In this document: positions 1 through 64,000 of the stretch, one piece after another | Position numbering within the stretch: position 1 is the first letter of the stretch | How the letters are laid out: the number at the start of each line of letters is the position of its first letter | NCBI GenBank assembly: GCA_003552585.1 | Contig: PUNK01000057.1 | Span: 720 to 64,719 of the forward strand | DNA length: 64,000 bases | Direction: 5' to 3' | Origin: Thermoplasmata archaeon | GTDB taxonomy: Archaea; Thermoplasmatota; Thermoplasmata; Halarchaeoplasmatales; Halarchaeoplasmataceae | The notes under the pieces: generated by a model | Told to the model about the DNA's origin: nothing | Database searches by the model: none | What the model saw: the letters and a program-made list of their open reading frames with translations, nothing else | Translations under genes and position numbers: made by a program

Positions 1-47
1 ACCGTAACCTATATATCTTCATTCTCATATTGTATGAATGGATAAAA

Positions 48-323
48 ATGATCCGTAAGCATGTGTACTTCTCTGGTAAGGTGCAGGGAGTCTATTTCAG
101 GTACAATACCAAAAAAAAGGCTGAAAAAGAAGGTGTAACTGGTTGGGTGAAAAACCTAAGAGATGGAAGGGTTGAAGCCATCTTTGAAGGTCCAAAAGAT
201 AAGGTAAACGAAGTGATAAGATGGTGTTGTGAGGAACAGCCTCATGCCCTCGTGGATGATGTTGAAGTAAAAGAGGAGGAATATGCCAAAGAATTCGATA
301 GATTCCGAATAAAACATGTATGA
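48..323 (+). CDS. acyP: acylphosphatase (ORF track starts at TTG 30; ATG at 48 gives MIRKHVYFSGKVQGV)
   Basis: VxGxVQGVxFR and GWVxNxxDGxV acylphosphatase signature motifs; ~90 aa. Confidence 0.8.
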   Translation: MIRKHVYFSGKVQGVYFRYNTKKKAEKEGVTGWVKNLRDGRVEAIFEGPKDKVNEVIRWCCEEQPHALVDDVEVKEEEYAKEFDRFRIKHV

Positions 324-332
324 GAAGGGGTT

Positions 333-626
333 TTAGGAGACTTCCACGGTTTTGTCTCCAAGTTTTTCTTTGAACTCAATCTCGATCTCCAGTTCTTTTT
401 CTCCATAGCCTTCATATTCGATCTCTAGTTCTATAGGTTCTCTAAATTTGAATGGGATCTCCCAGTCTTTCGTTTTCACAGTGATCTCGTCTCCTTTTTT
501 CATCTGTTCTGCAAGTGCTATCAGGAAGTCAGCCACCTGCTCCTTACTGAGATATGTTTCCCATTCCAAGTCTCCTTCTTTTATTATCCTTTTTTCTTTT
601 TTTTCTTCGCTCGGTATTTCAGGCAT
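333..626 (-). CDS. amphi-Trp domain-like small acidic protein
   Basis: EQVADFLIALAEQMKKGDEITVKTKDWEIPFKF...ELEIEIEF pattern typical of amphi-Trp domain proteins. Confidence 0.45.
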   Translation of the reverse strand: MPEIPSEEKKEKRIIKEGDLEWETYLSKEQVADFLIALAEQMKKGDEITVKTKDWEIPFKFREPIELEIEYEGYGEKELEIEIEFKEKLGDKTVEVS

Positions 627-684
627 GATATCACCAAAAAATCAATATACCTGTAAGATATAAACTTTCTTAGGAATTTTATAC

Positions 685-999
685 GTGATAAAAATGGACC
701 CTCTAGATATATTAGGATCAAAATCTAGGCTTAAAATCCTTAGGATGCTCTCCCGGGAAGATATGTATGTATCGGAACTGATGGAAAAAGTAAAGATGGA
801 TGGTAAAACATGTAAACATCATTTAGAGTGCTTAGAAAATGTAGGATTGATATCTTCAAGGTTTGAAGGAAGGAGAAAGTATTATTCTTTAGATAAAGAA
901 GTGTACTTGCACATATCTCCTTCACCAAATAGACGATATGAGCTTCAGTTTTCTAAAGATCGTGATGATTACTCTAAAGGTCCATATTCATCAGGATGA
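685..999 (+). CDS. ArsR-family winged-helix transcriptional regulator
   Basis: SKSRLKILRMLSREDMYVSELMEKV...KHHLECLENVGLISSRFEGRRKYYSL HTH pattern; hairpin plus T-run downstream. Confidence 0.6.
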   Translation: MIKMDPLDILGSKSRLKILRMLSREDMYVSELMEKVKMDGKTCKHHLECLENVGLISSRFEGRRKYYSLDKEVYLHISPSPNRRYELQFSKDRDDYSKGPYSSG

Positions 1000-1084
1000 T
1001 GCTGTCATCCTCTTTTAACTTGTGGGCCTTAGGTTTTTTTCATCTTTTCCTTAAAGAAGGCAGCTAAAGCTATTATTACCAAGA

Positions 1085-2473
1085 TCAATTTTTCCCTTTA
1101 ATAGGCTTGAATTCAGCCATAAAGTGTCCTAACAATTCTGGAGCATAAACCCTTTCGAGACCAGAAATTTTTTCTCTATTCTTGTAAAGTTCTATTACGG
1201 ATTCAGCAACATACTTTAATTGATTTAAACTGTAAACCCTTCTTGGGATGGCAAGGCGCATATGTTCGAACGGGGCAGGGATGATGTTTCCATCCTCATC
1301 CGTTTCACCAAAAGCACTACTTCCTAATTCTACCCCTCTGATCCCTGATTTTATATAAAGCTGCGTAGTCAATGCCTGTGCAGGGAATTCTTCTTGAGGT
1401 ATATGTGGCAAAAATCTTTTTGCATCTATGAAGACTGCATGCCCTCCTACTGGTCGAGTTATCGGAACTCCCTCTTTGTGGAGTAAATCACCTAGATATT
1501 CGACTTGTTTACACCTGTATTTTAAATAGTCAAAATCCGTCGCTTCTCTCAACCCTTGGGCTATTGACGCTAGTTCTCTACATGCCATGCCCCCATAGGT
1601 TGGAAATCCTTCTATTATTATGCCTAATTCAGTACATGTTCTATGAAGTTCTTCGTCATGCATACCTATTAAACCACCGATGTTAGAGAGTCCATCCTTC
1701 TTTGCACTAAAGGTAAATCCATCCACGTGTGAGAACATTTCTTTAACGATCTCCTGTATCGTTTTATTTTTATAACCTTCTTCCCTAACTTTGATGAAGT
1801 ATGCGTTTTCAGCGAATCTACATGCGTCAAAAAAGAAGGGTATATCGTGATCTTTTGCTATTTTACTAACTTTCTTTATATTATTCATAGAAACCGGTTG
1901 TGCTCCTGCGGTGTTATTAGTGACTGTCATCATAATCAACGGTATCTTTTCGACACCTTTTTCATCGATGAAATTTTCAAGTTTTTTGATATCCATATTT
2001 CCTTTAAAGTCTACTTTTTTCCTTGTGTCGTAGGCATCTTCAATCACCAGGTTAACTGGTGTGCCTCCCTTGTGTTTAACATTGGCATAGGTTGTATCAA
2101 AATGCATGTTATTGACAACGAAATCTCCTTCATTTACAACATTTGAAAACAGTATATTTTCAGCAGCCCGCCCTTGGTGAACTGGAACGAATTTATCAAA
2201 ACCGAATATGTCTGATACGGCCGAAGAAAGCATTTCATAGGAATCACTTCCAGCATAGGCTTGATCGGTCGTGATCATCCGTGCCCATTGCTCATCGCTC
2301 AATGCAGACATCCCTGAATCGGTGAGTAAGTCTATGAAAACTTCTCTGGATTTGAGCTTGAAAACGTTGTAACCCTTTTTTTCGATCCTATCACGTCTTT
2401 CAGCTTCGGTAAGCCTATTTAATTGTTCGACCATCTTAATTCTGAAAGGTTCCGGTTGTGTCATGTTGTTCAC
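1085..2473 (-). CDS. tryptophanase / tyrosine phenol-lyase family (beta-eliminating lyase, PLP-dependent)
   Basis: 462 aa; strong family-wide similarity including PLP-lysine region FSAKKDGLSNIGG and the N-terminal FRIKMVEQL...RDRIEKKGYNVF. Confidence 0.8.
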   Translation of the reverse strand: MNNMTQPEPFRIKMVEQLNRLTEAERRDRIEKKGYNVFKLKSREVFIDLLTDSGMSALSDEQWARMITTDQAYAGSDSYEMLSSAVSDIFGFDKFVPVHQGRAAENILFSNVVNEGDFVVNNMHFDTTYANVKHKGGTPVNLVIEDAYDTRKKVDFKGNMDIKKLENFIDEKGVEKIPLIMMTVTNNTAGAQPVSMNNIKKVSKIAKDHDIPFFFDACRFAENAYFIKVREEGYKNKTIQEIVKEMFSHVDGFTFSAKKDGLSNIGGLIGMHDEELHRTCTELGIIIEGFPTYGGMACRELASIAQGLREATDFDYLKYRCKQVEYLGDLLHKEGVPITRPVGGHAVFIDAKRFLPHIPQEEFPAQALTTQLYIKSGIRGVELGSSAFGETDEDGNIIPAPFEHMRLAIPRRVYSLNQLKYVAESVIELYKNREKISGLERVYAPELLGHFMAEFKPIKGKN

Positions 2474-2691
2474 TTCTAAAACCGGATTCGCACCCCCTTA
2501 TTTAAGTTTAGAGGAAAAGCGGGTTGCAAGGCCAAGGATTTGAGGAGGAGTAAAAACATCGGGCCCTGCAACCCTCCAACTGGGCGGAGCAAGCCTACTT
2601 ATAAATAATTTGCGCTTTTAAATGCGGATAAAATTACCGTTCTTTTTCAAGATAAATTATAAAAGAAAGTTATCAGATATAGTCCTTAACC

Positions 2692-4335
2692 ATGAAAGAT
2701 AAGGGAAAGGGCAAAATTAAGAGAATACAAGAGATAACCACTATATTGATCGAACACGGATTAGTGGAGTTTATAAAAGAAATCGGACTTTCTAGTTTCT
2801 TATCTCGCAAAAAGTTAGAGGACCGCCTTGAGAAACAAATGCAAGAGGCAAAAGCTGAAGATCTGAGGAGGCTTCTTGAGGATTTAGGACCCACCTTCAT
2901 CAAACTTGGGCAATTTTTAGCATTGAGGCCTGATCTGGTTCCGATGGAATTTGCAAACGAATTGAGGAAATTGTACGAACACGTAAGCCCTTATCCTCCG
3001 GAAAAAGCCCGCAAGATAATCGAAAAGGAGCTTAAAAAGCCATTATGTGATATTTTTGAGGAGTTTTACAACACTCCACTTGCAGCTGCATCTATCGGAC
3101 AGGTTCATGAAGCAACATTAAAAACGGGGGAGGAAGTGGTTGTAAAAGTCCAGAGACCGAACATAACTAATAGAATTAGAGCGGATATGGAACTCATAAA
3201 GAAGATTGCACAACTTATTGAAAAATGGGTTCCTGAAAGCGAAATTTATCATCCTCAAGATACTATTGAAGAATTTAAAAAGATGCTTGAAAAAGAGATA
3301 AATTATACCATCGAAGCTAGACATGGTCAGCGTTTTTATGATTCATTCAAAGACGATCCTACTGTTATCATACCAAAAATTCATTGGGAATACGTGACCA
3401 GGAAGGTTTTGGTCATGGAGAATATTGAAGGGAAAAGCATGAGAATAGCCATGGATGGAAATCTACCGACCAAGTTCCGCAAGGAACTAGCAACGAATTT
3501 TGCCCGTTCCATGCTACGACAATTTTTTATACACGGTTTTTTCCATGCCGATCCATCTCCCGGTAATATTTATTATACCCCAGAAGGAGAGATAATCCTT
3601 TTTGATTTTGGAGCTGTTGGGCGTTTGACAGAAGAAAGAAAAAACAAGGTAATAGATCTGTTTATGGCCATGGCTGACGAAGACACAGAGAAGACAGTAG
3701 ATATCTTGCTGGATCTGAGCGTAAAGCATGGCGAATTCAATAGAGATGAACTAGCTTGGGATATAGATGATGTTTTAGATCTCTATCGACATAAAGGAGA
3801 TATATTATTCAGAGAAGGGGCAGAAGATGAGATAATGACGATAGTAAATAAGCACAATATCTCTCTCCCCCCTGATTTCCTTTTGATGCAGCGTGCTCTT
3901 GTAGAAACCGAAGGTATCTGTACAACTTTAGACCCAGATTTTGATTTTTTCAAGGCGGCAGAACCTGTAATACTCGATGTTATCAAAATGAGATACGGAC
4001 CGAGGGCACAGGTCGATAAATTTGTAGGAAGTATACGAAGTTACGGGTCTTTATTTCATGACTTGCCCAAAAAGGCAAATAATATTCTCGAGCGTTTTGA
4101 AGAAAGGGATTTTGCAGTGACGATTGAACACAAAGGATTAAAAGAACTAGAGGAAAGATTAGACCAAATTTCTAATCTGTTAAGCTTTACGGTAATAACT
4201 GCAGCTATCATCATCGGATCAGCACTCTTAGTTCTATCTGGAGAAGAAGCTTTCTTTGGACCTTACATCTTTCTAGTGTCTGTTCTTATAGGAATATGGT
4301 TGTTATCTATTATTGTAAGAAGAGGAAGTTATTGA
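2692..4335 (+). CDS. ABC1/UbiB-family atypical kinase with C-terminal TM helices
   Basis: RPDLVPMEFANELRKL, IGQVHEATL, DPSPGNI and DFGAVG motifs of the ABC1/AarF family; hydrophobic C-terminus. Confidence 0.8.
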   Translation: MKDKGKGKIKRIQEITTILIEHGLVEFIKEIGLSSFLSRKKLEDRLEKQMQEAKAEDLRRLLEDLGPTFIKLGQFLALRPDLVPMEFANELRKLYEHVSPYPPEKARKIIEKELKKPLCDIFEEFYNTPLAAASIGQVHEATLKTGEEVVVKVQRPNITNRIRADMELIKKIAQLIEKWVPESEIYHPQDTIEEFKKMLEKEINYTIEARHGQRFYDSFKDDPTVIIPKIHWEYVTRKVLVMENIEGKSMRIAMDGNLPTKFRKELATNFARSMLRQFFIHGFFHADPSPGNIYYTPEGEIILFDFGAVGRLTEERKNKVIDLFMAMADEDTEKTVDILLDLSVKHGEFNRDELAWDIDDVLDLYRHKGDILFREGAEDEIMTIVNKHNISLPPDFLLMQRALVETEGICTTLDPDFDFFKAAEPVILDVIKMRYGPRAQVDKFVGSIRSYGSLFHDLPKKANNILERFEERDFAVTIEHKGLKELEERLDQISNLLSFTVITAAIIIGSALLVLSGEEAFFGPYIFLVSVLIGIWLLSIIVRRGSY

Positions 4336-4349
4336 TAAGAAGTTTGAAA

Positions 4350-4407
4350 CGAGATAATGGCGATATCAGTACCTATTGATCTCGGCAATTATCTCGTCGA
4401 TTTTTTT
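4350..4407 (+). terminator. hairpin plus oligo-T downstream of the ABC1 kinase gene
   Basis: perfect 9-bp inverted repeat cgagataat ... attatctcg followed by ttttttt. Confidence 0.4.
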
Positions 4408-4624
4408 GATTACTTTCTCCTTCTTTTTACACATCTTATCACTTGAGACCGTGGGAAAAATTAACTCTATATATATTTTTTGCTATCTCCGCTTTTAATC
4501 TTTTGTTAAAATTGGAATAAGATTAGCTAGCGAGCTTGATAAGGCTGCCGAAAGACTTATAAAGTGCATCCATATAGGATAAATTGAATCCATATCTGAT
4601 AAATTACTGGACAGTGCTGGAAAC

Positions 4625-5494
4625 ATGACTGAACTTCTTGAGGAATTGGAAGAAAAAAGAAAGCGTGCAAATTCTAAAGCAGAAAAATACAAAAGACTCA
4701 GGGATAAACTGAATAGTGAGGCCAAATCCTGGGTACAGAAGAGAGACGAGTTGAACGCCCAGGTAAGAGAGCTAATAGATCAAGGGAATGAACTCAAGGA
4801 AGAGCGAGACCGATTAAATAAGGAAGTTCAGAAAGCCAAAAAGAAGCGCAATGAAATGAATAACTTAGTTAGAGATTGTGATCACAAACTGAAAAAGAAA
4901 AAAAATGAGCTTTTACCTAAAGAGGGCCCAACCGTACCACAGCTTGAAAAAGATATCAGAAGGTTAGAGTTTAAACAACAAACAGAGGTCCTAAAGAAGG
5001 AAAAAGAACAAGAGCTTATCGATAAGATATCATCCATAAAACAAGAGATCAACGAAAGAAAAAGGGTTCTCGAGGAGAACGAAGAGATTCAAAAACTTAA
5101 AAAGGGTCTGAAGGAAGCAAAAGCTAAAGCAGAAGAAGCACACGCAACCGTGGAGGAAAAGGCAGCTAAAGCTCAAGAAAAGCATGAAAAGATGCTTAAG
5201 GTCTTCGATGAAGCTGACAAGATGAGAAAGAAGGCAGACGAGGCACAAAGAAAATTTGTAGAAGCAAAGGTTGAGGCAGACGAGTACCATCAGAATCATA
5301 TAGAGGCCGTCAACGAGGTGCAGGACTACAACAAAATACTCTTCGGTCTAAAGAAAAAGAAACGGATGGCTAAGAAGAGAAAGGATGAAGAAGATACAAA
5401 GGATCGAGCTGAAATTTTGTACGAAGAATTTAAGAAAGGAGAGAAACTAGCCACCGAAGACATAATGGTTCTTCAAAAAGCAGGACTACTTTGA
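4625..5494 (+). CDS. archaeal coiled-coil protein (COG1340-like)
   Basis: 289 aa, almost entirely K/E-rich heptad coiled coil. Confidence 0.45.
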   Translation: MTELLEELEEKRKRANSKAEKYKRLRDKLNSEAKSWVQKRDELNAQVRELIDQGNELKEERDRLNKEVQKAKKKRNEMNNLVRDCDHKLKKKKNELLPKEGPTVPQLEKDIRRLEFKQQTEVLKKEKEQELIDKISSIKQEINERKRVLEENEEIQKLKKGLKEAKAKAEEAHATVEEKAAKAQEKHEKMLKVFDEADKMRKKADEAQRKFVEAKVEADEYHQNHIEAVNEVQDYNKILFGLKKKKRMAKKRKDEEDTKDRAEILYEEFKKGEKLATEDIMVLQKAGLL

Positions 5495-5553
5495 ACTAAT
5501 TTTTTAGAAAGACAATCCAAAATCTAATAACCATCCTTTTCTATTCCAAATCG

Positions 5554-6492
5554 ATGTCAAAAGACGCTGTATTTGAAAAGAAACATGTGGTATCGGTAAG
5601 AGATTTTTCGACTAGTGATATAGAAATAGTCCTTGACAGGGCTGAGGAGATGCTCCCCATCCTTGGAGGGAAAAAGGAGGGCAATTCCCTCGAAGGAAAG
5701 ATCTTAGCCAACCTCTTTTTTGAGCCTAGTACTAGGACCATGCTTTCATTCGAAGCAGCCATGAAAAGGCTTTCGGGGCAGACAATTGGTTTTGCAAATC
5801 CAGAAGTTTCTTCAGTAAAAAAGGGTGAAACACTGGCTGACACGATCCGTGTTGCTTCAAGTTATGCTGATATTGTAGTGCTAAGACATCCACAAGAGGG
5901 AGCTGCAACCCTTGCATCTAAATTCTCCACCACACCTGTGATTAATGCAGGCGATGGAGCAGGTCAGCACCCCACACAAACTTTATTGGACCTATTCACT
6001 ATCAGAAAAGAGAGAGGGGATATATCTGATAACCACATTGGAATAGCAGGGGATTTGAAGTATGGACGAACAGTTCATTCACTAACTCAAGCACTGGCCA
6101 TGTACGATACTGAACTGACCTTTTTGGCACCTTCTTCCCTGCAGATGCCCAGGGAAATACTTCGCAAACTGGACGAAGGAGGTATCCAATATTGGTTGAA
6201 GGATGACATAGGTGATGCTATAAGTGAACTTGATGTATTATACGTTACAAGGATCCAAAGAGAGAGGTTCCCCAACGAAGAGGAGTATTTGCATGTCGCT
6301 AGCAGCTATAACATCAACCTAGAAACAGTAGAGAATGCAAAAGAAAGTCTTGTCATAATGCACCCACTTCCGAGGGTGGATGAAATCTCACCGGAAGTTG
6401 ACAACACTGATTATGCAAGATATTTTGAACAAGCCGCTAATGGCATACCGATCCGTATGGCACTTCTTGAGTTGCTCTTGGGGGTGAACTGA
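5554..6492 (+). CDS. pyrB: aspartate carbamoyltransferase catalytic subunit
   Basis: [29 protein letters not shown] and HPLP motifs. Confidence 0.9.
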
Positions 6493-6965
6493 TGGTCGAC
6501 GATGAGAAATCCATCAAAATCACTCCGATCAAAAATGGAACAGTAATAGATCATATAAGCAGTGGACAGGCGATCAAGGTTATGAGGATACTCAGCATGA
6601 CTGAGGGAGATGTGGAGAATATAGTTAGTATCGCCATGAATGTTGATAGTAGCAAAGGAAAAAAGGACATTGTAAAAGTTGAGGACCGTGAAATAGGAAG
6701 CGATGAATTGAATAAGATATCACTCATCGCTCCTGAAGCGACTATAAATATTATCCGCAATTATGGAGTAGTGGAAAAGAAACGGGTTAATCTTCCTGAT
6801 AGGGTTAAAGAGATAGTAAGATGTAAAAATCGCAACTGTATCAGCAATAAAAATGAGCCAGTTTCTCCAGAATTCATCGTCGAAGCAGGGAGAAAAGTGA
6901 CATTAAGGTGCATCTATTGTAACCGGGAGATGCGTGGGGGTGAGATCTCTGACAACCTCATGTGA
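6492..6965 (+). CDS. pyrI: aspartate carbamoyltransferase regulatory subunit
   Basis: abuts pyrB with a 1-nt overlap; C-terminal Zn domain CKNRNC...CIYCNRE. Confidence 0.85.
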
Positions 6966-6966
6966 A

Positions 6967-7950
6967 TTAAATGAAGCTGGCCAAAACTAAGGGAAGTAAT
7001 ACTGTAGCGTCTCCTTCAACAGTGATCCTGTCTGCGTCTCCTTTGACCTTTCCCCACGAAACAGCTTCTCTGATGCGGGCGCCCGATAAAGAACCGTCAT
7101 ATTCCACGGCCGTGGTGATGTAAACAGCATATTCCAAGCCACCCCTGAACTGGTTCCACCAGATGGTATGATGTTTGGATATGCCTCCTCCTATCATAAG
7201 TGCTCCTGTTTTTTCACAAGGAAATATGATATCTGCTATCTCTTGCTGATCTTTCAACAGATTCAATGAGAAGTTTTTGTCGTTCTGCCAATACATCCAA
7301 AGTTGTGAGCCAAATGCCCCATCCAAGATGCCTGGAACGAAGATAGGTATTTCGTTTTTATAGGCCCAGTATAACAAGGAATCTTTATCATCTACACGTT
7401 TACCGAATTCCCATATAAGTTCACTTGGGCTAAGATTGTAACCTTTCTCTTCGATTATGTCTGTTAGTATGGGTTGCATGTTTTTTTCTAGAGTCTCCCC
7501 GTAAGAAGAGTTAGGTATGAAAATATTACCCAGTCTGTTAACTCCTTTTTTATGTAAATCATCATCATCAGCATCGAAGGCACCGTGATAATAATCTTCC
7601 CAAACCCGTGCAAGATCATGGTCTAATGTACCGCAAGTTGTGATAACTACATCAAATAATTCCTTCCTTAGAGCGTCCTTTATCACTCCCCTAGTACCTG
7701 TTGAAACTATACATGCTGGAAATGATAAGAAGTTAACACAATCATCGTTGAACATATTTTTTAGTACATCTCTAGCCAAGCCCACCTTCTTAGAGACGAA
7801 ACCCCCTGAATTCCAATATTGATCTATCAAATCTCTTACGTTAGTGGAACCTGATAATTCCATATCTTCTACTTTTCTTTTCTTCATTGTCTTTCCAGGA
7901 AACGATGGCATAATAAAAAGGTAAGGGTTTAGCTCACCTCGATTTTGCAA
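6967..7950 (-). CDS. dys: deoxyhypusine synthase
   Basis: MIGGGISKHH and other DHS family motifs; ~320 aa. Confidence 0.8.
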   Translation of the reverse strand: MQNRGELNPYLFIMPSFPGKTMKKRKVEDMELSGSTNVRDLIDQYWNSGGFVSKKVGLARDVLKNMFNDDCVNFLSFPACIVSTGTRGVIKDALRKELFDVVITTCGTLDHDLARVWEDYYHGAFDADDDDLHKKGVNRLGNIFIPNSSYGETLEKNMQPILTDIIEEKGYNLSPSELIWEFGKRVDDKDSLLYWAYKNEIPIFVPGILDGAFGSQLWMYWQNDKNFSLNLLKDQQEIADIIFPCEKTGALMIGGGISKHHTIWWNQFRGGLEYAVYITTAVEYDGSLSGARIREAVSWGKVKGDADRITVEGDATVLLPLVLASFI

Positions 7951-7972
7951 AGAATTAGATTTTTGTATTTGG

Positions 7973-8002
7973 CGTCCGACAGTTTAAAAAAATACGTCCG
8001 AC
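7973..8002. promoter_or_regulatory. TATA element tttaaaaaaata flanked by the direct repeat cgtccgac, in the divergent dys/ftsZ region
   Basis: seen directly; positioned ~35 nt upstream of the dys start on the minus strand. Confidence 0.3.
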
Positions 8003-8124
8003 GTTGAATATTGACATTATAGCCTCTGGGTTGCTTACTTTGGATGGCTAGTACTGTGCAAAGATATGACAAATAATAGAAAATGCTTAAATAGTTAAAG
8101 TCGATACTACATACACCAGAATGG

Positions 8125-9258
8125 ATGGGATTCGTCATGGAATCTATAATTAATGAAGCTCTAAAAAAGCATAAGAAGGAAGAAAAAATTGGGAAAGAAG
8201 ACAAACGAATAGAGAGTATGGAATCTGCACCAGAAGATGAAGAACTTAGAAAACTTGTAGATACACTAGAAGTTAAGATAAGGATTTTCGGTTGTGGAGG
8301 AGGAGGATCCAACACCATCGATCGTCTGACAGAGGAAGGTATCACTGGCGCGGAGTTGATAGCCTGTAATACCGATGCCAATCATCTTCTTCATACACAT
8401 GCTCAAAAGAAGGTTCTCATCGGAAAGAACCAGACAAGAGGATTGGGCGCTGGAGCTAGACCTGAGGTAGGAGAACAGTCTGCACTGGAGGCTAAAGAGG
8501 AACTTCAGAGATACGTGGACGGTTCAGATATTGTATTTATCACCGCAGGAATGGGCGGTGGCACAGGGACAGGTTGTGCTCCCGTGATAGCAGATATGGC
8601 CAAAGAAGAAGGTGCCTTGGTGATGTCAATAGTTACCATGCCGTTCGAAGGCGAAGGCCGGGAAAGGATGAACAACGCTCAACGAGGGCTGATGAAACTG
8701 GAAAGACATTGTGATACAACGGTTGTCATACCCAATGATAGACTTCTTGAATTGGTACCGAACTTACCTTTGGAAGCTGCCTTCAAGGTCGCAGATGAGA
8801 TACTGATGGAATCGATAAAAGGCATCACTGAAATCATCACCAAACCTGGATTGGTGAACCTAGACTACAATGACGTAAGAACGGTTATGGATGAGGGTGG
8901 TTTGGCAATGATAGGAATCGGCGATTCTGATGATCCGAATACCAGAGTAGAGGATGCAGTGTCTCAGGCAATAAATTCACCACTGTTAGGTGATATCGAT
9001 GTTAGCGAAGCCAAGGGAGCACTCATCAGAGTCATAGGTGGACAGGATATGACGGTAACCGAGGCACAAAGGGCAGCAGATCTAGTTAATGAAAAGATAT
9101 CGAAAGAAGCTAGAATAATCTGGGGTTGCAATGTTGAAGATGACATGCAAAATACGATCAAGATCATGTTAGTGATCACTAACGTGCATTCGGATACTGA
9201 AGAATTCGCAAAGATGTCTATGGGTTCTCTGGGTGACGATATAGACTTAGTCGGATGA
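8125..9258 (+). CDS. ftsZ: cell division GTPase FtsZ
   Basis: GGGGSN, GGGTGTG tubulin signature and T7 loop; ~45-aa charged N-terminal extension. Confidence 0.9.
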
Positions 9259-9307
9259 TGATACCACCAAAAATATAACACCCTTCTTTCCTTTTCTTTA
9301 CATATCT

Positions 9308-9904
9308 ATGATAGCTAAAGGAGCAGGTATCCCGCTTTCACTTGTTATATTATCCAGTATATGTGCAATGCTGCTCTATCTGATGTATGGTGGATTTTTT
9401 GTCTATCTCTCTTTGGCTTTTGTTTTGTTGACACTTTTTTTCATAATATTTTTTAGAGATCCTGAGAGAACAAATGCTGAAGGGATATTATCTCCAGCTG
9501 ATGGTCGGGTAGACGAATTAAAGAAAAAAAGGATTGAGGTATTCATGAATATAACGGATGTTCATGTAAATCGTTCCCCGGTATCAGGTAAGATCGCCAG
9601 TATTAAGTATATTCCTGGCAAGCATAGACCTGCTTTTTCCAGTTCAACGGGTTCAAATGAACGTCTGAAGATTAAGATAGAATCGGAAGATAAAGAGATC
9701 GTATTGACCCAAGTGGCGGGAGTATTCGCAAGACGTATCGTACCCTATGTAAAAGAAGGAGATTTTGTACAAAAGGGTGATAGGATAGGTATGATCCGTT
9801 TTGGCTCTAGGGTGATCTTGGAGTTTTCGCTTGATGTAGACTTTTCTGTTGAAAGAGGTCAAAAAGTCAAAGCTGCTGAAACATCTTTGGGGGTATGGAA
9901 GTGA
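9308..9904 (+). CDS. psd: archaetidylserine (phosphatidylserine) decarboxylase proenzyme
   Basis: FGS self-cleavage motif (MIRFGSRV) and N-terminal TM segment; operon with pssA. Confidence 0.75.
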   Translation: MIAKGAGIPLSLVILSSICAMLLYLMYGGFFVYLSLAFVLLTLFFIIFFRDPERTNAEGILSPADGRVDELKKKRIEVFMNITDVHVNRSPVSGKIASIKYIPGKHRPAFSSSTGSNERLKIKIESEDKEIVLTQVAGVFARRIVPYVKEGDFVQKGDRIGMIRFGSRVILEFSLDVDFSVERGQKVKAAETSLGVWK

Positions 9905-10632
9905 ATAGTCTTAAAAGATTATCTTTAGCAGATGTTGTAACTTTGACCAACGGTCTTTTAGGTTTTTTAGCTATAACATACATAGTCGATAAAAGGTATT
10001 TTGAGGCCTCTGCCTTGATAATTGCTTGTATCGCTGTCGATGGTTTGGATGGAATCGTTGCTAGATGGCGGGGCACCGAACACAAGGTTGGAGCCTATCT
10101 AGATCTATTTTCGGATACGGTATCTTTTTCATTCGCACCTGCACTATTACTTTATTCGCTTTATTATGATCCATTATTAGGTAGAGCTTGGGAATCGATT
10201 AATAATGCCATAGCAACCTTAGTTCCATGCGTTATAGTGTTTTTAGCAGTTTTAAGACTGTCTAGATTTGCAGATGTTGAATCCGATTTATCATATTATA
10301 GAGGATTACCGACACCATTGTTTGCTCTATTAATCATAGTGATTTCTTGGTTATTTGGAGGCATGTATCATCTTTATTTTTCATCATATTTTGTTCTATT
10401 GGGCATTCTAATTGCTTCTTCACTTCTTTACTCAAAGACACGTTATCCTAAGTTGAGGAAACCTTTGTACTTGACTGCAGGTTCGATCCTTCTTGTTATA
10501 TCATTTATCGGTGTTTTCCTTTCGAAAAATAGTTATTACTTTGGTACAATATTGCTTTACACTGCACTCGCAGGATGCTTGATATATATGATTGCAGGAC
10601 CATTCATGGTGGCTAAAGATGATAGAAGATGA
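9895..10632 (+). CDS. pssA: CDP-alcohol phosphatidyltransferase (archaetidylserine synthase)
   Basis: DGxDGxxARxxxxxxxxGxxxDxxxD motif (DGLDGIVARWRG...DLFSD); polytopic membrane protein. Confidence 0.8.
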   Translation: MEVNSLKRLSLADVVTLTNGLLGFLAITYIVDKRYFEASALIIACIAVDGLDGIVARWRGTEHKVGAYLDLFSDTVSFSFAPALLLYSLYYDPLLGRAWESINNAIATLVPCVIVFLAVLRLSRFADVESDLSYYRGLPTPLFALLIIVISWLFGGMYHLYFSSYFVLLGILIASSLLYSKTRYPKLRKPLYLTAGSILLVISFIGVFLSKNSYYFGTILLYTALAGCLIYMIAGPFMVAKDDRR

Positions 10633-11002
10633 AATAAAAGCTGAGAAATACTTTAAATGTACAGACAAGGAGCGAGCTTCTTTCGAGCTTGGTATTAAAC
10701 TCGGTGCGCTTTTTCACCAGTTTGTAGGTGCACCTGTTAGCAGCAAAAACATAAACATTTTAGAGAAGGCTATTGAAAAAACAACCGAAAGACAGATTTT
10801 TGTCAAAAAGGCAGAGGTGCGAATTATACCTAAAGGACTTGATAAAAGAAAAGAATCTGTATTCCATGATTATACCACTTTGACAGGTGAGATGTTAGAT
10901 GCAAAGGTTGAAGTGGATTACAAGGGGATAAAGGCGGTAGGACGTTTAAAATATATCGAGGAGCTTGATTATCCGCTCATGTTTCTAGAGTCGATAGACT
11001 GA
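10619..11002 (+). CDS. small conserved archaeal protein, possibly dihydroneopterin aldolase MptD family
   Basis: ~125 aa; ERASFELGIKLGALFHQFVGAPVS block; family assignment from memory only. Confidence 0.35.
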   Translation: MIEDEIKAEKYFKCTDKERASFELGIKLGALFHQFVGAPVSSKNINILEKAIEKTTERQIFVKKAEVRIIPKGLDKRKESVFHDYTTLTGEMLDAKVEVDYKGIKAVGRLKYIEELDYPLMFLESID

Positions 11003-11055
11003 AAAATTTGGCAAAGTATTTCTATTAGAAGGTAGTATCACTGGAGAGAGATAAG

Positions 11056-11604
11056 ATGGCTAGAAGTTTGAAAATAGGCATTAGTGGAACAATGGGTCTC
11101 GGAAAGACCGATACCCTGAAGAATATCATAGATATGCTAAATGACGAAGGTATCTCTGTTGGGGGGATGCTGACAGACCCTATATTCGAAGATAATAGAC
11201 AGGTAGGGTTTCAAGTGATGGACTGGAAGACAAAAGAGAAGGCGGTTTATGCACATCTGTATATGGATTCTCCCCTTGAGGTTAATGGATATCATGTTGA
11301 TCTGAATGTCATAGAGCAGGTGGGTGTAAAGGCTATTGAAAGGGCAGCAGCTAACGATGATGTAGTATTAGTGGATGAGGCGAGTAAGATAATAGTAAAG
11401 AGTGATAGTTTTAACAAGGTTGTCAAAGCAGCTTTGAATATGGATAAACCGATGATATTGACATTCCATAAAAAATCCCGTAATCCTCTTTTACAAGATG
11501 TGAGGAGGAGAGACGATATTCGAATACTAGAGCTTACAGAGATAAACAAGGATCTTTTACCTTACAAAGTCGTAGACCTGATCAAAGGTGAATTAAAGGG
11601 ATGA
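11056..11604 (+). CDS. THEP1-type nucleoside triphosphatase (COG1618)
   Basis: P-loop GTMGLGKTDT, Walker B VVLVDEASKI, ~180 aa. Confidence 0.65.
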   Translation: MARSLKIGISGTMGLGKTDTLKNIIDMLNDEGISVGGMLTDPIFEDNRQVGFQVMDWKTKEKAVYAHLYMDSPLEVNGYHVDLNVIEQVGVKAIERAAANDDVVLVDEASKIIVKSDSFNKVVKAALNMDKPMILTFHKKSRNPLLQDVRRRDDIRILELTEINKDLLPYKVVDLIKGELKG

Positions 11605-12668
11605 ACTTCGTGAAACTGATCACGGTCAGTGAAGGTGAAACAAAATTTAGAGTTCCAGAGCATGAAAAAGGAGCAGGACCGAAATCCGTTGGTAAATCAG
11701 TATTTTATAACCCTGCTATGGAATTGAACAGGGATATCTCTATATCACTTTTAAAGGCATGGCCAGAGAAAAAAAAACGTGTACTAGATGGCATGACAGC
11801 TACTGGGGCTAGAGGGGTGAGAATAGCTAACGAAGTAGATCTAGATGATTTAGCCATGATCGATAAATCGACGAAAGCAGTAAAACTTGCCAAAGAAAAT
11901 ATAGAATCTATAGGTTTACAAGCGAAAGTTATACATGACACGATCCAAAGCCATCTATCTAAAAGCAATCGTTATTACAATTTTATAGATATTGACCCAT
12001 TCGGCACTCCTGTGCCTTTTATCCCCTCAGCCTTTTGCAACATTTCTCATGGGGGGATCGTTGCAGTGACAGCCACCGATACTGCAGTTTTGTGTGGAAC
12101 ATACCCTGTCAAATGTAGGCGTATATACTCGTCCGATCCTAAAAATAACTGGTGTCGGCATGAAATCGGTCTGAGGATATTGATTTCTCATTGTGTTAGA
12201 GAATCTGCTAGGTATGACAGGGCTATACGTCCCCTTTTATCTTACTACCAAGGACATCATTTTCGGACTTACCTTGAGGTGAAAGATGGGGCAAGGAGGG
12301 CTAACTCTTGTCTAGATAAGCTTTCCTTATACGAATTTGACGAATTCTCGTGGTCCGAAGATGGTCCTACTGGACCACTTTGGTCTGGTAAACTCCACGA
12401 TGGAAATATTTTAGACCTGATGAATCCCGTCGGAAGAATGAGCAAAGATATGATCGAACTCTGGAAAAAGGAAAGTTCTTTTCCCCCTTTCTTTTACGAC
12501 ACGAATATAATGGGAAGCGTTTTTGGTAGATCCCCACCCTCTTTGGATCAGATGATAGTTGGATTGAAAGATCAAGGCTATGGAGCAATAAAGACACATT
12601 TCTCCCCAACTGGACTGAAGACTAAGGCTCCTGCAGAAAAGGTAAGAGAGGTTTTCAACGGACTCTAG
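11601..12668 (+). CDS. trm1: tRNA (guanine26-N2)-dimethyltransferase
   Basis: FYNPAMELNRD Trm1 signature plus the SAM-binding LDGMTATGARGVR. Confidence 0.85.
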   Translation: MNFVKLITVSEGETKFRVPEHEKGAGPKSVGKSVFYNPAMELNRDISISLLKAWPEKKKRVLDGMTATGARGVRIANEVDLDDLAMIDKSTKAVKLAKENIESIGLQAKVIHDTIQSHLSKSNRYYNFIDIDPFGTPVPFIPSAFCNISHGGIVAVTATDTAVLCGTYPVKCRRIYSSDPKNNWCRHEIGLRILISHCVRESARYDRAIRPLLSYYQGHHFRTYLEVKDGARRANSCLDKLSLYEFDEFSWSEDGPTGPLWSGKLHDGNILDLMNPVGRMSKDMIELWKKESSFPPFFYDTNIMGSVFGRSPPSLDQMIVGLKDQGYGAIKTHFSPTGLKTKAPAEKVREVFNGL

Positions 12669-14382
12669 AATCGAACTCAATTATAGGACATTTTTGTAAA
12701 CATTTTTGACACTGAATACATCTCTCTTCATGTAATCTTATCCCGTCTTCAAGGTAAAGAGCATTTTTTGGACAAGCTGCAACACATACTCCACACGAGG
12801 TACAATGTTCGATTCTACGGTAGATATTTTGAATAGTCCTCTCTTTTGGTTCGTCTTTAAATATGTTCATCATCTCTTTGACTCTGTTTGTCATTATGTA
12901 TTCGTAATTAATTTCTTCATCTTTTTCTGGATTTTCAATAGAATCATCTACTAATTTTTCCACTTCATCAGGTATATCGAGCCATCGCCATAGTCCGAAT
13001 TCGATCCACTCATCAGGCAGTTCGAGTTCTTCTTTGTATTCTATCAATTTTTCTTTGAAAATATGAAAATCGTCGAGTTTTTCTTCTAAAATTTCGAGTT
13101 CAGCCAGATCAGATGCTGGACACACCCAGCAACCGATCCTTTCAAATCCTTTTTCATACCAAGGGTTATAGTCTGCATCTTTCATGAACAAATATAGCCA
13201 AACATGTAATGCTGTCCAATTCTGTATAGGGGAAGCTCCTATCTGATCTGGCACCCATGGATTCGTCCACGTATCTCCATGAAACATTCGGTTCTCCGAT
13301 TCGTACCTCCTTTGTCCTATGAATGATAGTAATCCATCAGGATATCTTTCCTTAATCAATAGTGCTGTGGGACCTAACTTGCATGTTTTGCAACACCATC
13401 TGTAGTCACGGGCAGAAGGGCCAAAATAATCTACATTGTCCCAATACCCTGTTTTAGCGTCCTTTGTGATCACATTGAGACCGTATCTTTCGGCAGTTTG
13501 TTTAACATTTTTTATCGTTTCTGGCAATTCGATACCTGTATCGATAAATATCATATCTGGTTTGAGATCAGCATCCAGTACCAATAGAAGAGTAGCCAAA
13601 GAATCTTTTCCTCCACTGTATGAAACAGCCATAGGCACCTGGTGTTCTTTTACAGTTTCTTCAATGAACTCTACTGACTCGGAAACCAAATCATCTACTA
13701 TATGGCGGTTCCCTCTGATGGCTTTTTTCCAATCACAAGGACTTAACATTTCGGGTTTATTTTTTGACCGCCATCTTACCTTTACACCTTTACCTTTGGA
13801 TCTGTTAACGAGTTCTTCGCCGGATAGATGAGACCGTCCAGCACCGATGACATTTCCCTCAGGAGATGTTATTATGACCTCGTCTCCTTCGGCTATCTTT
13901 TGATCAGCATCTATTATCCCTGGCGCCAACGCACTAGCACCATTTTTTATCGGATCAACGGCACCTTTATCAACAACTGCATATCCCTTCGTAGGTCTAG
14001 GCATCTCACCGTGAGGCCTTAAAATGAAGGAATAAGGCTCTTTATTTTTGATCCGATCTTCTACTACATATCTAATAATTCCTCTGACTTTCCCATCTAC
14101 TATCACCTCATCCATCCTATCCTCTGCCGGACAGCTATTCAGTAGAACTAACTTGTTTTCAGGGATTATGTTTTTCCAATATCCTTCACCCCACTGCCTG
14201 TCGATCGTGTTCCTTATCAAATCAAGATCATGTTCAAAAGCAGGCCTTACATCACCAGGAGGTGTGATCTTAACGGGCTCACCTTCCTCTGAGCATATTC
14301 CACAGTTTGACTTTTCAACAAGAGGTATATTGCAATTGAAGCACCAATGAAGATGTACCTTACCTAGGTAAACCGCAGGCAT
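12655..14382 (-). CDS. PAPS reductase-family (PP-loop) protein with N-terminal Cys-rich/PUA-like region and C-terminal 2x[4Fe-4S] ferredoxin domain
   Basis: SYSGGKDS PP-loop; C-terminal CTSCGVCVAACP and CIQCQKCLQKCP. Confidence 0.65.
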   Translation of the reverse strand: MPAVYLGKVHLHWCFNCNIPLVEKSNCGICSEEGEPVKITPPGDVRPAFEHDLDLIRNTIDRQWGEGYWKNIIPENKLVLLNSCPAEDRMDEVIVDGKVRGIIRYVVEDRIKNKEPYSFILRPHGEMPRPTKGYAVVDKGAVDPIKNGASALAPGIIDADQKIAEGDEVIITSPEGNVIGAGRSHLSGEELVNRSKGKGVKVRWRSKNKPEMLSPCDWKKAIRGNRHIVDDLVSESVEFIEETVKEHQVPMAVSYSGGKDSLATLLLVLDADLKPDMIFIDTGIELPETIKNVKQTAERYGLNVITKDAKTGYWDNVDYFGPSARDYRWCCKTCKLGPTALLIKERYPDGLLSFIGQRRYESENRMFHGDTWTNPWVPDQIGASPIQNWTALHVWLYLFMKDADYNPWYEKGFERIGCWVCPASDLAELEILEEKLDDFHIFKEKLIEYKEELELPDEWIEFGLWRWLDIPDEVEKLVDDSIENPEKDEEINYEYIMTNRVKEMMNIFKDEPKERTIQNIYRRIEHCTSCGVCVAACPKNALYLEDGIRLHEERCIQCQKCLQKCPIIEFDSRVR

Positions 14383-14427
14383 AGATTACTCAACCTTTGT
14401 AAGAGGGATAAAACATTTTGCATAGAT

Positions 14428-14901
14428 TCAATCGTCCAAAGCAGAGTTTGCTGTGTTTAGTATCGATTTTAACTTTCCCTCTAATATATTTACTTTGGTA
14501 CGAAGACGTGCGTTTTCTTTCTTTAGTTCATCAAATCTTTTCCTTAATTGAGCATTTGGTCCAGAAAATATATGTTTATTTTCTGTTGTTTTTGTCTCTA
14601 TGGTTGATTGGTCCACACCTTTTAGGTGATATGCCAACTTGATTTGAACTTCGATCAAATTGTTCTTTTGTATGCTAAAGTACACACTATTCTTATTCAA
14701 TTTTTTGTAGTTTCGGTGAAGTTCGAGGTCCCCGGTGACTAGGATATCATCATCTTCCATCAGCTCATATATCTCCATATCCAATAGGCTTGTGTGATCC
14801 CTGCCTATATCCACGAATTTTCCTTCTCTATGAAAATCTTTTATCTCTCTTTTTATATTGGCTGGAAGATTTTCATCCAATATTATTCGCATGTTATCCA
14901 T
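14428..14901 (-). CDS. PIN-like DUF5615-type domain protein with C-terminal coiled coil (ORF track start 15018 probably too early)
   Basis: MRIILDENLPANIKREI...ILVTGDLEL matches the MxxLLDENL start of DUF5615; coiled-coil tail. Confidence 0.45.
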   Translation of the reverse strand: MDNMRIILDENLPANIKREIKDFHREGKFVDIGRDHTSLLDMEIYELMEDDDILVTGDLELHRNYKKLNKNSVYFSIQKNNLIEVQIKLAYHLKGVDQSTIETKTTENKHIFSGPNAQLRKRFDELKKENARLRTKVNILEGKLKSILNTANSALDD

Positions 14902-15005
14902 CGATGTAAACCGGATGGATATATTTTTTGGTCCGATGTTCTTTTTTCCAAAACAGTAATATATGTGTCCGTAGGTTATTTTGTCTAGTAAATATAGGGA
15001 GACAT

Positions 15006-16298
15006 ATGCTGAAAGCAAAGATAGTGTCCATGTTTACATTACTGCTCGTGGCGTTATTAGTTACTTCTAGTTTGACCCATGCAGTTTCTTCAGAAGAATT
15101 CAAATGGGATTTAGATGACGTTTGGTCCGCAGGCTTTGAAGATGAAATAAAAAATTTTAATTTTCCTGGAGTTGAGCTTGATATTGAAGAGTCCATGAAA
15201 CATTTTGAAGAGATACAGTATGAGATTGATGGTGAGGGTGGTTATTACACCGTGATGGAAGTGTTAGAAAAAGACGAGGATCATTTTCAGTTGAATATCA
15301 AAGGGGGTGGTGGGGTACATGTGACTATGTCAACATATATTGAGGGGGAGTTTATCACGGAAGGAACCTATCATCAACCTTTTGATCCCCCCGTAGAGGA
15401 TATGATCATAGATGTTAAAGGCAACATACATCTAGTTAATTCATTCAGTGGGACCATGGTCGTTGAAAAAAGAAATCTTACCATAGAGTCCTTTGACTAT
15501 TATTCCCACTGGAGGATGAGGGGTAGATTGGAGGGAGAAAATATTACCTTTCACAACTTTACTGATGATATTCAGACTTACAGATACGAGGATGTTGACA
15601 TCACTTTTCAGAACAGCTCGATTCATTCGATCAATGTCGACTTCTTAGCTCCACTGAATCTAATTGACATTCCGCCGGAAACAGATCAGAATTGGAGCAT
15701 GGAGGTTCCCGTTGATATCGAAGGAGCTTATGGTGGTCGATTATATTATTTGGGACTACCAGAACACAGAGCTGAAGAGATACTGGGTGATCATGGAGCA
15801 GATAAGTTTCCGATATATTTTGATGAGGTGGAAACGGGTAGAGAATATGCCCATGATGGAGTTATAGAACAGGTGGAGAAGGTTTTGTATCTCCGGGGCG
15901 CGGAAAGTGATCCGAATATTACAACTCCCCATGAAGAAGATATTTTCGTGATCAATTGCAGTGTAGATATGGGTTATGATCCAGAAATGACATTCAAACT
16001 ATATTTGGATGAAGAGGCAAATACTATCTTAGCTCATGAGTGGTTAACTTTTCCATACCACGAATTTGTAAAGGAAGGTATGAGCATGGAGTCTTTTCAT
16101 CTAAGACCCGTTCCTGAAGAAATAGCTAGGGAAAGGATGGATGAATTGAATAAATTGCCATACACTCCTGTCGAAATGCTTATCAACCCTCCTTATGCAT
16201 ATTATCTCATGTTTACTCTTTTAGGTATAGCTATAGCTATTTATGCTTATAAAAAATTATATAGGGACCCGAAAAAGATAATGAGGCATGAAAAATAA
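15006..16298 (+). CDS. secreted protein with signal peptide and C-terminal TM anchor, function unknown
   Basis: MLKAKIVSMFTLLLVALLVTSSLTHA signal peptide; C-terminal YYLMFTLLGIAIAIYAYKKLYRDPKK. Confidence 0.5.
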   Translation: MLKAKIVSMFTLLLVALLVTSSLTHAVSSEEFKWDLDDVWSAGFEDEIKNFNFPGVELDIEESMKHFEEIQYEIDGEGGYYTVMEVLEKDEDHFQLNIKGGGGVHVTMSTYIEGEFITEGTYHQPFDPPVEDMIIDVKGNIHLVNSFSGTMVVEKRNLTIESFDYYSHWRMRGRLEGENITFHNFTDDIQTYRYEDVDITFQNSSIHSINVDFLAPLNLIDIPPETDQNWSMEVPVDIEGAYGGRLYYLGLPEHRAEEILGDHGADKFPIYFDEVETGREYAHDGVIEQVEKVLYLRGAESDPNITTPHEEDIFVINCSVDMGYDPEMTFKLYLDEEANTILAHEWLTFPYHEFVKEGMSMESFHLRPVPEEIARERMDELNKLPYTPVEMLINPPYAYYLMFTLLGIAIAIYAYKKLYRDPKKIMRHEK

Positions 16299-16325
16299 TT
16301 TATATAATATCAACATTTAACATCC

Positions 16326-16493
16326 ATGGTCGTTAAAATAGACGAGGAAACCTGTATAGCTTGTGGATTATGTGTCGAAGCATGTCCTGTAGATGCCTTG
16401 GCCGTTGAAGATGTAGCTAAAGTGGATGAATCAAAATGTGAGGATATAGGAGACTGCGTGGCTGTCTGTCCCGTAGATGCATTATCTCTATAG
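16326..16493 (+). CDS. ferredoxin, 55 aa, 7-Cys type (CxxCxxCxxxCP plus CxxxxxCxxxCP)
   Basis: translation [55 protein letters not shown]; absent from the ORF track (<60 aa). Confidence 0.75.
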   Translation: MVVKIDEETCIACGLCVEACPVDALAVEDVAKVDESKCEDIGDCVAVCPVDALSL

Positions 16494-16544
16494 AACATGC
16501 GAAAAAGATTTATATGAATTATACTTCCTCCATCCTGTGATATC

Positions 16545-16712
16545 ATGGTAGTAGAAGTTGACGAAGAAGCGTGCATTGCCTGCGGCCAGTGTGAACCTGA
16601 GTGTCCTGTAGATGCCATAATCATGGAGGATGTAGCCATCATCGACGAGGACACATGTATAGACTGTGGAAACTGTATTGAAGTTTGCCCAGTAGATGCA
16701 CTGAGCTTATAA
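16545..16712 (+). CDS. ferredoxin, 55 aa, 8-Cys 2x[4Fe-4S] type
   Basis: translation [55 protein letters not shown]; tandem paralog of the gene 52 nt upstream. Confidence 0.75.
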
Positions 16713-16739
16713 TCCAAACACTATTCTCTAAACCCTTTT

Positions 16740-17201
16740 TTATTTGTAATAGTCTTTTCCATGAAATTTTTCAATGATCATATCACTCTCTTCCAACATT
16801 TCTTGAGCAAGGTCATCAGGATAACCTTCTTTGTAAACTATTTTATCTAAATTGGCATTGATCATTATTTTAACGCAAAGTACGCATGGATGATGAGTAG
16901 TGTACAGTGTCCCTCCTTTCACACTTACACCGAAAACAGCCGCTTGAATCACCGCATTTTGTTCAGCATGAACCCCTCTACACAACTCATGCCGTGTACC
17001 AGATCGAATTTTCATCTCTTTCCTCCGACAACCCACTTCTGAACAGTGGGGTGAATCTTTTGGAGCTCCGTTGTATCCTGTGCTTATAACCTGTTTGTCT
17101 TTGACTATCACCGCACCAACTTTTCTTCTGAGACAGGTAGATCTTTCTGCAGCTAACTTTGCCATCGCCATAAAATATTCGTCTACGTTAGGTCGTATCA
17201 T
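16740..17201 (-). CDS. dCMP deaminase (CMP/dCMP deaminase zinc-binding family)
   Basis: HAEQNA ... PCVLCVKIMINANLDKIVY zinc-binding motifs. Confidence 0.8.
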   Translation of the reverse strand: MIRPNVDEYFMAMAKLAAERSTCLRRKVGAVIVKDKQVISTGYNGAPKDSPHCSEVGCRRKEMKIRSGTRHELCRGVHAEQNAVIQAAVFGVSVKGGTLYTTHHPCVLCVKIMINANLDKIVYKEGYPDDLAQEMLEESDMIIEKFHGKDYYK

Positions 17202-17351
17202 TGAAATCCGTATTGTTTATGTGCTTATGATTTTTTCGTAAAGTAAGAGAACCTTTATAAATGGTTAATCGATAGCCCTTTTGTTGAAAACAGAAGCAAA
17301 AGGTCCTTATATGAAAATAAGGGTCTAAAAAATCCCCTCGGAGGGAAAAAT

Positions 17352-17918
17352 ATGGCGGATATAAATGTAGAAAACGTGGTGGCATCGGCCACCCTCGGAA
17401 AATCGTTCGACCTTGATGAGGTACACGAGATATTGGAAGGCTCAGAATATGATCCAGAAAAGTTCAGAGGTGTTATTTACAGGGTTAGGACACCTGAATT
17501 GAGGACATCTGTTCTAATATTCAGGAGTGGTAAGATGGTCTGTACTGGGGCCACTAAAGTTGATGAGATATATTCTACAGTAGATTATCTCAAAGAAATA
17601 TTGATGGAGCATGAACTTTTAGTGTTGGAGAAACCCGAGGTTCAGGTACAGAATATCGTAGCTACAACTGATCTAGGCCACCCCTTGAATCTTAACTCTG
17701 TAGCGATATCATTGGGGCTCGAAAGAATAGAATATGAACCGGAACAATTTCCTGGACTTGTATTCAGGATGGACGATCCCAGACTGGTGATGTTGTTTTT
17801 CGGCTCTGGAAAGGTGGTATGCACTGGTGGAAAGAAGATCGAAGATATTGAAAAAGGGATCGAGAAGATATCCCTCGAGTTGATCAGAACCGGCTTCCTG
17901 CCCGAGGATAGTACCTGA
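17352..17918 (+). CDS. tbp: TATA-box binding protein
   Basis: two direct TBP repeats; GGAGGG SD 7 nt upstream. Confidence 0.95.
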   Translation: MADINVENVVASATLGKSFDLDEVHEILEGSEYDPEKFRGVIYRVRTPELRTSVLIFRSGKMVCTGATKVDEIYSTVDYLKEILMEHELLVLEKPEVQVQNIVATTDLGHPLNLNSVAISLGLERIEYEPEQFPGLVFRMDDPRLVMLFFGSGKVVCTGGKKIEDIEKGIEKISLELIRTGFLPEDST

Positions 17919-17948
17919 TCTTAAAAATGGGTTTTATGAGATGTTCTC

Positions 17949-18863
17949 ATGGAAGAAATCAGTATTGAAATACCGGAACTTGTTAAAGATGTACTGATTT
18001 CTCTATTAATACTTGCTATAATTTTAAGCTCTCTGTATGTGTACACCGGTAGATGGCCACCTATGGTCGTGGTTGAATCAGGAAGCATGAGCCACTTTGA
18101 GGGAGAGAGCAGGATAGGTGTGATAGATGCAGGGGATATTGTTTTAGTGAGACATCGTGAAAAGGTCGAAATTGTTAGCTATGTAGAAGGAAAAGCGATC
18201 GGGCATGAAAGATATGGACAATATGGTGATGTGATCATATTTAGACCCGATGGTGATAAACAACGCACACCTATAATCCATCGTCCAGTAGTATGGCTTG
18301 AATTTAATGAAACTACCGGAGACTCTTTTGATGTACCATCCCTTCGATACCTTGAACATAGTGTGGAATGGAATACGACCCAAGGTGAAAGATATTTCGA
18401 TTTAAATGGTACGGTTTATATTTACGATTATGGACATCGGGGTGTAACATTAGAGATCAATCTTGACAGTTTGATAAATCGTGGTTCGCGGTCAGGATAT
18501 ATCACCATGGGTGATAATAATATCCGTAGAGACCGAGGACGTTATGACCAGGCTGCTCGTATAGCGGATCACCCTATCCGTGAAGAATGGATCGTCGGAA
18601 AAGCTCGCGGTGAGTTGCCATGGTATGGTATAATCAAATTGCTTTATCTTGGCAATATTGATGATATACCTACGAACAGCTGGTATTACTTTTTTTCGTC
18701 TATTTTTCTGATAGTATTAATCCCCTTCATCATAGAAATTATTTTAGATAGATATAAGAAAGACGATGAGAGGAAAAAAAGAGAAGATAAGAAATTTCAA
18801 AAAGATAAAAATCTGCCTGTATTGAAGAAAAAATCTTCAAAAGGGGATCAACCCTTTAAATGA
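17949..18863 (+). CDS. signal peptidase I (archaeal/ER type, S26)
   Basis: SGSM box B, GDIVLV box C, GDNN box E; Lys-rich C-terminal tail. Confidence 0.75.
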   Translation: MEEISIEIPELVKDVLISLLILAIILSSLYVYTGRWPPMVVVESGSMSHFEGESRIGVIDAGDIVLVRHREKVEIVSYVEGKAIGHERYGQYGDVIIFRPDGDKQRTPIIHRPVVWLEFNETTGDSFDVPSLRYLEHSVEWNTTQGERYFDLNGTVYIYDYGHRGVTLEINLDSLINRGSRSGYITMGDNNIRRDRGRYDQAARIADHPIREEWIVGKARGELPWYGIIKLLYLGNIDDIPTNSWYYFFSSIFLIVLIPFIIEIILDRYKKDDERKKREDKKFQKDKNLPVLKKKSSKGDQPFK

Positions 18864-20142
18864 GGCGTGTTTGTTTTGATTCCATAGTTTTTAACTTATC
18901 GACAGGGGTTATACTTTCGTCTTCTTCTATAGTCAAGATTGTATCTCTCTCAGGGACGCTGAGTTGTATCTCTTTAGTTCTCCCCCTCCTCCCGAATGAT
19001 TTTACCCGTGCGTTTACCAGGCCTAGCATATCCAGCTCGGAGATGATATCGGTGATCCTTCTTTGTGTGAGGGAGTCCATACCAGAGTGAGCACACAGTT
19101 CTTTATATCCCGCATAAACTTCTCCCGTGGTCAACTTATCATGTCCGTTTTTGTGACTCAATAATATGGAATATAATACTAACTTTGAGTGAGTGGGAAG
19201 TGTGATAACCGCTTCTCTTACACAGTCCTGCTCGATCTTGTTCTTCGCTTTGTAGACATGATTTGGGTCAACTTTACTACATCTTTCCCTCTCTGCTATC
19301 TCGGTTGAAACTCTTAAAAGATCTAGAGCCCGTCTTGCGTCTCCGTGTTCTTGAGCAGCTAAAGCAGCACAAAGAGCCACCACTTCTTCGTCCATGATCT
19401 GTTCCGCATCGAATGCCTTTTTCACTCTTTCATTGAGTATGTCTTTTAACTGTTCTGCATTGTATGGTGGAAAGATCACTTTTTCCTCACCCAACCTGCT
19501 TCTTACTCTAGGATCTAAAAATTCGGTAAACCTTAAATTATTCGATATACCTATTAAACTGACCTTGCTATTTTTCAATTCCGAATTTATTTTCGATAGG
19601 TGGTAAAGTACAGTATCCCCGCTTTTAGCTACGAGCTTATCGAGTTCATCCAATATTATTACGACCACTTTTGGTTTTTTATCGATCCTTTGTTTCAAGG
19701 ATTCGTAAACCTTTTCCATCGGCCAACCAGTGAAAGGTATCTGTTCACTCCAAGATTCCATGAATTTATTACCTATGTTCTTCATGACTCCATAATGAGT
19801 ATCAACGACTTCACAATTGATGTAAACATACTCAACCCTGTCAACATCAAATTCGCTTAACTCGCCGTTCAATTCGCTTTTTGTGTTCTCTCTTTTAAGT
19901 CTACCCACTTCCCTTTCTAGATATCTCACCACTGCGGTTTTCCCCGTACCGGTTTTTCCAAAGATGAGAACATTAGACGGGCGGTTTCCTCGAAGGGCGG
20001 TGACTAAAATAGATGCTAATTCGTTTATATACTCTTCTCTGTGAGGTAAGACCTCTGGGATATAGGAAGGACGTAAGATATCTTTGTCCCCTTTAAACAC
20101 CGTTTTGGAGTGCATATATGATGTGAATATATTCTCTTGCAT
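18856..20142 (-). CDS. cdc6: Orc1/Cdc6 replication initiator
   Basis: AAA+ GKTGTGKT plus C-terminal winged helix; 428 aa. Confidence 0.95.
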   Translation of the reverse strand: MQENIFTSYMHSKTVFKGDKDILRPSYIPEVLPHREEYINELASILVTALRGNRPSNVLIFGKTGTGKTAVVRYLEREVGRLKRENTKSELNGELSEFDVDRVEYVYINCEVVDTHYGVMKNIGNKFMESWSEQIPFTGWPMEKVYESLKQRIDKKPKVVVIILDELDKLVAKSGDTVLYHLSKINSELKNSKVSLIGISNNLRFTEFLDPRVRSRLGEEKVIFPPYNAEQLKDILNERVKKAFDAEQIMDEEVVALCAALAAQEHGDARRALDLLRVSTEIAERERCSKVDPNHVYKAKNKIEQDCVREAVITLPTHSKLVLYSILLSHKNGHDKLTTGEVYAGYKELCAHSGMDSLTQRRITDIISELDMLGLVNARVKSFGRRGRTKEIQLSVPERDTILTIEEDESITPVDKLKTMESKQTRLI

Positions 20143-20474
20143 GTTATTATCATCCTGGATGTGAAATTTTTTTATATCTCCTGTTTAAGACCCCTTCGTT
20201 TCAAGTGGAAATCTTATTTACACTTATAGATGGAAGCTTGCTTTGTAATGCTTTCTTTTGTCGCTAATCACTTGCACCTTACAGGAAATGAGGGATAAAG
20301 GACACTATAAAAAAAGCTTTCGTCAGACGTTTACTGAGGAAGTTGTTATAGGTTATTTATACACGTTGTATGACGCTTTATAAAGGTATTTATAGTAATA
20401 ATGTAAACGTTATATATAATTACTGCAGTATCAAAAGAAATATCTGTTTCTCGCTATCCGTTTAAGCCGGAAGA
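20143..20474. other. candidate replication origin (oriC): AT-rich DUE with ORB-like elements
   Basis: TTTCAAGTGGAAAT at ~20199-20212 resembles the mini-ORB consensus TTCCAGTGGAAAC; related copies at ~20491-20504 and ~20530-20539; immediately upstream of orc1/cdc6. Confidence 0.5.
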
Positions 20475-20984
20475 TCATCCGGTAGTGCAGGATTTCAAGT
20501 GTAGTTTTTTCGCTTCTTTCATCCATGTCGGTGGAAATCGATCATTTTCTATCAGCTGGATGATATGATCTAAAGTTTCTAGAGCTCTTTTTTTGTAATC
20601 GCTTCTTAATGTGGATTCTTTGAATTCGTCCATATCTAAGATCATGTAATCAAGATCTGGTTCCGTCCAAACGTCTAGTAAGAGGTCTAGAGCCTTGTAA
20701 CCACCTTCTATCCTTTTCAAAGGAGTACGTATGTCAGAGTAATATCCTTTCAAATTTTTTTCTTTATCATATACTTCAACCACATTGTACCATGAGTCCA
20801 TAGGATCGTATAATATGCCAGAAAAACCATCATCTATCAGAGTGGTATCATTATGGGTAAAAGGTTTTTTTAGGTCGAATTTAAAAGATGAGATGATCAC
20901 ATCCCCTGTATCAGCTACTAGTTCATGCACCCATTCCCTTTCATCTTGTTTTACACGTTCATATCTTACTTTTATCATCTTCAC
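20475..20984 (-). CDS. DUF402 family protein
   Basis: YYSDIRTP ... DLLLDVW...PD...LDMDEF matches the DUF402 pattern. Confidence 0.5.
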
Positions 20985-21538
20985 TCAACCGGACCGAGTG
21001 GAAAGATAACCTTTCCACTATATTCGTTTGTTATCTCAGCCATGGCTACGTAAATAGCGCTAAAGCCACACAGGATACCTTCGTACCCTGCGATCGTTGC
21101 TATCGTTGGATTGTACTCTCCGATTGCTAACAAAAAGAAAAGTATTGTTAATGTTCCAAAAACCACTTGCAATCCTCTATTCATCTTCAAAGTGGAGAGA
21201 AACATCCAACCAGTAAAAAGACCCCACATCGAGAAGTAGACTGCCATAGAATCATTAGAGGGGGAAAAATTGGGAAATATCTCAGGGATCAGTACCAGGC
21301 CAACTAAACTGAACCAAAACAAACCATAGGAGCTGAAGGCTACACCTGCAAAGGTGTTACCTTGTTTTATCTCCCACCATCCTGCGATCAATTGTGCTAT
21401 GCCACCATAAAAAATACCCATGGCTAGTATCATGCTGCTCATCTCTATAAAACCAGCGTTGTGGATATTCAGTAAAACCGTTGTCATACCAAAACCCATC
21501 AACCCCAGTGGTGCTGGATTTGCGATCGTTTTTTTCAC
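20981..21538 (-). CDS. satP: GPR1/FUN34/YaaH-family acetate/succinate transporter
   Basis: [14 protein letters not shown] signature; 6 TM. Confidence 0.85.
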
Positions 21539-21571
21539 AATACTTTATCCCCCCTACTTTGATATATTTGA

Positions 21572-21913
21572 TCAGTTGGACTTTGCTTTCTTTTTAGCCC
21601 TATCCCTTCTTTTTTTTGCATCGAATCCTGTGGCTTTAAGAAGAAAATCGTTCCAGATCGAAATCGTTTCTGAGGCAACCTTGTTGTCAACATCATCATC
21701 CATCTCGATGTCGACCCATAAGTTGGTCTTCCCCTCAGTCCAAATCTCTAGATGAGCTATCGCTCCGAAGGATGTGATCAGTCGGTCGCCTTCTTTTTTA
21801 ACGCTCCCAAAGCATTCTTCCATCATATTTTCAAGCTTATCTCCTTCGATATTCTTGAAGTGCCCTCTTTTTATATCATATTTGTTCTTTCCCATGTTAC
21901 CAAAATAGTACAA
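21572..21913 (-). CDS. hypothetical protein with basic C-terminal tail
   Basis: ORF only. Confidence 0.3.
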   Translation of the reverse strand: MYYFGNMGKNKYDIKRGHFKNIEGDKLENMMEECFGSVKKEGDRLITSFGAIAHLEIWTEGKTNLWVDIEMDDDVDNKVASETISIWNDFLLKATGFDAKKRRDRAKKKAKSN

Positions 21914-22004
21914 ACGATGAAGTAATTTATTTTTTTTGCTAAGGTCCGTGTTTGTATCATCTTCTTTGTTAAGGTTTTTATACTTAAACCATCAATCCCA
22001 ATTC

Positions 22005-23321
22005 ATGAAACGTATACATTCAACTGATGTTATTGAACTGCAGGATGGTGAAAAGTGTAAATTAGCTGGTTGGCTTCAGGAGACTAAAAATCTTGGCGGT
22101 ATAGCTTTTCTCAAGGTGAGGGACCGTGAAGGTATATTTCAGGTAGTGCTTGTCAAAAAGGAAATCGGGGAGGCATTCGATGATCTTGTTAATATCCCAA
22201 GAGAAAGCGTAATAGAGATCGAGGGTAAGAAACAGGAAACGGATCAAACCACTCTCGGTTACGAAATAATACCAATTTCCATAAAGGTTGAAAGTAAAGC
22301 TGAAAAACCTCTTCCTTTAGGCATAGTAGATAAGGTTAATGCTGACATGGATACTCGTTTTGATAACCGTTTTTTGGATCTGAGAAAAAAGGAAAAGATG
22401 GCGATATTTGAACTCAGGCATATTTTGTTGGAAGGGCTAAGAGATTTTTTTAGCCAGGAAAAATTTATAGAGATAAATACACCTAAGATAGTCGCTGCGG
22501 GGGCGGAAGGTGGTGCCACTCTGTTTGAGGTAGATTATTATGGGGAGGGAGCGTACCTTGCCCAGAGTCCTCAATTGTTTAAACAAATGCTGATGGGAGC
22601 TGGATTTGAAAGGGTTTATGAGATCGCTCCCGCTTACAGAGCGGAAGACTTCGATACCGTTCGACACACATCCGAGTTTACCTCACTAGACTTTGAGATA
22701 TCTTTTATAGACAGTTCCGATGATATAATGAGCATGACCAGTTACATGATCGAACATTCTTTGAATTATGTAGTTGAAGAGGGCGAAAGATATCTCGATA
22801 TCTTAGATGTGGAAGTCACAGTTCCAGAGCACCCTATCAGAAAATTACCTCACAGGGAATGTATAGAGATATTGGATGATTTGGGTAAAGAATGGGAGGG
22901 GGAAAAAGAAGTAGATACTGAGGGGGAAAAGATGCTCGGAGAATATATGAAGGAAAATTATGACGCTGAATTCTTTTTCATAACCGAGTTCCCCACCAAG
23001 ATGAAGCAGAGCACCTTTTACGCGATGAGGAAGGATTACGATCCATCTCTAACTACTTATTTTGATCTTGAATATAAAGGTCAAGAATTGGTGTCGGGAG
23101 GCCAGCGAGAACACAGGTACGATATACTCATGAAACAAATGGAAGAGATAGATTTGGCTCCCTCTTCTTTTAGATCATACCTGGACACCTTTAAATATGG
23201 GATGCCACCTCATGGTGGAATAGGCCTGGGAGTAGACAGATTCGTTCAAAAGATGCTAGATCTAGATAACATCCGGGAAGCGATACTTTTCCCAAGAGAC
23301 ACAAGCAGGCTTAAACCTTGA
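22005..23321 (+). CDS. aspS: aspartyl-tRNA synthetase, archaeal type (ORF track start 21936 likely too early)
   Basis: FLKVRDREG anticodon-binding OB fold, QSPQLFKQ motif, class II motifs incl. GGIGLGVDR. Confidence 0.9.
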   Translation: MKRIHSTDVIELQDGEKCKLAGWLQETKNLGGIAFLKVRDREGIFQVVLVKKEIGEAFDDLVNIPRESVIEIEGKKQETDQTTLGYEIIPISIKVESKAEKPLPLGIVDKVNADMDTRFDNRFLDLRKKEKMAIFELRHILLEGLRDFFSQEKFIEINTPKIVAAGAEGGATLFEVDYYGEGAYLAQSPQLFKQMLMGAGFERVYEIAPAYRAEDFDTVRHTSEFTSLDFEISFIDSSDDIMSMTSYMIEHSLNYVVEEGERYLDILDVEVTVPEHPIRKLPHRECIEILDDLGKEWEGEKEVDTEGEKMLGEYMKENYDAEFFFITEFPTKMKQSTFYAMRKDYDPSLTTYFDLEYKGQELVSGGQREHRYDILMKQMEEIDLAPSSFRSYLDTFKYGMPPHGGIGLGVDRFVQKMLDLDNIREAILFPRDTSRLKP

Positions 23322-23354
23322 ACATATTGACGATAATCTAAGGAGATCAACTGC

Positions 23355-23873
23355 ATGGTAACAGGAAAATATGAAAGAGAATTGAGAGGGATATTATCCG
23401 CTGATGAAGAGGTTCTATCAGAGGTAACAAAGACATGTTCCAAAAAAGAACATGAAGGATATTATTCAATAAAAGATATACCTTTTCTCGTCGTCAGAGC
23501 AGGTGCTAGTCTTGGTATAGATTTGATTGCCGTAAGAGGAGAGATATCCTTTCCTATCGAGGTAAAATCATCTAAAAAAGATGTTATATATTTTAGCGAT
23601 GAGGATAGATTGACAGAGCAGGCAGAACGGATGACCGAGATGTGCAATAAAAGTGGAGTTATGCCTTTATACGCCTATCGTATCAAAGGAAAAAGAGGTG
23701 AAAGATGGAGTATGTATACTATGGAACTCGAAGGTCTCAAGAAAAAACATAGAGTACTCCAACGTAAGGTACCCTATATAGGTAGAACCACACATGGTAA
23801 TTACACAATGAGATGGGAGGAAGGTATGCCTTTGAACAAACTTTTGGCTTATTTGAAGTATCTTATCAAATGA
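23355..23873 (+). CDS. hjc: Holliday junction resolvase Hjc with ~35-aa C-terminal extension
   Basis: ERELRGIL ... VVRAGASLGIDLIAV ... IEVKSSK catalytic pattern. Confidence 0.7.
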   Translation: MVTGKYERELRGILSADEEVLSEVTKTCSKKEHEGYYSIKDIPFLVVRAGASLGIDLIAVRGEISFPIEVKSSKKDVIYFSDEDRLTEQAERMTEMCNKSGVMPLYAYRIKGKRGERWSMYTMELEGLKKKHRVLQRKVPYIGRTTHGNYTMRWEEGMPLNKLLAYLKYLIK

Positions 23874-23913
23874 GATAAAAAACCTGGGAATATTTTATAA
23901 GGAAAACTACCTA

Positions 23914-24576
23914 TTGAATATCATTATGGAAATCATTCCATCAGTGTCTTTCAAGAACGGATATCTAGTCGTGGTCCAAGACGGTAAGTATAGATACTAT
24001 AAAGAGGAGGGGGAAAAGGTGCCCCCTTCTTCGCTTTTAAATATTCTTACAGGTTATGAAAAATTATATCTTTTAGATCTAGATGGGATAGAGCACAACA
24101 GCCCCCAGATGGAAGTTATAAGGGTATTGAGTAGTCGCAGAGAACTTTGGGCTGATCCAGGCGTTAACGATATCGAAACGGTCACGGACGTTTATGTGGC
24201 AGGTTCTCATAGAGTAGTACTCTCCACTAAAAGTATGGATAATATTGAACTGTTGGAACAGGCTGTTGAGATTAGTAGAGATATGGTTTTATGTGTTGAT
24301 ACTGACAGCGGTATAATTTCAAGATCCACTGAAATATGTTCGAAGGGGATAAGAAAGATGATCGAAGAAGCGGTAGATATGGGCATAGAAAAGATCGTAT
24401 TGACTAACCTATCAGGAACAAAATTTAGCACCTCCCATATCCGTGAGGTTCCTGAAGGAGATTTCGAACTTTATATCGGGGGTGGTATAGAGAACCAGGG
24501 GGATGACTTGACGGATAGAGTAGATGGTGTTCTATTGGGATTTGAGGAGGCGTTAAAATACCAGAAGAAGAATTGA
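23914..24576 (+). CDS. HisA/HisF-related TIM-barrel protein (COG1411-like)
   Basis: IIPSVSFKNG start and LYLLDLDG resemble HisA IIPAIDLKDG / VVDLDGA. Confidence 0.4.
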   Translation: MNIIMEIIPSVSFKNGYLVVVQDGKYRYYKEEGEKVPPSSLLNILTGYEKLYLLDLDGIEHNSPQMEVIRVLSSRRELWADPGVNDIETVTDVYVAGSHRVVLSTKSMDNIELLEQAVEISRDMVLCVDTDSGIISRSTEICSKGIRKMIEEAVDMGIEKIVLTNLSGTKFSTSHIREVPEGDFELYIGGGIENQGDDLTDRVDGVLLGFEEALKYQKKN

Positions 24577-25037
24577 TGAAAACAATCGCGTTTTTATTCC
24601 AAAGGAAAGGAACTGATGAAATGGATGTCGAGGATTTCATATATGATCCAGCTGCAGAATTGGGCTGGTTCAGTACAGAGCAGGCAAGGGATTTACTGAA
24701 GGTAGCAGAGGAACAAGGACTAGTCGTCGTAGAAGGGGACATTGTCAGGACTTCGTTCAATCATGGGTCGATAGAACTACCCTTTGGATTCAAACCTACA
24801 GAAGAAGTATTATCCACCTGCGAGCCAAAACCCCTTTTTCCTGAAATCCTAGATGTTGTATGTACTTATAGTGGAAAAAGCAGATCCGAGATAATGGCTA
24901 AAGTCAACAAAAAGCAGGATGAAATGAACCTTAGGATTGAAGTGGCTTTACTTTTAGTGGCAGATGAATTAGGCCTTGAGTTATCAAAAAGGGATGAGTA
25001 TATCAAAAGGATAAGAGATGATATTTTGAACAGATGA
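24573..25037 (+). CDS. conserved hypothetical protein
   Basis: ORF, 4-nt overlap with upstream gene. Confidence 0.3.
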   Translation: MMKTIAFLFQRKGTDEMDVEDFIYDPAAELGWFSTEQARDLLKVAEEQGLVVVEGDIVRTSFNHGSIELPFGFKPTEEVLSTCEPKPLFPEILDVVCTYSGKSRSEIMAKVNKKQDEMNLRIEVALLLVADELGLELSKRDEYIKRIRDDILNR

Positions 25038-25148
25038 AACGGATCTCATTCTTACCTTCTATTACCTTCTATTATAATCAGTTAACAGTCACTTTTAAGT
25101 ATGAGGACCTGTATTGAAAATCCCTTCGATAATACTGGAGATAATATC

Positions 25149-25604
25149 ATGGCAAGGATGCATGCAAGGAAGCGAGGAAAATCCGGCTCTACTCGACCTC
25201 TAGTAGAGGAGAACCCAGAATGGGTCAGCATGGAAGAGGACAAAGTAGTTGATAAGATCATATCACTCGCAAAACAAGGAAAAAATTCGGGCGAGATAGG
25301 TGTAATCCTAAGAGATCAATACGGAGTACCAGATGTAAAACTTCTTACTGGTAAGGGCATAACGGATATAATGAAGGAGAACGAAGTTTATCCTGAACTG
25401 CCTGAAGATCTCCTTCATCTCATGGAGAAAGCTGTAAATCTTTATGAACATCTCGATGAAAATCACAAAGACCTTCATAATCGAAGAGGATTACAGGAGG
25501 TCGAAGCAAAGATCCGCCGACTTTCAAAGTATTATAAGAAGCAAGGAGTTCTTCCTGAAAACTGGCGATACAATAGAGATTTAGCGGAGATGCTAACGCA
25601 GTAA
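25149..25604 (+). CDS. rps15: 30S ribosomal protein S15 (uS15/S13e)
   Basis: MARMHARKRGKSGSTRP N-terminus typical of archaeal S15. Confidence 0.9.
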   Translation: MARMHARKRGKSGSTRPLVEENPEWVSMEEDKVVDKIISLAKQGKNSGEIGVILRDQYGVPDVKLLTGKGITDIMKENEVYPELPEDLLHLMEKAVNLYEHLDENHKDLHNRRGLQEVEAKIRRLSKYYKKQGVLPENWRYNRDLAEMLTQ

Positions 25605-25619
25605 ACTAAATAGATTTCC

Positions 25620-26957
25620 GTGGGAGGCGATCCTCTGGAACTGCCTGAAGATATACGAGATGGATTTGAAGCAGCCGCTTCTATATTAGATGAATACGAC
25701 AAATTTAGAATATATACCCATTACGACGCCGATGGGATATCTTCAGCCGCCGTGCTGAGCAGAGCTTTGATGCGATCACAAAAAGGTTTCCACACTAGTT
25801 TTTTGTCCTCTTTTCCCGAAAAATTGTCTAGTGATCTACCTCTCATTTTTACAGATTTCGGCAACAGTCATCTTGACAGATTGAATCAGCTTGACCAGCC
25901 CGTTATCGTTTTAGATCATCACAATACAGATATCGGTGTCGAGGCTGGAAAAGAGAAAATCTTCATAAACCCTCACGACTTCGGAATAAACGGGGCTAAG
26001 GAAGTGAGTGGGGGGACATTATCTTTCCTCCTTGCCATTGCTTTTGATGAAAAAAACTGGTCTCAATCTGTATATGGATTAGCTGGAGCCGCTGCCGATA
26101 AACAAAATATAGGTGGTTTTACTGGACTTAATAATAAAATCGTTGAAGAGGCTGTCAAAAGAGGAAAGCTCGAAGTTCGAAACCGATTGTACTTGGATGG
26201 AGAGGGAATAGAAGATTCTTTGATGAAAGCGTGCGATCCATATTTTCCAGGAATATCTGGAAGGAAAGCCACGATCAAAAAAATCCTCAAAGAGATCGGG
26301 TTAGATTCCTCCACACCGGTTAATGAAATTTCGTCGGATAAAGATAGAGAACTAACATCTATTCTTGTGCTCTCTCTTATGGAAAATAACATTCCTACTC
26401 ACATCGTTGAAAGCATAAAAGGTAAAGATTTTATCGATGATGAGAACGGCCTGAGTGTTGAAATATTATATAAACTACTTAATTCGTGTGCACGGGTTTC
26501 AAAGCCGGGATTAGGATTATCATTATGTTTAGGTGACCCTTCAGCAAAGGAGAAGGCTGAAAAATTAAGAGATGATTACAGAGAGCAAATGATTCGCAGA
26601 TTACGGGTTATAGAAGAAGAGGGCATAGAACAAATGGATCATATACAATATTTCTATGAAGAGAAACGAACTAGAAAAGGTGAATTGGCTGGATTGGGAA
26701 TGCTTTACATCCTCTCACAAGAAAAACCGACGATTGGGTTGACCAAAATCGATGATAGAGTTGATATATCCTGTAGAGCTACAAAGAAATTGGTAAAAAG
26801 CGGGATTGATCTTGGTCTTTTTTGTAGAGAAATAGCTCGCAAGCTAGATGGCAGTGGGGGTGGACACGACATCGCTGCCGGAGCAACGATACCCCTAAAC
26901 AAGGATAAAAAATTTCTAGAATTGATGGATGAACACGTGGGTAAGATACTGGGATGA
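25620..26957 (+). CDS. DHH/DHHA1 phosphoesterase, RecJ/GAN-like nuclease; GTG start
   Basis: DHH motifs (HYDADGISSAAVL, DHHN) and DHHA1 GGGH; conserved archaeal S15-RecJ-like neighbourhood. Confidence 0.7.
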   Translation: MGGDPLELPEDIRDGFEAAASILDEYDKFRIYTHYDADGISSAAVLSRALMRSQKGFHTSFLSSFPEKLSSDLPLIFTDFGNSHLDRLNQLDQPVIVLDHHNTDIGVEAGKEKIFINPHDFGINGAKEVSGGTLSFLLAIAFDEKNWSQSVYGLAGAAADKQNIGGFTGLNNKIVEEAVKRGKLEVRNRLYLDGEGIEDSLMKACDPYFPGISGRKATIKKILKEIGLDSSTPVNEISSDKDRELTSILVLSLMENNIPTHIVESIKGKDFIDDENGLSVEILYKLLNSCARVSKPGLGLSLCLGDPSAKEKAEKLRDDYREQMIRRLRVIEEEGIEQMDHIQYFYEEKRTRKGELAGLGMLYILSQEKPTIGLTKIDDRVDISCRATKKLVKSGIDLGLFCREIARKLDGSGGGHDIAAGATIPLNKDKKFLELMDEHVGKILG

Positions 26958-27182
26958 TCATCTTCTTTTTTTGTCAAAGATTGCCATAAGCAGTGCAACG
27001 ACAATAAAGGATATAAGCGCCAGAAAGAGATCACCTAGAAAAAGGAAGACAAGAACTGCAACCAATGTTGCGGGTAAAAACGCTATCAAAACTTTTAATA
27101 CAAAAACTAAAACTATTATCACGATCGCTACCAATAATATCCCTAGACATATTAGGACACTTAAGCCGAGCAAAGGTACCAT
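26958..27182 (-). CDS. small 2-TM membrane protein
   Basis: 74 aa, two hydrophobic helices, KKRR tail. Confidence 0.35.
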   Translation of the reverse strand: MVPLLGLSVLICLGILLVAIVIIVLVFVLKVLIAFLPATLVAVLVFLFLGDLFLALISFIVVALLMAIFDKKRR

Positions 27183-27279
27183 GAATGAAGATACAACACA
27201 GTGTAATTAAAATTTCCTATTGTGTCTATTTATAGTGGAAGATGCAACTTATTTGTATTTCGTTGCGTCATCCACAACT

Positions 27280-27323
27280 AGTCAAGGACATTAAAAAATC
27301 AAAGAAAAGTCGTGTCCTTGACT
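27280..27323. promoter_or_regulatory. perfect 11-bp inverted repeat AGTCAAGGACA-N22-TGTCCTTGACT adjacent to TATAAA, upstream of the TPR/zinc-finger gene
   Basis: seen directly; a second GGGGG...CCCCC hairpin follows at ~27329-27353. Confidence 0.4.
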
Positions 27324-27374
27324 ATAAAGGGGGAAAATTGTTTTTAACCCCCCTCCATCTTTAGTCAGAGTTCT

Positions 27375-28550
27375 ATGAACGAGAGCCTGGCAGAAAAAAT
27401 TGAGCGAAAACTTAGTGAAGTAAATTTAGAGACTCTTTCGACAGATGAAAAAGATAGATTAAAAGAAGAGATGTTTCCTCTTATAGAGGAAGTGGAGAAG
27501 GAAGACGGACCGTATATATTATCTCTTAAAAATCCAGTTCTTTATCTCAAGATATCATATCTTTTACTTGACAGCCATCCCAAAAAGGCTGACGAATTCG
27601 CAAAGAAGAGTTTGAAGTTGGAGAAATCTTATGGAGGATATTTTATATCTGGTAAAGCTCTTTTTGACCTGGGTGACTTTAAAGGGGCCTTGGGCAACTT
27701 CGATGAAGCACTAAAATACAAGAAAACAGCAGAGGTATACAGGCTGAAGGCTTTAGCACTGAAAAAAAGAGGAAAGACGGACAGGGCACTTCGAACAATA
27801 GAAAAGGCACTAGAAGTTGAGGAATCGAAAGAGATCTTTGCACTGTATGCGGATACGTTAGTCAATTCGGGAGATATAGAAAAAGCGAAAGAGTACTACT
27901 CAAAGATTGAAACTTTTGAGAAAAATACATACCTCTACGATAAGAAAGTAAAAGATTTACTCGATGACGCAAAAAAACAATCTTTGCCTCAAAACTTCGA
28001 TGATGTTCTTAAGCTAGATGAAAAGTGTGTAGATGCATGGATCGGTAAGGCTGAAAGATATTGGAACATCGGTGAAAAAGAAGAAGCGTTGAGTGTTTTG
28101 GAGGAGTCAGAGAACCATCTTGAAGATGAAAGGATAAAAGATAAAAAGAGTGAATATAAGCGTGATTTCGTAGAAGAAGAGCTGTGTAAAAATTGTTCGG
28201 GTACAGGGAACTGTATAAAATGCTCGGGCTCTGGTGATTGTCAAAATTGTGATGGGTCTGGAGATTGTATAAAATGCTCAGGGAGTGGGTACTGTTTTAA
28301 TTGTGAAGGTAGTGCTAATTGCCCAAATTGTGATGGTAAGGGTAAAACTGGTTGGATTACAAAATGTGAGATATGTGGGGGAAATGGTGTTTGTATGGAA
28401 TGTGAGGGAGAATTGCTCTGTGATAAATGTAAAGGGCTTGGTAATTGTATAATCTGCAAAGGCAATGGTAACTGCGAAGGTTGTCAGGGAAGTGGAGGAT
28501 GTCCAGATTGCAAAGGAAGAGGTGTTGTTAAAACTGTGGAGAGGTATTAA
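27375..28550 (+). CDS. TPR-repeat protein with a C-terminal array of ~12 DnaJ-type CxxCxGxG zinc-finger repeats
   Basis: N-terminal TPR-like helices; C-terminal CKNCSGTGNC, CIKCSGSGDC, CQNCDGSGDC ... CPDCKGRG. Confidence 0.55.
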   Translation: MNESLAEKIERKLSEVNLETLSTDEKDRLKEEMFPLIEEVEKEDGPYILSLKNPVLYLKISYLLLDSHPKKADEFAKKSLKLEKSYGGYFISGKALFDLGDFKGALGNFDEALKYKKTAEVYRLKALALKKRGKTDRALRTIEKALEVEESKEIFALYADTLVNSGDIEKAKEYYSKIETFEKNTYLYDKKVKDLLDDAKKQSLPQNFDDVLKLDEKCVDAWIGKAERYWNIGEKEEALSVLEESENHLEDERIKDKKSEYKRDFVEEELCKNCSGTGNCIKCSGSGDCQNCDGSGDCIKCSGSGYCFNCEGSANCPNCDGKGKTGWITKCEICGGNGVCMECEGELLCDKCKGLGNCIICKGNGNCEGCQGSGGCPDCKGRGVVKTVERY

Positions 28551-28608
28551 GCATGATTTTGTTAGATTGACGAAAAACAATATATTCCCCCCAAATCATA
28601 GTGGTAAT

Positions 28609-29784
28609 ATGCATCCTTCAAAACATATCAAAGGCTCAAAAGGAGATGACCTCAAAGGTAAACACATAGTATTAGGTGTTACTGGAAGCATCGGAGCTGT
28701 TGAATGCATCAAACTTATACGGGAATTGATAAGAGAAGGTGCAGAAGTATCGTGTATAATGACGGAATGGGCTCAAAAAATAGTTCATCCTTATTCATTG
28801 GAGTTCGCTTCTGGAAAGTCCGTTATCACCGAACTCACCGGTCAAGTTGAACACGTAGACCTGTGTGGAGAAGTTCCTGATAAGGCAGATCTGTATCTTA
28901 TAGCTCCTGCAACAGCAAACACCATATCAAAAATAGCTTGCGGTATAGATGATACACCTGTAACTACATTCGCAACTACTAGCATAGGATCAGGAATACC
29001 GGTCGTTATCGTACCAGCGATGCACAAGAGCATGTATCAGCATCCTATCGTTATTCAGAATATGAATAAGTTAAAAGAGATCGGCATCGAATTTATAGGG
29101 CCAAATATGGACGAGGGTACTGCTAAAGTAGCGGGCAGAGCTCAAATAGTCGATCAGGTGATAAGGAAACTTGATCATTCGTTGAATGGTAAGAAAATTA
29201 CGATTATTACTGGACGCACTCAAGAACCAATCGATTCTATGCGAGTCCTTTCAAATAGGGCTACAGGAAAGAGTGGAATCATCATGGCTGAACGAGCCTA
29301 TAGAAAAGGTGCTGATGTGGAACTTTGGTATGCAAATGTTCAGGCTAAAGTACCTGATTGGATACCTTCTAAGGAATTTGATAGTTTGAACGATCTTATC
29401 GAGATGAAAGATGAGGTATCCGACATAGTCATCGTTCCTGCTGCTCTTTCAGATTTCGGAACAAAAGAGGTGTCTAAGGATAAGATATCTTCTGATGAGG
29501 AGCTCATAATGGAATTAAAACCTCTTCCCAAATTTATAGATCTTATAAAGGAAAAAACCGATCTTCTTGTTGCTTACAAAGCAACAGATACTAAAGAGAT
29601 GGCAGAGAAGGAAGGTAAACTGATGCTTGAAAACGGGAGAGCAGATATCGTTGTAGCAAATTCACTAAGTGATGTTAAAGAAGATGAAAATATTGTGTAT
29701 TTGCCCAGCATAGATTCCTGGATAGAAGGGGATAAGAGATACATAGCTGATAAGATTCTCGAACTGGTGGAGAAGCACACATGA
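28609..29784 (+). CDS. coaBC: bifunctional phosphopantothenoylcysteine decarboxylase / phosphopantothenate-cysteine ligase (ORF track start 28465 likely too early)
   Basis: flavoprotein N-domain (GVTGSIGA, PATANTISKIA) and CoaB C-domain. Confidence 0.85.
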   Translation: MHPSKHIKGSKGDDLKGKHIVLGVTGSIGAVECIKLIRELIREGAEVSCIMTEWAQKIVHPYSLEFASGKSVITELTGQVEHVDLCGEVPDKADLYLIAPATANTISKIACGIDDTPVTTFATTSIGSGIPVVIVPAMHKSMYQHPIVIQNMNKLKEIGIEFIGPNMDEGTAKVAGRAQIVDQVIRKLDHSLNGKKITIITGRTQEPIDSMRVLSNRATGKSGIIMAERAYRKGADVELWYANVQAKVPDWIPSKEFDSLNDLIEMKDEVSDIVIVPAALSDFGTKEVSKDKISSDEELIMELKPLPKFIDLIKEKTDLLVAYKATDTKEMAEKEGKLMLENGRADIVVANSLSDVKEDENIVYLPSIDSWIEGDKRYIADKILELVEKHT

Positions 29785-30635
29785 GCACTAGAGCATTCTG
29801 CCCTGGCCATATAACCGGTTTTTTTTTGCCATCAGGATTTGATACAAAGATAGAGCATATCGGTTCTAGAGGTGCTGGTTTTTCGATAGAACTCGGAGTT
29901 ACAGCTGATGTCCATGTGGGTGGGAAAGATTGGAAGATAGCTATAGATGGTAAAAGACAATCGATAACCGTGGTTGAAAAAACTGTAAGTAACTTTGCAA
30001 AAGGTGGCACGGTTGATCTACAAACTAAAATACCTTTCAGCCAAGGTTTTGGCATGAGCGGGGCTTGTGCTTTGTCTGCAGGGCTGGCTGCAGCAGAAGA
30101 GGTGGGTAGGGAGAGAAAAGATGCAGTCAAAGCCGCTCATATGGCAGAAATATTTTGCAGAACCGGTCTGGGTGACGTCGTAGCACAATCGATCGGTGGG
30201 TTCGAAACAAGGATTAAAGAAGGTCTACCTCCTTTTGGAGAAATAAAAAAGACAGAAATAGATATGGAAGTGGTCATCGGTATAATGGGTTCTGTTCTCA
30301 TTACTCCTGATGTGCTCAGAGATCCATCGATGTCAGAATGGATAAAGATCATAGGAGAAGAGTGCATGGATGAGTTCCTGCCTGATGATGGTTTCGATGA
30401 ATTTCTTGACCTTTCCTATAAATTTGCTACAGAAACAAGATTCCTGCGTGATGATATGATACACTTTTTCAGCGAAACGAAAGACATAGGTAAAGGTAGT
30501 ATGTCAATGATAGGTAATTCAATTTTTATGGTCGGCAATATTAAAGAAATTGAAAATTTGTTAGTAAATAGGGTTGGAGAAAATAATGTATTTGTTACCA
30601 AAATAGACAATCAAGGTGCCAGGTTGATGGATTAA
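29781..30635 (+). CDS. GHMP-family kinase, probable archaeal pantoate kinase (PoK)
   Basis: APGHITGFF N-terminus and GHMP glycine motif; 4-nt overlap with coaBC. Confidence 0.55.
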   Translation: MSTRAFCPGHITGFFLPSGFDTKIEHIGSRGAGFSIELGVTADVHVGGKDWKIAIDGKRQSITVVEKTVSNFAKGGTVDLQTKIPFSQGFGMSGACALSAGLAAAEEVGRERKDAVKAAHMAEIFCRTGLGDVVAQSIGGFETRIKEGLPPFGEIKKTEIDMEVVIGIMGSVLITPDVLRDPSMSEWIKIIGEECMDEFLPDDGFDEFLDLSYKFATETRFLRDDMIHFFSETKDIGKGSMSMIGNSIFMVGNIKEIENLLVNRVGENNVFVTKIDNQGARLMD

Positions 30636-30638
30636 AAA

Positions 30639-30923
30639 TCATTCTGCAAGAGTAAATAATACGTCGTCTTCCTTTACATCGAAAAGCCCTAGTCGCGCAC
30701 CGGCGTCCAACCAACCGTGGGCATAATTAATGCAAGCAAACGCATCGTCTAGTTTTCCATTTTCCAAGAAATGGATGGCATCAGAAAGGTAGCTTTCAGC
30801 CATCTCCAAAAAATCCTCGGATATTTTTTTAAGATGTGAACGTTTTGGTGAGGAGATTTCAAGTTTCTCCAATGCCTTCTCTGTTTTGTTTATATATTCC
30901 TCAACCCTTTTTCTGGTCACCAT
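30639..30923 (-). CDS. small conserved protein, possibly DUF357
   Basis: YAHGWLDAGARLGL block. Confidence 0.3.
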   Translation of the reverse strand: MVTRKRVEEYINKTEKALEKLEISSPKRSHLKKISEDFLEMAESYLSDAIHFLENGKLDDAFACINYAHGWLDAGARLGLFDVKEDDVLFTLAE

Positions 30924-30925
30924 AT

Positions 30926-32464
30926 CTATCCAACAACCTTGATAGATTCTCCACCGTCCTGGGTCTCTCTTGGCCTAACTTCAAGAAAGAGCGGCTCAGA
31001 TAAGCCTCCACCGGAAACGATAGCCTCTCCTATGGCTAACCGCTGTATCTCATCAGCAAGTCCTTTTCCAAGTCCTTCCACCGAGGACTCTATGGCTTTG
31101 AGGTCATTTGGGTTGGTTACTTTCAAGATCATTTGTGTATTACATTGGCTCAGAACATTTTTATCGACTTTTGCTGGCCTTTGAGTGACAATTGCTAAAC
31201 CTAGTCCAAACTTCCTTCCTTCACTGGCTATTGTTTGGAATATCTCTGAAGATTCAGTTTTGCCTCTCTGGGGACAGAAGTTATGTGCCTCTTCTGCAAA
31301 CATCATCAAAGGAGGTATCTTATTTCGTTTACGCAATTCAAAAATAGCGGTGGATATCCTCTCCACCACGAAAGCTTGGATGTCAGGATCAGTACCCTTC
31401 AAATTTATTATCGATGTTTTATTTTCCCTCACAATTTCGTCCATCCTTGTACCCTTTGCTGAGAATACATTTTTTGATCCAAGTCTCTCCAGTCCTGAGA
31501 TCACCGATGAGCTGTTTCCCTCTTCATTTTGTTTTAAAATCCTTATAACATCTTCAATATTGTAGAAACCCTTGGCCTCTTCAAGTCTTGACATAGCTCC
31601 CTCAAGGGCACCAACGTTAGACTGAGTTTTATTTACGCCTGTCATATCTAATATCTTTCTCGGTTTCATATTTTTAAAAGTGAACTTTAAGGGCTTAGAA
31701 CCTGGGTTGATCTCAGGGGAGGGGGAGAACTCAGTGATTATATCTCCATAACCTCTTGATTCGACATCGAAATAATTATCTGCTTTTACATCACCAGCTT
31801 TGGCTAACGAAGAGTATTCACCATGAGGGTCTAAAATTATCGTAGTGACTTCATGTTTCATCATCTCTTCAATTATAACTCCCGTAGTGTAACTTTTACC
31901 TGATCCTGTTTTTGCCAGTACAGAAAGATGTTTTTGAGCTATAGAATTAATATTAAGATGTACATTTATATCATGTCCTCTCAATTTGCCAACATATGCT
32001 CCGTTCTCTTCCTCCTTCAAACCTAGCACATCTCTGATCAGTTTGCTATCTGCAAGAAAGATTTTTTCTCCTGCCCTGAATGGATTACCAGGCAATTTTA
32101 GTAAACCTCTTCTGTCTCGGTATCCGATCACCTTTATATTTGCGATCATGGTCTCTTCGATATCCACCTCTTCACCTTGAGAGATCTCTACCGCTTTCTC
32201 GACTGATAAGTTAGTTTTCCGCTCTACACTTTCGATCTGGCCCAATACCCAACCCACTGAAGGATGTTCCATTTTTACATATTCACCTTTATCTACAGCA
32301 TTACACAGATTACATTCTAGATTGGTGATGCCCACATCTCCAAAGGTTACACCGATCAATTTCTCATCAATCCTCTCTTTTTTACTTTCTATTATATCCT
32401 CTTTTGTTAGAGTGCGTTCCTCCTGCATCTCCTGCTCTAGTTCCGTCAGACAGATCCCATCCAT
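30926..32464 (-). CDS. HerA-like (DUF87) hexameric ATPase / helicase
   Basis: Walker A KTGSGKSYTTG, IILDPHGEY, Walker B; N-terminal HAS-barrel-like region; no nurA/mre11/rad50 neighbours. Confidence 0.6.
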   Translation of the reverse strand: MDGICLTELEQEMQEERTLTKEDIIESKKERIDEKLIGVTFGDVGITNLECNLCNAVDKGEYVKMEHPSVGWVLGQIESVERKTNLSVEKAVEISQGEEVDIEETMIANIKVIGYRDRRGLLKLPGNPFRAGEKIFLADSKLIRDVLGLKEEENGAYVGKLRGHDINVHLNINSIAQKHLSVLAKTGSGKSYTTGVIIEEMMKHEVTTIILDPHGEYSSLAKAGDVKADNYFDVESRGYGDIITEFSPSPEINPGSKPLKFTFKNMKPRKILDMTGVNKTQSNVGALEGAMSRLEEAKGFYNIEDVIRILKQNEEGNSSSVISGLERLGSKNVFSAKGTRMDEIVRENKTSIINLKGTDPDIQAFVVERISTAIFELRKRNKIPPLMMFAEEAHNFCPQRGKTESSEIFQTIASEGRKFGLGLAIVTQRPAKVDKNVLSQCNTQMILKVTNPNDLKAIESSVEGLGKGLADEIQRLAIGEAIVSGGGLSEPLFLEVRPRETQDGGESIKVVG

Positions 32465-32566
32465 AATTACTAAACAGCTTCATAATTTAAAAGATTTCCC
32501 CTTAAAAAGGGGATAAAGGGGTTTTTGAAAGACATTTCGTCAGACAATTTATTCTTCATCCAGAGC

Positions 32567-33094
32567 CTATGCCAAGTCGTAATCTTCATCGTCCATAACT
32601 TCTTCCTCTTCTAAGAATTCATCTTCCTCGTCTTCAAAATACTCTTCATCCTCTAGGTACTCATCTTCATCGATGACTTCCTCAGCCTCTTTTGTATCTT
32701 TATACCATAGGTATATAATTATCACACCTATCAGGGTGACTATGGCACCACTAGCACCGACCATCTGGTCTATAGGCCCATAACCGGGATAACCTCCTAT
32801 GCCAGCATCATGGAAGATACCAATTACGTTATGAAACCATGACATGAAGGTTAATCCGATACTCCCGAAAAGGATAATGAATATTCCTAGGTATAGTTTG
32901 GTCTTACTAGGTTCTACATCCATCCATTCTTCGGTTTCCCATTCCTCTTCCTCCTCTTCTTCATCCCAAAGTTCTTCCTCTTCTTCGAACAATTGTCCAC
33001 ATTCCGGACACTCTTCAGCTTCTAGAGGGATAATTGCACCACAGGTTGGACATTCAGCTTCTTCAACATCAAAATCGTCATCTTCTGGGACCAT
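32567..33094 (-). CDS. zinc-ribbon membrane protein with extremely acidic N- and C-terminal tails
   Basis: CPTCG...CPECG ribbon, 2 TM, poly-E/D tracts. Confidence 0.4.
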   Translation of the reverse strand: MVPEDDDFDVEEAECPTCGAIIPLEAEECPECGQLFEEEEELWDEEEEEEEWETEEWMDVEPSKTKLYLGIFIILFGSIGLTFMSWFHNVIGIFHDAGIGGYPGYGPIDQMVGASGAIVTLIGVIIIYLWYKDTKEAEEVIDEDEYLEDEEYFEDEEDEFLEEEEVMDDEDYDLA

Positions 33095-33152
33095 GATTAC
33101 CAGCTACTGTAAGTTGGATAGAACTATATAAAAATTTTCATCAGAAACTATA

Positions 33153-34436
33153 CTATACAGATAAAATTTCTTTGCAGGCGGATTCACCTATCTCATTTTT
33201 GAGCTCTTTTGGACAGGATACCATCAGTCCCCAAGAATGAGATTGTCTTTTTTGAAGAGCTCTGCACAATGGACTAAAATTTGAAAGCTCGTATAGTTTA
33301 TTATCATCTAACACTTTCACATTAGTACGTTCTAAACGAGGCTCCGATAATTTTAACTCCTCTCCAGGAACATCTACTATCACCTTTTGAGGTGAAATGT
33401 GTCGCCTGTAAGCGATCCTCTTTTCCAGCCTCCTGACACCTTGAATATTCGTCAAATCCTTGATATCAACTCCATCTGCTTCGTGAAGTTCATCGCGTGA
33501 AATAGCCATACACCGTTTGTAGAGTTTTCTGTATTTTAATAGATCAACTATCTCTTTTTGAAATCCACCCTTAGAACAGAGATACGAGAAGAGTTCCCAA
33601 TCTGTCATACGGTAGATCTGCTCGTAATCTTCTATGTATGGATGTACTGCCTTTGCTAGCATCAATTCGGCAATACGGGCAGTTTTGTGCAAATAAACCG
33701 ATGAAAACATCAGACTTCGTGCAACTAGAACACCTTCTAAAGCGGGTATCCCTCCTTTAGTGATCACGAGGTTCCCATTATGTATCTCTAACGTCTGAAG
33801 TAATCTTTCTAAGTCTATGACTCCGTGGGCTGCCCCTGTGTAATGCGAGTCTCTTAAAAGATAATCCATCTGGTCAGCATCCACTGGCCCGTGTATCATC
33901 TGATAAAGATAGCGCTCTTCGCCAAAGTACAATTGTCCTTCATGTTTATTGAACTCGGTTATGTGTTTTGCTGTGTCTTTTCCTTTGATCAGTTCGGAGA
34001 CCTTTTTTGGTGAGATGCCATGGTCTTCCAAAATCTCTGGAATTGTACAGGTGTCACCATCGTTTTCTACCATATTCCCCAATATGAGTTCCTTGGTTAT
34101 GTCCATGTGGTCTTTTCCACATCCACTTGCTAGATGTGATTCAAGAGTATGACTGAATGGAGCATGGCCTATATCATGTAAAAGAGCCGCAGCCATAACG
34201 ATATCCTTTTCTTCATCGGGCAATTCCAAACTCTCGGCCATCCTCTCAGCTACCCAGTATGCACCGAGTGAGTGTTCGAGTCTTGTATGGTTAGCACCTG
34301 GGAATATCAATTTGGTCAACCCTAACTGAGTTATGTTGTGAAGTCTTTGTACCTCTGGAGTTTCGAGCAGCTTTAGGAAAGGTCCATAAACCTTTATACT
34401 TCCATGTATGGTGTCTTGGATCGTTTTATATTCCAT
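33153..34436 (-). CDS. HD-domain phosphohydrolase (dGTPase/SAMHD1-like, COG1078)
   Basis: HSLGAY ... LLHDIGHAPFSH HD motif. Confidence 0.7.
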   Translation of the reverse strand: MEYKTIQDTIHGSIKVYGPFLKLLETPEVQRLHNITQLGLTKLIFPGANHTRLEHSLGAYWVAERMAESLELPDEEKDIVMAAALLHDIGHAPFSHTLESHLASGCGKDHMDITKELILGNMVENDGDTCTIPEILEDHGISPKKVSELIKGKDTAKHITEFNKHEGQLYFGEERYLYQMIHGPVDADQMDYLLRDSHYTGAAHGVIDLERLLQTLEIHNGNLVITKGGIPALEGVLVARSLMFSSVYLHKTARIAELMLAKAVHPYIEDYEQIYRMTDWELFSYLCSKGGFQKEIVDLLKYRKLYKRCMAISRDELHEADGVDIKDLTNIQGVRRLEKRIAYRRHISPQKVIVDVPGEELKLSEPRLERTNVKVLDDNKLYELSNFSPLCRALQKRQSHSWGLMVSCPKELKNEIGESACKEILSV

Positions 34437-34471
34437 TATATTTGACCGAAGTAGTATAGATTATATAAAAC

Positions 34472-35341
34472 ATGTGTCACGAAAAAACAATATATCCTTA
34501 TTTGGGATGTGCTATTGTGTTTCAAGATGCCCATGAATTGTTAAAAAGCAGGCAGACGATCTTTCAAGAAAGAGAGGTTCATGCTGTATCATACAGATGG
34601 AATGGATTTGTACCTAGTTTGAAAGTTTATGATGATGGTAAGATCGAAGAAATAGACCTTGGTCTGATAGATTTCAATATATCTCAAAATAAGTACTGTG
34701 TTGGAAGTTTTGAAGATGGTTACTCTCCCTGTCACGGATCAAGAAAGGTAAATAAATTCATGCAATGCTCTCGGTGTGCTCCTTCTGACATACCCCGCTT
34801 AGAATGCATCTATGAACCTGGTGATTGCACTGATTGTCCTGGTGGTTTTTGTAAAGAAGAGCATGCAGTCTATGTTGCCTTCCATAGTATACTTCCCAAA
34901 ATAGGCATGACCGTAAAAAAAAGGTTGAGAGAAAGGCTGATAGAACAAGGAGCTGATGCCTTTGCTTTACTAGCAACAGAGAAAAACAGGAAGGAAGCTA
35001 GGCAGGCAGAGAAAGAACTCAGCGATTCTTTAAAAATCCCTCAAAAAATTGGCAGAAATACCAGGCTGAAAAGATTCGCAAAAAAAGTCGATCGCAGCAT
35101 AATAGAGAGAAAATATAGGGGAATCAGAAATCGTGTGTCTGTGGGAAAACTGAAGTATCTAAAGGATTATCCGATTTCACTTCCTTTGAGGGCTGAACCG
35201 AGATTGAGAGCAACACCAGGAATTCACAGAGGCACTCAAAAAGGGATCAAAGGTCCTTTTCTGATCTATGAAAATGGAGGATTGCAGGCTTTGACCCTTT
35301 CTGACTTACCGGGGAGAAAAATACGTATAAGGGAATATTGA
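34472..35341 (+). CDS. Cys-rich hypothetical protein with basic C-terminal half
   Basis: ORF only. Confidence 0.3.
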   Translation: MCHEKTIYPYLGCAIVFQDAHELLKSRQTIFQEREVHAVSYRWNGFVPSLKVYDDGKIEEIDLGLIDFNISQNKYCVGSFEDGYSPCHGSRKVNKFMQCSRCAPSDIPRLECIYEPGDCTDCPGGFCKEEHAVYVAFHSILPKIGMTVKKRLRERLIEQGADAFALLATEKNRKEARQAEKELSDSLKIPQKIGRNTRLKRFAKKVDRSIIERKYRGIRNRVSVGKLKYLKDYPISLPLRAEPRLRATPGIHRGTQKGIKGPFLIYENGGLQALTLSDLPGRKIRIREY

Positions 35342-35346
35342 TTTAT

Positions 35347-36681
35347 TTACATCAATGAGGCTATTCCTCTCCCCGCTAGTACCCCTGTTGCGGCTGCATT
35401 AACAATATCATGTGATAATCCAGCACCATCTCCTGCGGCGTGGAGATGGGAAATAGAGGTCTCCATATTCTCATCAACTTTCAATCTGCGTGCGTAAAAT
35501 TTTATCTCAGGTCCATAAAGTAAGGTGCTGCTAGAGTTCAGCCCTGGGATAATTTTATCCAACTTTTCTAGTCCCTCAATTATATCTATAACGATCCTGT
35601 AAGGCAAGGCCATGGAGATATCTCCTGGAGTAATATCCTTCAAAGTCCCCTGTAACGGATTTCTTCTAAGTCTCCCCCTCGTTGAACGTCGCCCTGAACG
35701 CAGGTCGCCCATACGTTGAACTATTGGGTCGCCTCCTCCTATAGTGGTAGCTAGCTGTGCGATGGCCATACCATAACGGGTGGTATCCTCAAGAGGTTCT
35801 GTTAGGTGAGTTCTTACAAGGAAGGCGAAGTTGGTGTTATCAGTCTCAATGTCCTTCCTTGAATAACCATTCACTCCGATGAACCCATCATAGGATTCCT
35901 TGACCACGAATCCTCTATGATTAGTACAGAAAGTACGAATAAAATCATCATAACTTCGGGTATAAAGATGAAATTTAGGGTCTCGGTTAACCTCATATAC
36001 TGGATCCATGATGATGCTGGGGACCTCAACACGAACACCTATATCGATAGGCGCGAACTCAGCCTTTAGTTTATTTTTTGAGATCATATCCTGCATCCAA
36101 TCGGTACCCACTCTTCCTGGAGCGATGAGAATTCTTTTTGCTTCTTCGATCCTATTACCAGATAGCTCAACTCCTACGCATTTGCCTTTATCGATCGATA
36201 TATCTCGAGCTGCAGTTTCAACGAGGAACTCAACACCTCTTGATTCTAGTTTACTTTTTAACGATTTTATAAGATTGGGTGCATGGTCCGAACCTATGTG
36301 TGCTTGAACGATAGGATGGAATCTGGCACCGACGGAGGCAGCCCTTCTCTTTAATTGTTCTTCTTTTTTTGCGTCCCCTCTTTGGGGAGAAGGCATACCA
36401 TGTTCTGAGAGAACATCTGACACGATGTCAACCAATTTCCACGCTTCTTCCTCGTTTCCAGTGTAATCCATCAGATTTCCACCTATATCCGGTCGGAGGT
36501 TAACGGTTCCATCAGAAAAAGCTCCTGCGCCACCTACTCCGCTCATTATATCTGACTCCTTCCGATCGTTGATATCCTTTCCTTTCTCTACCACGAGAAC
36601 CTTCATACCATGAAAGCTCAATTCGTGAGCTGCAAACAAACCCGCTGGTCCAGAACCGACTATGATCACATCGTAACTCAT
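35347..36681 (-). CDS. FAD-dependent oxidoreductase (COG2509-like)
   Basis: N-terminal VIIVGSGPAGLFAA dinucleotide-binding motif. Confidence 0.65.
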   Translation of the reverse strand: MSYDVIIVGSGPAGLFAAHELSFHGMKVLVVEKGKDINDRKESDIMSGVGGAGAFSDGTVNLRPDIGGNLMDYTGNEEEAWKLVDIVSDVLSEHGMPSPQRGDAKKEEQLKRRAASVGARFHPIVQAHIGSDHAPNLIKSLKSKLESRGVEFLVETAARDISIDKGKCVGVELSGNRIEEAKRILIAPGRVGTDWMQDMISKNKLKAEFAPIDIGVRVEVPSIIMDPVYEVNRDPKFHLYTRSYDDFIRTFCTNHRGFVVKESYDGFIGVNGYSRKDIETDNTNFAFLVRTHLTEPLEDTTRYGMAIAQLATTIGGGDPIVQRMGDLRSGRRSTRGRLRRNPLQGTLKDITPGDISMALPYRIVIDIIEGLEKLDKIIPGLNSSSTLLYGPEIKFYARRLKVDENMETSISHLHAAGDGAGLSHDIVNAAATGVLAGRGIASLM

Positions 36682-36837
36682 ATGGTCAACACACCAATGT
36701 AAGGATAGTTTGTTTTACTTATTTATCAGTTTGGTAGGCTTTTAAAGATGTGAAAGTATGTGGGATCTTATAACCACAGTATAATTACTTATTTAAGGGG
36801 AAAAATTTATTAAAATCAAATAGTTGAACACTTTACC

Positions 36838-37209
36838 ATGCAAAGGGATATAACCATTAAAGTAGGAGATCTAGTGCTCAAAGGAGAACTTCATGATACC
36901 TATTGTGCAAAAAAGATATGGGAGTCTTTACCATTTGAGTCTGAATTCGACACATGGGGAGACGAAATCTATTTCCCTATCGGACTCCAGATGACCTTAG
37001 ACGACACAGCTCGAAAAGAAGTTGAAGTGGGGACAATTGGTTACTGGCCTGCAGGTGCTGCGATTGCGATATTTTTTGGTCCAACACCAGCTTCAACAGG
37101 AGAAAAACCCATAGCTGCCAGCGATGTTAATATCGTTGGGAAGGTAAAGGATCCAACGAAGTTAAGGGAGGTAAAAGAGGATAGTACTATAAGGGTTGAA
37201 AAACTATGA
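36838..37209 (+). CDS. cyclophilin-like fold protein
   Basis: IGYWPAGAAIAIFFGPTP block typical of the cyclophilin-like (TM1367) family. Confidence 0.5.
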   Translation: MQRDITIKVGDLVLKGELHDTYCAKKIWESLPFESEFDTWGDEIYFPIGLQMTLDDTARKEVEVGTIGYWPAGAAIAIFFGPTPASTGEKPIAASDVNIVGKVKDPTKLREVKEDSTIRVEKL

Positions 37210-37247
37210 CCATAAAAATAATATCCCCATAAACATTCCCTAGACCT

Positions 37248-38045
37248 ATGGAAGATACGATGGACGAATACATAAAGGTCATACAGAAGTTTATCGCTGA
37301 TAAAGTTGAGAAGGTAGGTGCCGATAAAGTAATATTAGGATTGAGTGGTGGACTCGATTCAGCAACGATTCTTAAGTTATGTATAGATTCACTGGATGTC
37401 GAAAAGATTTATTGTATTATAATGCCAGAACGTGCATCCCCACCTGAGGATATCACTGATGCAAGGTGGCTTGTTAAGTTATGGAATGTTGAATGGGATG
37501 AGATAAACATCGATGATATATTGAAACATTTTCCTGCAGACCCTGACGAAAAACTTGCTTACGCTAATCTGAAGGCAAGGGTGAGGATGTGTATAGAATA
37601 TCATGCTGCTAATGTCAGAAACGGGATAGTGGTCGGCACATCTAACAAAAGCGAGCTTTTGCTGGGCTACACCACTAAATATGGCGATAGTGCTTCTGAC
37701 TTTTTACCTATAGGTGATGTATACAAGAGCGAGGTAAGGGAGCTAGCAGAGAGGATAGGAGTACCTGAACGGTTTCTAGAAAAGACCCCTCGTGCAGGCT
37801 TATGGGAGGGACAGACGGACGAAGACGAACTTGGATACAGTTATGATGTTCTTGACAAGGTGCTCAAAGGTATAGAAGCGATGAAACCACTGGAAGAAAT
37901 AGCTGATCAAAACGGAATATCCATGGAAGATGTACAAAATATAAAATATAGGGTCGAAAGGAATGCCCACAAAAGAAAGATACCTACTATCGTAAAATTG
38001 AGGAATAGGACGATCGGGTTAGATTGGCGGGAGTTTTCATATTGA
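37248..38045 (+). CDS. nadE: NH3-dependent NAD+ synthetase
   Basis: PP-loop LGLSGGLDSA; ~265 aa. Confidence 0.85.
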   Translation: MEDTMDEYIKVIQKFIADKVEKVGADKVILGLSGGLDSATILKLCIDSLDVEKIYCIIMPERASPPEDITDARWLVKLWNVEWDEINIDDILKHFPADPDEKLAYANLKARVRMCIEYHAANVRNGIVVGTSNKSELLLGYTTKYGDSASDFLPIGDVYKSEVRELAERIGVPERFLEKTPRAGLWEGQTDEDELGYSYDVLDKVLKGIEAMKPLEEIADQNGISMEDVQNIKYRVERNAHKRKIPTIVKLRNRTIGLDWREFSY

Positions 38046-38046
38046 G

Positions 38047-38586
38047 GTGCTTTTGGTGACTGTAATCTTGATTACTGGTATGCCTGGATGCGGTAAAGAA
38101 GAATTCGTAAAGATAGCTATGGATGAAGGATATAACGTTATCCGGATGGGTGATGTAGTTAGGGAATATGCTGGTCAAAGCAACATTGATAAAAGCGATG
38201 AATCAATAGGGAAATTTGCTAACACTGAAAGAGAACTTCATCATTCAGGGATATGGGCAGAACGAACTTTGGAAAGGTTGAGCTCAAATAAAGCTGTGAT
38301 CGACGGGGTCCGAGGGGAGGAAGAGATCGAATTGTTCAAAAAAGAATTAGGTAGAGATATGCAGATCATCGCAATACATGCATCACCCCAAACAAGATAT
38401 AGAAGACTAAAAAAAAGGGGTAGAGATGATGCACCTTTGGATAAAAAGCAGTTTGATCAGAGGGATGAGAGAGAACTCGGATGGGGATTGGGCAAGGTAA
38501 TATCTAAAGCGGACCATATGATAGTTAACGAAGGTTCTTTAGATGATTTTCGTAGAGATGTGAGGAGCCTGCTCTCGCAGTATTAA
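38047..38586 (+). CDS. P-loop nucleotide kinase-like protein (UPF0200-like); start may be GTG ~38056
   Basis: ITGMPGCGK P-loop at the N-terminus, ~175 aa. Confidence 0.45.
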   Translation: MLLVTVILITGMPGCGKEEFVKIAMDEGYNVIRMGDVVREYAGQSNIDKSDESIGKFANTERELHHSGIWAERTLERLSSNKAVIDGVRGEEEIELFKKELGRDMQIIAIHASPQTRYRRLKKRGRDDAPLDKKQFDQRDERELGWGLGKVISKADHMIVNEGSLDDFRRDVRSLLSQY

Positions 38587-38632
38587 CTGATAAGAAGATT
38601 TATAAAGACCGATTACGGATGAGGGATTCAAT

Positions 38633-39331
38633 ATGGCCAAGCGTAGAAAGAAAGAAGAGGAAGAAGATGATATCTTCGAATGGCCCGAGTTCGATGAGAT
38701 AGAATATATGAAAGAAGAGATCAAAAAGGGCAAATCGGTCCTTTTTACTATAGCTATTGCACCCATCTTTTCATATTTATCGATGCAGGTTTTTCTACTG
38801 ACTGAAGATTGGACCTATGGATTTTTAGTTGGAATATTCGGCATGTTGATAACTTTCAAACTTTTCGAGTATGTTCGGATCGATATCTCTGATTTTGGAA
38901 AAAAAGAATGGGCTCTAGATGGAGCGATGTATTTGTTCACCTGGATAGCAATATGGATAGTTCTTATGAACCCGCCCTTTCATGACTTTGCAGCACCTAC
39001 CTTGAACGACTTTGAAATTGAGGTAGACTTAGATGGAGATGGAAACTATACCTTACTTGAAGATGCCCAGAAAGATGGGACTATAGAGAATGGAGAGGAT
39101 TACGATATACGGGTAATAGCAACGGTAACTGATAATGTAGAAGTGAGTAGTGTAGAGATAATGTTCAATACCCAACAAACTCAGATGGATAGGATAGATG
39201 AGCACCAGTTTATGAAAGAATTTGAAGGAGTAACTGCAGGAGCATCAGAGCGTGAATTTATTTTGTTCATGGAAGATGTTAATGGCAATAGCAGTCAGGA
39301 AACTGTAGAAGTGATAATAGGGGAAAGGTGA
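38633..39331 (+). CDS. membrane protein, function unknown
   Basis: 2-3 TM helices then acidic extracellular-type domain. Confidence 0.35.
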   Translation: MAKRRKKEEEEDDIFEWPEFDEIEYMKEEIKKGKSVLFTIAIAPIFSYLSMQVFLLTEDWTYGFLVGIFGMLITFKLFEYVRIDISDFGKKEWALDGAMYLFTWIAIWIVLMNPPFHDFAAPTLNDFEIEVDLDGDGNYTLLEDAQKDGTIENGEDYDIRVIATVTDNVEVSSVEIMFNTQQTQMDRIDEHQFMKEFEGVTAGASEREFILFMEDVNGNSSQETVEVIIGER

Positions 39332-39337
39332 TTTGCC

Positions 39338-41545
39338 ATGGCTGAAAATGTGATATTAACTGTAAAAGAAGCCCCTCAAGAAGATGTAGGTAGGAACAGA
39401 GCAAGATTAGGGCCAAATACCAGGATGGCTTTGAAAGTAGAAGTGGGAGACTATATCAAAATCAAGGGTGAAAGAGAAACAGTCTCAAAGGTATTTAGGT
39501 TATCTTCTGAGGATGAGGGTAAAAGTATAATTCGTATAGATGGTTTGGTTCGTAAGAATGCTAGAGTATCCGTTGGAGATAGGGTCGAGGTGAAGAAAGT
39601 AAAGGTTAAACCTGCTAAAAAAGTGGTCATAGCTCCAGCCATAGAGGAAGGAGAAAGCACGCTTCGATTTGGAGAGGGTATCGAATCTTATGTTAAAAAA
39701 AGATTGGCAAAAAGACCGGTCATAGCAGGGGATGCAATCGTCATCCCTGGAATATCTTTGATGGGCGGTAATGTACCTTTCATAGTGATGACCACTAGTC
39801 CCTTGGAGCCTGTAGAGGTTGTCAGTTCCACCGTTGTCTCTGTTCGTGAGGAACCTGTAGATGAAGAGGAACTCCTTAGTACCACGACTGTTACCTATGA
39901 AGATGTCGGTGGTCTGTCACAACAACTTAAGAGAGTTAGGGAAATGATCGAACTTCCCCTTAAACATCCAGACCTTTTCGAAAGATTAGGGATAGAACCG
40001 CCCAAAGGTGTTCTTTTACATGGTCCGCCTGGTACTGGAAAAACATGGATAGCTAGGGCAGTTGCTGGTGAGTCAGGAGCAAACTTCTTCTCCGTTCAAG
40101 GACCTGAAATAATGTCAAAGTATTATGGACAAAGTGAGGGAAAACTTAGAGAGAAATTCGAGGAGGCTAAAGAACAATCACCTTCAATAATATTCATTGA
40201 TGAACTAGATTCGATCGCCCCGAGAAGGGACGATGTGAAAGGAGAGGTAGAGAGAAGAGTTGTTGCACAGCTGCTCACTCTGATGGACGGATTGAACCAG
40301 CGAGGAGAGATCATCGTTATCGCTGCAACGAATAGAGTGGAAGCGATAGACCCTGCTTTGAGAAGACCTGGAAGATTTGATAGAGAGATCGAGATAAGCT
40401 TGCCTGACAGAGATGGGAGAAAGGAGATACTACAGATCCATACCCGTGGTATGCCCGTGTCTGAGGATGTGGATTTGGAAGACCTAGCGATGCTAACCCA
40501 TGGTTTTGCAGGAGCTGACTTAGAATCTCTTGCTAAAGAAGCTGCAATGCTTGCATTAAGACGCTACATGCCAGAATTCGATCTTGATGAACCTCTGCCT
40601 AGGCATATAATAGAGAAGATGAATGTAAATGAAAAAGACTTCATGAACGCTTTTAGAGAGATTGAACCTAGCAGTATGAGAGAGATAATGGTAGAGATCC
40701 CTGAAGTTAATTGGGAAGACGTAGGCGGTTTAGAAGAAATAAAAGAAAAATTGATCGACTCCGTCCAGCGTCCCCTATCTGAACCGGAGGCATTCGAAAA
40801 TATGGGGATCACTCCTCCAAAAGGAGTATTACTGTATGGACCACCAGGGACTGGAAAAACTCTTTTGGGAAAAGCGGTAGCCAATGAATGTGATGCAAAC
40901 TTTATATCAGTGAAAGGGCCGGAGTTACTCTCAAAATGGGTAGGAGAGAGTGAAAAAGCGGTGAGGGAAATTTTTAAGAAAGCTAGACAGACCGCTCCAT
41001 CAATAGTCTTTTTGGACGAACTAGATGCCCTTGCACCTGAAAGGGGAAGGAATGAGCAAAACTCAGTTATAGACCGGGTGGTGAACCAGCTCCTAACAAG
41101 TTTGGATGGGATCGACACAACTACGGGGATAATCGTTCTAGCCGCTACCAATAGACCGGATAGGGTAGATCCAGCACTTTTAAGAGCAGGGAGATTCGAC
41201 CTCAGGTTATTGGTACCGATCCCTGATTTCGAGTCAAGAAAAGCTATTTTAAAGATACACACAAAAGAAATGCCCCTTTCTAAAGATATTAACCTCTCCT
41301 CTTTGGCTGCAGAAACCGAATCATTTGTGGGTGCTGACCTTCGTTCTTTATGCAGGGAAGCAGGACTGTGTACCATGAAAAAAGGAAAAAAACGTGTTAC
41401 CATGCAGGAGTTTTTTGACGGCCTTTCTTCGATCTCCCCCTCAGTCGATGAGGATATCATAGCTTTGTATGAAGAACTCGAGAAGGAGATGGAAAAAGGT
41501 TTTAGAAAGAAGAAAGATTATAATGGGGTCGGTTTATACAGGTGA
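39338..41545 (+). CDS. cdc48: CDC48/VCP-like AAA+ ATPase
   Basis: N-domain plus two AAA modules (GPPGTGKT twice). Confidence 0.9.
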
Positions 41546-41585
41546 TGAATTCAAAAGATAAAAAATAAATAAGGAGGACTATAAA

Positions 41586-41834
41586 ATGAAGATGTTCGTG
41601 ACCGAATTGCGAGGTAAAACGGTGATGACCAATGATGGGCAGATACTGGGGATGATAGATAATTTTGTCGTGGATACAAAAACAGGTGAGATTAAACATG
41701 TCTTAGTGACTCCAGCCGAGGATATTGAAACCAGGCTTTTTGATACCGATGCTGAGGGACGTATCGTACTACCCTTCAAAGGCATGAAGGCAGTAAGAGA
41801 TGTAGTAGTAATGGAGAATATCACCCTAGAATGA
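41586..41834 (+). CDS. PRC-barrel domain protein
   Basis: LRGKTVMTNDGQILGMIDNFVVDTKTGEIKHVLV; AAGGAGG SD upstream. Confidence 0.6.
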   Translation: MKMFVTELRGKTVMTNDGQILGMIDNFVVDTKTGEIKHVLVTPAEDIETRLFDTDAEGRIVLPFKGMKAVRDVVVMENITLE

Positions 41835-41884
41835 TGATTTAGGTCCTATTACTAAATGGCATACTAATCAAAAGGTTTGGATTC

Positions 41885-42676
41885 ATGGTCAAGGGAATCA
41901 AAAGAAGGTTAGAAGCTTTAGGCATCAAACCTTCTAAAAGGCTTGGTCAGAATTTTTTATCAAATATTGATATAGCGAAGCGTCAGGTACAGTCTGCAAA
42001 CATCACGTCCGATGATACAGTATTGGAGATAGGTCCTGGGCTAGGTATTTTAACTGAAGAGATCGTTCAAAGAGCCGGGAAGGTATTCCTGATAGAGAAA
42101 GAAAAGGTTTTTGCAGATTACCTGCAAGAAATCTTTGCAAGAAATAACTTAGAGGTAATCATAGGAGACGCACTCGAAGTAGAATTTCCAGAATTTGATA
42201 AGGTGGTTTCAAACATCCCTTTCAAGATATCTTCACCATTAACCTTCAAATTACTCGATTACGATTTTAAGATCGGTGTGTTGATGTACCAGAAGGAGTT
42301 TGCACAACGATTGTTCTCCAAGCCTTCAGGAAGTGATTACAGTCGCCTTTCGGTCATGGCTTCAACGAAGGCCGAAATCAGTGAACTTTTTCAAGTTTCG
42401 AGGAGAAATTTTTATCCTACCCCTCGAGTGGATGCTTCAGTAGTAAAAATTGTACCCCGCCCACCTGATTTTGATATAACGAATCTAGAAGCTTTTGAAG
42501 ATGTTGTAAAAGAATTGTTTAATTATCGCCGTAAAAAGATCCGCAATTCTCTCAAGTATGCATATGGGATTGAAGATAGTGAAGATATACCTTTCACAGA
42601 TGAACGTGTTGAAATGTTAACACCAAAAGAAATAAACATGATAGTCGACAAACTGGTGGAGAACGGATTATTTTGA
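41885..42676 (+). CDS. rsmA: 16S rRNA (adenine1518/1519-N6)-dimethyltransferase
   Basis: LGQNFL motif and SAM-binding motifs. Confidence 0.9.
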   Translation: MVKGIKRRLEALGIKPSKRLGQNFLSNIDIAKRQVQSANITSDDTVLEIGPGLGILTEEIVQRAGKVFLIEKEKVFADYLQEIFARNNLEVIIGDALEVEFPEFDKVVSNIPFKISSPLTFKLLDYDFKIGVLMYQKEFAQRLFSKPSGSDYSRLSVMASTKAEISELFQVSRRNFYPTPRVDASVVKIVPRPPDFDITNLEAFEDVVKELFNYRRKKIRNSLKYAYGIEDSEDIPFTDERVEMLTPKEINMIVDKLVENGLF

Positions 42677-42681
42677 TCTAC

Positions 42682-43674
42682 TCATTCAAATGCTGTTCCA
42701 CATCCGGGACAGAAACTAACCTCATCTTCTAGTTCTCTACCACATTCAGGACATTCGTAAACGGTCATACCTAGTTCAGTACCACATTTAGAGCAGAAAC
42801 GATCTCCGGAGTCAACCTCAGCATCACATTCGGGACATTTTCCAATCTCTGGTGCTTTTGCTCCACACATATTGCAGAAACGATCGTCCTCTCCCAACTC
42901 ATTGCCACATTCAGGGCATTCAATTATTGTGGTTTTTTGTTGAAGGTCTTCCTCCATATCTTTAACCATACTAACCGGTGAAAATTCTTCTTCCTCACTC
43001 ACTCTTTTTTTACGTCCGATCTTTTGTCCTGCAAGTAGACCCGCCTCTTCCTCGTCGATCTCTCGTTTTGTTTTGACAGCATACCTTAATGCTTCAGTAT
43101 AATCCCCTTCGGAATAGTGTTTTTCAGCCAAGCTCAATAGTCTTTTAGCCTCTTTATGTCCTCTCTCTTTGCAAAGGTCCCGGGCTACTTCAATCTCAAA
43201 TTTTGCTTCAAGATAATTTTCTGGTAGTTTTTCTATTCGTTCCTTCTGCTCTTTAAATTTCTTTACCTGTTCCTGCTCTTTAACGGGAGGTGTGGGAGGT
43301 AATTTTAGATCGCTATCTGTAGTTTTAGGAGAGGGTGCTTTCTTAGTTAGAACCTTTTTTATCGCTGTTTTCGCATCTTCAGCCAACTCTTCTGCTCGTA
43401 GATGGTTGCCAGCATCTAGGGCCAATTCTGCTCGCTCTATGATCATCTCAGCCCTATCCGTTTGATGTCCTTTCTCCCCCATAACCCTGATTATGCTTTT
43501 TGCACTCATCACAGTATTATATGCTTCGGTTTCTTTATCAAGTTCTGAATCCTTTTGTACTTTTTTGATGCGGTCAGGTTTGGATCTCTCTAGGTAAATC
43601 CAAATGATCCATATCACACCTGCGGCAACTGCCAAAACCGCAATCATCAATATAAGAAAGGTTGTTGTGTCCAT
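42682..43674 (-). CDS. N-terminally anchored membrane protein with C-terminal triple zinc-ribbon array
   Basis: TM helix, coiled segment, then CPECG..CNMCG, CPECD..CSKCG, CPECG..CPGCG. Confidence 0.4.
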   Translation of the reverse strand: MDTTTFLILMIAVLAVAAGVIWIIWIYLERSKPDRIKKVQKDSELDKETEAYNTVMSAKSIIRVMGEKGHQTDRAEMIIERAELALDAGNHLRAEELAEDAKTAIKKVLTKKAPSPKTTDSDLKLPPTPPVKEQEQVKKFKEQKERIEKLPENYLEAKFEIEVARDLCKERGHKEAKRLLSLAEKHYSEGDYTEALRYAVKTKREIDEEEAGLLAGQKIGRKKRVSEEEEFSPVSMVKDMEEDLQQKTTIIECPECGNELGEDDRFCNMCGAKAPEIGKCPECDAEVDSGDRFCSKCGTELGMTVYECPECGRELEDEVSFCPGCGTAFE

Positions 43675-43732
43675 TGTAGGTATATATAGAAGTCGAGGGA
43701 ATTTAACATTTTCCCCGATTTATGATATATGA

Positions 43733-45298
43733 TCAGACCAACTTAATATACCAAACTGCTAGAGTTTTATCTCCAGTAGTGCTTATATTGTATATAGATG
43801 TGTTTGGTTTCTCACAACTCATCAACAAAGAATTGTACTCTGTGAAAATGTTTATATGTATATCTGCCACATATCTGGCATCCTCAGTGAAAGTGAATCC
43901 AGGTCTCATCATAAGTACTGTCAAACCACTATTCTCTTTCATTATGTCCAATAATTCCTTTGCCAGGGTTGTTCCACGGTCCTCGCTTAACCCTGATTTA
44001 TCTATTAGATGCTCTAACCTTATCCAATCACACACAGTCAACACTGGTGAATCGGTTCTGAATTTGAGTTCTCGGTAGGTTTCTTTAAAGTTATGGACTA
44101 AATCTTCACCTTCACTGGACCGTTTTTCGGGCTCAAAAACTTTAAGACTCTTTCTTACCGACTCGTCTACGATATCTTGTGTTCCTTTTTCAAAGGAGAT
44201 CCTGTCCTTAGATGATGGGATAAAGAGAACTCCTCTTCCTTGTCTTAGGAAATTTGCCATAAGTGGTCCAAACATTATCTTTCTACCTGAAAAAGGCACT
44301 TTGGAGGTAAATTCCATCACGACCAGCCCGTTGTGGGGATAGCCACCATCTAGAATATCATCCAGCATTATGTTTCCTGAAGAAAATTTCATCTTTTTCC
44401 ATGACTCAGTTTTTGGTCCATCTTTTATGATATTTCGAGTCCCATTTACCAGTGATAGATTGGCATCGAAGGGTGGAAGATAATTAAACCTCCCCTCTTC
44501 TAGTGTATATAGATAAACTGGTCTTCCTATAGGTATTCCTCTTAACTTGTTTAATATAAGTTTCCTTATCCTGCGTCCTTCGGTTTCTTGCATCCTTAAA
44601 GTTACGACTCCATCCACTAGATAGTCCCATTTAGTGGATTCTTCCTTTTCAAGAACCAATATTAGTTTAGTACCAGAGATCTCAACCAGATCTTTTTGAA
44701 GAGCCTTTATGAGAGAAGATGTATCAACACCATACCTCTCAACAAGGGATTCAAGACTATCGATGATAATCAAGGAAGGTTCAGGTAACCTCGAATCAAC
44801 ACGACTATAAACCTCCTCTAGCTCAATTATATCCGTACCTTTCATGATCGAAGTAAGATGGGTACGGGACACATTTTCTGGTAGAATGATCTCTTCAAGA
44901 GATCCTTTTTGTTTGAATTTATCCAGGATTCTTCTAGCCTTGTCAACCTTTTCGATCTTATCCTCCCTCTCTTTAACTTTCTCTTGTTTCAAATGAGGTA
45001 AAAGTTCATCTGGACTGTAAATGGATTTTAAAAAGTCCATGCTCGCATCTATGAGGTTTTCTCTAAAATCTCTATCTTTTAGCCACGAAAATTGGCTGTA
45101 AAGTGATTGGTTAGAAACCCTTGTAGAGAAATAAAAGGAATTTTCTATTTTAGCTATTTCCTCCAGGATAGTTAGACTAAGGATAGTCTTTCCGGTACCA
45201 GCAAGACCCTTAATTATGAGTGAACGTCCTGCTTTACCTTTGAAAAATTCGTAAAGCTCCTTCGGTAGTGGTTTTATCTCCATATTACCTCCTCCCAA
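43733..45298 (-). CDS. KaiC-like tandem RecA-superfamily ATPase
   Basis: GLAGTGKTILSL Walker A in domain 1 and a second RecA-like domain; 521 aa. Confidence 0.55.
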   Translation of the reverse strand: MGGGNMEIKPLPKELYEFFKGKAGRSLIIKGLAGTGKTILSLTILEEIAKIENSFYFSTRVSNQSLYSQFSWLKDRDFRENLIDASMDFLKSIYSPDELLPHLKQEKVKEREDKIEKVDKARRILDKFKQKGSLEEIILPENVSRTHLTSIMKGTDIIELEEVYSRVDSRLPEPSLIIIDSLESLVERYGVDTSSLIKALQKDLVEISGTKLILVLEKEESTKWDYLVDGVVTLRMQETEGRRIRKLILNKLRGIPIGRPVYLYTLEEGRFNYLPPFDANLSLVNGTRNIIKDGPKTESWKKMKFSSGNIMLDDILDGGYPHNGLVVMEFTSKVPFSGRKIMFGPLMANFLRQGRGVLFIPSSKDRISFEKGTQDIVDESVRKSLKVFEPEKRSSEGEDLVHNFKETYRELKFRTDSPVLTVCDWIRLEHLIDKSGLSEDRGTTLAKELLDIMKENSGLTVLMMRPGFTFTEDARYVADIHINIFTEYNSLLMSCEKPNTSIYNISTTGDKTLAVWYIKLV

Positions 45299-45654
45299 TT
45301 ATTTAAAATAAATTCTACCTCTTCATCCATGGCATCAAGAACCGAAGAAAAGTTTTCTCTCGTACCTGTCCTGATAATCAGCACATGCTCATCATCGACC
45401 TTCTTTAAAATTGTGTCGCCATCGATTGCCCTCATAACGATCCTTTCAGGCTTATTTTTACGAAGATGCTCGTTTGCTGTGTTCGCAGCCCCAAATATAG
45501 TAGCAGTCATCAAACCAAATGTTTCCAAACTCATATCATCTTCCTTACCCGATGCAGCTACGATGTTTCCATTCTTTTTTAGAAGGATGCATAGCTCTAT
45601 CTCACTCATGCCCCCCAATTTTTTCAACGAATCTAGTACCACCGCTATGGACAT
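45274..45654 (-). CDS. Roadblock/LC7 (MglB-like) domain protein
   Basis: alpha-beta-beta-alpha-beta pattern LKKLGGMSEIELCILLKKNGNIVAASG...; 25-nt overlap with the downstream KaiC-like gene. Confidence 0.55.
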   Translation of the reverse strand: MSIAVVLDSLKKLGGMSEIELCILLKKNGNIVAASGKEDDMSLETFGLMTATIFGAANTANEHLRKNKPERIVMRAIDGDTILKKVDDEHVLIIRTGTRENFSSVLDAMDEEVEFILNNWEEVIWR

Positions 45655-45801
45655 CTCATTACCTCCATATAATACACCTTATTACTCACGACTAAAAATA
45701 ATTTTTCATTGGAAAAAGATTTTCATGTGAAAAAGATTTTAGGCAGGTACAGAGAGCGGACTTTGATAATGATTTTAAACCCCTCCCTCTATACACTTAC
45801 G

Positions 45802-47472
45802 ATGAAAAGTGATGTGACGATAGCTCAGGAAGTGGATTTAGAACCGATCATTGACGTGGCCGCTAAAATAGGATTATCTGATAATGATATAGAGCAGTGG
45901 GGAAGCCACAAAGCAAAACTGACCTTGGATGCAATCAGCAAATATTGTAAGGGTAGTGGTGGGAAACTTATCCTAGTTACAACTATGACGCCCACTTCGG
46001 GTGGTGAAGGTAAAACAACGATAACCATAGGGCTAACCCAAGCACTATGGAGAAAAGGCATAAAGGCGATGCTCGGTATACGAGAACCTTCCATAGGACC
46101 TACTATGGGGATCAAAGGAGGGGCAGCTGGAGGAGGGTATTCACAGGTACTCCCCATGGAAGACATAAATCTTCATTTTACTGGTGATCTCCATGCCATC
46201 GGAACCGCCCACAACTTACTTTCTGCGATGGTTAACAACCATCTTCATAGGGGTAACAGATTGGATATAGATCCCAGGAAGATTGTCTGGCCGAGGGTTG
46301 TAGACATGAATGACAGAGCTCTTAGGAACACAGTCGTAGGATTAGGTGGAAGGATACACGGGATGCCCATGGAGAACTCATTCGGAATAACTGCAAGTTC
46401 AGAAGTGATGGCGGTTCTTTGTTTAACAGAAGGATTAAGCGAGTTAAAGGAAAGGTTGTCCCGTATGATAGTCGGTTACACCTTTGAGGGAGATGCGATC
46501 AGAACGAATGATGTCGGCGGGGTAGGTGCGATGGCTGCTTTGATGAAACATGCCATCAAACCCAACCTTGTTCAAACACTTGAAGGAGGACCAGCCTTTA
46601 TACACGGTGGTCCTTTCGCGAATATTGCTCACGGGACCAGCAGCTTAATATCCACTAAAGTGGGGATGAATCTTGCAGATTATTTTATAACTGAAGCAGG
46701 ATTCGGTTCAGATCTGGGTGCTGAAAAGTTTTTCAACATAGTATGTAGAGAGGGAGATCTAAAACCTGATGCAGTCGTGATGGTAGCCACCGTTAGGGCA
46801 CTTAAGAGACAAGGCGGTGTTTCAAAAAAAGATCTAGATAAAGAAAATGTTGGTGCGATGAAAAAAGGTCTATCTAACCTGTCAAAACACCTTGAAAACA
46901 TTCAACTATTCGGACTCCCGGTTGTGGTTGCGATAAATCGTTTCCCATCTGACACGGATAAAGAAATAGAGTACTTATCCAAGCTGTGTGAGAAAATAGA
47001 CATACCTCATGCGGTAGTAGAGGTACATGAAAAAGGAGGCGAGGGAGGACTAGAACTAGCTGATGAGCTATTAAAGATATGCCGATCAGAATCATCTAAT
47101 TTTAGCCCATTATATTCACTCAGTGAAAATCCGAGAGATAAGATATACGATATTTCTACCAAGATCTACGGTGCTGAAGATGTGGTGTATACACAGCAGG
47201 CAGCTAGAGACCTAAGGAGGATCCAACGTCACGATCTTGAAGATTTACCTATATGCATGGTAAAAACACAGTATTCTCTCTCTGATGATAGAAAACTCAA
47301 AGGAAGGCCTTCCGGATTCGAAATCAAGATACACGAAATCGGAGTGAACGCTGGGGCAGGTTTTCTTATACCGATGGCTGGAGATATAACAACTATGCCC
47401 GGCCTCCCATCTAGACCTGCTGCGGTGGATATTGATATTGATGAAGACGGAAAAATATCGGGGTTGTTCTGA
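45802..47472 (+). CDS. fhs: formate--tetrahydrofolate ligase
   Basis: PTSGGEGKTTITIGL and full-length FTHFS similarity. Confidence 0.9.
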   Translation: MKSDVTIAQEVDLEPIIDVAAKIGLSDNDIEQWGSHKAKLTLDAISKYCKGSGGKLILVTTMTPTSGGEGKTTITIGLTQALWRKGIKAMLGIREPSIGPTMGIKGGAAGGGYSQVLPMEDINLHFTGDLHAIGTAHNLLSAMVNNHLHRGNRLDIDPRKIVWPRVVDMNDRALRNTVVGLGGRIHGMPMENSFGITASSEVMAVLCLTEGLSELKERLSRMIVGYTFEGDAIRTNDVGGVGAMAALMKHAIKPNLVQTLEGGPAFIHGGPFANIAHGTSSLISTKVGMNLADYFITEAGFGSDLGAEKFFNIVCREGDLKPDAVVMVATVRALKRQGGVSKKDLDKENVGAMKKGLSNLSKHLENIQLFGLPVVVAINRFPSDTDKEIEYLSKLCEKIDIPHAVVEVHEKGGEGGLELADELLKICRSESSNFSPLYSLSENPRDKIYDISTKIYGAEDVVYTQQAARDLRRIQRHDLEDLPICMVKTQYSLSDDRKLKGRPSGFEIKIHEIGVNAGAGFLIPMAGDITTMPGLPSRPAAVDIDIDEDGKISGLF

Positions 47473-48134
47473 TGAACGTGGAACTATTAAGGTATACTCC
47501 AGAACCGGACAAGATCGCAGCTTTTTCTGCCTTAACTTGTTATCGTGAATCATTACCGTTAGAGGATGAACTTTCCGAAGAGATGATCGAAGAGATACTA
47601 GATAAGATAAAGGAAAGCGGTCACCACAGTGTTATAGAGCATGCATCCTTCACATTCGCAGTGGAAGGTGTATCTCGATCTTTGACACACCAATTAGTTA
47701 GACATCGTTTAGCTTCTTACAGTCAGCAGAGCCAGAGGTACGTAGATATAGAAAGCTTTGACCCTATAATACCCGATTCCATAAATACGGATGAAGAAGC
47801 GAGGAAAATTTACGATGAATTTGTGGGAGAAGTAAAAAAAGTGTACAGCAAGCTTAAAGACCATGTGCCTCTGGAAGATGCTAGATACGTTTTGCCAAAT
47901 GCAACTAAGAGCAACATAATAATAACCATGAATGCCCGTGAGCTCTGGCACTTCTTTTCTCTCAGATGCTGTAAAAGAGCGCAATGGGAGATACGTGATC
48001 TAGCACACAGGATGCTCGATCTTTGTAAAGAAGTCGCTCCACTTATCTTTGAAAATGCTGGCGCACCCTGTCTGAGGGGACCTTGCCCTGAAGCACCAGA
48101 ATTTTTCTGTGGTGACCCCTACGAAAAGGACTAG
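47472..48134 (+). CDS. thyX: flavin-dependent thymidylate synthase
   Basis: RHRxxSxxxxSxRY ThyX signature (VRHRLASYSQQSQRY); TGATG stop/start overlap with fhs. Confidence 0.85.
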   Translation: MNVELLRYTPEPDKIAAFSALTCYRESLPLEDELSEEMIEEILDKIKESGHHSVIEHASFTFAVEGVSRSLTHQLVRHRLASYSQQSQRYVDIESFDPIIPDSINTDEEARKIYDEFVGEVKKVYSKLKDHVPLEDARYVLPNATKSNIIITMNARELWHFFSLRCCKRAQWEIRDLAHRMLDLCKEVAPLIFENAGAPCLRGPCPEAPEFFCGDPYEKD

Positions 48135-48219
48135 ATACTCTAGATAATTCTGTATTATTACTCGGTGTATATTGTATTAGGCGAAAGAATGTTATACCAA
48201 AAGAGTTTTAATAAATGTT

Positions 48220-48396
48220 ATGAGACGGGAATTGATGGAGATACTGCGTTGTCCAGAGTGCAAAGGAGAACTCGAATTAACTGTGGAAGAGGAGATGGAG
48301 GAAATAGAGAAGGGAGAGTTGTATTGTGATAAATGTGGTATAGTTTATCCCATAGAAGAAGGGATTCCTAACATGCTTAAGGAGTCTCAAAGGTAA
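48220..48396 (+). CDS. Trm112-like small zinc-ribbon protein (methyltransferase activator family), 58 aa
   Basis: MRRELMEILRCPECKGELEL...LYCDKCGIVYPIEEGIPNML matches the Trm112/UPF0434 signature; absent from the ORF track. Confidence 0.6.
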   Translation: MRRELMEILRCPECKGELELTVEEEMEEIEKGELYCDKCGIVYPIEEGIPNMLKESQR

Positions 48397-48890
48397 TCTC
48401 TCTGTATTTCCACCACCTCTGTACTGTTCTTTGCTCTACTGTACCTTTCCAAAGGTTCTTTATTGATCTCTAGAAATTTTTCACCCCATCTAAAGTTGGT
48501 CATGAGTGCTCTTGCTTCTTCCTTCTCACCTAGTATGTATAAAGAAGCCGAAAGAGCCTCGGCGGTGGTTAGGCGTAAAGGCTTTCCAAAATTTACTGGA
48601 TTGGTCGCTAATATATAAGGTAAAGCTCTCCCGTTCTTAGAAGAAGGTATTTTAGGTAAAGGATCAGACCAGGTGCAATCTACCGCTCTGATACCGCCCT
48701 TTTCAACTATAGTTTTGTCTTCTGGAGAGAGAGCTTTTTCTGCAAAAGGGGTTAGACATACTCCGTCGGAAATCAATTCTCTCTTTTTCAACAACCTTTT
48801 GGCCTTTCCTTTCTCAACCAATTTATTAGCAGTGCATTTCTTAGGATCGCACTCCTTATACATGTATATGTAGAGCTCCATTCGATGCAT
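48387..48890 (-). CDS. tsr3: 16S rRNA aminocarboxypropyltransferase Tsr3 (DUF367)
   Basis: CDPKKCTANKL motif and TDD-domain-like remainder. Confidence 0.75.
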   Translation of the reverse strand: MHRMELYIYMYKECDPKKCTANKLVEKGKAKRLLKKRELISDGVCLTPFAEKALSPEDKTIVEKGGIRAVDCTWSDPLPKIPSSKNGRALPYILATNPVNFGKPLRLTTAEALSASLYILGEKEEARALMTNFRWGEKFLEINKEPLERYSRAKNSTEVVEIQRDYL

Positions 48891-48977
48891 GATAGAGCTG
48901 AAAGATTATAAATAACTTACCAGAGCTGTGTGTTTTTGAAGGAAAAATATAATTAATAAATTACCTATCTTGTAATA

Positions 48978-49036
48978 GCCCGATGATGAAGAATCCAAAT
49001 CTGATCTCATGATGAGTGATGGGCAGTCTGATGGGC
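48978..49036 (+). ncRNA. C/D-box sRNA (2'-O-methylation guide)
   Basis: terminal stem GCCC/GGGC; C box ATGATGA; 11-nt guide; D' CTGA; 4-nt spacer; C' ATGATGA; 12-nt guide; D box CTGA. Confidence 0.7.
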
Positions 49037-49055
49037 ATTAAAGGTTGTTGAAACC

Positions 49056-49661
49056 ATGGTAACCGGATTTGATGTATTACACAGCAACACACCGTTGCAG
49101 AAACACTGGTTAAAAAGAGTTATAGCCTACGTCATAGACCTTTTATTTTCCTCATTTGTGGTCTATGTTATCATGATGGCCTTGGGTTTGTTAATTCCTA
49201 ACATGATCATCTACTTCTTCCCGGTCGCAGGTATGGTACAGGTGTTCTACTCTGCGGTATTTGAATATTACAAAAGGCAAACACTGGGAAAGATTATACT
49301 AGACCTGCAGGTGGAGCCCCTAAAAGCCTCACTGGAACTCAATGATTGTCTACTAAGGAATATAAGCAAAGTGCATGGGGTTTTAGTCCTTTTAGACACC
49401 CTTGTCGGTTTAGCTACTGAAGGAGACCCTAGGCAGAGATACACTGATCGTATCGCTTACACTACGGTAAGAGGTGCTGTCGAACCTCATCATTTCGACC
49501 AGTTCTTGATGGGACACAGGTACGAAAAAAAAGAGGATACCAGAGATAAGACAAGTCAGTTGGAAAAACCTGAGAAGAGATCGTGCAGAGAATGCGGCGG
49601 AAATTTAGAAGAGATAGATTTTGGACAGTCTCGATGCACAGAATGCGGTAGGATACAGTAG
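49056..49661 (+). CDS. RDD-family membrane protein with C-terminal zinc ribbon
   Basis: WLKRVIAYVIDLLF RDD pattern; CRECGG...CTECG. Confidence 0.55.
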   Translation: MVTGFDVLHSNTPLQKHWLKRVIAYVIDLLFSSFVVYVIMMALGLLIPNMIIYFFPVAGMVQVFYSAVFEYYKRQTLGKIILDLQVEPLKASLELNDCLLRNISKVHGVLVLLDTLVGLATEGDPRQRYTDRIAYTTVRGAVEPHHFDQFLMGHRYEKKEDTRDKTSQLEKPEKRSCRECGGNLEEIDFGQSRCTECGRIQ

Positions 49662-49667
49662 GTTCTT

Positions 49668-50963
49668 ATGTACATTTCAATAGATGATACGGATTCTAAG
49701 GATGGTATGTGCACCACATATCTAGCGACCGAACTGATCAAGGAGTTCAATGATCTATATCTGGTGGATCACCCAAGACTCGTGCGTTTAAATCCAAACG
49801 TACCTTGGAAAACGCGTGGGAACGGAGCAATTGTCCTTCATCTTGGTCAGGGAGGCAGAAAAAAAAGGAAGATAGGATATATCGATGAAGAGATCTATCT
49901 TTATGAAGGCGATAGTACATTTTTAAACGAAGCTTTAGAGCGAGCTACAGCAATCGTAGAAAAGTGGGCATGTGACTCTGAAGGAACGAATCCTGGCATC
50001 GTGATATCAAACCAAAGACCAGGGATCGAACTGTACAAAAAAGCTGTAAAAGATGTTGTTGAACTTACAGAGGTAATGGATATTTTAGATGGGGGAGAAT
50101 ACTCTTATAAAGGATATAAAAACAAAAGAGGTTTGATAGGTGCTACTTCTGCTCTATCTTGGGAACCTGATGACCATACATATGAACTGTTAACTTACAG
50201 AGAGGATGCGAGGTGGGGCTCTGAAAGAGATCTTAACGATGAGGATGTAAAAAGATTCGACATCGAAACATTATACACTTTTGATAGTTATGACCATGAA
50301 GAAAACATCCAGGCGATCGCCCCAAATTCTCCCTGTCCCGTTCTTTACGGAGTTAGAGGAGAAGAACCGTCAGAACTAATGAAAGCTTTGTCCATGATAG
50401 GTGGTGAACGAGTTGAGAGATGGTTGTTGTTTCTTACCAATCAGGCAACGGATGATCATGTTCAAAAACAGGTGATCGGTCGATTGAGACCATGGACCTC
50501 GTGTGATATAATTGGTGAAATTTCTCGTTCTCCATGGACCATAGAAGGAGGACACGTGTTTTTTGATGTCGATTACAACGGAAATACGGTAACCGCAGCG
50601 GCCTACGAGCCGACCAAAGGATTCAGAGACGTGGTAAAAAAACTGACCGATGGTGATAAAGTTCGAGTGATAGGCGGGGTGCGAAAAGACCCGATTACTG
50701 TCAATATTGAAAAAATCGAAATACTCGAATTGGCAGAGAAGAAGATAAAAAAAAGTAACCCAAAGTGTCCTGATTGTGGAAAGAGGATGTCTTCGATGGG
50801 AAAGGACGCTGGATATCGCTGTAAGAGATGCAGGATCAAAGCGGATGAAGACGAAGCAGAAATAGTTACGGTTGATAGGGATCTAGAGCAAAAATATTAT
50901 GAGACCCCTGTTGTGGCAAGGAGGCATCTTTCTAAACCGTTAAAGAGGGTTGAAAAGTTGTGA
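49668..50963 (+). CDS. tiaS: tRNA(Ile2) 2-agmatinylcytidine synthetase
   Basis: MYISIDDTDSKDGMCTTY TiaS N-terminal signature; C-terminal Zn ribbon CPDCG...CKRC. Confidence 0.85.
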   Translation: MYISIDDTDSKDGMCTTYLATELIKEFNDLYLVDHPRLVRLNPNVPWKTRGNGAIVLHLGQGGRKKRKIGYIDEEIYLYEGDSTFLNEALERATAIVEKWACDSEGTNPGIVISNQRPGIELYKKAVKDVVELTEVMDILDGGEYSYKGYKNKRGLIGATSALSWEPDDHTYELLTYREDARWGSERDLNDEDVKRFDIETLYTFDSYDHEENIQAIAPNSPCPVLYGVRGEEPSELMKALSMIGGERVERWLLFLTNQATDDHVQKQVIGRLRPWTSCDIIGEISRSPWTIEGGHVFFDVDYNGNTVTAAAYEPTKGFRDVVKKLTDGDKVRVIGGVRKDPITVNIEKIEILELAEKKIKKSNPKCPDCGKRMSSMGKDAGYRCKRCRIKADEDEAEIVTVDRDLEQKYYETPVVARRHLSKPLKRVEKL

Positions 50964-51010
50964 TTTATGGGCAAAAATTAATCTATAATGTATTTCCTAT
51001 CTATAGCTAG

Positions 51011-51271
51011 GTGAAATATATGGAAGAAAAGGTAGGAAGTGTATTCAAGTATTTTAGAAAACCAAAAGTTGCGGCGGTAAAAATAGAATCAGGCGAAGTA
51101 AAGATAGGAGACAAATTACGTTTTAAAGGAGAACATACTGATTTTGTTCAAGAGGTAAAATCTATGCAGATAGATATGGAGGAAGTCGATGAGGTCGCAG
51201 CTGGAGATGATGTTGGGATCAAGGTCGATCAAAGGGTGAGACCGAACGACGAAGTCTTTTTGGCAGAATAA
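51011..51271 (+). CDS. small beta-barrel protein resembling EF-Tu domain 2
   Basis: GEVKIGDKL...AAGDDVGIKV...NDEVFL pattern. Confidence 0.3.
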   Translation: MKYMEEKVGSVFKYFRKPKVAAVKIESGEVKIGDKLRFKGEHTDFVQEVKSMQIDMEEVDEVAAGDDVGIKVDQRVRPNDEVFLAE

Positions 51272-51277
51272 CTATCC

Positions 51278-52666
51278 TTATCCCGGATAATACTTCTCGA
51301 TCCATTTCTCTTCGATTCTCTTGAGTTCCCTATTTGGTATGGTAGTTAACAGTTCCCACGCTAAGTCAAGGGTTTCATCTATTGTTCTATCTTCGTCTTC
51401 CCCCTGGGCTATGAACCTCTCTTCGAATTGGTCTGCAAATTCTAGATAAGTTCTATCTCTTTCACTTAAAGCCTCTTCACCTACCACAGCAACCAGATCT
51501 CTCAATTCAAGTCCCTCGGCGTAGGTTGCGTAGAGCTGATTGCTCACGTCCATATGATCCTCCCTCGTCCTTTCTTTTCCGATCCCCTGCTGCATAAGGC
51601 GTGAAAGACTTCCGCCTGGGGTTATCGGTGGCCGTATACCCTTTCTGTGTAATTCTCTGGAAAATACTATCTGACCTTCGGTGATATACCCTGTTAGATC
51701 GGGTATAGGATGGGTGATATCATCATCGGGCATGCTCAAGATAGGGAGCATGGTTATCGAACCATCTCTACCTCGTATCCTTCCAGCTCTTTCATATATG
51801 CTTGCAAGATCGGTGTACATATATCCTGGATAACCTCTTCTTCCAGGGACCTCTTCTCTGGCCGCGGCTATTTCACGTAATGCCTCACAGTAATTCGTGA
51901 TATCCGTTAGTATCACCAGTACCTGCATCCCTTCTTCAAAGGCTAGATATTCTGCTGCAGTTAGGGCCATACGAGGAATAATGATCCTCTCAATAGCTGG
52001 ATCGTTAGCTAGGTTCAGGAACAGTACCGCTCGCTCAAGAGCCCCCGTTCTTTCGAAATCGTTGATGAAAAAGTTTGCTTCTTCCGAGGTGATACCCATA
52101 GCACAAAACACCACGGCGAACTCTTCTTCCTCTCCAAGGACTTTTGCTTGGCGGGCTATCTGAGCAGCTACACTGTTATGTGGTAGACCGCTGGCACTGA
52201 ACATGGGTAACTTTTGTCCTCTGACCAACGTGAACATACCATCTATCGTTGATATTCCTGTCTGAATAAATTCCCTTGGAAATTCTCTTGCTGATGGATT
52301 GATCGGATCTCCGTTTATGTTCCGCCTTTCTTCAGGTATGATATCCGGACTTCCATCTATCGGTTCACCGACCCCGTTGAAAACCCTGCCTAAAAGTTCT
52401 CGGGAAACCCCGAATTTCATCACTTCACCGGTGAACTGTACTGAAGTATCCTTTGTATCCAATCCACGGGTACCTGCAAAAACCTGTAAAACAGCTCTAT
52501 TGGAATCAACCTCTAATACCTGCCCAATTCTTTCTTCACCACTAGGTAGGCGAACCTTAGCGATCTCATTGAAAGCGACATCAGTCACGTCCTCGACTAC
52601 CATTAGAGGACCTGAGACCTCTACCACGTTCTTGTATTCTGTTCTCTTGGATACTTCACTTTCCAT
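51278..52666 (-). CDS. atpB: A-type ATP synthase subunit B (start ATG at 52666 with GGAGG SD; ORF track TTG/GTG start at 52693)
   Basis: full-length similarity to A/V-ATPase B; [11 protein letters not shown] start. Confidence 0.9.
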
Positions 52667-52667
52667 C

Positions 52668-55061
52668 TTAATCATCCTCCATAAACGATTCAAATCCCTC
52701 GTTCATCTTCATCTCAATGTGATCGAATCTTTCTTCCCATTTATCTGAAGGAACGTTAGACATCCTACTTAGATCTTCAACAACATCCATCGCCACTATA
52801 TCATCTACTGAAACGCCCTTTTCCACTGCATCCATCCCTCTTTCGTAGAACTCCATCATGATTTCGATCATCCTGAACTGCTTTTCAGGGTCGCAGTAGG
52901 TATCCACATCGTGGAAGGCGTTCTGCTGCAGGAAGTCTTCTCTGATGACACGTGCAGCTTGAAGGGCAAATCTATCGCTTTTAGGAAGAGCATCCGGGCC
53001 GACGAGTTGAACGATCTCCTGAAGCTCCGACTCCTTTTCCAGCAGACGCATGCTCTCTCTCCTGAGTTCATGCCATTTTTCATTAATATTCTCGTTCCAC
53101 CATCCTTTAACCGAATCTAGATATAGAGAATAAGAGCGAAGCCAGTTGACTGCTGGGAAATGACGTTTGTTTCTTAATTCTACATCCAAGGCCCAGAAAA
53201 CCTGCACGATCCTTAGGGTGTTCTGGGTCACTGGTTCTGAGAAATCTCCACCTGACGGACTGACTGCACCGATGACTGAAATCGAACCATCTTCTCCATT
53301 CAAAAGCTCACATATACCTGCTCTTTCGTAAAAAGAGGCTAAAGATGATGCTAGATATGCGGGATAACCTTCCTCACCCGGCATCTCTTCTAATCTACCT
53401 GAAATCTCTCTTAATGCCTCTGCCCATCTAGATGTTGAATCAGCCATAAGTGCAACGTTGTATCCCATATCTCTATAATACTCTGCCAACGTGATCCCAG
53501 AGTACACAGATGCTTCTCTTGCAGCTACGGGCATATTACTTGTATTTGCAATTAAAACTGTACGCTTCATAAGCGGTTCCCCAGTACGAGGGTCCTCCAA
53601 CTCAGGAAAATCCCGTAGTACTTCAGTCATCTCGTTCCCTCTTTCACCACAACCGACGTAGACGACGATATCCGCATCGCTCCACTTAGCTAATTGGTGC
53701 TGGATCACCGTATTATGTAATATCATGGGTGCATTACCGCCTACAAAATTGTGAGTTCCAGGAACGGTAAGATCGTATACATCTTTTGTTTCATCTTTCA
53801 ATTCTACAGATGTAACAGGATCTGGGAGGAAATGATCTAAGTGGTTATGCTCATCTCTTGAAATTCCCACCCTTTCTTCACTCTGTTCATCTCCTTTTGT
53901 TTTATTGATCGCATTCTTCAAAGTGTCTTCTCTAGGTGCTAATAGGGTGTCTCCACTTTGTAGCTTACCAGCCGGTTGCTCTTTGATTTGCTGATCTGAT
54001 GTTAGGACGAAGAGTTTGTGAACCGGTGTCACTTCCACTTCCCGTCCCGAATCGGTTGTGACCACTACAGTACTATCTGTTTTACCTTTATAGATGCATG
54101 TCGCATGCTTTTTAATTATCTTTCCATCATCCATCGAAAGGATGTCCAAAGGATCGTTTAATTCTATCAACTCTTCGTGATCATCAAGGTTTGAATCAAT
54201 TCTCTTGATGCCTTGATCTTTGTACTCTTCGAAAATTTCTTCGATCGCTTTTTTTGTGCCATCGGCTAAGATCACCGGAGTATCTCCGGTTATACATTTG
54301 CCGGTCCCGAACCCCCCGGGTATGGCGGCGGTACCGCCTTTAGCGAGTGGAAAGAATGTATCCAGGACACGCTGTCCGGTGATAAGTAGTTCACCCGGTG
54401 CTTTCTTTCTCCCGATCGGACGTCTTATCCTTACTGGCCACCGCTGTTTCATCTTGATCTCTTCTTCACCGGTGGAAGTTTTTACACGAGCGATAGTATC
54501 TGTTATTGTGTATTCTCCTTCATTGACTATCTCTTCGATTTTCCCGCTGATACCATGAGGCACCATAACTTTGTGTTCTACAACTTTTGTTTCAGGCACA
54601 GTCCCGATGATATCACCTGCTGAAACTTCATCACCCTCTTTAACATCAGGAATAAACTTCCAGTGCTTTTCCTCGTCTAATGGTGGTACATCAACACCAC
54701 GAAGTATGAAATCTCCTGCCTCTGATTTTATGGCCTCCAAAGGACGTTGGATACCGTCATATATCTGCTGTATGAGTCCTGGACCGAGTTCTGCGGACAA
54801 GGGGTCTCCGGTTCGTTTTACGGGTTCTCCAGGCTTCAATCCACCCGTCTCTTCGTAAACTTGGATTGTAGCTACATCTCTCTCTAAGCCTATTATCTCT
54901 CCGATCAGACCAGCTTCACCTACCTCTACTACTTCATACATCTCTGCCCCTTTTAGGTTTCCAGCCTCTACTACAGGTCCAGCGATCCTGTTTATCTCTC
55001 CGACTTGTTCTTTCTTAGGCTTAGAGATACGCTCTATCCGCTTTTCAACATCTTCTTCCAT
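52668..55061 (-). CDS. atpA: A-type ATP synthase catalytic subunit A, interrupted by an in-frame mini-intein
   Basis: 797 aa vs ~585 expected; P-loop GGFGTGK|C...HN|T split. Confidence 0.9.
53712..54296 (-). mobile_element. 195-aa mini-intein in the atpA P-loop (no homing endonuclease domain)
   Basis: starts [13 protein letters not shown] (block A), TPVH (block B), ends [23 protein letters not shown] (blocks F/G) followed by +1 Thr of GKT. Confidence 0.8.
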
Positions 55062-55062
55062 A

Positions 55063-55395
55063 TCAACTGTCCTCCTTTAATGTGATATCTATTCCAACTG
55101 CACGTTTTATTTTCTCTTCAAGTGGGTCTTCTTTTCCTTTTATCGGTCCTTTAGCATCCGGCAGCTCTACTATTATCGGGTAAAGTTCCTTACCCTCGAT
55201 GAGTTTGTTAAGTTCGAAACGTATAGACTCGGCAACGTCCTCCGAGATGAGAACAACAGCAACGTCACCAGACTCAACAAATTCCGTCAGAAGTCTGAGG
55301 GTTAAGTGCTCGTCCTCGTGAACGTGGGATTCATTAACACCTGCAAGTGAAAAACCTTCTGCGAAATACTCTCCACCTATAGCGACTATCTTCAT
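55063..55395 (-). CDS. atpF: A-type ATP synthase subunit F
   Basis: [20 protein letters not shown] typical subunit F. Confidence 0.85.
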
Positions 55396-56528
55396 ACTCT
55401 ATCCTCCATCACTAACAACGCTTCGATGCTCTCAGACGGCATCTTTTCCCTTAAACCTCGGCTCAGTATATTGAGGTTCCTAAGCTCTACTTCCTTACCC
55501 ACCAAAAAGCGAAGTAGGGGACCCACACTGAGCACGTTCTGACTCATCACTTCCGAGGCCATCTGGATCATCTTTTTATCCAGGTATTTTTCTATCTCAA
55601 ACGGTCCCATGGTAGCAGCGTCACGTCTGATCTCCGCGTAGGAAGTGCCTTCCAATTCAACCAGTGCTTCTTCTAAGCCCGATGATTCAACCATACTTTC
55701 AAGCTTCCATCGTTCCAGCTCTCTGCCCGATGGGAGTAGAGCTTTCTTTAACTGCTCCTTATCCACCCCTTCTCTGAGACCCCTTATCAATATCTTCAAG
55801 TTCTTAACGTCAACGTACCTGCCGAAGAAGTACTTGACCGGTGGTCGTTCTTCGGATTCTACATTTTTAACTGATTTTTGGATACGCTGGTAAACGTATC
55901 TATCGAAGGACACTTCCAAAGAGTACATGTCTTCAGTAGGATCTTCACCCTGCAGCGGCTCTTCGAAACCCGCCTCCTTCAAAATGTCGATGACCTCCTG
56001 GAGATCACGAGCGTTCACCAAACTATCGATCACTTTCTCGTCCACCCTCCTTACGGGGATCAATTTTTCACTCATATCTTCTCTAGAATCTCCAGTCATT
56101 TTGGACTTCAGCGCACGTTTTGCCATCCTTACGTCGAACCGAAGTAGCCATGCACCGGCGAACTCCTTGGCGGAAAGGGGACAGTTTCTGTACGCCCTCC
56201 TCATGAAGGACATGGTTTCACTTTCCAGCTCCCTTTCCAGTTCGTTCTGGTCCAGGGTAGCTTCTTTGGAAAGGTCATATCCTCTATCCTCCAGTTCCTG
56301 ATATACTTCATTAAGATTGTTTCCTTCGACCAAAGGTGAGAGTACGCTGTTACTCAAAAAGGGATTGCCGATGGCTCGGTATTTGGCGTTAGGATAAGTA
56401 AAACTAGCTATCGATAGTAACACTTTGAAATAACTCATAACCAGCAGTACGACTATAAGTAATGAGCCGCCGACTATGACCAACACGAAGTTGGTGATTC
56501 CTAGGGAATCGATAACCCCTTCTAACAC
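55392..56528 (-). CDS. atpC: A-type ATP synthase subunit C (d-like), with an unusual ~30-aa hydrophobic N-terminal extension if the operon-abutting start is used
   Basis: YPNAKYRAIG...; size and position in operon. Confidence 0.75.
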   Translation of the reverse strand: MLEGVIDSLGITNFVLVIVGGSLLIVVLLVMSYFKVLLSIASFTYPNAKYRAIGNPFLSNSVLSPLVEGNNLNEVYQELEDRGYDLSKEATLDQNELERELESETMSFMRRAYRNCPLSAKEFAGAWLLRFDVRMAKRALKSKMTGDSREDMSEKLIPVRRVDEKVIDSLVNARDLQEVIDILKEAGFEEPLQGEDPTEDMYSLEVSFDRYVYQRIQKSVKNVESEERPPVKYFFGRYVDVKNLKILIRGLREGVDKEQLKKALLPSGRELERWKLESMVESSGLEEALVELEGTSYAEIRRDAATMGPFEIEKYLDKKMIQMASEVMSQNVLSVGPLLRFLVGKEVELRNLNILSRGLREKMPSESIEALLVMEDRV

Positions 56529-57110
56529 TCAGATTTCCTCCTTAAACATCATCTCAGATATCTCTTTTCGGATATCTTTTTTCATACGTTCTAGATTGGA
56601 TTCGAAGGTAAGGTCTATGAACGAGCCGCTTTCAGAACGTGCTTTGATGCCCCCCACCGATATAAGATCGGCTTTTACTTTAACCGAAGGAGCGATCTTT
56701 TTAGCCATCTCACTCACCAGCTCTTTACTCTCTTCATTACACGATACCGTGATATCCTTTCCCAATACTTTAACGCATTTGCCTATGGCTTGTCGGATAT
56801 AAACTTTATAATCCTCCGCCTGTAGAGAACCAAGTTTTTTCAAAGCCTCTTGGAATATCTCATCTATCATCTCCTCCCTAACTTCAAGCTCACGCTTACG
56901 GGCGTCCAGCTTAGCTTGGGAGCGGATGCGGTTCTTCAACGTCCTCAGCTCTCTGTCGCTCTCTTTTTTGAGTTCGTCGAGTTTTCTCTCCTTCTCGGAG
57001 ATTATCTTCTCCTTTTCAGACTCAGCCTTATCACGGGCTCTCTTGGCGATGATCTTCGCCTTCCGTTTTGCGTCCGTTCTTATCCGCTTAACCAATTTAT
57101 CTACCGACAT
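56529..57110 (-). CDS. atpE: A-type ATP synthase subunit E
   Basis: 193 aa, charged N-terminal helix, position in operon. Confidence 0.8.
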   Translation of the reverse strand: MSVDKLVKRIRTDAKRKAKIIAKRARDKAESEKEKIISEKERKLDELKKESDRELRTLKNRIRSQAKLDARKRELEVREEMIDEIFQEALKKLGSLQAEDYKVYIRQAIGKCVKVLGKDITVSCNEESKELVSEMAKKIAPSVKVKADLISVGGIKARSESGSFIDLTFESNLERMKKDIRKEISEMMFKEEI

Positions 57111-57119
57111 CTTAAGCCC

Positions 57120-60100
57120 TCACATAAACCCAAAGAACACTATTATAAATATCGCTATCAACAGACCGAAGATAGCAAAGGTCTCCGACATAACGCTGAA
57201 TATCATGCCCTTGCCGAATACCTCCTCTCGTTTTGTCACAGCGGCTATGGCGGAACCCGAGGTTATACCCTGACCGACTCCGGATACACCGGCTATACCT
57301 ATGGCAAGCCCGGCGCCGACGGCGGCCACACCCATGCCTACGGTAAGATCAGTATCTCCACCCAGCATGCCGCTGAATACCATGAGCAGTATTCCGATCA
57401 AAAGCCCGTATATAGCCTGAGTTTCGGGAAGTACGGAGAATACCATACCCCTTCCGAACATCTTCTCGTTCTCCGTCACCGTTGCAACTCCACTGGCTGC
57501 GGCGATACCTTGGCCTATACCTGAAAGACCTGCGATGCCAACCGCTAAACCTGCACCTACGCCAACCATCCCAATTGCTAGGTCCAATGGAGGTCCTTCG
57601 CCCAATAAACCGCTGAATATCATAAGTAATATGGCGATCAACAGCCCGTATATAGCCTGAGTTTCGGGAAGTACGGAGAACACCATGCCCCTGCCGAACA
57701 ATTCTTCTTTTTCAGCCACACAACCTATACCGCTGGCTGCGGCGATACCCTGGCCTATACCGGATAGGCCGGCGATACCTACGGCTAAACCTGCACCTAT
57801 AGCTGTCAACCCTATAGCGTAGCCTGATTCACCAAGGACGACTTCAGGGAAGTCTCCTGCTAATAACCCGCTGAATACCAGTAATAGTATGGCTATCAGT
57901 AAACCATAGATGGCCTGGGTTTCCGGTAAAACGGAGAATACCATTCCTTTGCCGAACATCTTTTCATCCTCGGCCACTGTTGCGATACCACCGGAAGCGG
58001 CGATACCTTGGCCGATACCTGAAAGGCCTGCGATGCCCACGGCTAACCCGGCTCCCATACCTACTATACCCATGGATGCTTCCATGGTAACAGCATCTCC
58101 CAGCATACCTGAGAAAACCATCAACAGTATGGCCAACAGTAGTCCGTATATCGCCTGTGTTTCCGGAAGCACCGAGAATACCATACCCTTTCCGAATAGT
58201 TCCTCTTTTTCAGCCACCGTCGTAACACTGCTGGCTGCGGCGATACCTTGACCTATACTGGACAACCCTGCTAGACCTACAGCGAATCCGGCACCAACGG
58301 CCATCATGCCTATGGCTAGACCGGAATCCCCTGCCATTATGGGGTCGCCCTCACCTGCCAGTAAACCTGTAAATATCATCAAAAGTATACCTACGAGAAG
58401 TGCATAGATCGCCTGGGTTTGAGGTAGTGCCTGGAATACCAATGATTTACCGAATTTGTCCGGATCCTCGGTCACTATACCCGCACCCGCCGCACCTACT
58501 ATACCCACCCCTATGCCGGCTCCCATACCGGCTATACCTACGGCTAAACCTGCTCCCACACCGACCAATCCCAAAGATGATTCGATTGAAGTCGGGTCTC
58601 CCAACATGCCTGTGAAAATTAGTAGTAATATAGCAATAAGTAATCCGAATATAGCGAAGGTCTCTGACATCACACTAAAGATCATTCCTTTTCCGAATAC
58701 TTCACTTCGTTTTGCAACAGCGGGTATAGATGCCCCCGAAGTTATCCCCTGACCCACACCCGAGATACCAGCAATGCCTACTGCTAAACCAGCCCCTATC
58801 GCTATCATGCCCAAACCGTGACCTTGATCACCCAACAACGCAGTAGGATAATCCCCTGTCAACAGGCCTGAGAAGACCATCAAAAGGATAGCTATGAGTA
58901 AACCGTATATCGCCTGTGTCTCCGGAAGCACTGAAAAAACCATGCTCTTCCCGAACATCTTTTCGTCGTCGGTAACGGTGGCTATACCACTTGCCGCTGC
59001 GATGCCCTGGCCGATACCGGATAGCCCTGCTATCCCCACGGATAATCCTGCACCGACTCCAACCAGACCTAGGCCTATGTGTAGTGGTTCTCCATCACCC
59101 GCCAATAAACCGCTGAATATCATCAATAATATGGCGATCAACAAACCGTATATCGCCTGGGTTTCCGGAAGTACCGAGAACACCATACCTTTACCGAATA
59201 TCTCTTCATCTTCGGCCACACAGCTTATACCGCTGGCCGCAGCGATGCCTTGGCCGATACCGGATAGTCCTGCGATGCCCACCGCCAAGCCGGCACCGAT
59301 AGCTATCAAGCCCAAGGCGTAACCGGAGTCTCCAGCCATTATAGATGCCGGGTCTCCGGCTAGAAGGCCGGTGAACACCATCAGTAATATAGCTATGAGT
59401 AAACCGTAGATGGCTTGTGTTTCCGGTAGCACGGAGAATACCATGCCCTTACCGAACAGCTCCTCCTTCTCGGCTACTGAAGATATACCGCTTCCCGCTG
59501 CGACTCCTTGGCCTATGCCTGAAAGCCCGGCCACTCCGACCGCGATGCCGGCGCCTATACCTACCATGCCTAGGCCTAATCCGTATTCTCCCAGCATGAA
59601 GGCGTGAATATCTCCCCCTAGGAGACCAGTGAACACCATCAGCAATATTGCTATCAATAAACCGTATATTGCCTGTGTTTCCGGAAGTACGGAGAATACC
59701 ATACCTTTACCGAACAATTCTTCCTTCTCTGAATAAGCGGCTACACTACCGGAGGCGGCTATACCCTGCCCGACAGCGGATAGGCCAGCGATCCCCACCG
59801 CCAAACCGATACCCAACGAGATTATACCTATGGGTAGGGGAACGTAAGCTCCGTCACCGAGAACTCCGGTGAATAGTAACAGTAAAACGGCTATGAGTAA
59901 ACCGTATATAGCTTGGGTTTGAGGTAGTGCCTGGAACACCAAACATTTACCGAATTTATCCGGACTCTCGGCAACGGTACCCGCACCCGCCGCACCGGTT
60001 ATACCGACACCGATGCCTGCACCCATCCCTGCGATCCCAACGGCAAGCCCTGCCCCTATGGCAGTCAAATAAGTTCCACGCTCGTCCCTTTCAACGATTA

Positions 60101-60482
60101 TTTCGATCGAATGTGAATAAGATACATCATCATCCGTTATCTCAAGGGTAACCGTGTAATTCCCCAGCTCGTATTCACGTGTTACATTTTCGGCTATAAG
60201 CTCTTCGATATCCATCGGTCCTAGTTCATATCCCTCTCCATCTCCAAAGTCCCATGAGGCATTAAATGGACCATCAGGATATTCATCCACATCCAAATGG
60301 ATACCGAATTTTATTTCCACTGGCTCATCTTCATCAACGGTGTATATCCTGGCCCTTTCTTCCACAACATCTCCATCAACCATTATCTTTAGCTCGTTTT
60401 CTCCCTCTGCTATGACTGAAGGAAGAAGGGCAGATACGATGATAAGTAAGATGAAAACTATGATCAACCTGTGCCCCTTCAT
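57120..60482 (-). CDS. atpK: A-type ATP synthase proteolipid subunit K as a single 12-hairpin fusion, preceded by a signal peptide and PKD-like domain
   Basis: aa 1-25 signal peptide; aa ~30-135 PKD motif (WDFGDG...YTVTLEITDDD); 12 repeats of ...GxGxAxGxAGxxxxGQGIAA...FGKGMVFSVLPETQAIYGLLIAILL. Confidence 0.85.
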   Translation of the reverse strand: MKGHRLIIVFILLIIVSALLPSVIAEGENELKIMVDGDVVEERARIYTVDEDEPVEIKFGIHLDVDEYPDGPFNASWDFGDGEGYELGPMDIEELIAENVTREYELGNYTVTLEITDDDVSYSHSIEIIVERDERGTYLTAIGAGLAVGIAGMGAGIGVGITGAAGAGTVAESPDKFGKCLVFQALPQTQAIYGLLIAVLLLLFTGVLGDGAYVPLPIGIISLGIGLAVGIAGLSAVGQGIAASGSVAAYSEKEELFGKGMVFSVLPETQAIYGLLIAILLMVFTGLLGGDIHAFMLGEYGLGLGMVGIGAGIAVGVAGLSGIGQGVAAGSGISSVAEKEELFGKGMVFSVLPETQAIYGLLIAILLMVFTGLLAGDPASIMAGDSGYALGLIAIGAGLAVGIAGLSGIGQGIAAASGISCVAEDEEIFGKGMVFSVLPETQAIYGLLIAILLMIFSGLLAGDGEPLHIGLGLVGVGAGLSVGIAGLSGIGQGIAAASGIATVTDDEKMFGKSMVFSVLPETQAIYGLLIAILLMVFSGLLTGDYPTALLGDQGHGLGMIAIGAGLAVGIAGISGVGQGITSGASIPAVAKRSEVFGKGMIFSVMSETFAIFGLLIAILLLIFTGMLGDPTSIESSLGLVGVGAGLAVGIAGMGAGIGVGIVGAAGAGIVTEDPDKFGKSLVFQALPQTQAIYALLVGILLMIFTGLLAGEGDPIMAGDSGLAIGMMAVGAGFAVGLAGLSSIGQGIAAASSVTTVAEKEELFGKGMVFSVLPETQAIYGLLLAILLMVFSGMLGDAVTMEASMGIVGMGAGLAVGIAGLSGIGQGIAASGGIATVAEDEKMFGKGMVFSVLPETQAIYGLLIAILLLVFSGLLAGDFPEVVLGESGYAIGLTAIGAGLAVGIAGLSGIGQGIAAASGIGCVAEKEELFGRGMVFSVLPETQAIYGLLIAILLMIFSGLLGEGPPLDLAIGMVGVGAGLAVGIAGLSGIGQGIAAASGVATVTENEKMFGRGMVFSVLPETQAIYGLLIGILLMVFSGMLGGDTDLTVGMGVAAVGAGLAIGIAGVSGVGQGITSGSAIAAVTKREEVFGKGMIFSVMSETFAIFGLLIAIFIIVFFGFM
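57123..60062 (-). repeat. 12 tandem ~240-260-bp coding repeats (c-subunit hairpins) organised as a duplicated 6-hairpin super-repeat
   Basis: recurrent nucleotide blocks such as gtttccggaagtacggagaataccat at ~240-bp intervals; hairpins 1/7 and 6/12 are pairwise most similar. Confidence 0.8.
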
Positions 60483-62614
60483 TCACTCCCCTCCTTGCTC
60501 GTGGTGAATCTTCTTTCTGGTTTGAAAGGTTTGAATTCCGTACCACCGCCTTCATAGAAGTAACCGAAGAACTCTACGTACTGCAGCCTGAGAGAATGTA
60601 CGAAGGAACCCAAGGCCTGAAGTGAAGCATTGATGATATGTCCTCCAACCAGAACTACAAGGGAAAGTATATAGAAGGGATATACGGGATCGATAAATCC
60701 CAGTCCGCCGATCACCATAATAGAAATTCCAGCACCCATTATTTTTTTATCTTTTGAGAGTGTGGAACGTATGAGTAGAACGGAACCAATAGCTACCACT
60801 ACCAAAGCCATCATCGTTCCCATCGACCCGTCTGCTACAAGATATGCAAGCACGTTGACCGTTAAAGCGATCCCTGCCGTGGCAAGGCCGAGGGCAAGAA
60901 TCCTGGCAAAGGAGAGAAAATCACCCAAAAAACCCGTTAATGCGAAGAATGAAAGTCCTTTAGCCCTGACCACCAGAAGGCCAAGACCAACAACGCTCAT
61001 TATAGCAGCAATGGTGTAAACTGTTCCTGTGAAATCGTACCAGCCAAAGAGCATACCCGATAGGAGTATGAAGCCACCCGGCTGCAGAAGCCACCATGAA
61101 ACGTTCTCGAGTAAGACATGCCTGTAATTCTTCCGTCTTATATGTTGTATCAGGGATAGGACGAGACCTATGTTTATGTATGCCAGCCCTATCAGTAGAG
61201 ATATTATCAAGAGAATCAGCGGTCCATCACCCTCTAGGGTATCAAGAAGAAGTGGTGGATCAAGACCGAAGCGGCCCAAGAGATTAAGATATTCTTCTCT
61301 ATTTGGGCCGAGATATCCTCCCTGGAGAATCCCGAAGATGAAAGTTGATAATCCTGCCGCCAACAGTATCAAAGAAAAGTCCCTTGTACCCTTCTCTATC
61401 TTACCTATGCCGTAATATAAAACTAGAGAAACCGCTATTATCAAACCACCATAAACCGCATCGCCCAACATCAGACCAAAAAAGATAACGAAGGCAGGTG
61501 CAATTATAAGAGTTGGATCGACCTCGTCATATCTTGGAGGTGCGAACATCCTCGTGAGCAGTTCGAAGGGTTTCAAAAGCTTAGGATTATCTAAAGATAC
61601 AGGCACATAATCAGGGTCTCGAGGTTCCTCAGAAACCAATAAACCGTATCCTCTGGACTGCTTTTTTACCTCTCTCTCTACCTGTGGCACCAGGTCTTCA
61701 GGAGCCCACCCTTTGATGATCGCGGTCGTATCGGTCCGTCCGAACTGCTGGTAGGCTTCCATTTTGTTACGGAATATCTCAAGCTCTTCTTCAAGCACAA
61801 AAAAATCGAGTTGATGCTCTTTTTTTTGTTCCACCAATGAGGTGAAGAGATCCTCTTCCTCCTTCTTCATCTCCCTTATTCGCTTATCTAATTTGTCTAG
61901 TACGTCGGAAGGGATACCTTTTAATTGACCGAAGTCAAAGATTTTTACATTTGTCTCCCTCAGCACCATATCCAATCTTTTACGATCTCTTATATAAGCT
62001 CCAGCGATGGCGATGTATTCCTTTTCTTTTCTCCTTTGAAGAATAAGGTGGGAAGTATCTATTTCTGATAGTTTTCTCTTTAGTAGAGTAGTATTTTGTG
62101 TCTTTCCTACACGATATACCGTGTATGGTGAATCACCGATATAGCTGAGATCGATATCTATATCGATCATCTGTTGAACACTTCTGCGGATAGATTCAAA
62201 CTCTTCGATCTTTTCTCTCTTTTTGTTGAGTTCTCTGCTCAGTTTAAGAATATTTTTTCCCACGGAATCCATGAGATCATCTATCTCTTCTTTTAGTGCT
62301 GAAAAATCTTTCATTTCTCTTTTTACAGGTTCGATCTCCTTTGGAAATATGAGATCTTTGATGCCTTCTTCCTTGACTTCTATACTGCTAAAAACGTCTT
62401 GTACGGAGGTAAGTTTCATCTCATACTCGGTACAATCGGATAGATTTTTGTGTATAGAACCATCGTCTATTAAACTGCTCAAATCAGTATCCCTTTCTAC
62501 GTTAGATATCTCTATTTCACCCATGGAATGAAGACCTTCTACAACTTCGTCCAAGTAAGAATCGTGTACGATTATAGTGACGTCCTTCATCCTCTTGGGG
62601 AAGAGTATGTTCAT
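60479..62614 (-). CDS. atpI: A-type ATP synthase subunit I (a-subunit)
   Basis: 711 aa, N-terminal coiled cytoplasmic domain, C-terminal polytopic domain with ARILALGLA (conserved Arg). Confidence 0.85.
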   Translation of the reverse strand: MNILFPKRMKDVTIIVHDSYLDEVVEGLHSMGEIEISNVERDTDLSSLIDDGSIHKNLSDCTEYEMKLTSVQDVFSSIEVKEEGIKDLIFPKEIEPVKREMKDFSALKEEIDDLMDSVGKNILKLSRELNKKREKIEEFESIRRSVQQMIDIDIDLSYIGDSPYTVYRVGKTQNTTLLKRKLSEIDTSHLILQRRKEKEYIAIAGAYIRDRKRLDMVLRETNVKIFDFGQLKGIPSDVLDKLDKRIREMKKEEEDLFTSLVEQKKEHQLDFFVLEEELEIFRNKMEAYQQFGRTDTTAIIKGWAPEDLVPQVEREVKKQSRGYGLLVSEEPRDPDYVPVSLDNPKLLKPFELLTRMFAPPRYDEVDPTLIIAPAFVIFFGLMLGDAVYGGLIIAVSLVLYYGIGKIEKGTRDFSLILLAAGLSTFIFGILQGGYLGPNREEYLNLLGRFGLDPPLLLDTLEGDGPLILLIISLLIGLAYINIGLVLSLIQHIRRKNYRHVLLENVSWWLLQPGGFILLSGMLFGWYDFTGTVYTIAAIMSVVGLGLLVVRAKGLSFFALTGFLGDFLSFARILALGLATAGIALTVNVLAYLVADGSMGTMMALVVVAIGSVLLIRSTLSKDKKIMGAGISIMVIGGLGFIDPVYPFYILSLVVLVGGHIINASLQALGSFVHSLRLQYVEFFGYFYEGGGTEFKPFKPERRFTTSKEGSE

Positions 62615-62925
62615 ACCTCCTGAAGACGTGAGATCACGTGTTCGACAGCCTCATCCTTATGTTCATCAGTGAGCTCTTTAAGTCTTTTAGCTCTTTCTTC
62701 TCCCTCCTTACGGATCTCTTCAGCTTGCTCCTCCGCCCTTTTTTTTACTTCTTTTCTTTCCTGCTCAAGATTTTTTTTAAATGAAAATATCTCGTCTTCT
62801 TTATCCTGCTCAGCCTCTTTTTTCGTACGTTTTATCAGATCCTCACCCTTTCTTCCAGCCCTCTCGATCATCTTGAGAGCTTTCTTTTCCGTCTCTTTGA
62901 CGATTTCTATTTCTTCGATAGGCAT
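62611..62925 (-). CDS. atpH: A-type ATP synthase subunit H (ORF track extends to a TTG at 62961)
   Basis: ~104 aa, highly charged helical, first gene of the operon. Confidence 0.6.
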   Translation of the reverse strand: MPIEEIEIVKETEKKALKMIERAGRKGEDLIKRTKKEAEQDKEDEIFSFKKNLEQERKEVKKRAEEQAEEIRKEGEERAKRLKELTDEHKDEAVEHVISRLQEV

Positions 62926-63326
62926 GATGGAGCACCCCGTGGCAGGTTTGATACGTTTCAAGTTGTGATTAGTAGTTTAGATATAAGGATTTTGGTAATC
63001 GAACTAATAAATCGAAACAGGATTTTTATTGCACCCGCCGACCGTAGTGTGGAACTAGCTCCACTTTATTCTCGGGCAAAGCCCTGCGGATAGGGAGGCA
63101 ATATACCCACAGCCTTGGCCGTGGGTGCGGGAGCGAAATTGACTTCCCATCAAAAAAGTGTTGTAAATATTACCATATTCTGCCTATAGAAGGCTGACTC
63201 GAACGACATCAGCAGGAAGATAACACCAGTATCGCAAAAGGGCATGGGATATTAGTCGAGGGAGAAACCTTTTTTACACTCCTAGTTCATGGGATAAACG
63301 GAGGAGAATAATTGCCTAAATCGAAT

Positions 63327-64000
63327 GTGCGGCGGGCACGAAAGGATAAGGAGGAAAGTAGGTCGAAGTCTGTTTCCATCGTCATCGCCTCTCTGATGAT
63401 TGTAGCGATAATGCTGGGCGGTGCGATGTTGTCCGATGCTAACTACAGTTCCACCGCATCTGATTACAGGACGAGGAGTGCCGAAGGGTGGAGCGAGGAT
63501 GTGAGGATATCGTACAATTTCACCGCTGACGAATCTCCCTCAATTGCCGTTGATGGTGAAGTTGTACATATAGTCTGGAGGAGTACATGGTCTGGAGGCC
63601 AAATATTTTACACCAGATCAACTAATGCGGGAGAAACCTGGGACGAACCGGTGATGATAGGACCTTTGGAGTATTATTGTAGGAATCCAGATATCGCTGT
63701 TAGCGGTAATAATGTACACGTGGTATGGAACAACAATAATGCCTCTGCCCAAGAGATCAGGTATCTGAGGTCTGTTGACGGTGGTAACACATGGCTCCCC
63801 GAGCGGATGATCTCCAGCGACGACGGGAATAACTCGCAGGCCCCGAAGATCGCTGTGAGCGAGGACGGGATGGACGTTCATGTTGTCTGGGTGGATGAGA
63901 GGCATGCGGACGATCCATTCCAACCCACCCTCGAACTATATTACAACCGCAGTCTTGACGGAGGCGTGACATGGGAGGGGGAAGTACGGCTTACAGAGGC
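63327..64000 (+). CDS. BNR/Asp-box repeat protein (sialidase-like beta-propeller), N-terminal signal anchor, 3'-truncated by window end; GTG start 63327 or ATG ~63396
   Basis: my translation shows a positively charged N-terminus then hydrophobic segment, and repeated Asp-boxes (NAGETW, DGGNTW, DGGVTW); GC content well above the window average. Confidence 0.55.
   Translation, partial: MRRARKDKEESRSKSVSIVIASLMIVAIMLGGAMLSDANYSSTASDYRTRSAEGWSEDVRISYNFTADESPSIAVDGEVVHIVWRSTWSGGQIFYTRSTNAGETWDEPVMIGPLEYYCRNPDIAVSGNNVHVVWNNNNASAQEIRYLRSVDGGNTWLPERMISSDDGNNSQAPKIAVSEDGMDVHVVWVDERHADDPFQPTLELYYNRSLDGGVTWEGEVRLTE

Follow-up and report, generated by a model that had tools for sequence, protein, structure and literature searches.

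The 64-kb stretch of DNA analysed here (the window) originates from an uncultured Thermoplasmata archaeon from a soda lake and has a GC content of ~40%. It carries an orc1/cdc6 initiator gene whose product passes the NCBIfam ORC1-type equivalog model NF001625 (565 bits, cut-off 501 bits) and which, by this match and its domains, is a bona fide Orc1. The non-coding region expected directly 5′ of orc1/cdc6 was confirmed at 20143-20474; small ORFs in this gap reach 20-42 aa at most, and a tRNA search found none. The 5′ neighbour beyond the gap is a DUF402 gene, while 3′ of orc1 there is a weak signal-peptidase-I-like ORF, followed by genes for TBP and a dCMP deaminase. The context of orc1, signal-peptidase-like ORF and dCMP deaminase recurs beside orc1 in Methanomassiliicoccales-like genomes, where the gene order is HflX-type GTPase, orc1, an ORF of ~310 aa and dCMP deaminase. 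In haloarchaea, the conserved oriC1 context is given as GTP-binding protein, cdc6 and signal peptidase in PMC4010727 (Fig. 2 legend). A TATA-like box within the gap, at ~-35 to -22 from the orc1 ATG and thus placed like other promoters in the window, is a possible proximal orc1 promoter, judging by its position; the relatives lack this form of the box.

Relatives were collected by scanning the Orc1 protein against species-representative genomes, which gave 40 loci. The closest Orc1 proteins, with 75-85% identity, come from metagenome-assembled genomes (MAGs) of soda lakes and hypersaline sites. Names among these are Ca. Saliniplasma, Haladaptatiplasma, Natronoplasma and Halarchaeoplasma, MAGs which make up the proposed order Halarchaeoplasmatales (PMC11332174). 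Table 1 lists the features identified at the locus, together with two copies of a related motif at a herA-like gene.

Table 1. Features of the orc1/cdc6 upstream region and of the herA-like gene (positions are those of the window)
Feature	Position	Strand	Basis or remark
orc1/cdc6 initiator gene, 428 aa	18856..20142	minus	Pfam Cdc6_C, Cdc6_lid, AAA
Non-coding gap	20143-20474		between orc1/cdc6 and DUF402 genes
TATA-like box ATATAAAAAAATTT	20164..20177	minus	between ORB1 and orc1 start
ORB1, full origin recognition box ATTTCCACTTGAAACGAAGGGGT, dyad + G-string	20190..20212	minus	published consensus and clade matrix
TTTCC(C/T) box, ~41-50 nt downstream of 11-mer	20279..20289	minus	alignment of 40 loci
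Conserved central block, ~95 nt	20303..20399	minus	nhmmer, alignment A2
BRE/TATA-like promoter GAAAGCTTTTTTTATAG, facing orc1	20305..20321	minus	T-run and GAAA invariant in A2
Invariant 11-mer GTCTGACGAAA, near-palindrome CGTC-T-GACG	20318..20328	minus	39 relatives
Invariant GTCAT(AC) box, 46-47 nt upstream of 11-mer	20368..20374	minus	alignment A2
Tandem TATA-like boxes CTATAAATACCTTTATAAAG	20376..20395	minus	conserved in A2 as cTATATAAAnnTATATAAAG
AT-rich stretch, candidate DNA unwinding element, ~65 bp	20377..20443	none	AT content
GC-rich hairpin CCGGA-AGATCA-TCCGG	20467..20482		spans DUF402 stop codon, just inside mini-ORB2
DUF402 gene	20475..20984	minus	5′ neighbour of orc1, same strand
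mini-ORB2 AACTACACTTGAAAT, dyad without G-string	20492..20506	minus	clade matrix, second-best in window
Second GTCTGACG motif locus (GTCTGACGGAA)	32441..32451	minus	codons 5-8 of herA-like gene
Extra exact copy of GTCTGACGAAA	32535..32545	minus	74 nt upstream of herA-like gene

The original prediction named three ORB-like strings at this locus. The first of these, TTTCAAGTGGAAAT, is present at 20199-20212 and reads GATTTCCACTTGAAACGAAGGGGTC along the orc1 strand, which is a dyad, a 4-nt spacer and a G-string. ORB1 agrees at 19/22 positions with the pan-archaeal ORB consensus CTTCCAGTGGAAACGAAAGGGGT (Pelve et al., as quoted in PMC4153887, Table 2), with a one-base-shorter spacer as in Methanomassiliicoccales. 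It is the sole match to the published consensus within the 64 kb, 0.00 matches being expected with up to four mismatches (100 shuffles), and it is also the one full ORB found in the window with a clade matrix built from the ORB sites of the relatives, where it scores 39 bits. In the window it occupies -48 to -70 relative to the orc1 start. An element of 21-23 nt, ATYTCCACWTGAAAYRNAGGGGT, is present 5′ of orc1 and on its strand in 38/40 species-level relatives, at -44 to -131 from the start and despite the Orc1 proteins having just the identity given above; the exceptions are L008, with a degenerate copy, and L011, which is without ORB1. The location of the first element therefore stands but its description as degenerate does not, since consensus match and conservation indicate that ORB1 is a full ORB. 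The check proposed with the prediction, a search for the motif elsewhere, gave a divided answer within the 64-kb window: the full-length ORB is unique, whereas the short forms are at chance frequency, the 13-mer mini-ORB consensus (up to 3 mismatches) having 22 matches with 20.4 expected and the 14-mer of the original prediction having 15 with 13.6 expected. A 13- or 14-nt core match by itself cannot carry an origin claim in this window.

The second string, GATTTCAAGTGTAG, is present at 20491-20504 and had rightly been regarded as ORB-related. The dyad part of mini-ORB2 is the second-best match to the clade matrix in the whole window (13.6 bits), and the element lies 294 bp from ORB1 in the same orientation, overlapping the last DUF402 codons (L-H-L-K-S). 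Among the relatives, a distal box scoring 9 bits or more was found 275-369 bp from ORB1 in 25/39, and it reaches 19-24.5 bits in nine relatives. It is present with DUF402, YaaH or an unrelated gene upstream and is thus conserved at the DNA level whatever the neighbouring gene. Dyad matches of at least 10.5 bits in the relatives are concentrated on the orc1 strand at -200 to 0 (39 matches) and -600 to -200 (20 matches), with five in the remainder of 340 kb on both strands. By score and conservation, element 2 is a real but weak mini-ORB, weak here and strong in relatives, at ~300 bp from ORB1. The repeat cluster of the locus consists of one full ORB and one mini-ORB, fewer than in most described origins. 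As a counter-point to an origin, it should be mentioned that the mini-ORB2 of the window genome is weak and sits within coding sequence. The third string, GGTGGAAATC, is present at 20530-20539 but was rejected as an ORB. Its codons specify the F-P-P of a (Y/F)PPxW motif that is conserved in DUF402, and the third positions of these codons change freely among the relatives (e.g. TAC CCA CCG, TAT CCT CCC); because the relatives use other codons, the resemblance is a coding coincidence.

The AT-rich stretch predicted between the elements is real. The GC fraction is 0.24 at 20350-20449, and positions 20377-20436, with 81.7% AT, are the most AT-rich 60 bp of the 64 kb. The feature is kept in the relatives, as 39 loci aligned on an internal landmark have, in the same relative position, an AT peak of 76-80% that extends over ~65 bp, against roughly 57% AT in the flanking coding DNA. 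Where the window has its GC-rich hairpin, relatives have other GC-rich inverted repeats, and the profile has a GC-rich dip. A long inverted repeat which the window lacks, AGACCGGAAA...TTTCGGTCT, lies just inside ORB1 in loci L030-L035.

Between mini-ORB2 and ORB1 there is a conserved central block, detected with nhmmer once per locus in all 39 relatives with sufficient upstream DNA and constant in order and strand across them. Read on the orc1 strand, the block has in this order the tandem TATA-like boxes, an invariant GTCAT-AC, ~40 unconserved nucleotides, CCAG, the invariant 11-mer GTCTGACGAAA and nn-TTTT(T)WAT. With 100% identity, the 11-mer is present in exactly one copy per locus in 39/39 of these relatives and, by the alignments, is better conserved than the ORB. 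The Methanomassiliicoccales-like orc1 loci of three genomes do not contain it, and the central block would therefore be specific to the clade. The GTCAT(AC) box, the first of the copies that make up a loose direct repeat, GTCWKAC-RAAAnC-TTTT, lies 46-48 nt from the 11-mer; in five loci an 11-nt insertion extends this distance to 58 nt.

Other features of the block resemble those of a promoter. It has the GAAA-nn-T/A-rich pattern seen 5′ of other window genes, and by eye the 3′ half of the 11-mer with its T-run resembles the GAAA-nn-TTTTATATA promoters of these genes. A further conserved box, TTTCCCTAA, follows the 11-mer at 41-50 nt, the place at which transcription would be expected to begin; its distance from the TATA-run fits an archaeal start site, and it is the predicted start region of a distal promoter. 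With a promoter-like 3′ half and T-run and a start-site box downstream, the central block is consequently interpreted as a putative BRE/TATA promoter directed towards orc1, with a near-palindromic operator, CGTC-T-GACG, in front of it. A coding role was rejected, as the gap ORFs are so short and the alignment contains 1-nt indels.

The motif GTCWGACG was found at four places in the window, namely in the orc1 upstream region, twice at the herA-like gene (30926..32464, minus strand, DUF87/HerA_C domains) and at an intragenic position, 8323. For the herA-like gene, six close relatives were obtained through exact protein look-up. The proximal copy lies within ATGGATGGGATnTGTCTGACGGA, a string that is conserved in 6/6 of these relatives from the clade, down to the synonymous sites of its GGG, CTG and ACG codons. 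The distal exact copy is not conserved at its position in the six. Matches for the herA-like gene from metagenome contigs were nearly all distant (~50% identity) and without the motif, and two close ones were truncated. In distant Thermoplasmata the motif is absent at both herA and orc1. Its conservation at herA within the clade, together with this absence, favours a clade-specific DNA-binding factor, predicted to be common to orc1 and herA.

The spacing between the 11-mer and ORB1 was determined for the 37 loci with both elements, window included. The distance is 116-119 bp in 28 loci, 105-110 bp in nine and 85-86 bp in two, unlike the distance from ORB1 to the ATG, which varies between -46 and -131. 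From ORB1 to mini-ORB2, the length classes are 275, ~296, ~307, ~317 and 369 bp, each of which leaves a remainder of about 2 on division by 10.5. In a Rayleigh analysis R peaks at a period of 10.5 bp, and the class-centre test gives R=0.975 with p about 4e-4, the length classes having been defined post hoc and the loci being related by descent. The distance from the 11-mer to ORB2 has the same phasing (p about 5e-3). These values are suggestive of helical phasing, in which the 11-mer would keep register with both ORBs in steps of ~10.5 bp. As length would change by whole helical turns, the proteins concerned would be on one face of the DNA, pointing to a DNA-protein architecture.

In the window, and likewise in 23/25 relatives whose distal box is detectable, the two boxes are direct repeats on the orc1 strand; L015 and L017 are exceptions in that an inverted distal box gives the higher score. 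A search of -300 to +200 around the 11-mer and of +/-4 kb detected no conserved ORB-like site in inverted orientation, and the locus is without the canonical inverted ORB pair flanking an unwinding element. Two of the three Methanomassiliicoccales-like loci have two full ORBs in direct orientation 5′ of orc1, and ORB3 and ORB4 of Ca. M. alvus likewise bear no inverted mark (PMC4153887, Table 2). Direct ORBs may therefore characterise the class. In the oriC1 of both Sulfolobus and Haloarcula, an inverted ORB pair surrounds the unwinding element and both boxes are required (PMC12141716, PMC3936714).

Taken with its distal box, the gap (20143-20510) is very probably the replication origin of the chromosome, of the oriC1 type and with the neighbouring Orc1/Cdc6 as its initiator. 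The original prediction of a probable Orc1-dependent origin upstream of orc1/cdc6 is upheld by a true Orc1, a full ORB with a mini-ORB, an AT-rich stretch and a conserved module. Like other origins of the oriC1 type, the locus has an adjacent initiator gene, a full ORB, clustered repeats and an AT-rich element between the ORBs. The module of mini-ORB, AT-rich stretch, ORB and orc1 is conserved in 38-40 species-level relatives and persists in those with a different upstream gene. An origin beside orc1 is what a specialist would expect, and as a main finding it is ordinary. What is gained is an origin annotation with good support for halophilic Thermoplasmata of an uncultured order (Ca. Halarchaeoplasmatales-type MAGs). 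Only the invariant motif, which is specific to the clade, and the ORBs with their direct orientation and phasing go beyond expectation.

Within the 64 kb, GC3 skew shows no sign change at 20.3 kb (side effect -0.022 +/- 0.02), and across the window GC3 and AT3 skew track gene strand alone. Gene strands around the site do not diverge, with 14 plus and 6 minus to the left and 20 plus and 19 minus to the right. Many archaea have only weak skew and a 64-kb stretch is short, so that the skew result speaks neither for nor against an origin.

The elements, their conservation, their spacing and their orientation are read directly from the DNA, and a mode of action can be proposed by analogy with studied archaeal origins. 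Orc1 monomers would bind the full ORB1, the winged helix contacting the dyad TTCCACTTGAAA and the AAA+ domain the G-string, while a second Orc1 would bind the distal mini-ORB2 more weakly. The ~65-bp AT-rich stretch would then melt and MCM would be loaded there. The promoter-like module (GTCAT box, tandem TATA and GTCTGACGAAA-BRE/TATA) most likely drives or regulates orc1 transcription running through ORB1, and Orc1 on ORB1 would feed back on its own gene. Both the promoter activity and the additional factor are presumed here, and the near-palindrome GTCTGAC(G) would best be read as the site of a clade-specific factor, common with the herA-like gene and built into the origin.

The same features could instead belong to nothing but a complex orc1 promoter, in which ORB1 serves Orc1 as an operator for autoregulation and a second regulator, common with herA, has its operator in GTCTGACGAAA, replication starting elsewhere or via recombination. 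The 11-mer is indeed fused to a BRE/TATA-like box of the type at other genes, ORB1 is close to the orc1 start (within 50-130 bp), and the core motif is also conserved at the herA-like 5′ end and hence is not exclusive to the origin; yet a plain operator leaves unexplained the second, helically phased ORB ~300 bp off, the conserved and extreme AT-rich stretch between the ORBs, and a spacing from 11-mer to ORB1 that is conserved whereas that from ORB1 to the ATG is not. The window skew lends an origin no support, and ORB-bearing origins can be dispensable in some Euryarchaeota, e.g. Thermococcus (PMC5663688, abstract). However, orc1-adjacent ORB clusters are origins in every archaeon mapped so far (PMC4010727), and autoregulation and origin function are compatible. 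An exclusively regulatory role is quite improbable.

It is also very improbable that the central block is a small ncRNA gene, transcribed from the tandem TATA boxes as far as the T-run after GTCTGACGAAAGC. TATA-like boxes do lie upstream and a T-run downstream, and the invariant ends yGUCA and UGACG can pair, with the C/U variation at one position compatible with G-U. Against this, there was no credible Rfam match (64 kb at gathering threshold; 20100-20620 at E up to 10), RNAalifold gave seven invariant pairs of which 0/7 covary, and the block interior is unconserved with 1-nt indels. Shuffled sequences fold as well as the segment from 11-mer to ORB1 (mean z: forward -0.67, reverse -0.54; window +1.3), and length steps of ~10.5 bp are a signature of the DNA helix. 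Chance resemblance of ORB-like strings arising as random matches in AT-rich intergenic DNA is effectively refuted by the ORB consensus match and conservation, for although the 13-14-nt core is at chance frequency in the window and element 3 is truly a coincidence, the full 22-23-nt ORB is unique where none was expected and is kept in 38/40 species.

The origin reading can be compared with known systems, the nearest being that of the Methanomassiliicoccales, which belong to the same class and have the same ORB form of dyad, 4-nt spacer and AGGGGT (Borrel et al. 2014, PMC4153887, Table 2). The consensus is GTTCCAGTGGAAATGG-AGGGGTA in Methanomassiliicoccales (PMC4153887) and ATTTCCACTTGAAACGA-AGGGGT here. 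All three Methanomassiliicoccales-like genomes have ORB-like boxes 5′ of orc1, the third having one only, sub-threshold by the matrix. The clade of the window differs in that its distal box has lost the G-string, its dyad favours CACWTG over CAGTGG, and it has the invariant GTCTGACGAAA block, which is absent from the Methanomassiliicoccales-like loci. No ORBs were found downstream of orc1 in this clade.

Lineage-specific accessory elements of oriC1 have precedents in ucm/UBP of the Sulfolobales (PMC12141716) and in a G-rich inverted repeat in haloarchaea (PMC3936714). Like the window, Sulfolobus oriC1 has an 11-bp conserved non-ORB motif within the AT-rich inter-ORB spacer (Dhanaraju et al. 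2025, PMC12141716), and UBP has further genomic sites elsewhere (PMC12141716), just as the present motif recurs outside the origin. The sequences are unrelated, ucm being ATTATACAAAC (oligonucleotide, PMC12141716) as against GTCTGACGAAA. In addition, the Sulfolobus ORB2/ORB3 pair is inverted (PMC12141716). The motif here is fused to a BRE/TATA-like box, and UBP is reported solely from Sulfolobales and Desulfurococcales (PMC12141716). The likeness is one of analogy, not membership.

A bolder proposal, tentative and rather unlikely, is that the GTCTGACGAAA/GTCAT module, helically phased with the direct ORBs, would be the docking site of an undescribed clade-specific factor which is integral to firing and co-regulates orc1 and the herA-like repair gene. 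Such a factor could be a paralogue of Orc1 that, like Orc1-2, is not an initiator, or it could be a regulator or nucleoid protein analogous to UBP of Sulfolobus. Direct ORBs, seen here and in two Methanomassiliicoccales-like genomes, are a misfit with the inverted-pair model of two Orc1 monomers and two head-to-head MCM hexamers. If the proposal were true, then together with the direct ORBs it would imply that Thermoplasmata load MCM asymmetrically, unlike the Sulfolobus/haloarchaeal model. The authors of the UBP/ucm study ask if other archaeal lineages possess analogous origin factors (PMC12141716), for which the 11-bp spacer motif is a concrete bait.

The oriC1 of Haloarcula hispanica (Wu et al., PMC3936714, PMC4010727) is similar in having an adjacent cdc6, an ORB-flanked AT-rich region and a signal-peptidase neighbour. 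Its lineage-specific cis element just inside the ORBs is an enhancer (PMC3936714), and in the present clade GC-rich hairpins are found just inside mini-ORB2. The haloarchaeal ORBs are inverted, both essential and with extended G-strings (PMC3936714, PMC4010727), whereas here they are direct and only one has a G-string. The oriC of Pyrococcus abyssi (PMC1904270) likewise has full ORBs mixed with mini-ORBs beside a single cdc6/orc1, as compared with just two detectable boxes here.

A variant of the origin motif is also found at the start of the herA-like gene, with the GTCTGACG core being common to this site and to the invariant 11-mer of the origin. In six clade relatives (L125-L130, at approximately position 713), ATGGATGGGATnTGTCTGACGGA is retained at the start of the gene, including at synonymous sites. 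An exact additional copy of the 11-mer, 74 nt 5′ of the gene, is present at that place in the window only and in none of these six relatives.

Five of the related orc1 loci (L030, L031, L032, L035, and L038) possess a GTCAT box that is duplicated by an 11-nt insertion (GTCAT-CGAAATGTCATACGAAAGG), while their distance from the 11-mer to ORB1, the full origin recognition box, is 12 bp shorter. The shortening offsets the insertion and the distance from GTCAT to ORB1 is therefore unchanged in the five loci, at 163-164 bp. A long inverted repeat, AGACCGGAAA...TTTCGGTCT, also abuts ORB1 in each of them. In two other loci the ORB proximal to orc1 is lost (L011) or degraded (L008), yet both keep the invariant 11-mer block.

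At the distal, weaker box (mini-ORB2), the window has a GC-rich hairpin, and relatives possess GC-rich inverted repeats of differing sequence at the equivalent spot. In L119, from a Methanomassiliicoccales-like genome, there is another full ORB, the third (GGTTCCAGTGGAAATGGAGGGGTCC), which is inverted and lies at position ~726, 1.8 kb upstream of orc1 and beyond an HflX-like GTPase gene, on its far side from orc1. No counterpart of this inverted ORB was found in the clade of the window.

Coordinates of features in the window and in related loci
Feature	Location	Strand	Remarks
Hairpin CCGGA-AGATCA-TCCGG	20467-20482		GC-rich; spans DUF402 stop codon, immediately inside mini-ORB2
Proximal motif copy, start of herA-like gene	32441-32451	minus	part of ATGGATGGGATnTGTCTGACGGA
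Exact extra 11-mer copy, upstream of herA-like gene	32535-32545	minus	
A-type ATPase catalytic A subunit with intein	52668-55061	minus	Intein_splicing domain
Fused proteolipid ORF, 1120 aa	57120-60482	minus	Pfam ATP-synt_C
Variant region in L030, L031, L032, L035, L038	~40-110 nt downstream of 11-mer		

Neither tRNA genes nor Rfam families at gathering threshold were detected across the whole window (1-64000). Its GC-rich stretch at 57-60 kb is due to an ORF with 12 tandem ATP-synt_C matches (Pfam, E 8e-202), an A/V-type ATPase proteolipid subunit with ~12 copies fused in a single polypeptide. It is reminiscent of the Methanopyrus kandleri K subunit, which has 13 hairpins, and is adjoined by a V_ATPase_I subunit gene (60479-62614). 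The catalytic A subunit of the A-type ATPase is split by an intein, its Intein_splicing domain lying at residues 263-450.

Follow-up and report, generated by a model that had tools for sequence, protein, structure and literature searches.

A Roadblock/LC7 gene that overlaps the gene for a GvpD-family, KaiC-like ATPase forms a conserved pair, probably a signalling module, in Thermoplasmatota

We found that a gene for a Roadblock/LC7 protein and a gene for a predicted GvpD-family, KaiC-like ATPase form a two-gene operon with co-oriented, overlapping frames in the stretch of DNA analysed here (64 kb, hereafter referred to as the window), and that inheritance has kept this pair together across a superclade of Thermoplasmatota. 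Given its recurrence in many Thermoplasmatota, we regard the pair as a probable signalling module, and one in which no small GTPase stands beside the Roadblock protein as its partner.

The Roadblock/LC7 gene occupies positions 45274..45654 of the minus strand and encodes a stand-alone, single-domain protein of 126 residues; the ATPase gene occupies 43733..45283 of the same strand and encodes 516 residues plus the stop codon. Both open reading frames of the original prediction, including the small one of 126 aa, proved real and lie on the minus strand where it had placed them. Its size of 521 aa and its overlap of 25 nt came from the longest version of the large frame in a mechanical ORF list, which runs from 43733 to 45298 and begins with TTG. 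The real start of the ATPase is almost certainly the ATG at 45283 and not the TTG at 45298, because a Shine-Dalgarno sequence, GGAGGT (45287..45292, minus strand), lies inside the 3' end of the Roadblock gene, 3 nt upstream of this ATG, the public annotation of this contig gives the gene 516 aa, and the N-termini of homologues align from the Met of this ATG. With this start, the overlap shrinks to 10 nt (45274..45283, minus strand; ATGGAGATAA), and the start codon of the ATPase precedes the Roadblock stop codon. The same-strand overlap was thus retained at a shorter length, and the 521 residues almost certainly describe the mechanical frame and not the protein. The Roadblock gene has its own Shine-Dalgarno GGAGGT (45661..45666, minus strand), which was read from the sequence 6 nt upstream of its ATG. 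Since the ribosome-binding site of the second gene is located inside the first, the two proteins are probably synthesised jointly and in a constant ratio. The pair is flanked in the window by an FTHFS gene and by a gene for a zinc-ribbon membrane protein. The latter (42682-43674, downstream) was considered as a third operon member and rejected, as homologues were confined to L079 and L085, its nearest relatives; at other loci, the gene downstream of the pair is urocanase or an opposite-strand PCMT gene.

The small protein matched the Pfam family Robl_LC7 (PF03259) with 27.1 bits (gathering score, 23; E-value, 3.4e-6) over profile positions 6-89 of 91, and most of its relatives also match this family. 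The AlphaFold2 model (mean pLDDT, 90.8) revealed the order α-β-β-α-β-β-β-α, with helices at residues 3-14, 43-63 and 102-119 and strands at residues 19-26, 31-36, 71-76, 79-85 and 90-96. Upon comparison of this model with the PDB by Foldseek, Asgard Roadblock3 (9jue), M. xanthus MglB (6izw/6hjm) and LAMTOR2/p14 were found to share the same fold (E-values of 1e-9 to 1e-7; TM scores of 0.8-0.9), and MglB in complex with MglA was among the closest structures. The Roadblock/LC7 fold that had been assigned to the small frame was thus borne out by the family profile, the model and the structural matches. The most conserved stretch of the subfamily is helix α2 (45475..45525, minus strand; residues 44-60, ETFGLMTATIFGAANTA), in which columns S50, A51, T52, I53, G55 and A56 were invariant or nearly invariant in the Roadblock alignments A4 and A5; judging from this sequence conservation, the protein is probably a dimer formed via α2. 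The Thermoplasmatota protein carries neither an output domain nor a DNA-binding part, and no conserved target gene was found near the Thermoplasmatota pairs in the loci inspected. A single-sequence homologue search with the Roadblock protein returned just four proteins, profile iteration on genome contigs alone gave seven matches, and both a metagenome scan and a profile query were needed to collect the subfamily.

The best family for the ATPase was GvpD_P-loop (PF07088; 70.4 bits, cut-off 24; profile positions 3-188 of 189), and the KaiC family (PF06745) was matched with 41.3 bits. The match to GvpD_bR2 (PF20440) reached 15 bits, under the cut-off of 27.9, and many homologues carry a precomputed match to this family. 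A profile search of the PDB revealed that the ATPase is colinear with the CI domain, linker and CII domain of KaiC (E-value, 1e-10), and the top 50 Foldseek matches of the ATPase model were all full-length KaiC (best E-value, 7e-22, over approximately 540 columns), so that KaiC gave the best PDB matches by both sequence and fold. The global TM score against KaiC was just 0.32 because the domain orientation differs. Additionally, the Thermoplasmatota ATPase has an extra, poorly predicted helical insert of approximately 70 residues after β2, with a pLDDT below 50 at residues 93-130, which is absent from GvpD. We also observed that the N-terminus of the ATPase resembles CFTR NBD1, which may reflect the shared P-loop together with chance or a convergent SQFSW motif.

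Two tandem RecA-like domains are common to KaiC and the window ATPase, and the Walker motifs of the latter are confined to its N-terminal domain. Walker A (GLAGTGKT; 45185..45208, minus strand; residues 26-33) has G26, G29, G31, K32 and T33 invariant among the 25 ATPase homologues of alignment A1, and D175 and S176 of Walker B (LIIIDS; 44756..44773, minus strand; residues 171-176) are invariant in the ATPase alignments. Whereas KaiC has Walker A and B in both domains, the C-terminal KaiC-like domain of the window ATPase (43736..44386, minus strand; residues 300-516) lacks a P-loop: no GxxxxGK[ST] is present in this domain, and the position equivalent to Walker A reads MEFTSKVPFSGRK. The motif FSSGxxxLDxxLxGG at the start of this domain aligns with the start of KaiC CII, and a single-domain KaiC-like protein, compared by profile, aligned with the C-terminal domain alone. 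From these sequence features, we judge the ATPase to be a member of the GvpD family in which one RecA-like domain is active and the other inactivated. The KaiC-like double-RecA architecture of the original prediction holds in this form, but the designation as a tandem ATPase does not, as the second domain has no P-loop.

A second, presumed difference from KaiC concerns the catalytic glutamates, which appear to be replaced in the window ATPase. The sequence FSTRVS (45113..45130, minus strand; residues 52-57) is found at the end of strand β2, presumably at the site of the catalytic Glu in RecA/KaiC-type ATPases, and in the model, strand 50-53 is followed by a loop with T54-R55-V56. We take this tripeptide to occupy the position of KaiC E77/E78, an equivalence that was read by eye and not from a tool alignment, as HMMER left the stretch unaligned. 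R55 was invariant in both ATPase alignments (A1 and A6), Halobacterium GvpD included; V56 was invariant in the 25 homologues of A1 and is replaced by Ile in the A6 members from TACK and Methanothrix. An arginine-rich stretch, EGRRIRKLILNKLRG (44537..44581, minus strand; residues 235-249), is the counterpart of GvpD's first arginine-rich region and of the RRRRTLEILKLRG stretch of KaiC; R240, K246, L247 and R248 are invariant in it, as is R237 where GvpD is included.

A Roadblock gene was found immediately upstream and on the same strand at 32 of 150 homologous ATPase loci, where it formed the largest neighbour cluster with a median gap of -10 nt. When the lineages were made non-redundant at 90% identity and assigned to clades in a quick neighbour-joining tree of pairwise identities, 21 of 100 had an adjoining Roadblock gene, and all 21 belonged to a single Thermoplasmatota superclade of 52. 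Of 27 distinct junctions, 26 had a distance from stop to start of -14 to +7 nt (the remaining one, L003, gave no clear distance), and GGAGG or GAGGTG motifs were present at the equivalent place in the Roadblock 3' ends of homologous loci. In reverse look-ups, all seven stand-alone Roadblock relatives overlapped a GvpD-like gene by 4-11 nt, and both fusions of a winged helix-turn-helix (wHTH) with Roadblock that were looked up lie directly after a GvpD-like gene. This adjacency is far beyond chance and, contrary to the outcome that would have refuted the original prediction, is not unique to the genome of the window. The outer neighbours vary by lineage (FTHFS, urocanase, PCMT, an NAD(P)HX repair enzyme or a tRNA endonuclease), which indicated that the pair is conserved and not the wider region. 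The two proteins also diverged together: the Mantel correlation was 0.77, a value that none of 5000 permutations reached, and identities within the pairs compared went down to 18% for Roadblock and 30% for the ATPase.

For 31 of the 52 non-redundant ATPases of the superclade, an adjoining Roadblock gene was missing from the neighbourhood, the level at which presence was scored, and the ATPase can therefore evidently work without one next door. This loss of adjacency in more than half of the superclade would fit two genes that are co-transcribed and co-inherited, either because they are regulated together or because an ancestral order was retained neutrally, with products that do not interact. 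We consider this quite improbable, because the junction stays tight in nearly all distinct junctions while all outer neighbours change, the co-divergence is strong, all nine reverse look-ups recover the ATPase, and the association reappears in another phylum in the other order and with Roadblock fused to a wHTH.

That other phylum is represented by Bathyarchaeia-type (TACK) loci. There, the pairing takes a second, independent arrangement: at L052 and L166, a REC (receiver domain) gene is followed by a GvpD-like ATPase gene, a wHTH-Roadblock fusion and TackOD1, so that a Roadblock domain of the same type, joined to a winged helix, is encoded directly after the orthologous ATPase. The output of the TACK module is probably transcription. 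This fused wHTH shares 43% identity (E-value, 5e-17) with the product of a wHTH gene upstream of Methanothrix GvpD-like genes, and small wHTH proteins predominate among the partners of the more distant GvpD-like genes. At L162 and L163, we found a gene in which a KaiC domain is joined to an Arf/Ras-type GTPase domain; Roadblock and V4R genes come next, in a region that adjoins a GvpD-like gene and a wHTH-Roadblock gene. At L168, a second Roadblock gene lies beside the pair, which recalls heterodimeric Roadblock platforms.

Known pairs of a small GTPase and a Roadblock protein include the Streptomyces conservon and Ragulator-Rag. In mglA-mglB, as here, the Roadblock gene is coupled to, and co-evolves with, the gene for a P-loop NTPase (PMC4316618); MglA is a Ras-like GTPase of approximately 200 residues, in contrast to the RecA-like (ASCE-class) ATPase of 516 residues and two domains in the window. 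The module is not a classical MglA/MglB pair, as no ORF with Ras-like G1, G3 and G4 motifs was present in the 64-kb window and the genes called in the 10 kb to each side of the pair included no GTPase family. The Roadblock protein could still serve a Ras/Arf-like GTPase encoded elsewhere, with the GvpD-like ATPase as a hub that feeds this circuit and the pair as a single edge in a larger network. The KaiC-Arf/Ras fusions at L162 and L163, near Roadblock, V4R, GvpD-like and wHTH-Roadblock genes, point in this direction, as does the second Roadblock gene at L168; against these stand the same searches of the window and its flanks and the lack of any GTPase family in the seven related Thermoplasmatota loci inspected, and we give a distant GTPase partner little credence.

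The closest functional comparison is with GvpD and its partner GvpE. A tblastn comparison with gvpD of Halobacterium pNRC200 aligned query residues 3-508 in one piece, which revealed full-length, colinear homology (23.6% identity over 98% of the length; E-value, about 3e-15 to 5e-15). Walker A and B, STRV, YxVDGV and the arginine-rich KLRG stretch are common to both proteins, and alignment A6, in which GvpD is included, contains 30 invariant columns; in contrast, GvpD has a C-terminal RRR that is missing at the aligned position of the window ATPase. GvpD is an oligomeric, nucleotide-dependent regulator of the GvpE level and needs its Walker motif and arginine-rich region for GvpE breakdown (PMC4390858). 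The Walker motif and the first arginine-rich region of GvpD are conserved in the window ATPase (GLAGTGKT, LIIIDS and EGRRIRKLILNKLRG). In both systems, a small partner gene lies within a few nucleotides of the ATPase gene, and gvpE starts 4 nt after bona fide gvpD. The partners differ: GvpE is an activator with a PadR-type wHTH and is encoded downstream, whereas the Thermoplasmatota partner is a Roadblock protein encoded upstream. The TACK wHTH-Roadblock fusion sits after its ATPase, in the position that gvpE has after gvpD. GvpE was also examined as a hidden Roadblock homologue and rejected (hhalign probability, 0.3%). As Roadblock and GvpE are non-homologous, it is the position of the genes and, in other phyla, the fusion that support the analogy with GvpD/GvpE.

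In Pfam and at NCBI, the ATPase family carries the name of GvpD, and the homology to Halobacterium GvpD spans the whole ATPase, which would suit a GvpD orthologue that regulates gas-vesicle formation. This reading is effectively refuted, and the module is not a gas-vesicle regulator: no GvpA-like ORF was found in the 64-kb window, one was found at a single locus, a distant Nitrososphaerota one, of 158 related loci (both in a search with a GvpA query), no gvpE follows the ATPase gene here, and the identity to GvpD is 23.6% only.

Taken by analogy, the pair may be a GvpD/KaiC-like, ATP-dependent switch of regulator and partner, with the Roadblock protein as the partner, and it is towards this reading that we lean. 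The ATPase would bind ATP via its N-terminal RecA-like domain and would probably oligomerise, as KaiC and GvpD do. Its nucleotide state would govern the binding of the Roadblock protein, probably an α2 dimer, and binding would sequester, release or destabilise this protein, as GvpD acts on GvpE.

Control may also run in the reverse direction, with the Roadblock dimer as a factor that activates the ATPase or locks its nucleotide state and with the ATPase acting on some other target. Such control would resemble the way in which MglB completes the active site of MglA. Roadblock/MglB proteins are established regulators of P-loop NTPases (PMC4316618); the MglB-MglA complex is itself among the structures closest to the Roadblock model. 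With Thr-Arg-Val instead of glutamates at the presumed catalytic position, and the Arg invariant, hydrolysis by the ATPase may be intrinsically weak and need help, and a first, translationally coupled Roadblock gene is what would be expected of a stoichiometric subunit. We nevertheless regard reversed control as unlikely: STRV is equally present in bona fide GvpD, which works with GvpE in the absence of a Roadblock protein, many members of the ATPase family have no adjoining Roadblock gene, the TACK Roadblock is fused to a DNA-binding domain and thus resembles an output more than a cofactor, and RecA-like and Ras-like folds offer different surfaces around the nucleotide.

Parallels are also found among KaiC-type systems. 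In KaiC-KaiB, a small α/β partner is encoded alongside the ATPase, as in the Roadblock pair, although KaiB has a thioredoxin-like fold and the window partner a Roadblock fold; neither kaiA nor kaiB was called in the 10 kb to each side of the pair. A role as hubs of archaeal signalling has been proposed for KaiC-like ATPases (Makarova, Galperin & Koonin 2017, mBio 8:e01959-17), and the window pair fits this framework in that a KaiC-family ATPase with one domain inactivated has a small partner domain of variable type as its neighbour in the gene order. Partners met in the present neighbourhood survey include REC, wHTH and PadR, as the framework predicts. According to an earlier paper by two of the same authors, the second component that interacts with KaiC-like ATPases is only sometimes predictable (PMC4858521). 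No Roadblock protein paired with KaiC or GvpD was found in the open-access literature searched, and the Roadblock-GvpD-like pair appears new to it; the neighbourhood survey of Makarova et al. (2017), which lay outside this scope, may already list the link.

A broader and more speculative idea, which we hold with little confidence, is that Roadblock acts as a general reader or regulator of the nucleotide state of P-loop NTPases, beyond the Ras-like GTPases, and that a Roadblock dimer would serve here as the cognate regulatory subunit of a KaiC/GvpD-type ATPase without catalytic glutamates of its own, in an ATP-driven switch or timer. If this is true, the KaiC-Arf fusion near Roadblock and V4R genes in TACK would mark an evolutionary bridge from KaiC-like hubs to the Roadblock-GTPase systems inherited by eukaryotes.

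Little is understood of archaeal signalling, and KaiC-like hubs have been proposed almost wholly from genome context, with partners that are mostly unknown. Roadblock proteins have been studied as regulators and platforms of GTPases, as in MglB, Ragulator and the Asgard homologues. Hundreds of 'orphan' Roadblock genes in prokaryotes lack an assigned partner; a list of 328 'orphan' MglB homologues, none of which is experimentally characterised, has been given (PMC4316618), and the pair would provide a partner for one group of these. Should there be no interaction between the two proteins, what was found is an ordinary conserved operon of two uncharacterised regulators. The coupled pair, together with the wHTH-Roadblock fusion in the position of gvpE, constitutes a concrete and testable two-protein system, which raises the questions of whether a Roadblock domain reads or controls the nucleotide state of a RecA-like ATPase and whether the GvpD/GvpE mechanism is a general archaeal regulatory principle or a peculiarity of gas vesicles.

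The Pfam, AlphaFold2 and Foldseek results all identified the product of the upstream gene (window 45274-45654, minus strand; 126 aa; TAA stop at 45276-45274) as a Roadblock/LC7-fold protein, as originally predicted. The protein matched Robl_LC7 with 27.1 bits (gathering score 23), and the AlphaFold2 model, based on an alignment of 57 relatives, had a mean pLDDT of 90.8 and a Roadblock-like order of elements with an additional C-terminal helix. Foldseek revealed that the top PDB matches of the model were exclusively Roadblock-fold proteins (TM 0.8-0.9, rmsd 1.4-2.5 Å), including Asgard Roadblock3 (9jue), M. xanthus MglB alone and bound to MglA, LAMTOR2/p14 and a Thorarchaeota Roadblock protein. 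A profile search collected 93 relatives, and alignments of the subfamily showed that helix α2 (ETFxTLSATIxGAxEV) was the best-conserved stretch; this is the helix that lies at the core of the two-protomer assembly of known Roadblock dimers. Of the 1677 cluster representatives that an exhaustive Roadblock profile search returned at E <= 1e-3, only 11 reached E <= 1e-30, indicating that the cognate subfamily has few members and merges gradually with the broader Roadblock family of archaea. Additionally, one homologous locus has a second, divergent Roadblock gene (L168:1721-2068, minus strand; 115 aa) ~430 nt 5' of the pair, a hint that some lineages may form a heterodimeric Roadblock platform.

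The larger protein had been described as a KaiC-like double RecA ATPase; the KaiC-colinear two-domain layout was upheld, but the second domain is inactivated and the protein falls into the GvpD family (GvpD_P-loop, 70.4 bits with a cut-off of 24; KaiC, 41.3 bits). In particular, a profile of 34 homologues matched PDB KaiC colinearly: the Walker A motif lay opposite that of CI, residues 214-316 aligned with the CI end, the linker and the CII start, and the CII P-loop GATGTGKT faced a degenerate stretch. Judged by these alignments, the protein is a GvpD-family, KaiC-like ATPase in which the first RecA-like domain is active and the second is not. The best 50 PDB matches of its AlphaFold2 model (pLDDT 80.7, aa 93-130 poorly predicted) were all full-length KaiC (Foldseek; E down to 7e-22), and the global TM was low because the two domains were oriented differently. 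A tblastn search against plasmids found haloarchaeal gvpD genes only, with a single-piece match over 98% of the query at 23.6% identity. Alignment with the GvpD of pNRC200, where gvpD belongs to the classical gvpACN/gvpDEFGHIJ cluster, showed 30 invariant columns, including Walker A, T54-R55 after strand β2, Walker B D175-S176, YxVDGV and the arginine-rich GRRxRxxxLxKLRG.

Strand β2 of the model stops at residue 53, and in our own reading of a stretch that HMMER left unaligned, R55 and V56 would therefore occupy the position of the catalytic glutamates of RecA/KaiC-type ATPases. For an ATPase that would lack these glutamates, an attractive alternative to the switch proposed below is that control runs in the reverse direction, with the Roadblock protein activating a catalytically impaired enzyme in the manner of MglB; however, STRV is common to GvpD, which makes it a family trait, and GvpD has it without any Roadblock partner. 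A helical insert of ~70 aa follows strand β2 (window ~44890-45030, aa 85-135; pLDDT <50 at aa 93-130); in alignments it was found in the Thermoplasmatota ATPases and in none of the GvpD, TACK or Methanothrix members. We also observed that the first 95 residues matched CFTR NBD1 (E 6e-6), with SQFSW opposite the CFTR Q-loop region (window 45083-45130, aa 52-67; SGRISFCSQFSWI). Q64, F65 and W67 were invariant in 25 aligned homologues, mostly from Thermoplasmatota, but not in Halobacterium GvpD, and the likeness to CFTR may be chance or convergence.

The original prediction of a 25-nt overlap and a 521-aa ATPase, the ORF that starts at TTG 45298 in the mechanical ORF list, had to be revised. We preferred ATG 45283 (window 43733-45283, minus strand; 516 aa) because the public call on the same contig has this start and length, 24 homologue N-termini lined up from its Met, and a Shine-Dalgarno motif, GGAGGT (45287-45292, minus strand), is well placed 3 nt 5' of it. 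The overlap is therefore 10 nt, and the junction, read directly, is ...GGGAGGAGGTAATATGGAGATAAAACC.... A further GGAGGT precedes the ATG of the Roadblock gene by 6 nt, and the short spacer between this gene and a divergent formate-tetrahydrofolate ligase gene includes an A/T-rich stretch. On the other side, 58 nt 3' of the ATPase gene and with no oligo-T tract in the spacer, begins a gene (42682-43674, minus strand) whose 330-aa product combines a membrane helix at the N-terminus, a long charged coiled-coil region and three C-terminal zinc ribbons; only the nearest relatives (L079, L085) have a similar gene after the pair. The host is a Thermoplasmata genome of ~40% GC, whose nearest relatives are soda-lake and hypersaline MAGs, including Candidatus Saliniplasma. 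Elsewhere in the window (~52668-55061, minus strand), the gene for the A-type ATPase catalytic subunit A (797-aa product) contains an intein, with an Intein_splicing match in the public gene call.

The neighbourhood of the ATPase was surveyed in 77 loci from one genome per species and 80 from metagenomes, in which ORFs were called, the ATPase was located by profile and the flanking ORFs were grouped by all-against-all clustering. The largest neighbour family was Roadblock, found in 32 loci on the same strand and upstream every time, at a median distance of -10 nt. After the ATPases were collapsed at 90% identity, 21 of 100 had a Roadblock neighbour, and a rough neighbour-joining tree placed all 21 within one Thermoplasmatota superclade of 52 sequences, interleaved with clades without Roadblock. 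Profile searches of the loci of the 48 more distant ATPases found no Roadblock neighbour, a meaningful negative because the profile also scores 80-90 bits against other archaeal Roadblock proteins. The ATPase started -14 to +7 nt from the Roadblock stop in 26 of 27 distinct junction sequences; ATGA overlaps were frequent, and the 3' end of the Roadblock gene carried GGAGG or GAGGTG. At the exception, L003, there was no candidate start close by and the ATPase ORF starts ~130 nt further downstream. One Thermoplasmata MAG carried two paralogous GvpD-like genes head to head (L006:3341-6500), neither adjoining Roadblock.

Viewed from the other partner, stand-alone Roadblock relatives on long contigs had a GvpD-like gene next in 7/7 cases, overlapping by 4-11 nt. 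Together with the 32 loci and the close junctions, this result supports the pairing as a conserved, specific two-gene module. The pairwise distances of the two proteins were correlated (Mantel r 0.77, reached by 0/5000 permutations), with identities as low as 18% for Roadblock and 30% for the ATPase. The outer neighbours varied by lineage and comprised a CLIPPER-repeat protein, Csl4 with two small coiled-coil ORFs and PCMT, a tRNA-splicing endonuclease, an NAD(P)HX repair enzyme, urocanase and FTHFS. The two coiled-coil ORFs (L160:3285-3789, also L165, L169 and L170; 75-81 aa, no Pfam family) are a constant feature of one subclade, in which they separate the gene for the exosome subunit Csl4 from the Roadblock gene.

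Small neighbours of more distant GvpD-like genes included ArsR/TrmB-type wHTH proteins in Methanomassiliicoccales, a FaeA/IclR-type wHTH protein directly upstream in Methanothrix, PadR at one Geothermarchaeales locus and receiver domains in Bathyarchaeia. At three Bathyarchaeia-type loci (L052, L166, L162), a wHTH-Roadblock fusion of 199-208 aa directly followed the ATPase with 0-45 nt spacing, and a cluster typical of TACK archaea (L166:3047-6447; L052:1428-3930, from Bathyarchaeia) was ordered REC, GvpD-like ATPase and fusion. In L166 a TackOD1 protein with zinc ribbons was encoded downstream, and in L162 TackOD1 lay ~2.5 kb further downstream. The fusion wHTH and the wHTH gene found upstream in Methanothrix share 43% identity (E 5e-17), and the fusion takes the same place as haloarchaeal gvpE, which begins 4 nt past gvpD and encodes a PadR-type wHTH. 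Pure synteny of products that do not interact is unlikely, as the junction is kept while the flanks change and an independent fused arrangement exists.

GvpD forms oligomers, and GvpD-induced breakdown of the activator GvpE needs the Walker motifs as well as the arginine-rich region of GvpD (PMC4390858). We infer that what these systems share is a GvpD-type ATPase acting on a small protein encoded next to it, in most cases one that binds DNA, a pattern that supports an ATP-dependent regulator-partner switch with the Roadblock protein as the putative cognate partner. The Roadblock domain would be part of the partner in TACK and the whole partner in Thermoplasmatota; by analogy with GvpD, we propose this mechanism with moderate confidence. 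That the Roadblock protein instead works with a small GTPase encoded elsewhere in the genome is improbable, although both kinds of system do meet in L162 and L163. There (L162:511-5615), a 406-aa protein joins a KaiC-type ATPase domain and a small GTPase domain of Arf/Ras type in one chain; its gene, with the Roadblock and V4R genes that come after it, is divergent from genes for a single-domain KaiC-like protein, a GvpD-like protein and the wHTH-Roadblock fusion, which brings KaiC-like, small-GTPase and Roadblock components together in one locus. A gas-vesicle role was excluded for practical purposes, as GvpA-like ORFs occurred in only 1 of 158 loci, a Nitrososphaerota MAG (L055:8632-9378) in which two such ORFs lie 2-3 kb downstream of a distant GvpD-like gene.

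A 2017 survey reportedly proposed that KaiC-like ATPases are hubs of archaeal signalling to which many domains are linked; there is a real, if lesser, chance that its supplements already tabulate the Roadblock-GvpD association. The open-access literature searched yielded no Roadblock-KaiC or Roadblock-GvpD link. Roadblock/MglB proteins couple and co-evolve with MglA-type GTPases, regulation of NTPases by them is a long-standing proposal, and a 2014 census counted 328 orphan MglB homologues, none characterised at that time (PMC4316618). A 2016 T4P survey found the second component of KaiC-like ATPases only rarely predictable and mentioned Roadblock proteins (arCOG02603) apart, in T4P loci (PMC4858521), and NitrOD3 is a Roadblock-related output domain of response regulators (PMC5847659). 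What appears new is the unexpected fold of the partner in a regulator module of the known GvpD/KaiC-like kind. Small in size and found widely within an uncultivated clade, the module lends itself readily to tests in vitro, and it touches on two open questions, the targets of archaeal KaiC-like hubs and the role of orphan Roadblock proteins.

Follow-up and report, generated by a model that had tools for sequence, protein, structure and literature searches.

Genes at the Locus

The 64-kb stretch of DNA analysed here (hereafter the window) contains a putative box C/D sRNA gene of 59 nt at 48978..49036 on the plus strand, in the gap between tsr3 and a gene for an RDD-family protein. The tsr3 gene (48387..48863, minus strand; Pfam Ribo_biogen_C, 2.4e-44), which encodes a member of the 16S rRNA aminocarboxypropyl transferase family, is divergent from the sRNA. 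Its mechanical open reading frame extends to 48890, and the form on record is 158 aa long. A trm112-like zinc-ribbon gene (48220..48396, plus strand; Pfam Trm112p, 9e-15) is convergent with tsr3. On the other side of the sRNA, the gene for the RDD-family membrane protein (49056..49661, plus strand; Pfam RDD, 4e-12) starts 19 nt past the end of the sRNA. It is followed by tiaS, the gene for tRNA-Ile2 agmatidine synthetase (49668..50963, plus strand; Pfam TiaS_TCKD, TiaS_FLD, and Zn_ribbon_TiaS), whose start is 6 nt past the RDD stop codon. A ThyX gene, also confirmed with Pfam, is found upstream, and the gene table of an identical Logan contig places a V-type ATPase operon downstream.

The same Logan contig (L001) maps a gene for a KsgA/Dim1-type RrnaAD methyltransferase about 7 kb upstream of the sRNA. 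The RNA-modification genes of this region, namely those for the KsgA/Dim1-type RrnaAD protein and the trm112-like protein, tsr3, the sRNA gene, and tiaS, lie within ~9 kb (~41.9-51.0 kb of the window). No tRNA gene is present in the 64-kb window, and no rRNA gene is present either in the window or in the related loci examined.

Architecture of the Box C/D Element

The direct read of the plus strand at 48978-49036 is GCCC G ATGATGA AGAATCCAAAT CTGA TCTC ATGATGA GTGATGGGCAGT CTGA T GGGC. The 5' half of the terminal stem, GCCCG (48978..48982), pairs with the 3' half, UGGGC (49032..49036). The C box AUGAUGA (48983..48989) is followed by the 11-nt D' guide AGAAUCCAAAU (48990..49000), whose conserved core GAAUCCAAA occupies 48991-48999, and by the D' box CUGA (49001..49004). 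The D'-C' spacer UCUC (49005..49008), 4 nt long, corresponds to the loop of an internal k-loop. The second half of the element consists of the C' box AUGAUGA (49009..49015), the 12-nt D guide GUGAUGGGCAGU (49016..49027) with the conserved core UGAUGGGCA at 49017-49025, and the D box CUGA (49028..49031). The base five positions upstream of the D' box is C48996, and the base five positions upstream of the D box is G49023. Thus, the element has C and D boxes near its ends, D' and C' boxes flanking a short loop, two guides of ~12 nt, and a terminal helix that is maintained among relatives.

This layout had been proposed letter by letter in a preliminary description made from the sequence alone, and it is reproduced exactly. 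The C and C' boxes, the D' and D boxes, the guides of 11 and 12 nt, and the short C'/D' spacer are all in place. The terminal stem of 4 bp, GCCC/GGGC, is also as described there and is lengthened by one G.U pair. The surrounding group of RNA-modification genes (trm112-like, tsr3, and tiaS) and the RDD gene, named in the same description, agree with the Pfam assignments above.

A regular-expression search of both strands, with strict and relaxed patterns, found the C/D'/C'/D order at this single site in the 64-kb window. The same arrangement was seen in none of 200 dinucleotide-preserving shuffles. The predicted fold of the sRNA is the terminal stem alone, and its stability is not unusual (z = -0.55). 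Such an unremarkable fold energy is expected, because the structure of C/D sRNAs depends on bound protein.

Orthologues in Halophilic Thermoplasmata

The same RNA gene was found between the RDD gene and tsr3, on the RDD strand, in six further versions. The ingroup consists of seven distinct versions, from the window, L004, L007 (with L008 and L009), L036, L038, L052, and L054, which derive from divergent halophilic Thermoplasmata (Ca. Halarchaeoplasmatales and relatives) as genomes or metagenome contigs. All six relatives keep V-ATPase, TiaS, RDD, sRNA gap, tsr3, and Trm112 in this order, and the trm112-tsr3-sRNA-RDD-tiaS core is syntenic in every close relative. The Tsr3 proteins of the relatives are 53-62% identical to that of the window. 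The closest Tsr3 relatives carry the names Thermoplasmatota or Ca. Saliniplasma, and Ca. Saliniplasma is assigned in the NCBI taxonomy to Ca. Halarchaeoplasmatales, class Thermoplasmata. Ca. Halarchaeoplasmatales is a halophilic order known solely from metagenome-assembled genomes (PMC11332174).

The C box (AUGAUGA), the D' box, and the D box are identical in all seven versions, and the C' box is RUGAUGA in all seven. The guides are 11 and 12 nt long in all orthologues. With guide positions counted upstream from the box, positions 2-10 of the D' guide (GAAUCCAAA) and positions 3-11 of the D guide (UGAUGGGCA) are invariant in 7/7 versions, while positions 1 and 11 of the D' guide and positions 1, 2, and 12 of the D guide vary. 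In total, 18 guide-core positions are invariant, and all five guide-edge positions are variable. No base of the D'-C' spacer is conserved, and its length is 3-4 nt in all versions but L052, which has 25 nt. The intergenic DNA around the sRNA is poorly alignable among the versions.

The terminal stem is 4-6 bp long in every version, and its sequence changes on both sides. It is GCCCG/UGGGC in the window, GCCCG/CGGGC in L052, GCUC/GAGC in L007, CACCC/GGGUG in L038, and GCCAC/GUGGU in the outgroup locus L048 described below. These compensatory changes represent three versions inside the clade, and the outgroup adds a fourth. From these comparisons, the conservation pattern is that of a guide RNA, with boxes that bind protein and guide cores that pair with fixed targets. 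A protein-coding region or a merely AT-rich region would not be expected to show it.

These data bear on the simplest alternative, that the boxes are chance motifs without function in an AT-rich intergenic region. The motifs are short and the fold energy is not unusual, although such an energy is normal for C/D sRNAs. The absence of the arrangement from the 200 shuffles does not fit a chance origin, and the conservation of the element in seven syntenic loci with covarying stems contradicts it. A chance origin is therefore extremely improbable.

The version in L052 (5166-5249, minus strand; GCA_046497075.1, Ca. Saliniplasma sp.) has both guides unchanged. Its 25-nt D'-C' loop, CTCACAGCCTAACGGCTTTCTACGT, holds a small hairpin, AGCC-TAAC-GGCT. 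In L036 (GCA_048622455.1), the RDD gene is called at 9229-9900 on the minus strand with a product of 223 aa, compared with 175-203 aa in the other loci. The 5' end of this call overruns the sRNA at 9899-9839. The ORF was probably called too long here and so masks the RNA gene.

The 9-mer TGATGGGCA is present twice in the window element, at 49017-49025 (the D guide core) and at 49029-49037 (TGA of the D box and the 3' stem). The repeat is also seen in L004 and L054, and it is absent from L007 and L038. It is probably a coincidence, or it may give the guide a second pairing partner in the 5' stem.

The covariance model of the family gives the window sRNA 87.6 bits. A search with this model of the window and 11 related loci revealed no further members. 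No family member was found with the model beside tsr3 in the Thermoplasmata loci L040, L041, L050, and L051.

A Homologue in a More Distant Lineage

An unannotated C/D sRNA was found in L048, a contig of a more distant Thermoplasmata lineage (JGI metagenome 3300022663), at 5384-5320 on the minus strand. It is divergent from an LMWPc-tsr3 gene pair. The Tsr3 of this contig is 53% identical to that of the window, and the gene order differs. The sRNA reads CCAC-C-GTGATGA-TGAACCCAGCT-CTGA-TCTG-ATGAAGA-GAGACGGGCGAG-CTGA-GTGG and scores 60.6 bits with the family model. It resembles the window sRNA in its divergent position relative to tsr3, in its architecture, and in guide sequence, with 14 of 23 positions shared by a count made by eye, GGGC and GAA.CCA among them. 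It differs from the window sRNA in the C' box, which is AUGAAGA instead of RUGAUGA, and in the lack of RDD-tiaS downstream.

By the rule for archaeal C/D sRNAs, methylation falls on the target nucleotide paired to the guide base five positions upstream of the box (PMC6009581). The D' guide of L048 pairs at 11/11 positions (10 Watson-Crick and 1 G.U) with the universal 23S rRNA sequence AGCUGGGUUUA (2577-2587 in E. coli). The 23S rRNAs of E. coli and Haloarcula have this sequence in identical form, and the pairing sets G2581 opposite guide position 5. The D guide of L048, aligned by hand, pairs at 10 positions (8 Watson-Crick and 2 G.U) with the archaeal consensus UUCGCCCGUU. This is the A-loop stem, 23 nt upstream of the D' site, and C2558 (E. 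coli numbering) is opposite position 5. An alternative for the D guide is a match of 8 Watson-Crick positions with 16S 1400-1407. As a pair, the two 23S sites fall within the dual-guide criteria of Lui et al. 2018 (PMC6009581). Both lie in helix 90-93 of 23S rRNA, a reported hotspot for archaeal guides. On these matches, the sRNA family looks to include at least one member resembling a conventional rRNA guide.

In the window clade, the guides depart from those of L048 at positions 2, 3, 7, and 11 of the D' guide and at positions 3, 8, and 11 of the D guide, listed apart from the edge positions that are variable within the clade. These guide changes abolish the perfect 23S matches seen in L048.

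Putative Promoter and Transcription Unit

An archaeal promoter-like element is located upstream of the sRNA at 48941..48955 on the plus strand. It consists of a purine-rich, BRE-like GGAAAAA (48941-48947) and a TATA box, TATAATTA (48948-48955), which begins 30 nt ahead of the first sRNA base. The corresponding element GGAAAAATATAA, BRE-like plus TATA, could be aligned in five versions, 29-30 nt upstream of the first stem base. Its similarity to the archaeal promoter consensus suggests a promoter role, and its position places the predicted transcription start at ~48977-48978, where the RNA begins. Farther upstream, another AT-rich element is conserved in reverse orientation and probably serves tsr3.

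The RDD start, ATGGTNAC, is conserved, 19 nt past the sRNA in the window and up to 37 nt past it in the relatives. No TATA-like element or T-run is present between the sRNA and the RDD start in the window or in the relatives. Thus, the sRNA is probably the leader of an RDD-tiaS transcript. The simplest reading is that the sRNA, RDD, and tiaS would be transcribed together and that the sRNA, protected as an RNP, would be trimmed out; tiaS is presumed to belong to the same transcription unit as RDD. In archaea, C/D sRNA genes commonly lie <25 nt from an ORF, with the sRNA matured from a longer transcript (PMC7994747).

This arrangement also raises another reading, in which the element acts only in cis. 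L7Ae-binding sites in the 5' UTR of RDD-tiaS would regulate translation or stability, with no guide acting in trans. The location fits such a k-turn leader, with the element 19 nt upstream of the RDD start and no separate promoter or terminator between them. One study reports that L7Ae binds k-turns of archaeal mRNAs and regulates translation (PMC5539422), and in reporter tests, downstream expression was lowered by sRNA genes that overlap an ORF at its 5' end (PMC7994747). However, the conservation is not confined to the protein-binding motifs. Two 9-nt guide cores are invariant while the loop and the flanks drift, and a pure protein-binding leader would need neither of them. In addition, the outgroup sRNA in L048, which has no RDD gene downstream, keeps both the architecture and guides complementary to rRNA. 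A purely cis-acting role is highly unlikely. The leader and guide roles are not mutually exclusive.

The sequence at 48978-49036 is very probably the gene of a functional archaeal box C/D sRNA with two guides. It is identified as a guide RNA because the boxes and guide cores are invariant while the guide edges and spacer vary, the stem changes in a compensatory manner, and the promoter-like element is conserved. In the proposed mechanism, transcription would begin at ~48977-48978 from the BRE/TATA element and run on into RDD-tiaS. L7Ae would bind the C/D k-turn and the C'/D' k-loop, where Nop5 and fibrillarin would assemble, and nucleases would trim the protected sRNA from the leader. Each guide would then pair with ~9 nt of a target RNA, and fibrillarin would 2'-O-methylate the target nucleotide that faces guide base 5, counted upstream from the D' or D box.

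Predicted Targets

The preliminary description had also identified the element as an archaeal box C/D sRNA and predicted its targets. The identification is supported by the full architecture, the conservation pattern across relatives, and the upstream promoter-like element. As for the targets, conservation supports the cores UUUGGAUUC and UGCCCAUCA, but the full-length versions were too long. The guides of the window clade predict UUU[G]GAUUC and UG[C]CCAUCA as targets. In each, the bracketed nucleotide is expected to be methylated; it is the first G in 5'-UUUGGAUUC-3' and, in 5'-UGCCCAUCA-3', the first C.

Lui et al. (PMC6009581) ask of a guide an uninterrupted run of at least ~9 Watson-Crick pairs with rRNA or tRNA, with the nucleotide opposite guide base 5 at its centre. 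The references used for the comparison were heterologous: E. coli rRNA, Haloarcula marismortui rRNA (from a plasmid record), and the Rfam archaeal SSU and LSU consensus. No perfect target or target of 9 Watson-Crick pairs was found in the 16S, 23S, and 5S rRNAs of E. coli or H. marismortui, which are heterologous rRNAs, and no perfect target was found in the Rfam archaeal rRNA consensus read by eye. If differences were restricted to variable columns, hundreds of stretches fitted the target. The best heterologous matches are 7-8 bp long, and in them a conserved C faces the A that is invariant at position 3 in each guide. In the register of L048, the guides of the window clade form 7 pairs (5 Watson-Crick and 2 G.U) on 23S 2580-2586 and 8 pairs (6-7 Watson-Crick and 1-2 G.U) on 23S 2557-2564. 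Two look-alike sites are seen in 16S rRNA, 66 nt apart: 1336-1342, with 7 Watson-Crick pairs (Haloarcula), and 1401-1408, with 7 Watson-Crick pairs and 1 G.U pair.

Such imperfect matches could mean that the box C/D RNP carries guides that have lost their methylating role, or never had one in this clade, and works as an rRNA-folding chaperone through pairings of 7-8 bp. The sites would be either the ancestral ones at 23S C2558 and G2581 or the look-alike ones at 16S G1337 and C1402 (E. coli numbering). The pairing of the guides in the outgroup register with 23S 2580-2586 and 2557-2564, as well as with 16S 1336-1342 and 1401-1408, is consistent with this. Lui et al. 2018 (PMC6009581) described conserved dual-orphan families, and also weakened guides that possibly still aid folding. 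Two points argue against a chaperone. The positions that would be left unpaired, positions 2-3 of the D' guide and position 3 of the D guide, are invariant in 7/7 versions, while the truly unpaired edges vary. The combined pairing scores, 27-31 when calculated by hand, do not reach the cut-off of 32 applied by Lui et al. A non-methylating role is quite unlikely.

For methylation guides, the invariant positions have a different meaning. The truly unpaired positions drift and the positions where A faces C do not, and the real targets therefore probably carry U there. The sequence pattern argues that perfect 9-bp targets exist in the lineage's own RNAs. These targets are most likely in rRNA, because selection acts on both guides, as is typical where dual guides serve neighbouring rRNA sites, and because the outgroup guides match 23S helices 90-92.

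It is also conceivable, but unlikely, that the window clade has retargeted an ancestral 23S peptidyl-transferase/A-loop guide, of the kind that L048 still seems to have, to new, strictly conserved targets, either lineage-specific sites in the P-site region of the small subunit or a non-rRNA substrate, and that the linkage to tsr3, trm112, and tiaS is functional. The small-subunit candidates would be 16S G1337 and C1402 (E. coli numbering). Both adjoin nucleotides that are handled in eukaryotes by Trm112-dependent enzymes and Tsr3. If this retargeting took place, the sRNA-tsr3-trm112-tiaS linkage would represent a module that modifies the decoding centre and tRNA.

Several individual candidates were considered and rejected. 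The best E. coli match of the D guide is at 16S C1402 (ACCGCCCGUCAC). There, the A opposite C1400 is invariant, and the pairing gets poorer with the AA and AU that some versions have at the two positions beside the D box. No variant of the 16S 1400 region turned up in a metagenome scan. The C1402 site survives only as an 8-bp candidate. For the D' guide at 16S helix 31, 9 bp would require A959 to be U, and the archaeal consensus keeps UUAA. The neighbouring U966 is the substrate of Tsr3. A search of 185,579 species genomes for TGCGG..TTTGGATTCAACGCCGG gave one chance match, in a bacterial protein-coding region. No 16S sequence with the helix 31 16-mer was found in IMG/VR, and a protein search with the conceptual translation of the 16S 3' domain gave no spurious ORFs. 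Helix 35a of 23S rRNA (GAAAggCCAAUCuA) is a known methylation hotspot; for this candidate of the D guide, a metagenome scan for TGCCCATCA...AGCTGGTTC returned 0 matches. The near-match in a hairpin loop of 23S domain III (Haloarcula 1432) is no better than chance, and those in the hairpin GGGGUAACGGCCCACC of the 16S 5' domain (Haloarcula 242) and in 5S rRNA are at chance level.

Targets in tRNA anticodon loops were rejected by reasoning alone, as they are incompatible with U33, with the purine at 37, and with the known 2'-O-methylation positions. The sole tRNA in the related loci is tRNA-Asn in L004. As to neighbouring mRNAs as targets, exact matches within the window and the related loci are only the sRNA's own antisense strand and scattered chance 9-mers. 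A search of papers and supplements for the guide and target strings returned only siRNA matches or nothing.

Comparison with Known Box C/D RNAs

The window sRNA belongs to no curated Rfam family. At gathering thresholds, no Rfam family was matched anywhere in the 64-kb window. In a permissive scan of the 64 kb, the sRNA locus alone gave matches, which were to sR1 (30.2 bits, with a gathering score of 45), sR5 (27.9 and 40), and sR2 (27.5 and 42). A closer scan of the locus gave snoPyro_CD 23.0 bits against a gathering score of 45, and about twenty more C/D families produced end-to-end alignments, every one below threshold. Thus, the element has the C/D architecture but is not a member of the specific families RF01152 (sR1), RF01304 (sR5), RF01139 (sR2), and RF00095 (snoPyro_CD). 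Scores below gathering are expected, because the C/D families in Rfam are specific to their own guides.

The likeness to these Pyrococcus RNAs is in the length of ~55-60 nt, the order C, D', C', and D with RUGAUGA and CUGA motifs, the guides of ~12 nt, the short D'-C' loop, the short terminal stem, and the alignment to the models from end to end. The differences are in the guides, which are unrelated and leave the scores at 23-30 bits against gathering scores of 40-45, and in the hosts. The host of the window sRNA is a mesophilic or halophilic member of Thermoplasmata, whereas the Pyrococcus hosts are hyperthermophilic. In the case of the dual-orphan sR43 family of Pyrobaculum (Lui et al. 2018), the organisms' own rRNAs and tRNAs were searched, whereas the search here used heterologous rRNAs, and the orphan status of the window sRNA is provisional.

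Catalogues of box C/D guide RNAs are good for hyperthermophilic archaea and poor for mesophilic and halophilic lineages. The literature search found no C/D sRNA described for Thermoplasmatota or Ca. Halarchaeoplasmatales. The locus would add an unannotated RNA gene to the genomes of Halarchaeoplasmatales, and it predicts two ribose methylations in the RNAs of this lineage. It is a small, clear case of guide evolution, in which the boxes and the location are kept while both guides shift between clades. What is known of the mode of action of C/D RNAs is unchanged by it. The points of interest are the stable linkage to tsr3, trm112, and tiaS, and the conservation of both guides when the heterologous rRNAs have no perfect site.

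The V-ATPase Operon Downstream

The gene for the V-type ATPase A subunit, at ~52668-55061 on the minus strand of the window, contains an intein. The product is 797 aa long with an Intein_splicing domain, as annotated in the identical Logan contig. The A subunits of the relatives are longer (1128-1145 aa) and have a LAGLIDADG endonuclease domain; that of L036, with 601 aa, has no intein. The G+C content climbs from ~0.39-0.42 to 0.45-0.50 in 52001-64000 of the window, over and past the V-ATPase operon, with a peak at 56-60 kb.

Follow-up and report, generated by a model that had tools for sequence, protein, structure and literature searches.

The catalytic subunit A of the A-type ATP synthase encoded in the window, the 64-kb stretch of DNA that was analysed, is very probably interrupted by a class-1 mini-intein of the VMA-b (vma-1b) allele family. 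The insert has 195 residues and a predicted HINT domain, and it would splice itself out of the precursor to restore a subunit A of 602 residues. The precursor gene atpA (797 codons plus stop; ORF list, Pfam and NCBIfam) is located on the reverse strand at positions 52668-55061, and all of the features described below are on the same strand. The N-extein (residues 1-255; 54297-55061) ends with the Walker A residues GGFGTGK (54297-54317). The intein follows at 53712-54296 (precursor residues 256-450; pI 4.75), and the C-extein (residues 451-797 plus stop) occupies 52668-53711. The first codon of the C-extein (53709-53711) encodes the +1 Thr, which completes the Walker A GKT and is the putative nucleophile for trans-esterification.

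The conserved regions of the insert include: block A (54258-54296), in which Cys1 is the putative nucleophile for the N-S acyl shift; block B (54006-54047) with the TxxH motif (T90 and H93); and blocks F and G (53712-53780), with the block F Asp175, the penultimate His194 and the terminal Asn195. Between blocks B and F is a linker of 29 residues (intein residues 122-150; 53847-53933), for which two short helices and then a disordered segment (137-150) are predicted. Pfam analysis assigned the ATP-synt_ab_N, ATP-synt_ab_Xtn, ATP-synt_ab and ATP-synt_VA_C domains to the AtpA flanks, with Intein_splicing nested within them, so that the nucleotide-binding domain is interrupted by the insert. The precursor also matched the NCBIfam model PRK04192 with 909.9 bits (cutoff 470), and the rest of the ATP synthase operon is intact.

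The sequence-only reading had placed a 195-residue insert at 53712-54296 of a 797-residue AtpA, and the ORF translation gave exactly these coordinates. The insertion point was also as quoted there: the insert is in frame between K and T of GGFGTGK|T, and TVIQHQ follows it. The size of 585 residues given for the spliced protein has to be corrected, as the precursor minus the insert (797-195) is 602 residues. The closest intein-free homologues have 601-602 residues; they lack exactly the insert segment, and the uninterrupted sequence GGFGTGKTVIQHQ runs across the site.

Profile searches, sequence alignment and structure modelling all bear out the intein blocks A, B, F and G that had been read from the sequence, far beyond what chance would produce. 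The insert matched PF14890 (Intein_splicing) with 78.8 bits (cutoff 35.8), TIGR01445 (intein_Nterm) with 64 bits (cutoff 24.5) and TIGR01443 (intein_Cterm) with 32 bits (cutoff 15.6). Moreover, positions 241-358 of PRK14698, the NCBIfam model of the intein-bearing Pyrococcus AtpA, align to the start of the intein. The top sequence match in the PDB was the TvoVMA mini-intein (4O1S; E=5e-25, 40% identity), and the Pho and Tli VMA inteins came next (7QST, 7QSS and 7QSU; E=1e-19 to 3e-23). An alignment of 12 VMA-b mini-inteins showed no variation at T90, H93, D175, H194 and N195. Every natural sequence of this alignment has C1, and the sole exception is an engineered C1A crystal construct. The AlphaFold2 model built on the same alignment had a pLDDT of 89.1 and a pTM of 0.83; residues 137-150 (pLDDT <50) are its sole disordered part. 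The Foldseek comparison of this model with the PDB returned 72 matches at E<=0.001, of which the top 34 are all inteins; the first was TvoVMA (4o1s), with TM-scores of 0.78/0.89 and an rmsd of 1.6 Å.

It is extremely improbable that the mature protein keeps the insert, either as a loop specific to the lineage or as what is left of a dead intein. This idea might draw on the comparison with the nearest allele (L007), which is otherwise identical to that of the window: both differences are non-synonymous, and both lie inside the intein. However, these two substitutions map to residues 30-38, a surface loop that is prone to indels, whereas the catalytic residues are all intact and invariant, and the dN/dS in the HINT core is about 0.1. 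An unspliced AtpA, moreover, could not bind nucleotide with GK|T split by the insert. The HINT fold in the AlphaFold2 model is confident and the operon is otherwise intact, which also argue against a retained segment.

Two insertion sites in this protein family have been described. Swithers et al. 2009 (PMC2814812) defined the archaeal 'b' site as Lys240|Thr241 of the P. horikoshii subunit A, within the P-loop GK|T, and the yeast 'a' site as Gly260|Cys261 in the same numbering; Beyer & Iwai 2022 (PMC8966425) named the two sites VMA-b and VMA-a. The insert of the window, at K255|T(+1), occupies the VMA-b site. The equivalent of the VMA-a site, the G/C junction of VYVG|CGERGNEM (53649-53654), is 20 residues downstream, and it is intact and empty. 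The sequence-only reading had put the insert near a VMA hotspot used by yeast VMA1 and some archaeal A subunits; the archaeal part of that comparison is exact, whereas the yeast site is a different one and is unoccupied here.

Homologues of the intein were collected by two routes. A word-indexed search of proteins with just the intein as query gave only one weak match; therefore 1.84 billion cluster representatives were searched exhaustively with HMMER, which returned 431 matches. Among the best 150 of these 431, at least 45 are AtpA sequences in which GK|C marks the VMA-b site. All those with a complete C-terminal junction (30/30) read HN|T or SN|T there, and their inteins have 158-543 residues. 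Species genomes were scanned with the intein alignment as query, since 8-mer patterns of the whole precursor were too specific and gave no match. The block G motif of the VMA-b family was found in 110 species genomes across many archaeal phyla. At the loci examined (37/37), the motif was in atpA at the VMA-b site, and 35 of the 35 parsed junctions again read HN|T or SN|T. The +1 Thr is obligatory at VMA-b, because it is the Walker A Thr of GKT. The earlier remark that a +1 Thr is less common thus holds among inteins generally, but not at this site, where Thr is the rule.

The splicing chemistry may be proposed from the conserved residues and from the family to which the intein belongs. The 797-residue precursor would be translated with its P-loop split, and it is predicted to be unable to bind ATP for this reason. 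Cys1 would form a thioester with Lys255 through an N-S shift, and the +1 Thr would attack this Cys1-Lys255 thioester by trans-esterification. Asn195 would then cyclise and free the intein, and an O-N shift would give a normal peptide bond and the 602-residue subunit A with an intact GGFGTGKT.

No homing-endonuclease domain had been noticed in the insert, and both the Pfam scan and the alternative-frame ORF search agree. The Pfam matches of the intein at E<=10 were Intein_splicing and Hint only, and no LAGLIDADG, HNH or GIY domain was found at this threshold. The full-length 529-residue intein of locus L018, used as a control in the same scan, matched LAGLIDADG_3 (PF14528) with 61.5 bits. No out-of-frame or antisense nuclease ORF was found inside the intein, as no alternative-frame ORF exceeded 47 residues. 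Blocks C and E, the two LAGLIDADG motifs that carry the catalytic Asp, are absent from the window intein, whereas the L018 intein has both, with their Asp residues (LLGLLLGDG and YFLADGSF). Alignment of the two showed that about 335 residues between blocks B and F of the L018 intein are missing from the window intein. The linker occupies the position where the full-length relatives have these residues, which make up the LAGLIDADG nuclease and the accessory domain together. The window intein is probably a deletion form of the 523-529-residue LAGLIDADG-bearing inteins at the same site. No other inteins related to the atpA intein were found across the 64-kb window.

The host is one of the haloalkaliphilic Thermoplasmata, in the order Ca. 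Halarchaeoplasmatales. The comparison sequences are mostly MAGs or metagenome contigs. An exact look-up of the window AtpA gave no record. The same allele is present on a soda-lake sediment contig (L007/P0152; JGI 3300000477), with 0/1806 extein and 2 intein differences. The closest named relatives (77-88% extein identity) are MAGs of Ca. Saliniplasma, Ca. Natronoplasma and 'Thermoplasmata archaeon', which are all Ca. Halarchaeoplasmatales. Seven of the 25 nearest AtpA clusters carry a mini-intein of 183-195 residues, and the other 18 are empty (601-642 residues). In the NJ tree of the exteins, which has no support values, every intein-bearing allele has an empty sister. The genome scan also revealed inteins of 523-529 residues at VMA-b in at least 20 Halarchaeoplasmatales species, and mini-inteins of 177-195 residues in five others. 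Empty, mini and full-length VMA-b alleles co-circulate in this order.

Intein-less alleles in related genomes, which had been suggested as a check, exist even within the same species-level group. For example, the exteins of P0156 (with intein) and P0155 (without) are 99.2% identical, and those of P0171 (with intein) are 99.3-99.7% identical to P0157 and P0158 (both without). The loci L002 (with intein) and L004 (without) are collinear, with about 97% DNA identity over 12.5 kb and one exact in-frame indel of 576 nt. A co-conversion tract was sought at this junction; the 42 differences are evenly spread, and the 3 within 21 nt are not significant. The divergence of atpA between these two loci is also not above that of the neighbouring genes.

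Comparison of the mini-inteins with the full-length inteins showed that their arms have different degrees of relatedness. Residues 1-122 of the window intein are 77% identical to the L018 intein in amino acids and 79% in nucleotides, whereas in the C arm the last 46 residues are identical (46/46) and the last 138 nt are 96-97% identical. The host exteins of these two loci share merely 72-77% DNA identity. Another pair, the mini-intein of L015 and the full-length intein of L031, has arms that are 92-95% identical and a linker that is unmatched. NJ trees of the HINT arms, based on short segments and without support values, did not group the mini-inteins as one clade: those of the window and L002 clustered with L018, and that of L015 with L031 and L032. 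All the mini-inteins share a homologous linker motif (LLAP[RK]..L.[DN].I[ND]...HL.HF) which has no counterpart in the full-length inteins, and blastn and blastp searches for the origin of the linker in full-length intein DNA and protein gave no significant match.

The simplest reading of these sequences is that the mini form might have had a single origin, followed by recombination with full-length alleles in the conserved arms. The window intein could instead be a recent and independent internal deletion of a full-length intein like that of L018, rather than a member of an old and recombining mini-intein lineage. The identity of its last 46 residues to L018 would fit such an event, as would the distribution of the mini-inteins among different full-length inteins in the HINT-arm trees. 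However, the homologous linker of all the mini-inteins, absent from the full-length ones, argues against independent deletions, which would not give rise to one and the same novel stretch. The identities to L018 of 79% in the N arm and 97% in the C arm also form a mosaic pattern. Independent deletion is therefore the weaker alternative, and it is considered unlikely.

The evolutionary constraint on the intein differs between its parts. Between the mini-inteins, the HINT core has pN values of 0.10-0.24 with pS at or near saturation, and a dN/dS of 0.10 where measurable, whereas the dN/dS of the linker is 0.4-1.3. Purifying selection acts on the splicing core, and the linker evolves almost neutrally. 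The base composition also differs between intein and host gene. GC3 is 0.28-0.52 in the inteins and 0.33-0.73 in the hosts, and the intein value is equal to or lower than that of its host in 28/28 loci. The low GC3, together with a 3' arm that is 97% identical to that of a full-length intein, indicates recombination between intein alleles. If codon selection is stronger in a highly expressed host gene than in the intein, this could account for part of the low GC3; however, the neighbours of atpA in L002 share the high GC.

The largest GC3 contrast is at L002 (intein 0.43, host 0.73). Among same-amino-acid codons, 40% differ between L002 and the window in the intein and 62% in the exteins (p=1e-5). 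This lower synonymous divergence, the GC3 contrast and the empty allele of L004 together favour the intein as a fairly recent arrival or replacement in the L002 lineage. We infer the direction of gain or loss in each pair with and without intein from composition only.

The mini-intein probably persists because the host would be left without an essential enzyme if splicing failed. Intein DNA probably passes from one lineage to another when the conserved HINT arms and the flanking exteins recombine by homology. A further and rather doubtful proposal is that the mini form without homing endonuclease behaves as a non-autonomous mobile element, which would spread horizontally among the Halarchaeoplasmatales and be a counterpart of a MITE. 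Such spread could use the same recombination in arms and exteins, or full-length sister inteins of the same soda-lake communities could provide the LAGLIDADG nuclease that cleaves the site in trans. This proposal would explain the presence and absence of the intein within species, its low GC3 that is foreign to GC-rich hosts, the mosaic structure of the arms and the linker common to the mini-inteins. A quite different explanation, and a less probable one still, is that the intein is a conditional switch retained for its benefit, in which salt-, pH- or redox-dependent splicing gates the assembly of active ATP synthase. There are reports of haloarchaeal inteins whose splicing depends on salt. 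The acidity of the intein (pI 4.75) equals that of its halophilic host (pI 4.72), and the Halarchaeoplasmatales inteins conserve a second Cys (C67) at a position that is His in other VMA-b inteins. The enrichment of inteins in P-loops has also been argued to indicate function (PMC4760082). On the other hand, intein-free alleles are the majority state, and they are also found in near-identical strains. Such common intein-free alleles argue against a needed function, and the signals of composition and recombination resemble those of a selfish element.

The VMA intein family has been catalogued since the 1990s, and the atpA intein is a genuine but ordinary addition to it; the site, the chemistry and the natural mini-inteins of Thermoplasma were already known. 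The evidence for horizontal exchange of the form without homing endonuclease goes slightly beyond the textbook view. As empty, mini and full-length alleles occur side by side in the Halarchaeoplasmatales, with strain pairs that are about 97% identical in DNA and differ only by the intein, the order lends itself to natural tests of how the homing cycle ends. Their mini-inteins with recombining arms also provide a test case for the strictly vertical descent of inteins without homing endonuclease. Moreover, as this intein of a halo-alkaliphile is acidic, minimal by nature and used with a +1 Thr, it is a possible scaffold for salt-tolerant or salt-switchable protein ligation.

The most similar known inteins are the VMA mini-inteins of Thermoplasma volcanium and T. 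acidophilum. These are found in the same gene, at the VMA-b site and in the class Thermoplasmata, and they also lack the homing endonuclease and have a +1 Thr. TvoVMA (4O1S) is both the top sequence match and the top structural match of the window intein, and the Thermoplasma VMA mini-intein has been listed as naturally occurring (PMC8229266). However, the window intein is only about 40% identical to them, has a longer linker (about 30 residues) and is strongly acidic; its HINT arms are closest to the full-length inteins of its own order, not to the Thermoplasma mini-inteins. PhoVMA (7QST) and TliVMA (7QSS/7QSU; PMC8966425) share the VMA-b site and a homologous HINT domain with the window intein, and the segment preceding block F (NHL.H....V) also aligns. 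These larger inteins (376-429 residues) contain a LAGLIDADG nuclease, degenerate in Pho and active in Tli, and an accessory domain; whereas the window intein has neither. The Saccharomyces cerevisiae VMA1 intein (PI-SceI) belongs to the same host protein family, and the splicing chemistry is probably the same. It differs in the VMA-a site (PMC2814812), the +1 Cys, the length of 454 residues and the active nuclease, whereas the window intein is at VMA-b, has a +1 Thr and lacks the nuclease.

The situation in the Halarchaeoplasmatales is also comparable to that of the haloarchaeal inteins, for which related lineages likewise contain a mixture of empty, large and mini alleles (Soucy et al. 2014; PMC4071816). 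In that study the mini-inteins were found to be maintained by purifying selection and were treated as chiefly vertically inherited, and inteins were described as being removed via homologous replacement with an intein-free allele. Unlike there, the arms of the present mini-inteins are mosaic with full-length alleles, and their composition is foreign to the GC-rich hosts. This contrast suggests that the form without homing endonuclease may also be exchanged horizontally.

The allele at L007, an environmental atpA locus (JGI 3300000477), was compared with that of the window, and no differences were found across the exteins, the AtpA parts flanking the intein (0/1806 nt). The intein (53712..54296) differs between the two by 2 nt, and both changes are non-synonymous (K31E and I33T). 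These two residues are located in a loop of the intein that is prone to indels. The second cysteine of the intein, C67, lies within [10 protein letters not shown]; it is kept in all of the Halarchaeoplasmatales mini-inteins, and of the four full-length inteins that were aligned, three also have it. The equivalent residue in other inteins of the VMA-b site is His, Ala or Leu.

A MAG labelled Aenigmatarchaeota (L017) has an atpA of the Halarchaeoplasmatales type with a mini-intein of 185 aa; this mini-intein and that of the related locus L011 (AtpA protein P0174) showed equal identity and GC3 values across the segments of the intein that were compared. In a MAG labelled Planctomycetia (L047), atpA is of the A-type and contains a VMA-b intein of 527 aa. 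Both cases could be due to either mis-binning or genuine transfer.

The atpB ORF as listed (51278..52693, minus strand) has a TTG start and encodes 471 aa, and it shares 26 nt with the 3' end of atpA. The AtpB proteins of the relatives are 462 aa long and begin 2 nt past the atpA stop; an internal ATG at 52664..52666 (MESEVSK...) is therefore the probable true start of atpB. atpB has no atpD after it in the window (49668..51271) or at the related loci L002, L004, L006 and L011; atpD is present after atpB in the more distant relative L001. The next gene past atpB in the relatives is convergent and TiaS-like (429-442 aa), and the 431-aa ORF at 49668..50963 (plus strand) of the window is probably the same gene. 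An Rfam scan of all 64 kb (1..64000) at the gathering threshold revealed no RNA families, tRNA included.

The proteolipid (K/c) subunit gene of the atpA operon (57120..60482, minus strand) encodes one polypeptide of 1120 aa, in which a signal or TM segment and a PKD-like domain (~130 aa) at the N-terminus are accompanied by 12 ATP-synt_C hairpins in tandem, which form two half-repeats of six hairpins each. The ion-binding Glu is replaced by Gln in hairpins 1 and 7 (PQT versus PET/SET). Proteolipids of similar size (1118-1124 aa) are encoded at the related loci L002 and L005, and those at L009, L010 and L012 have 433-438 aa. The 1120-aa protein is comparable to the monomeric rotor of Methanopyrus kandleri, with its 13 hairpins.
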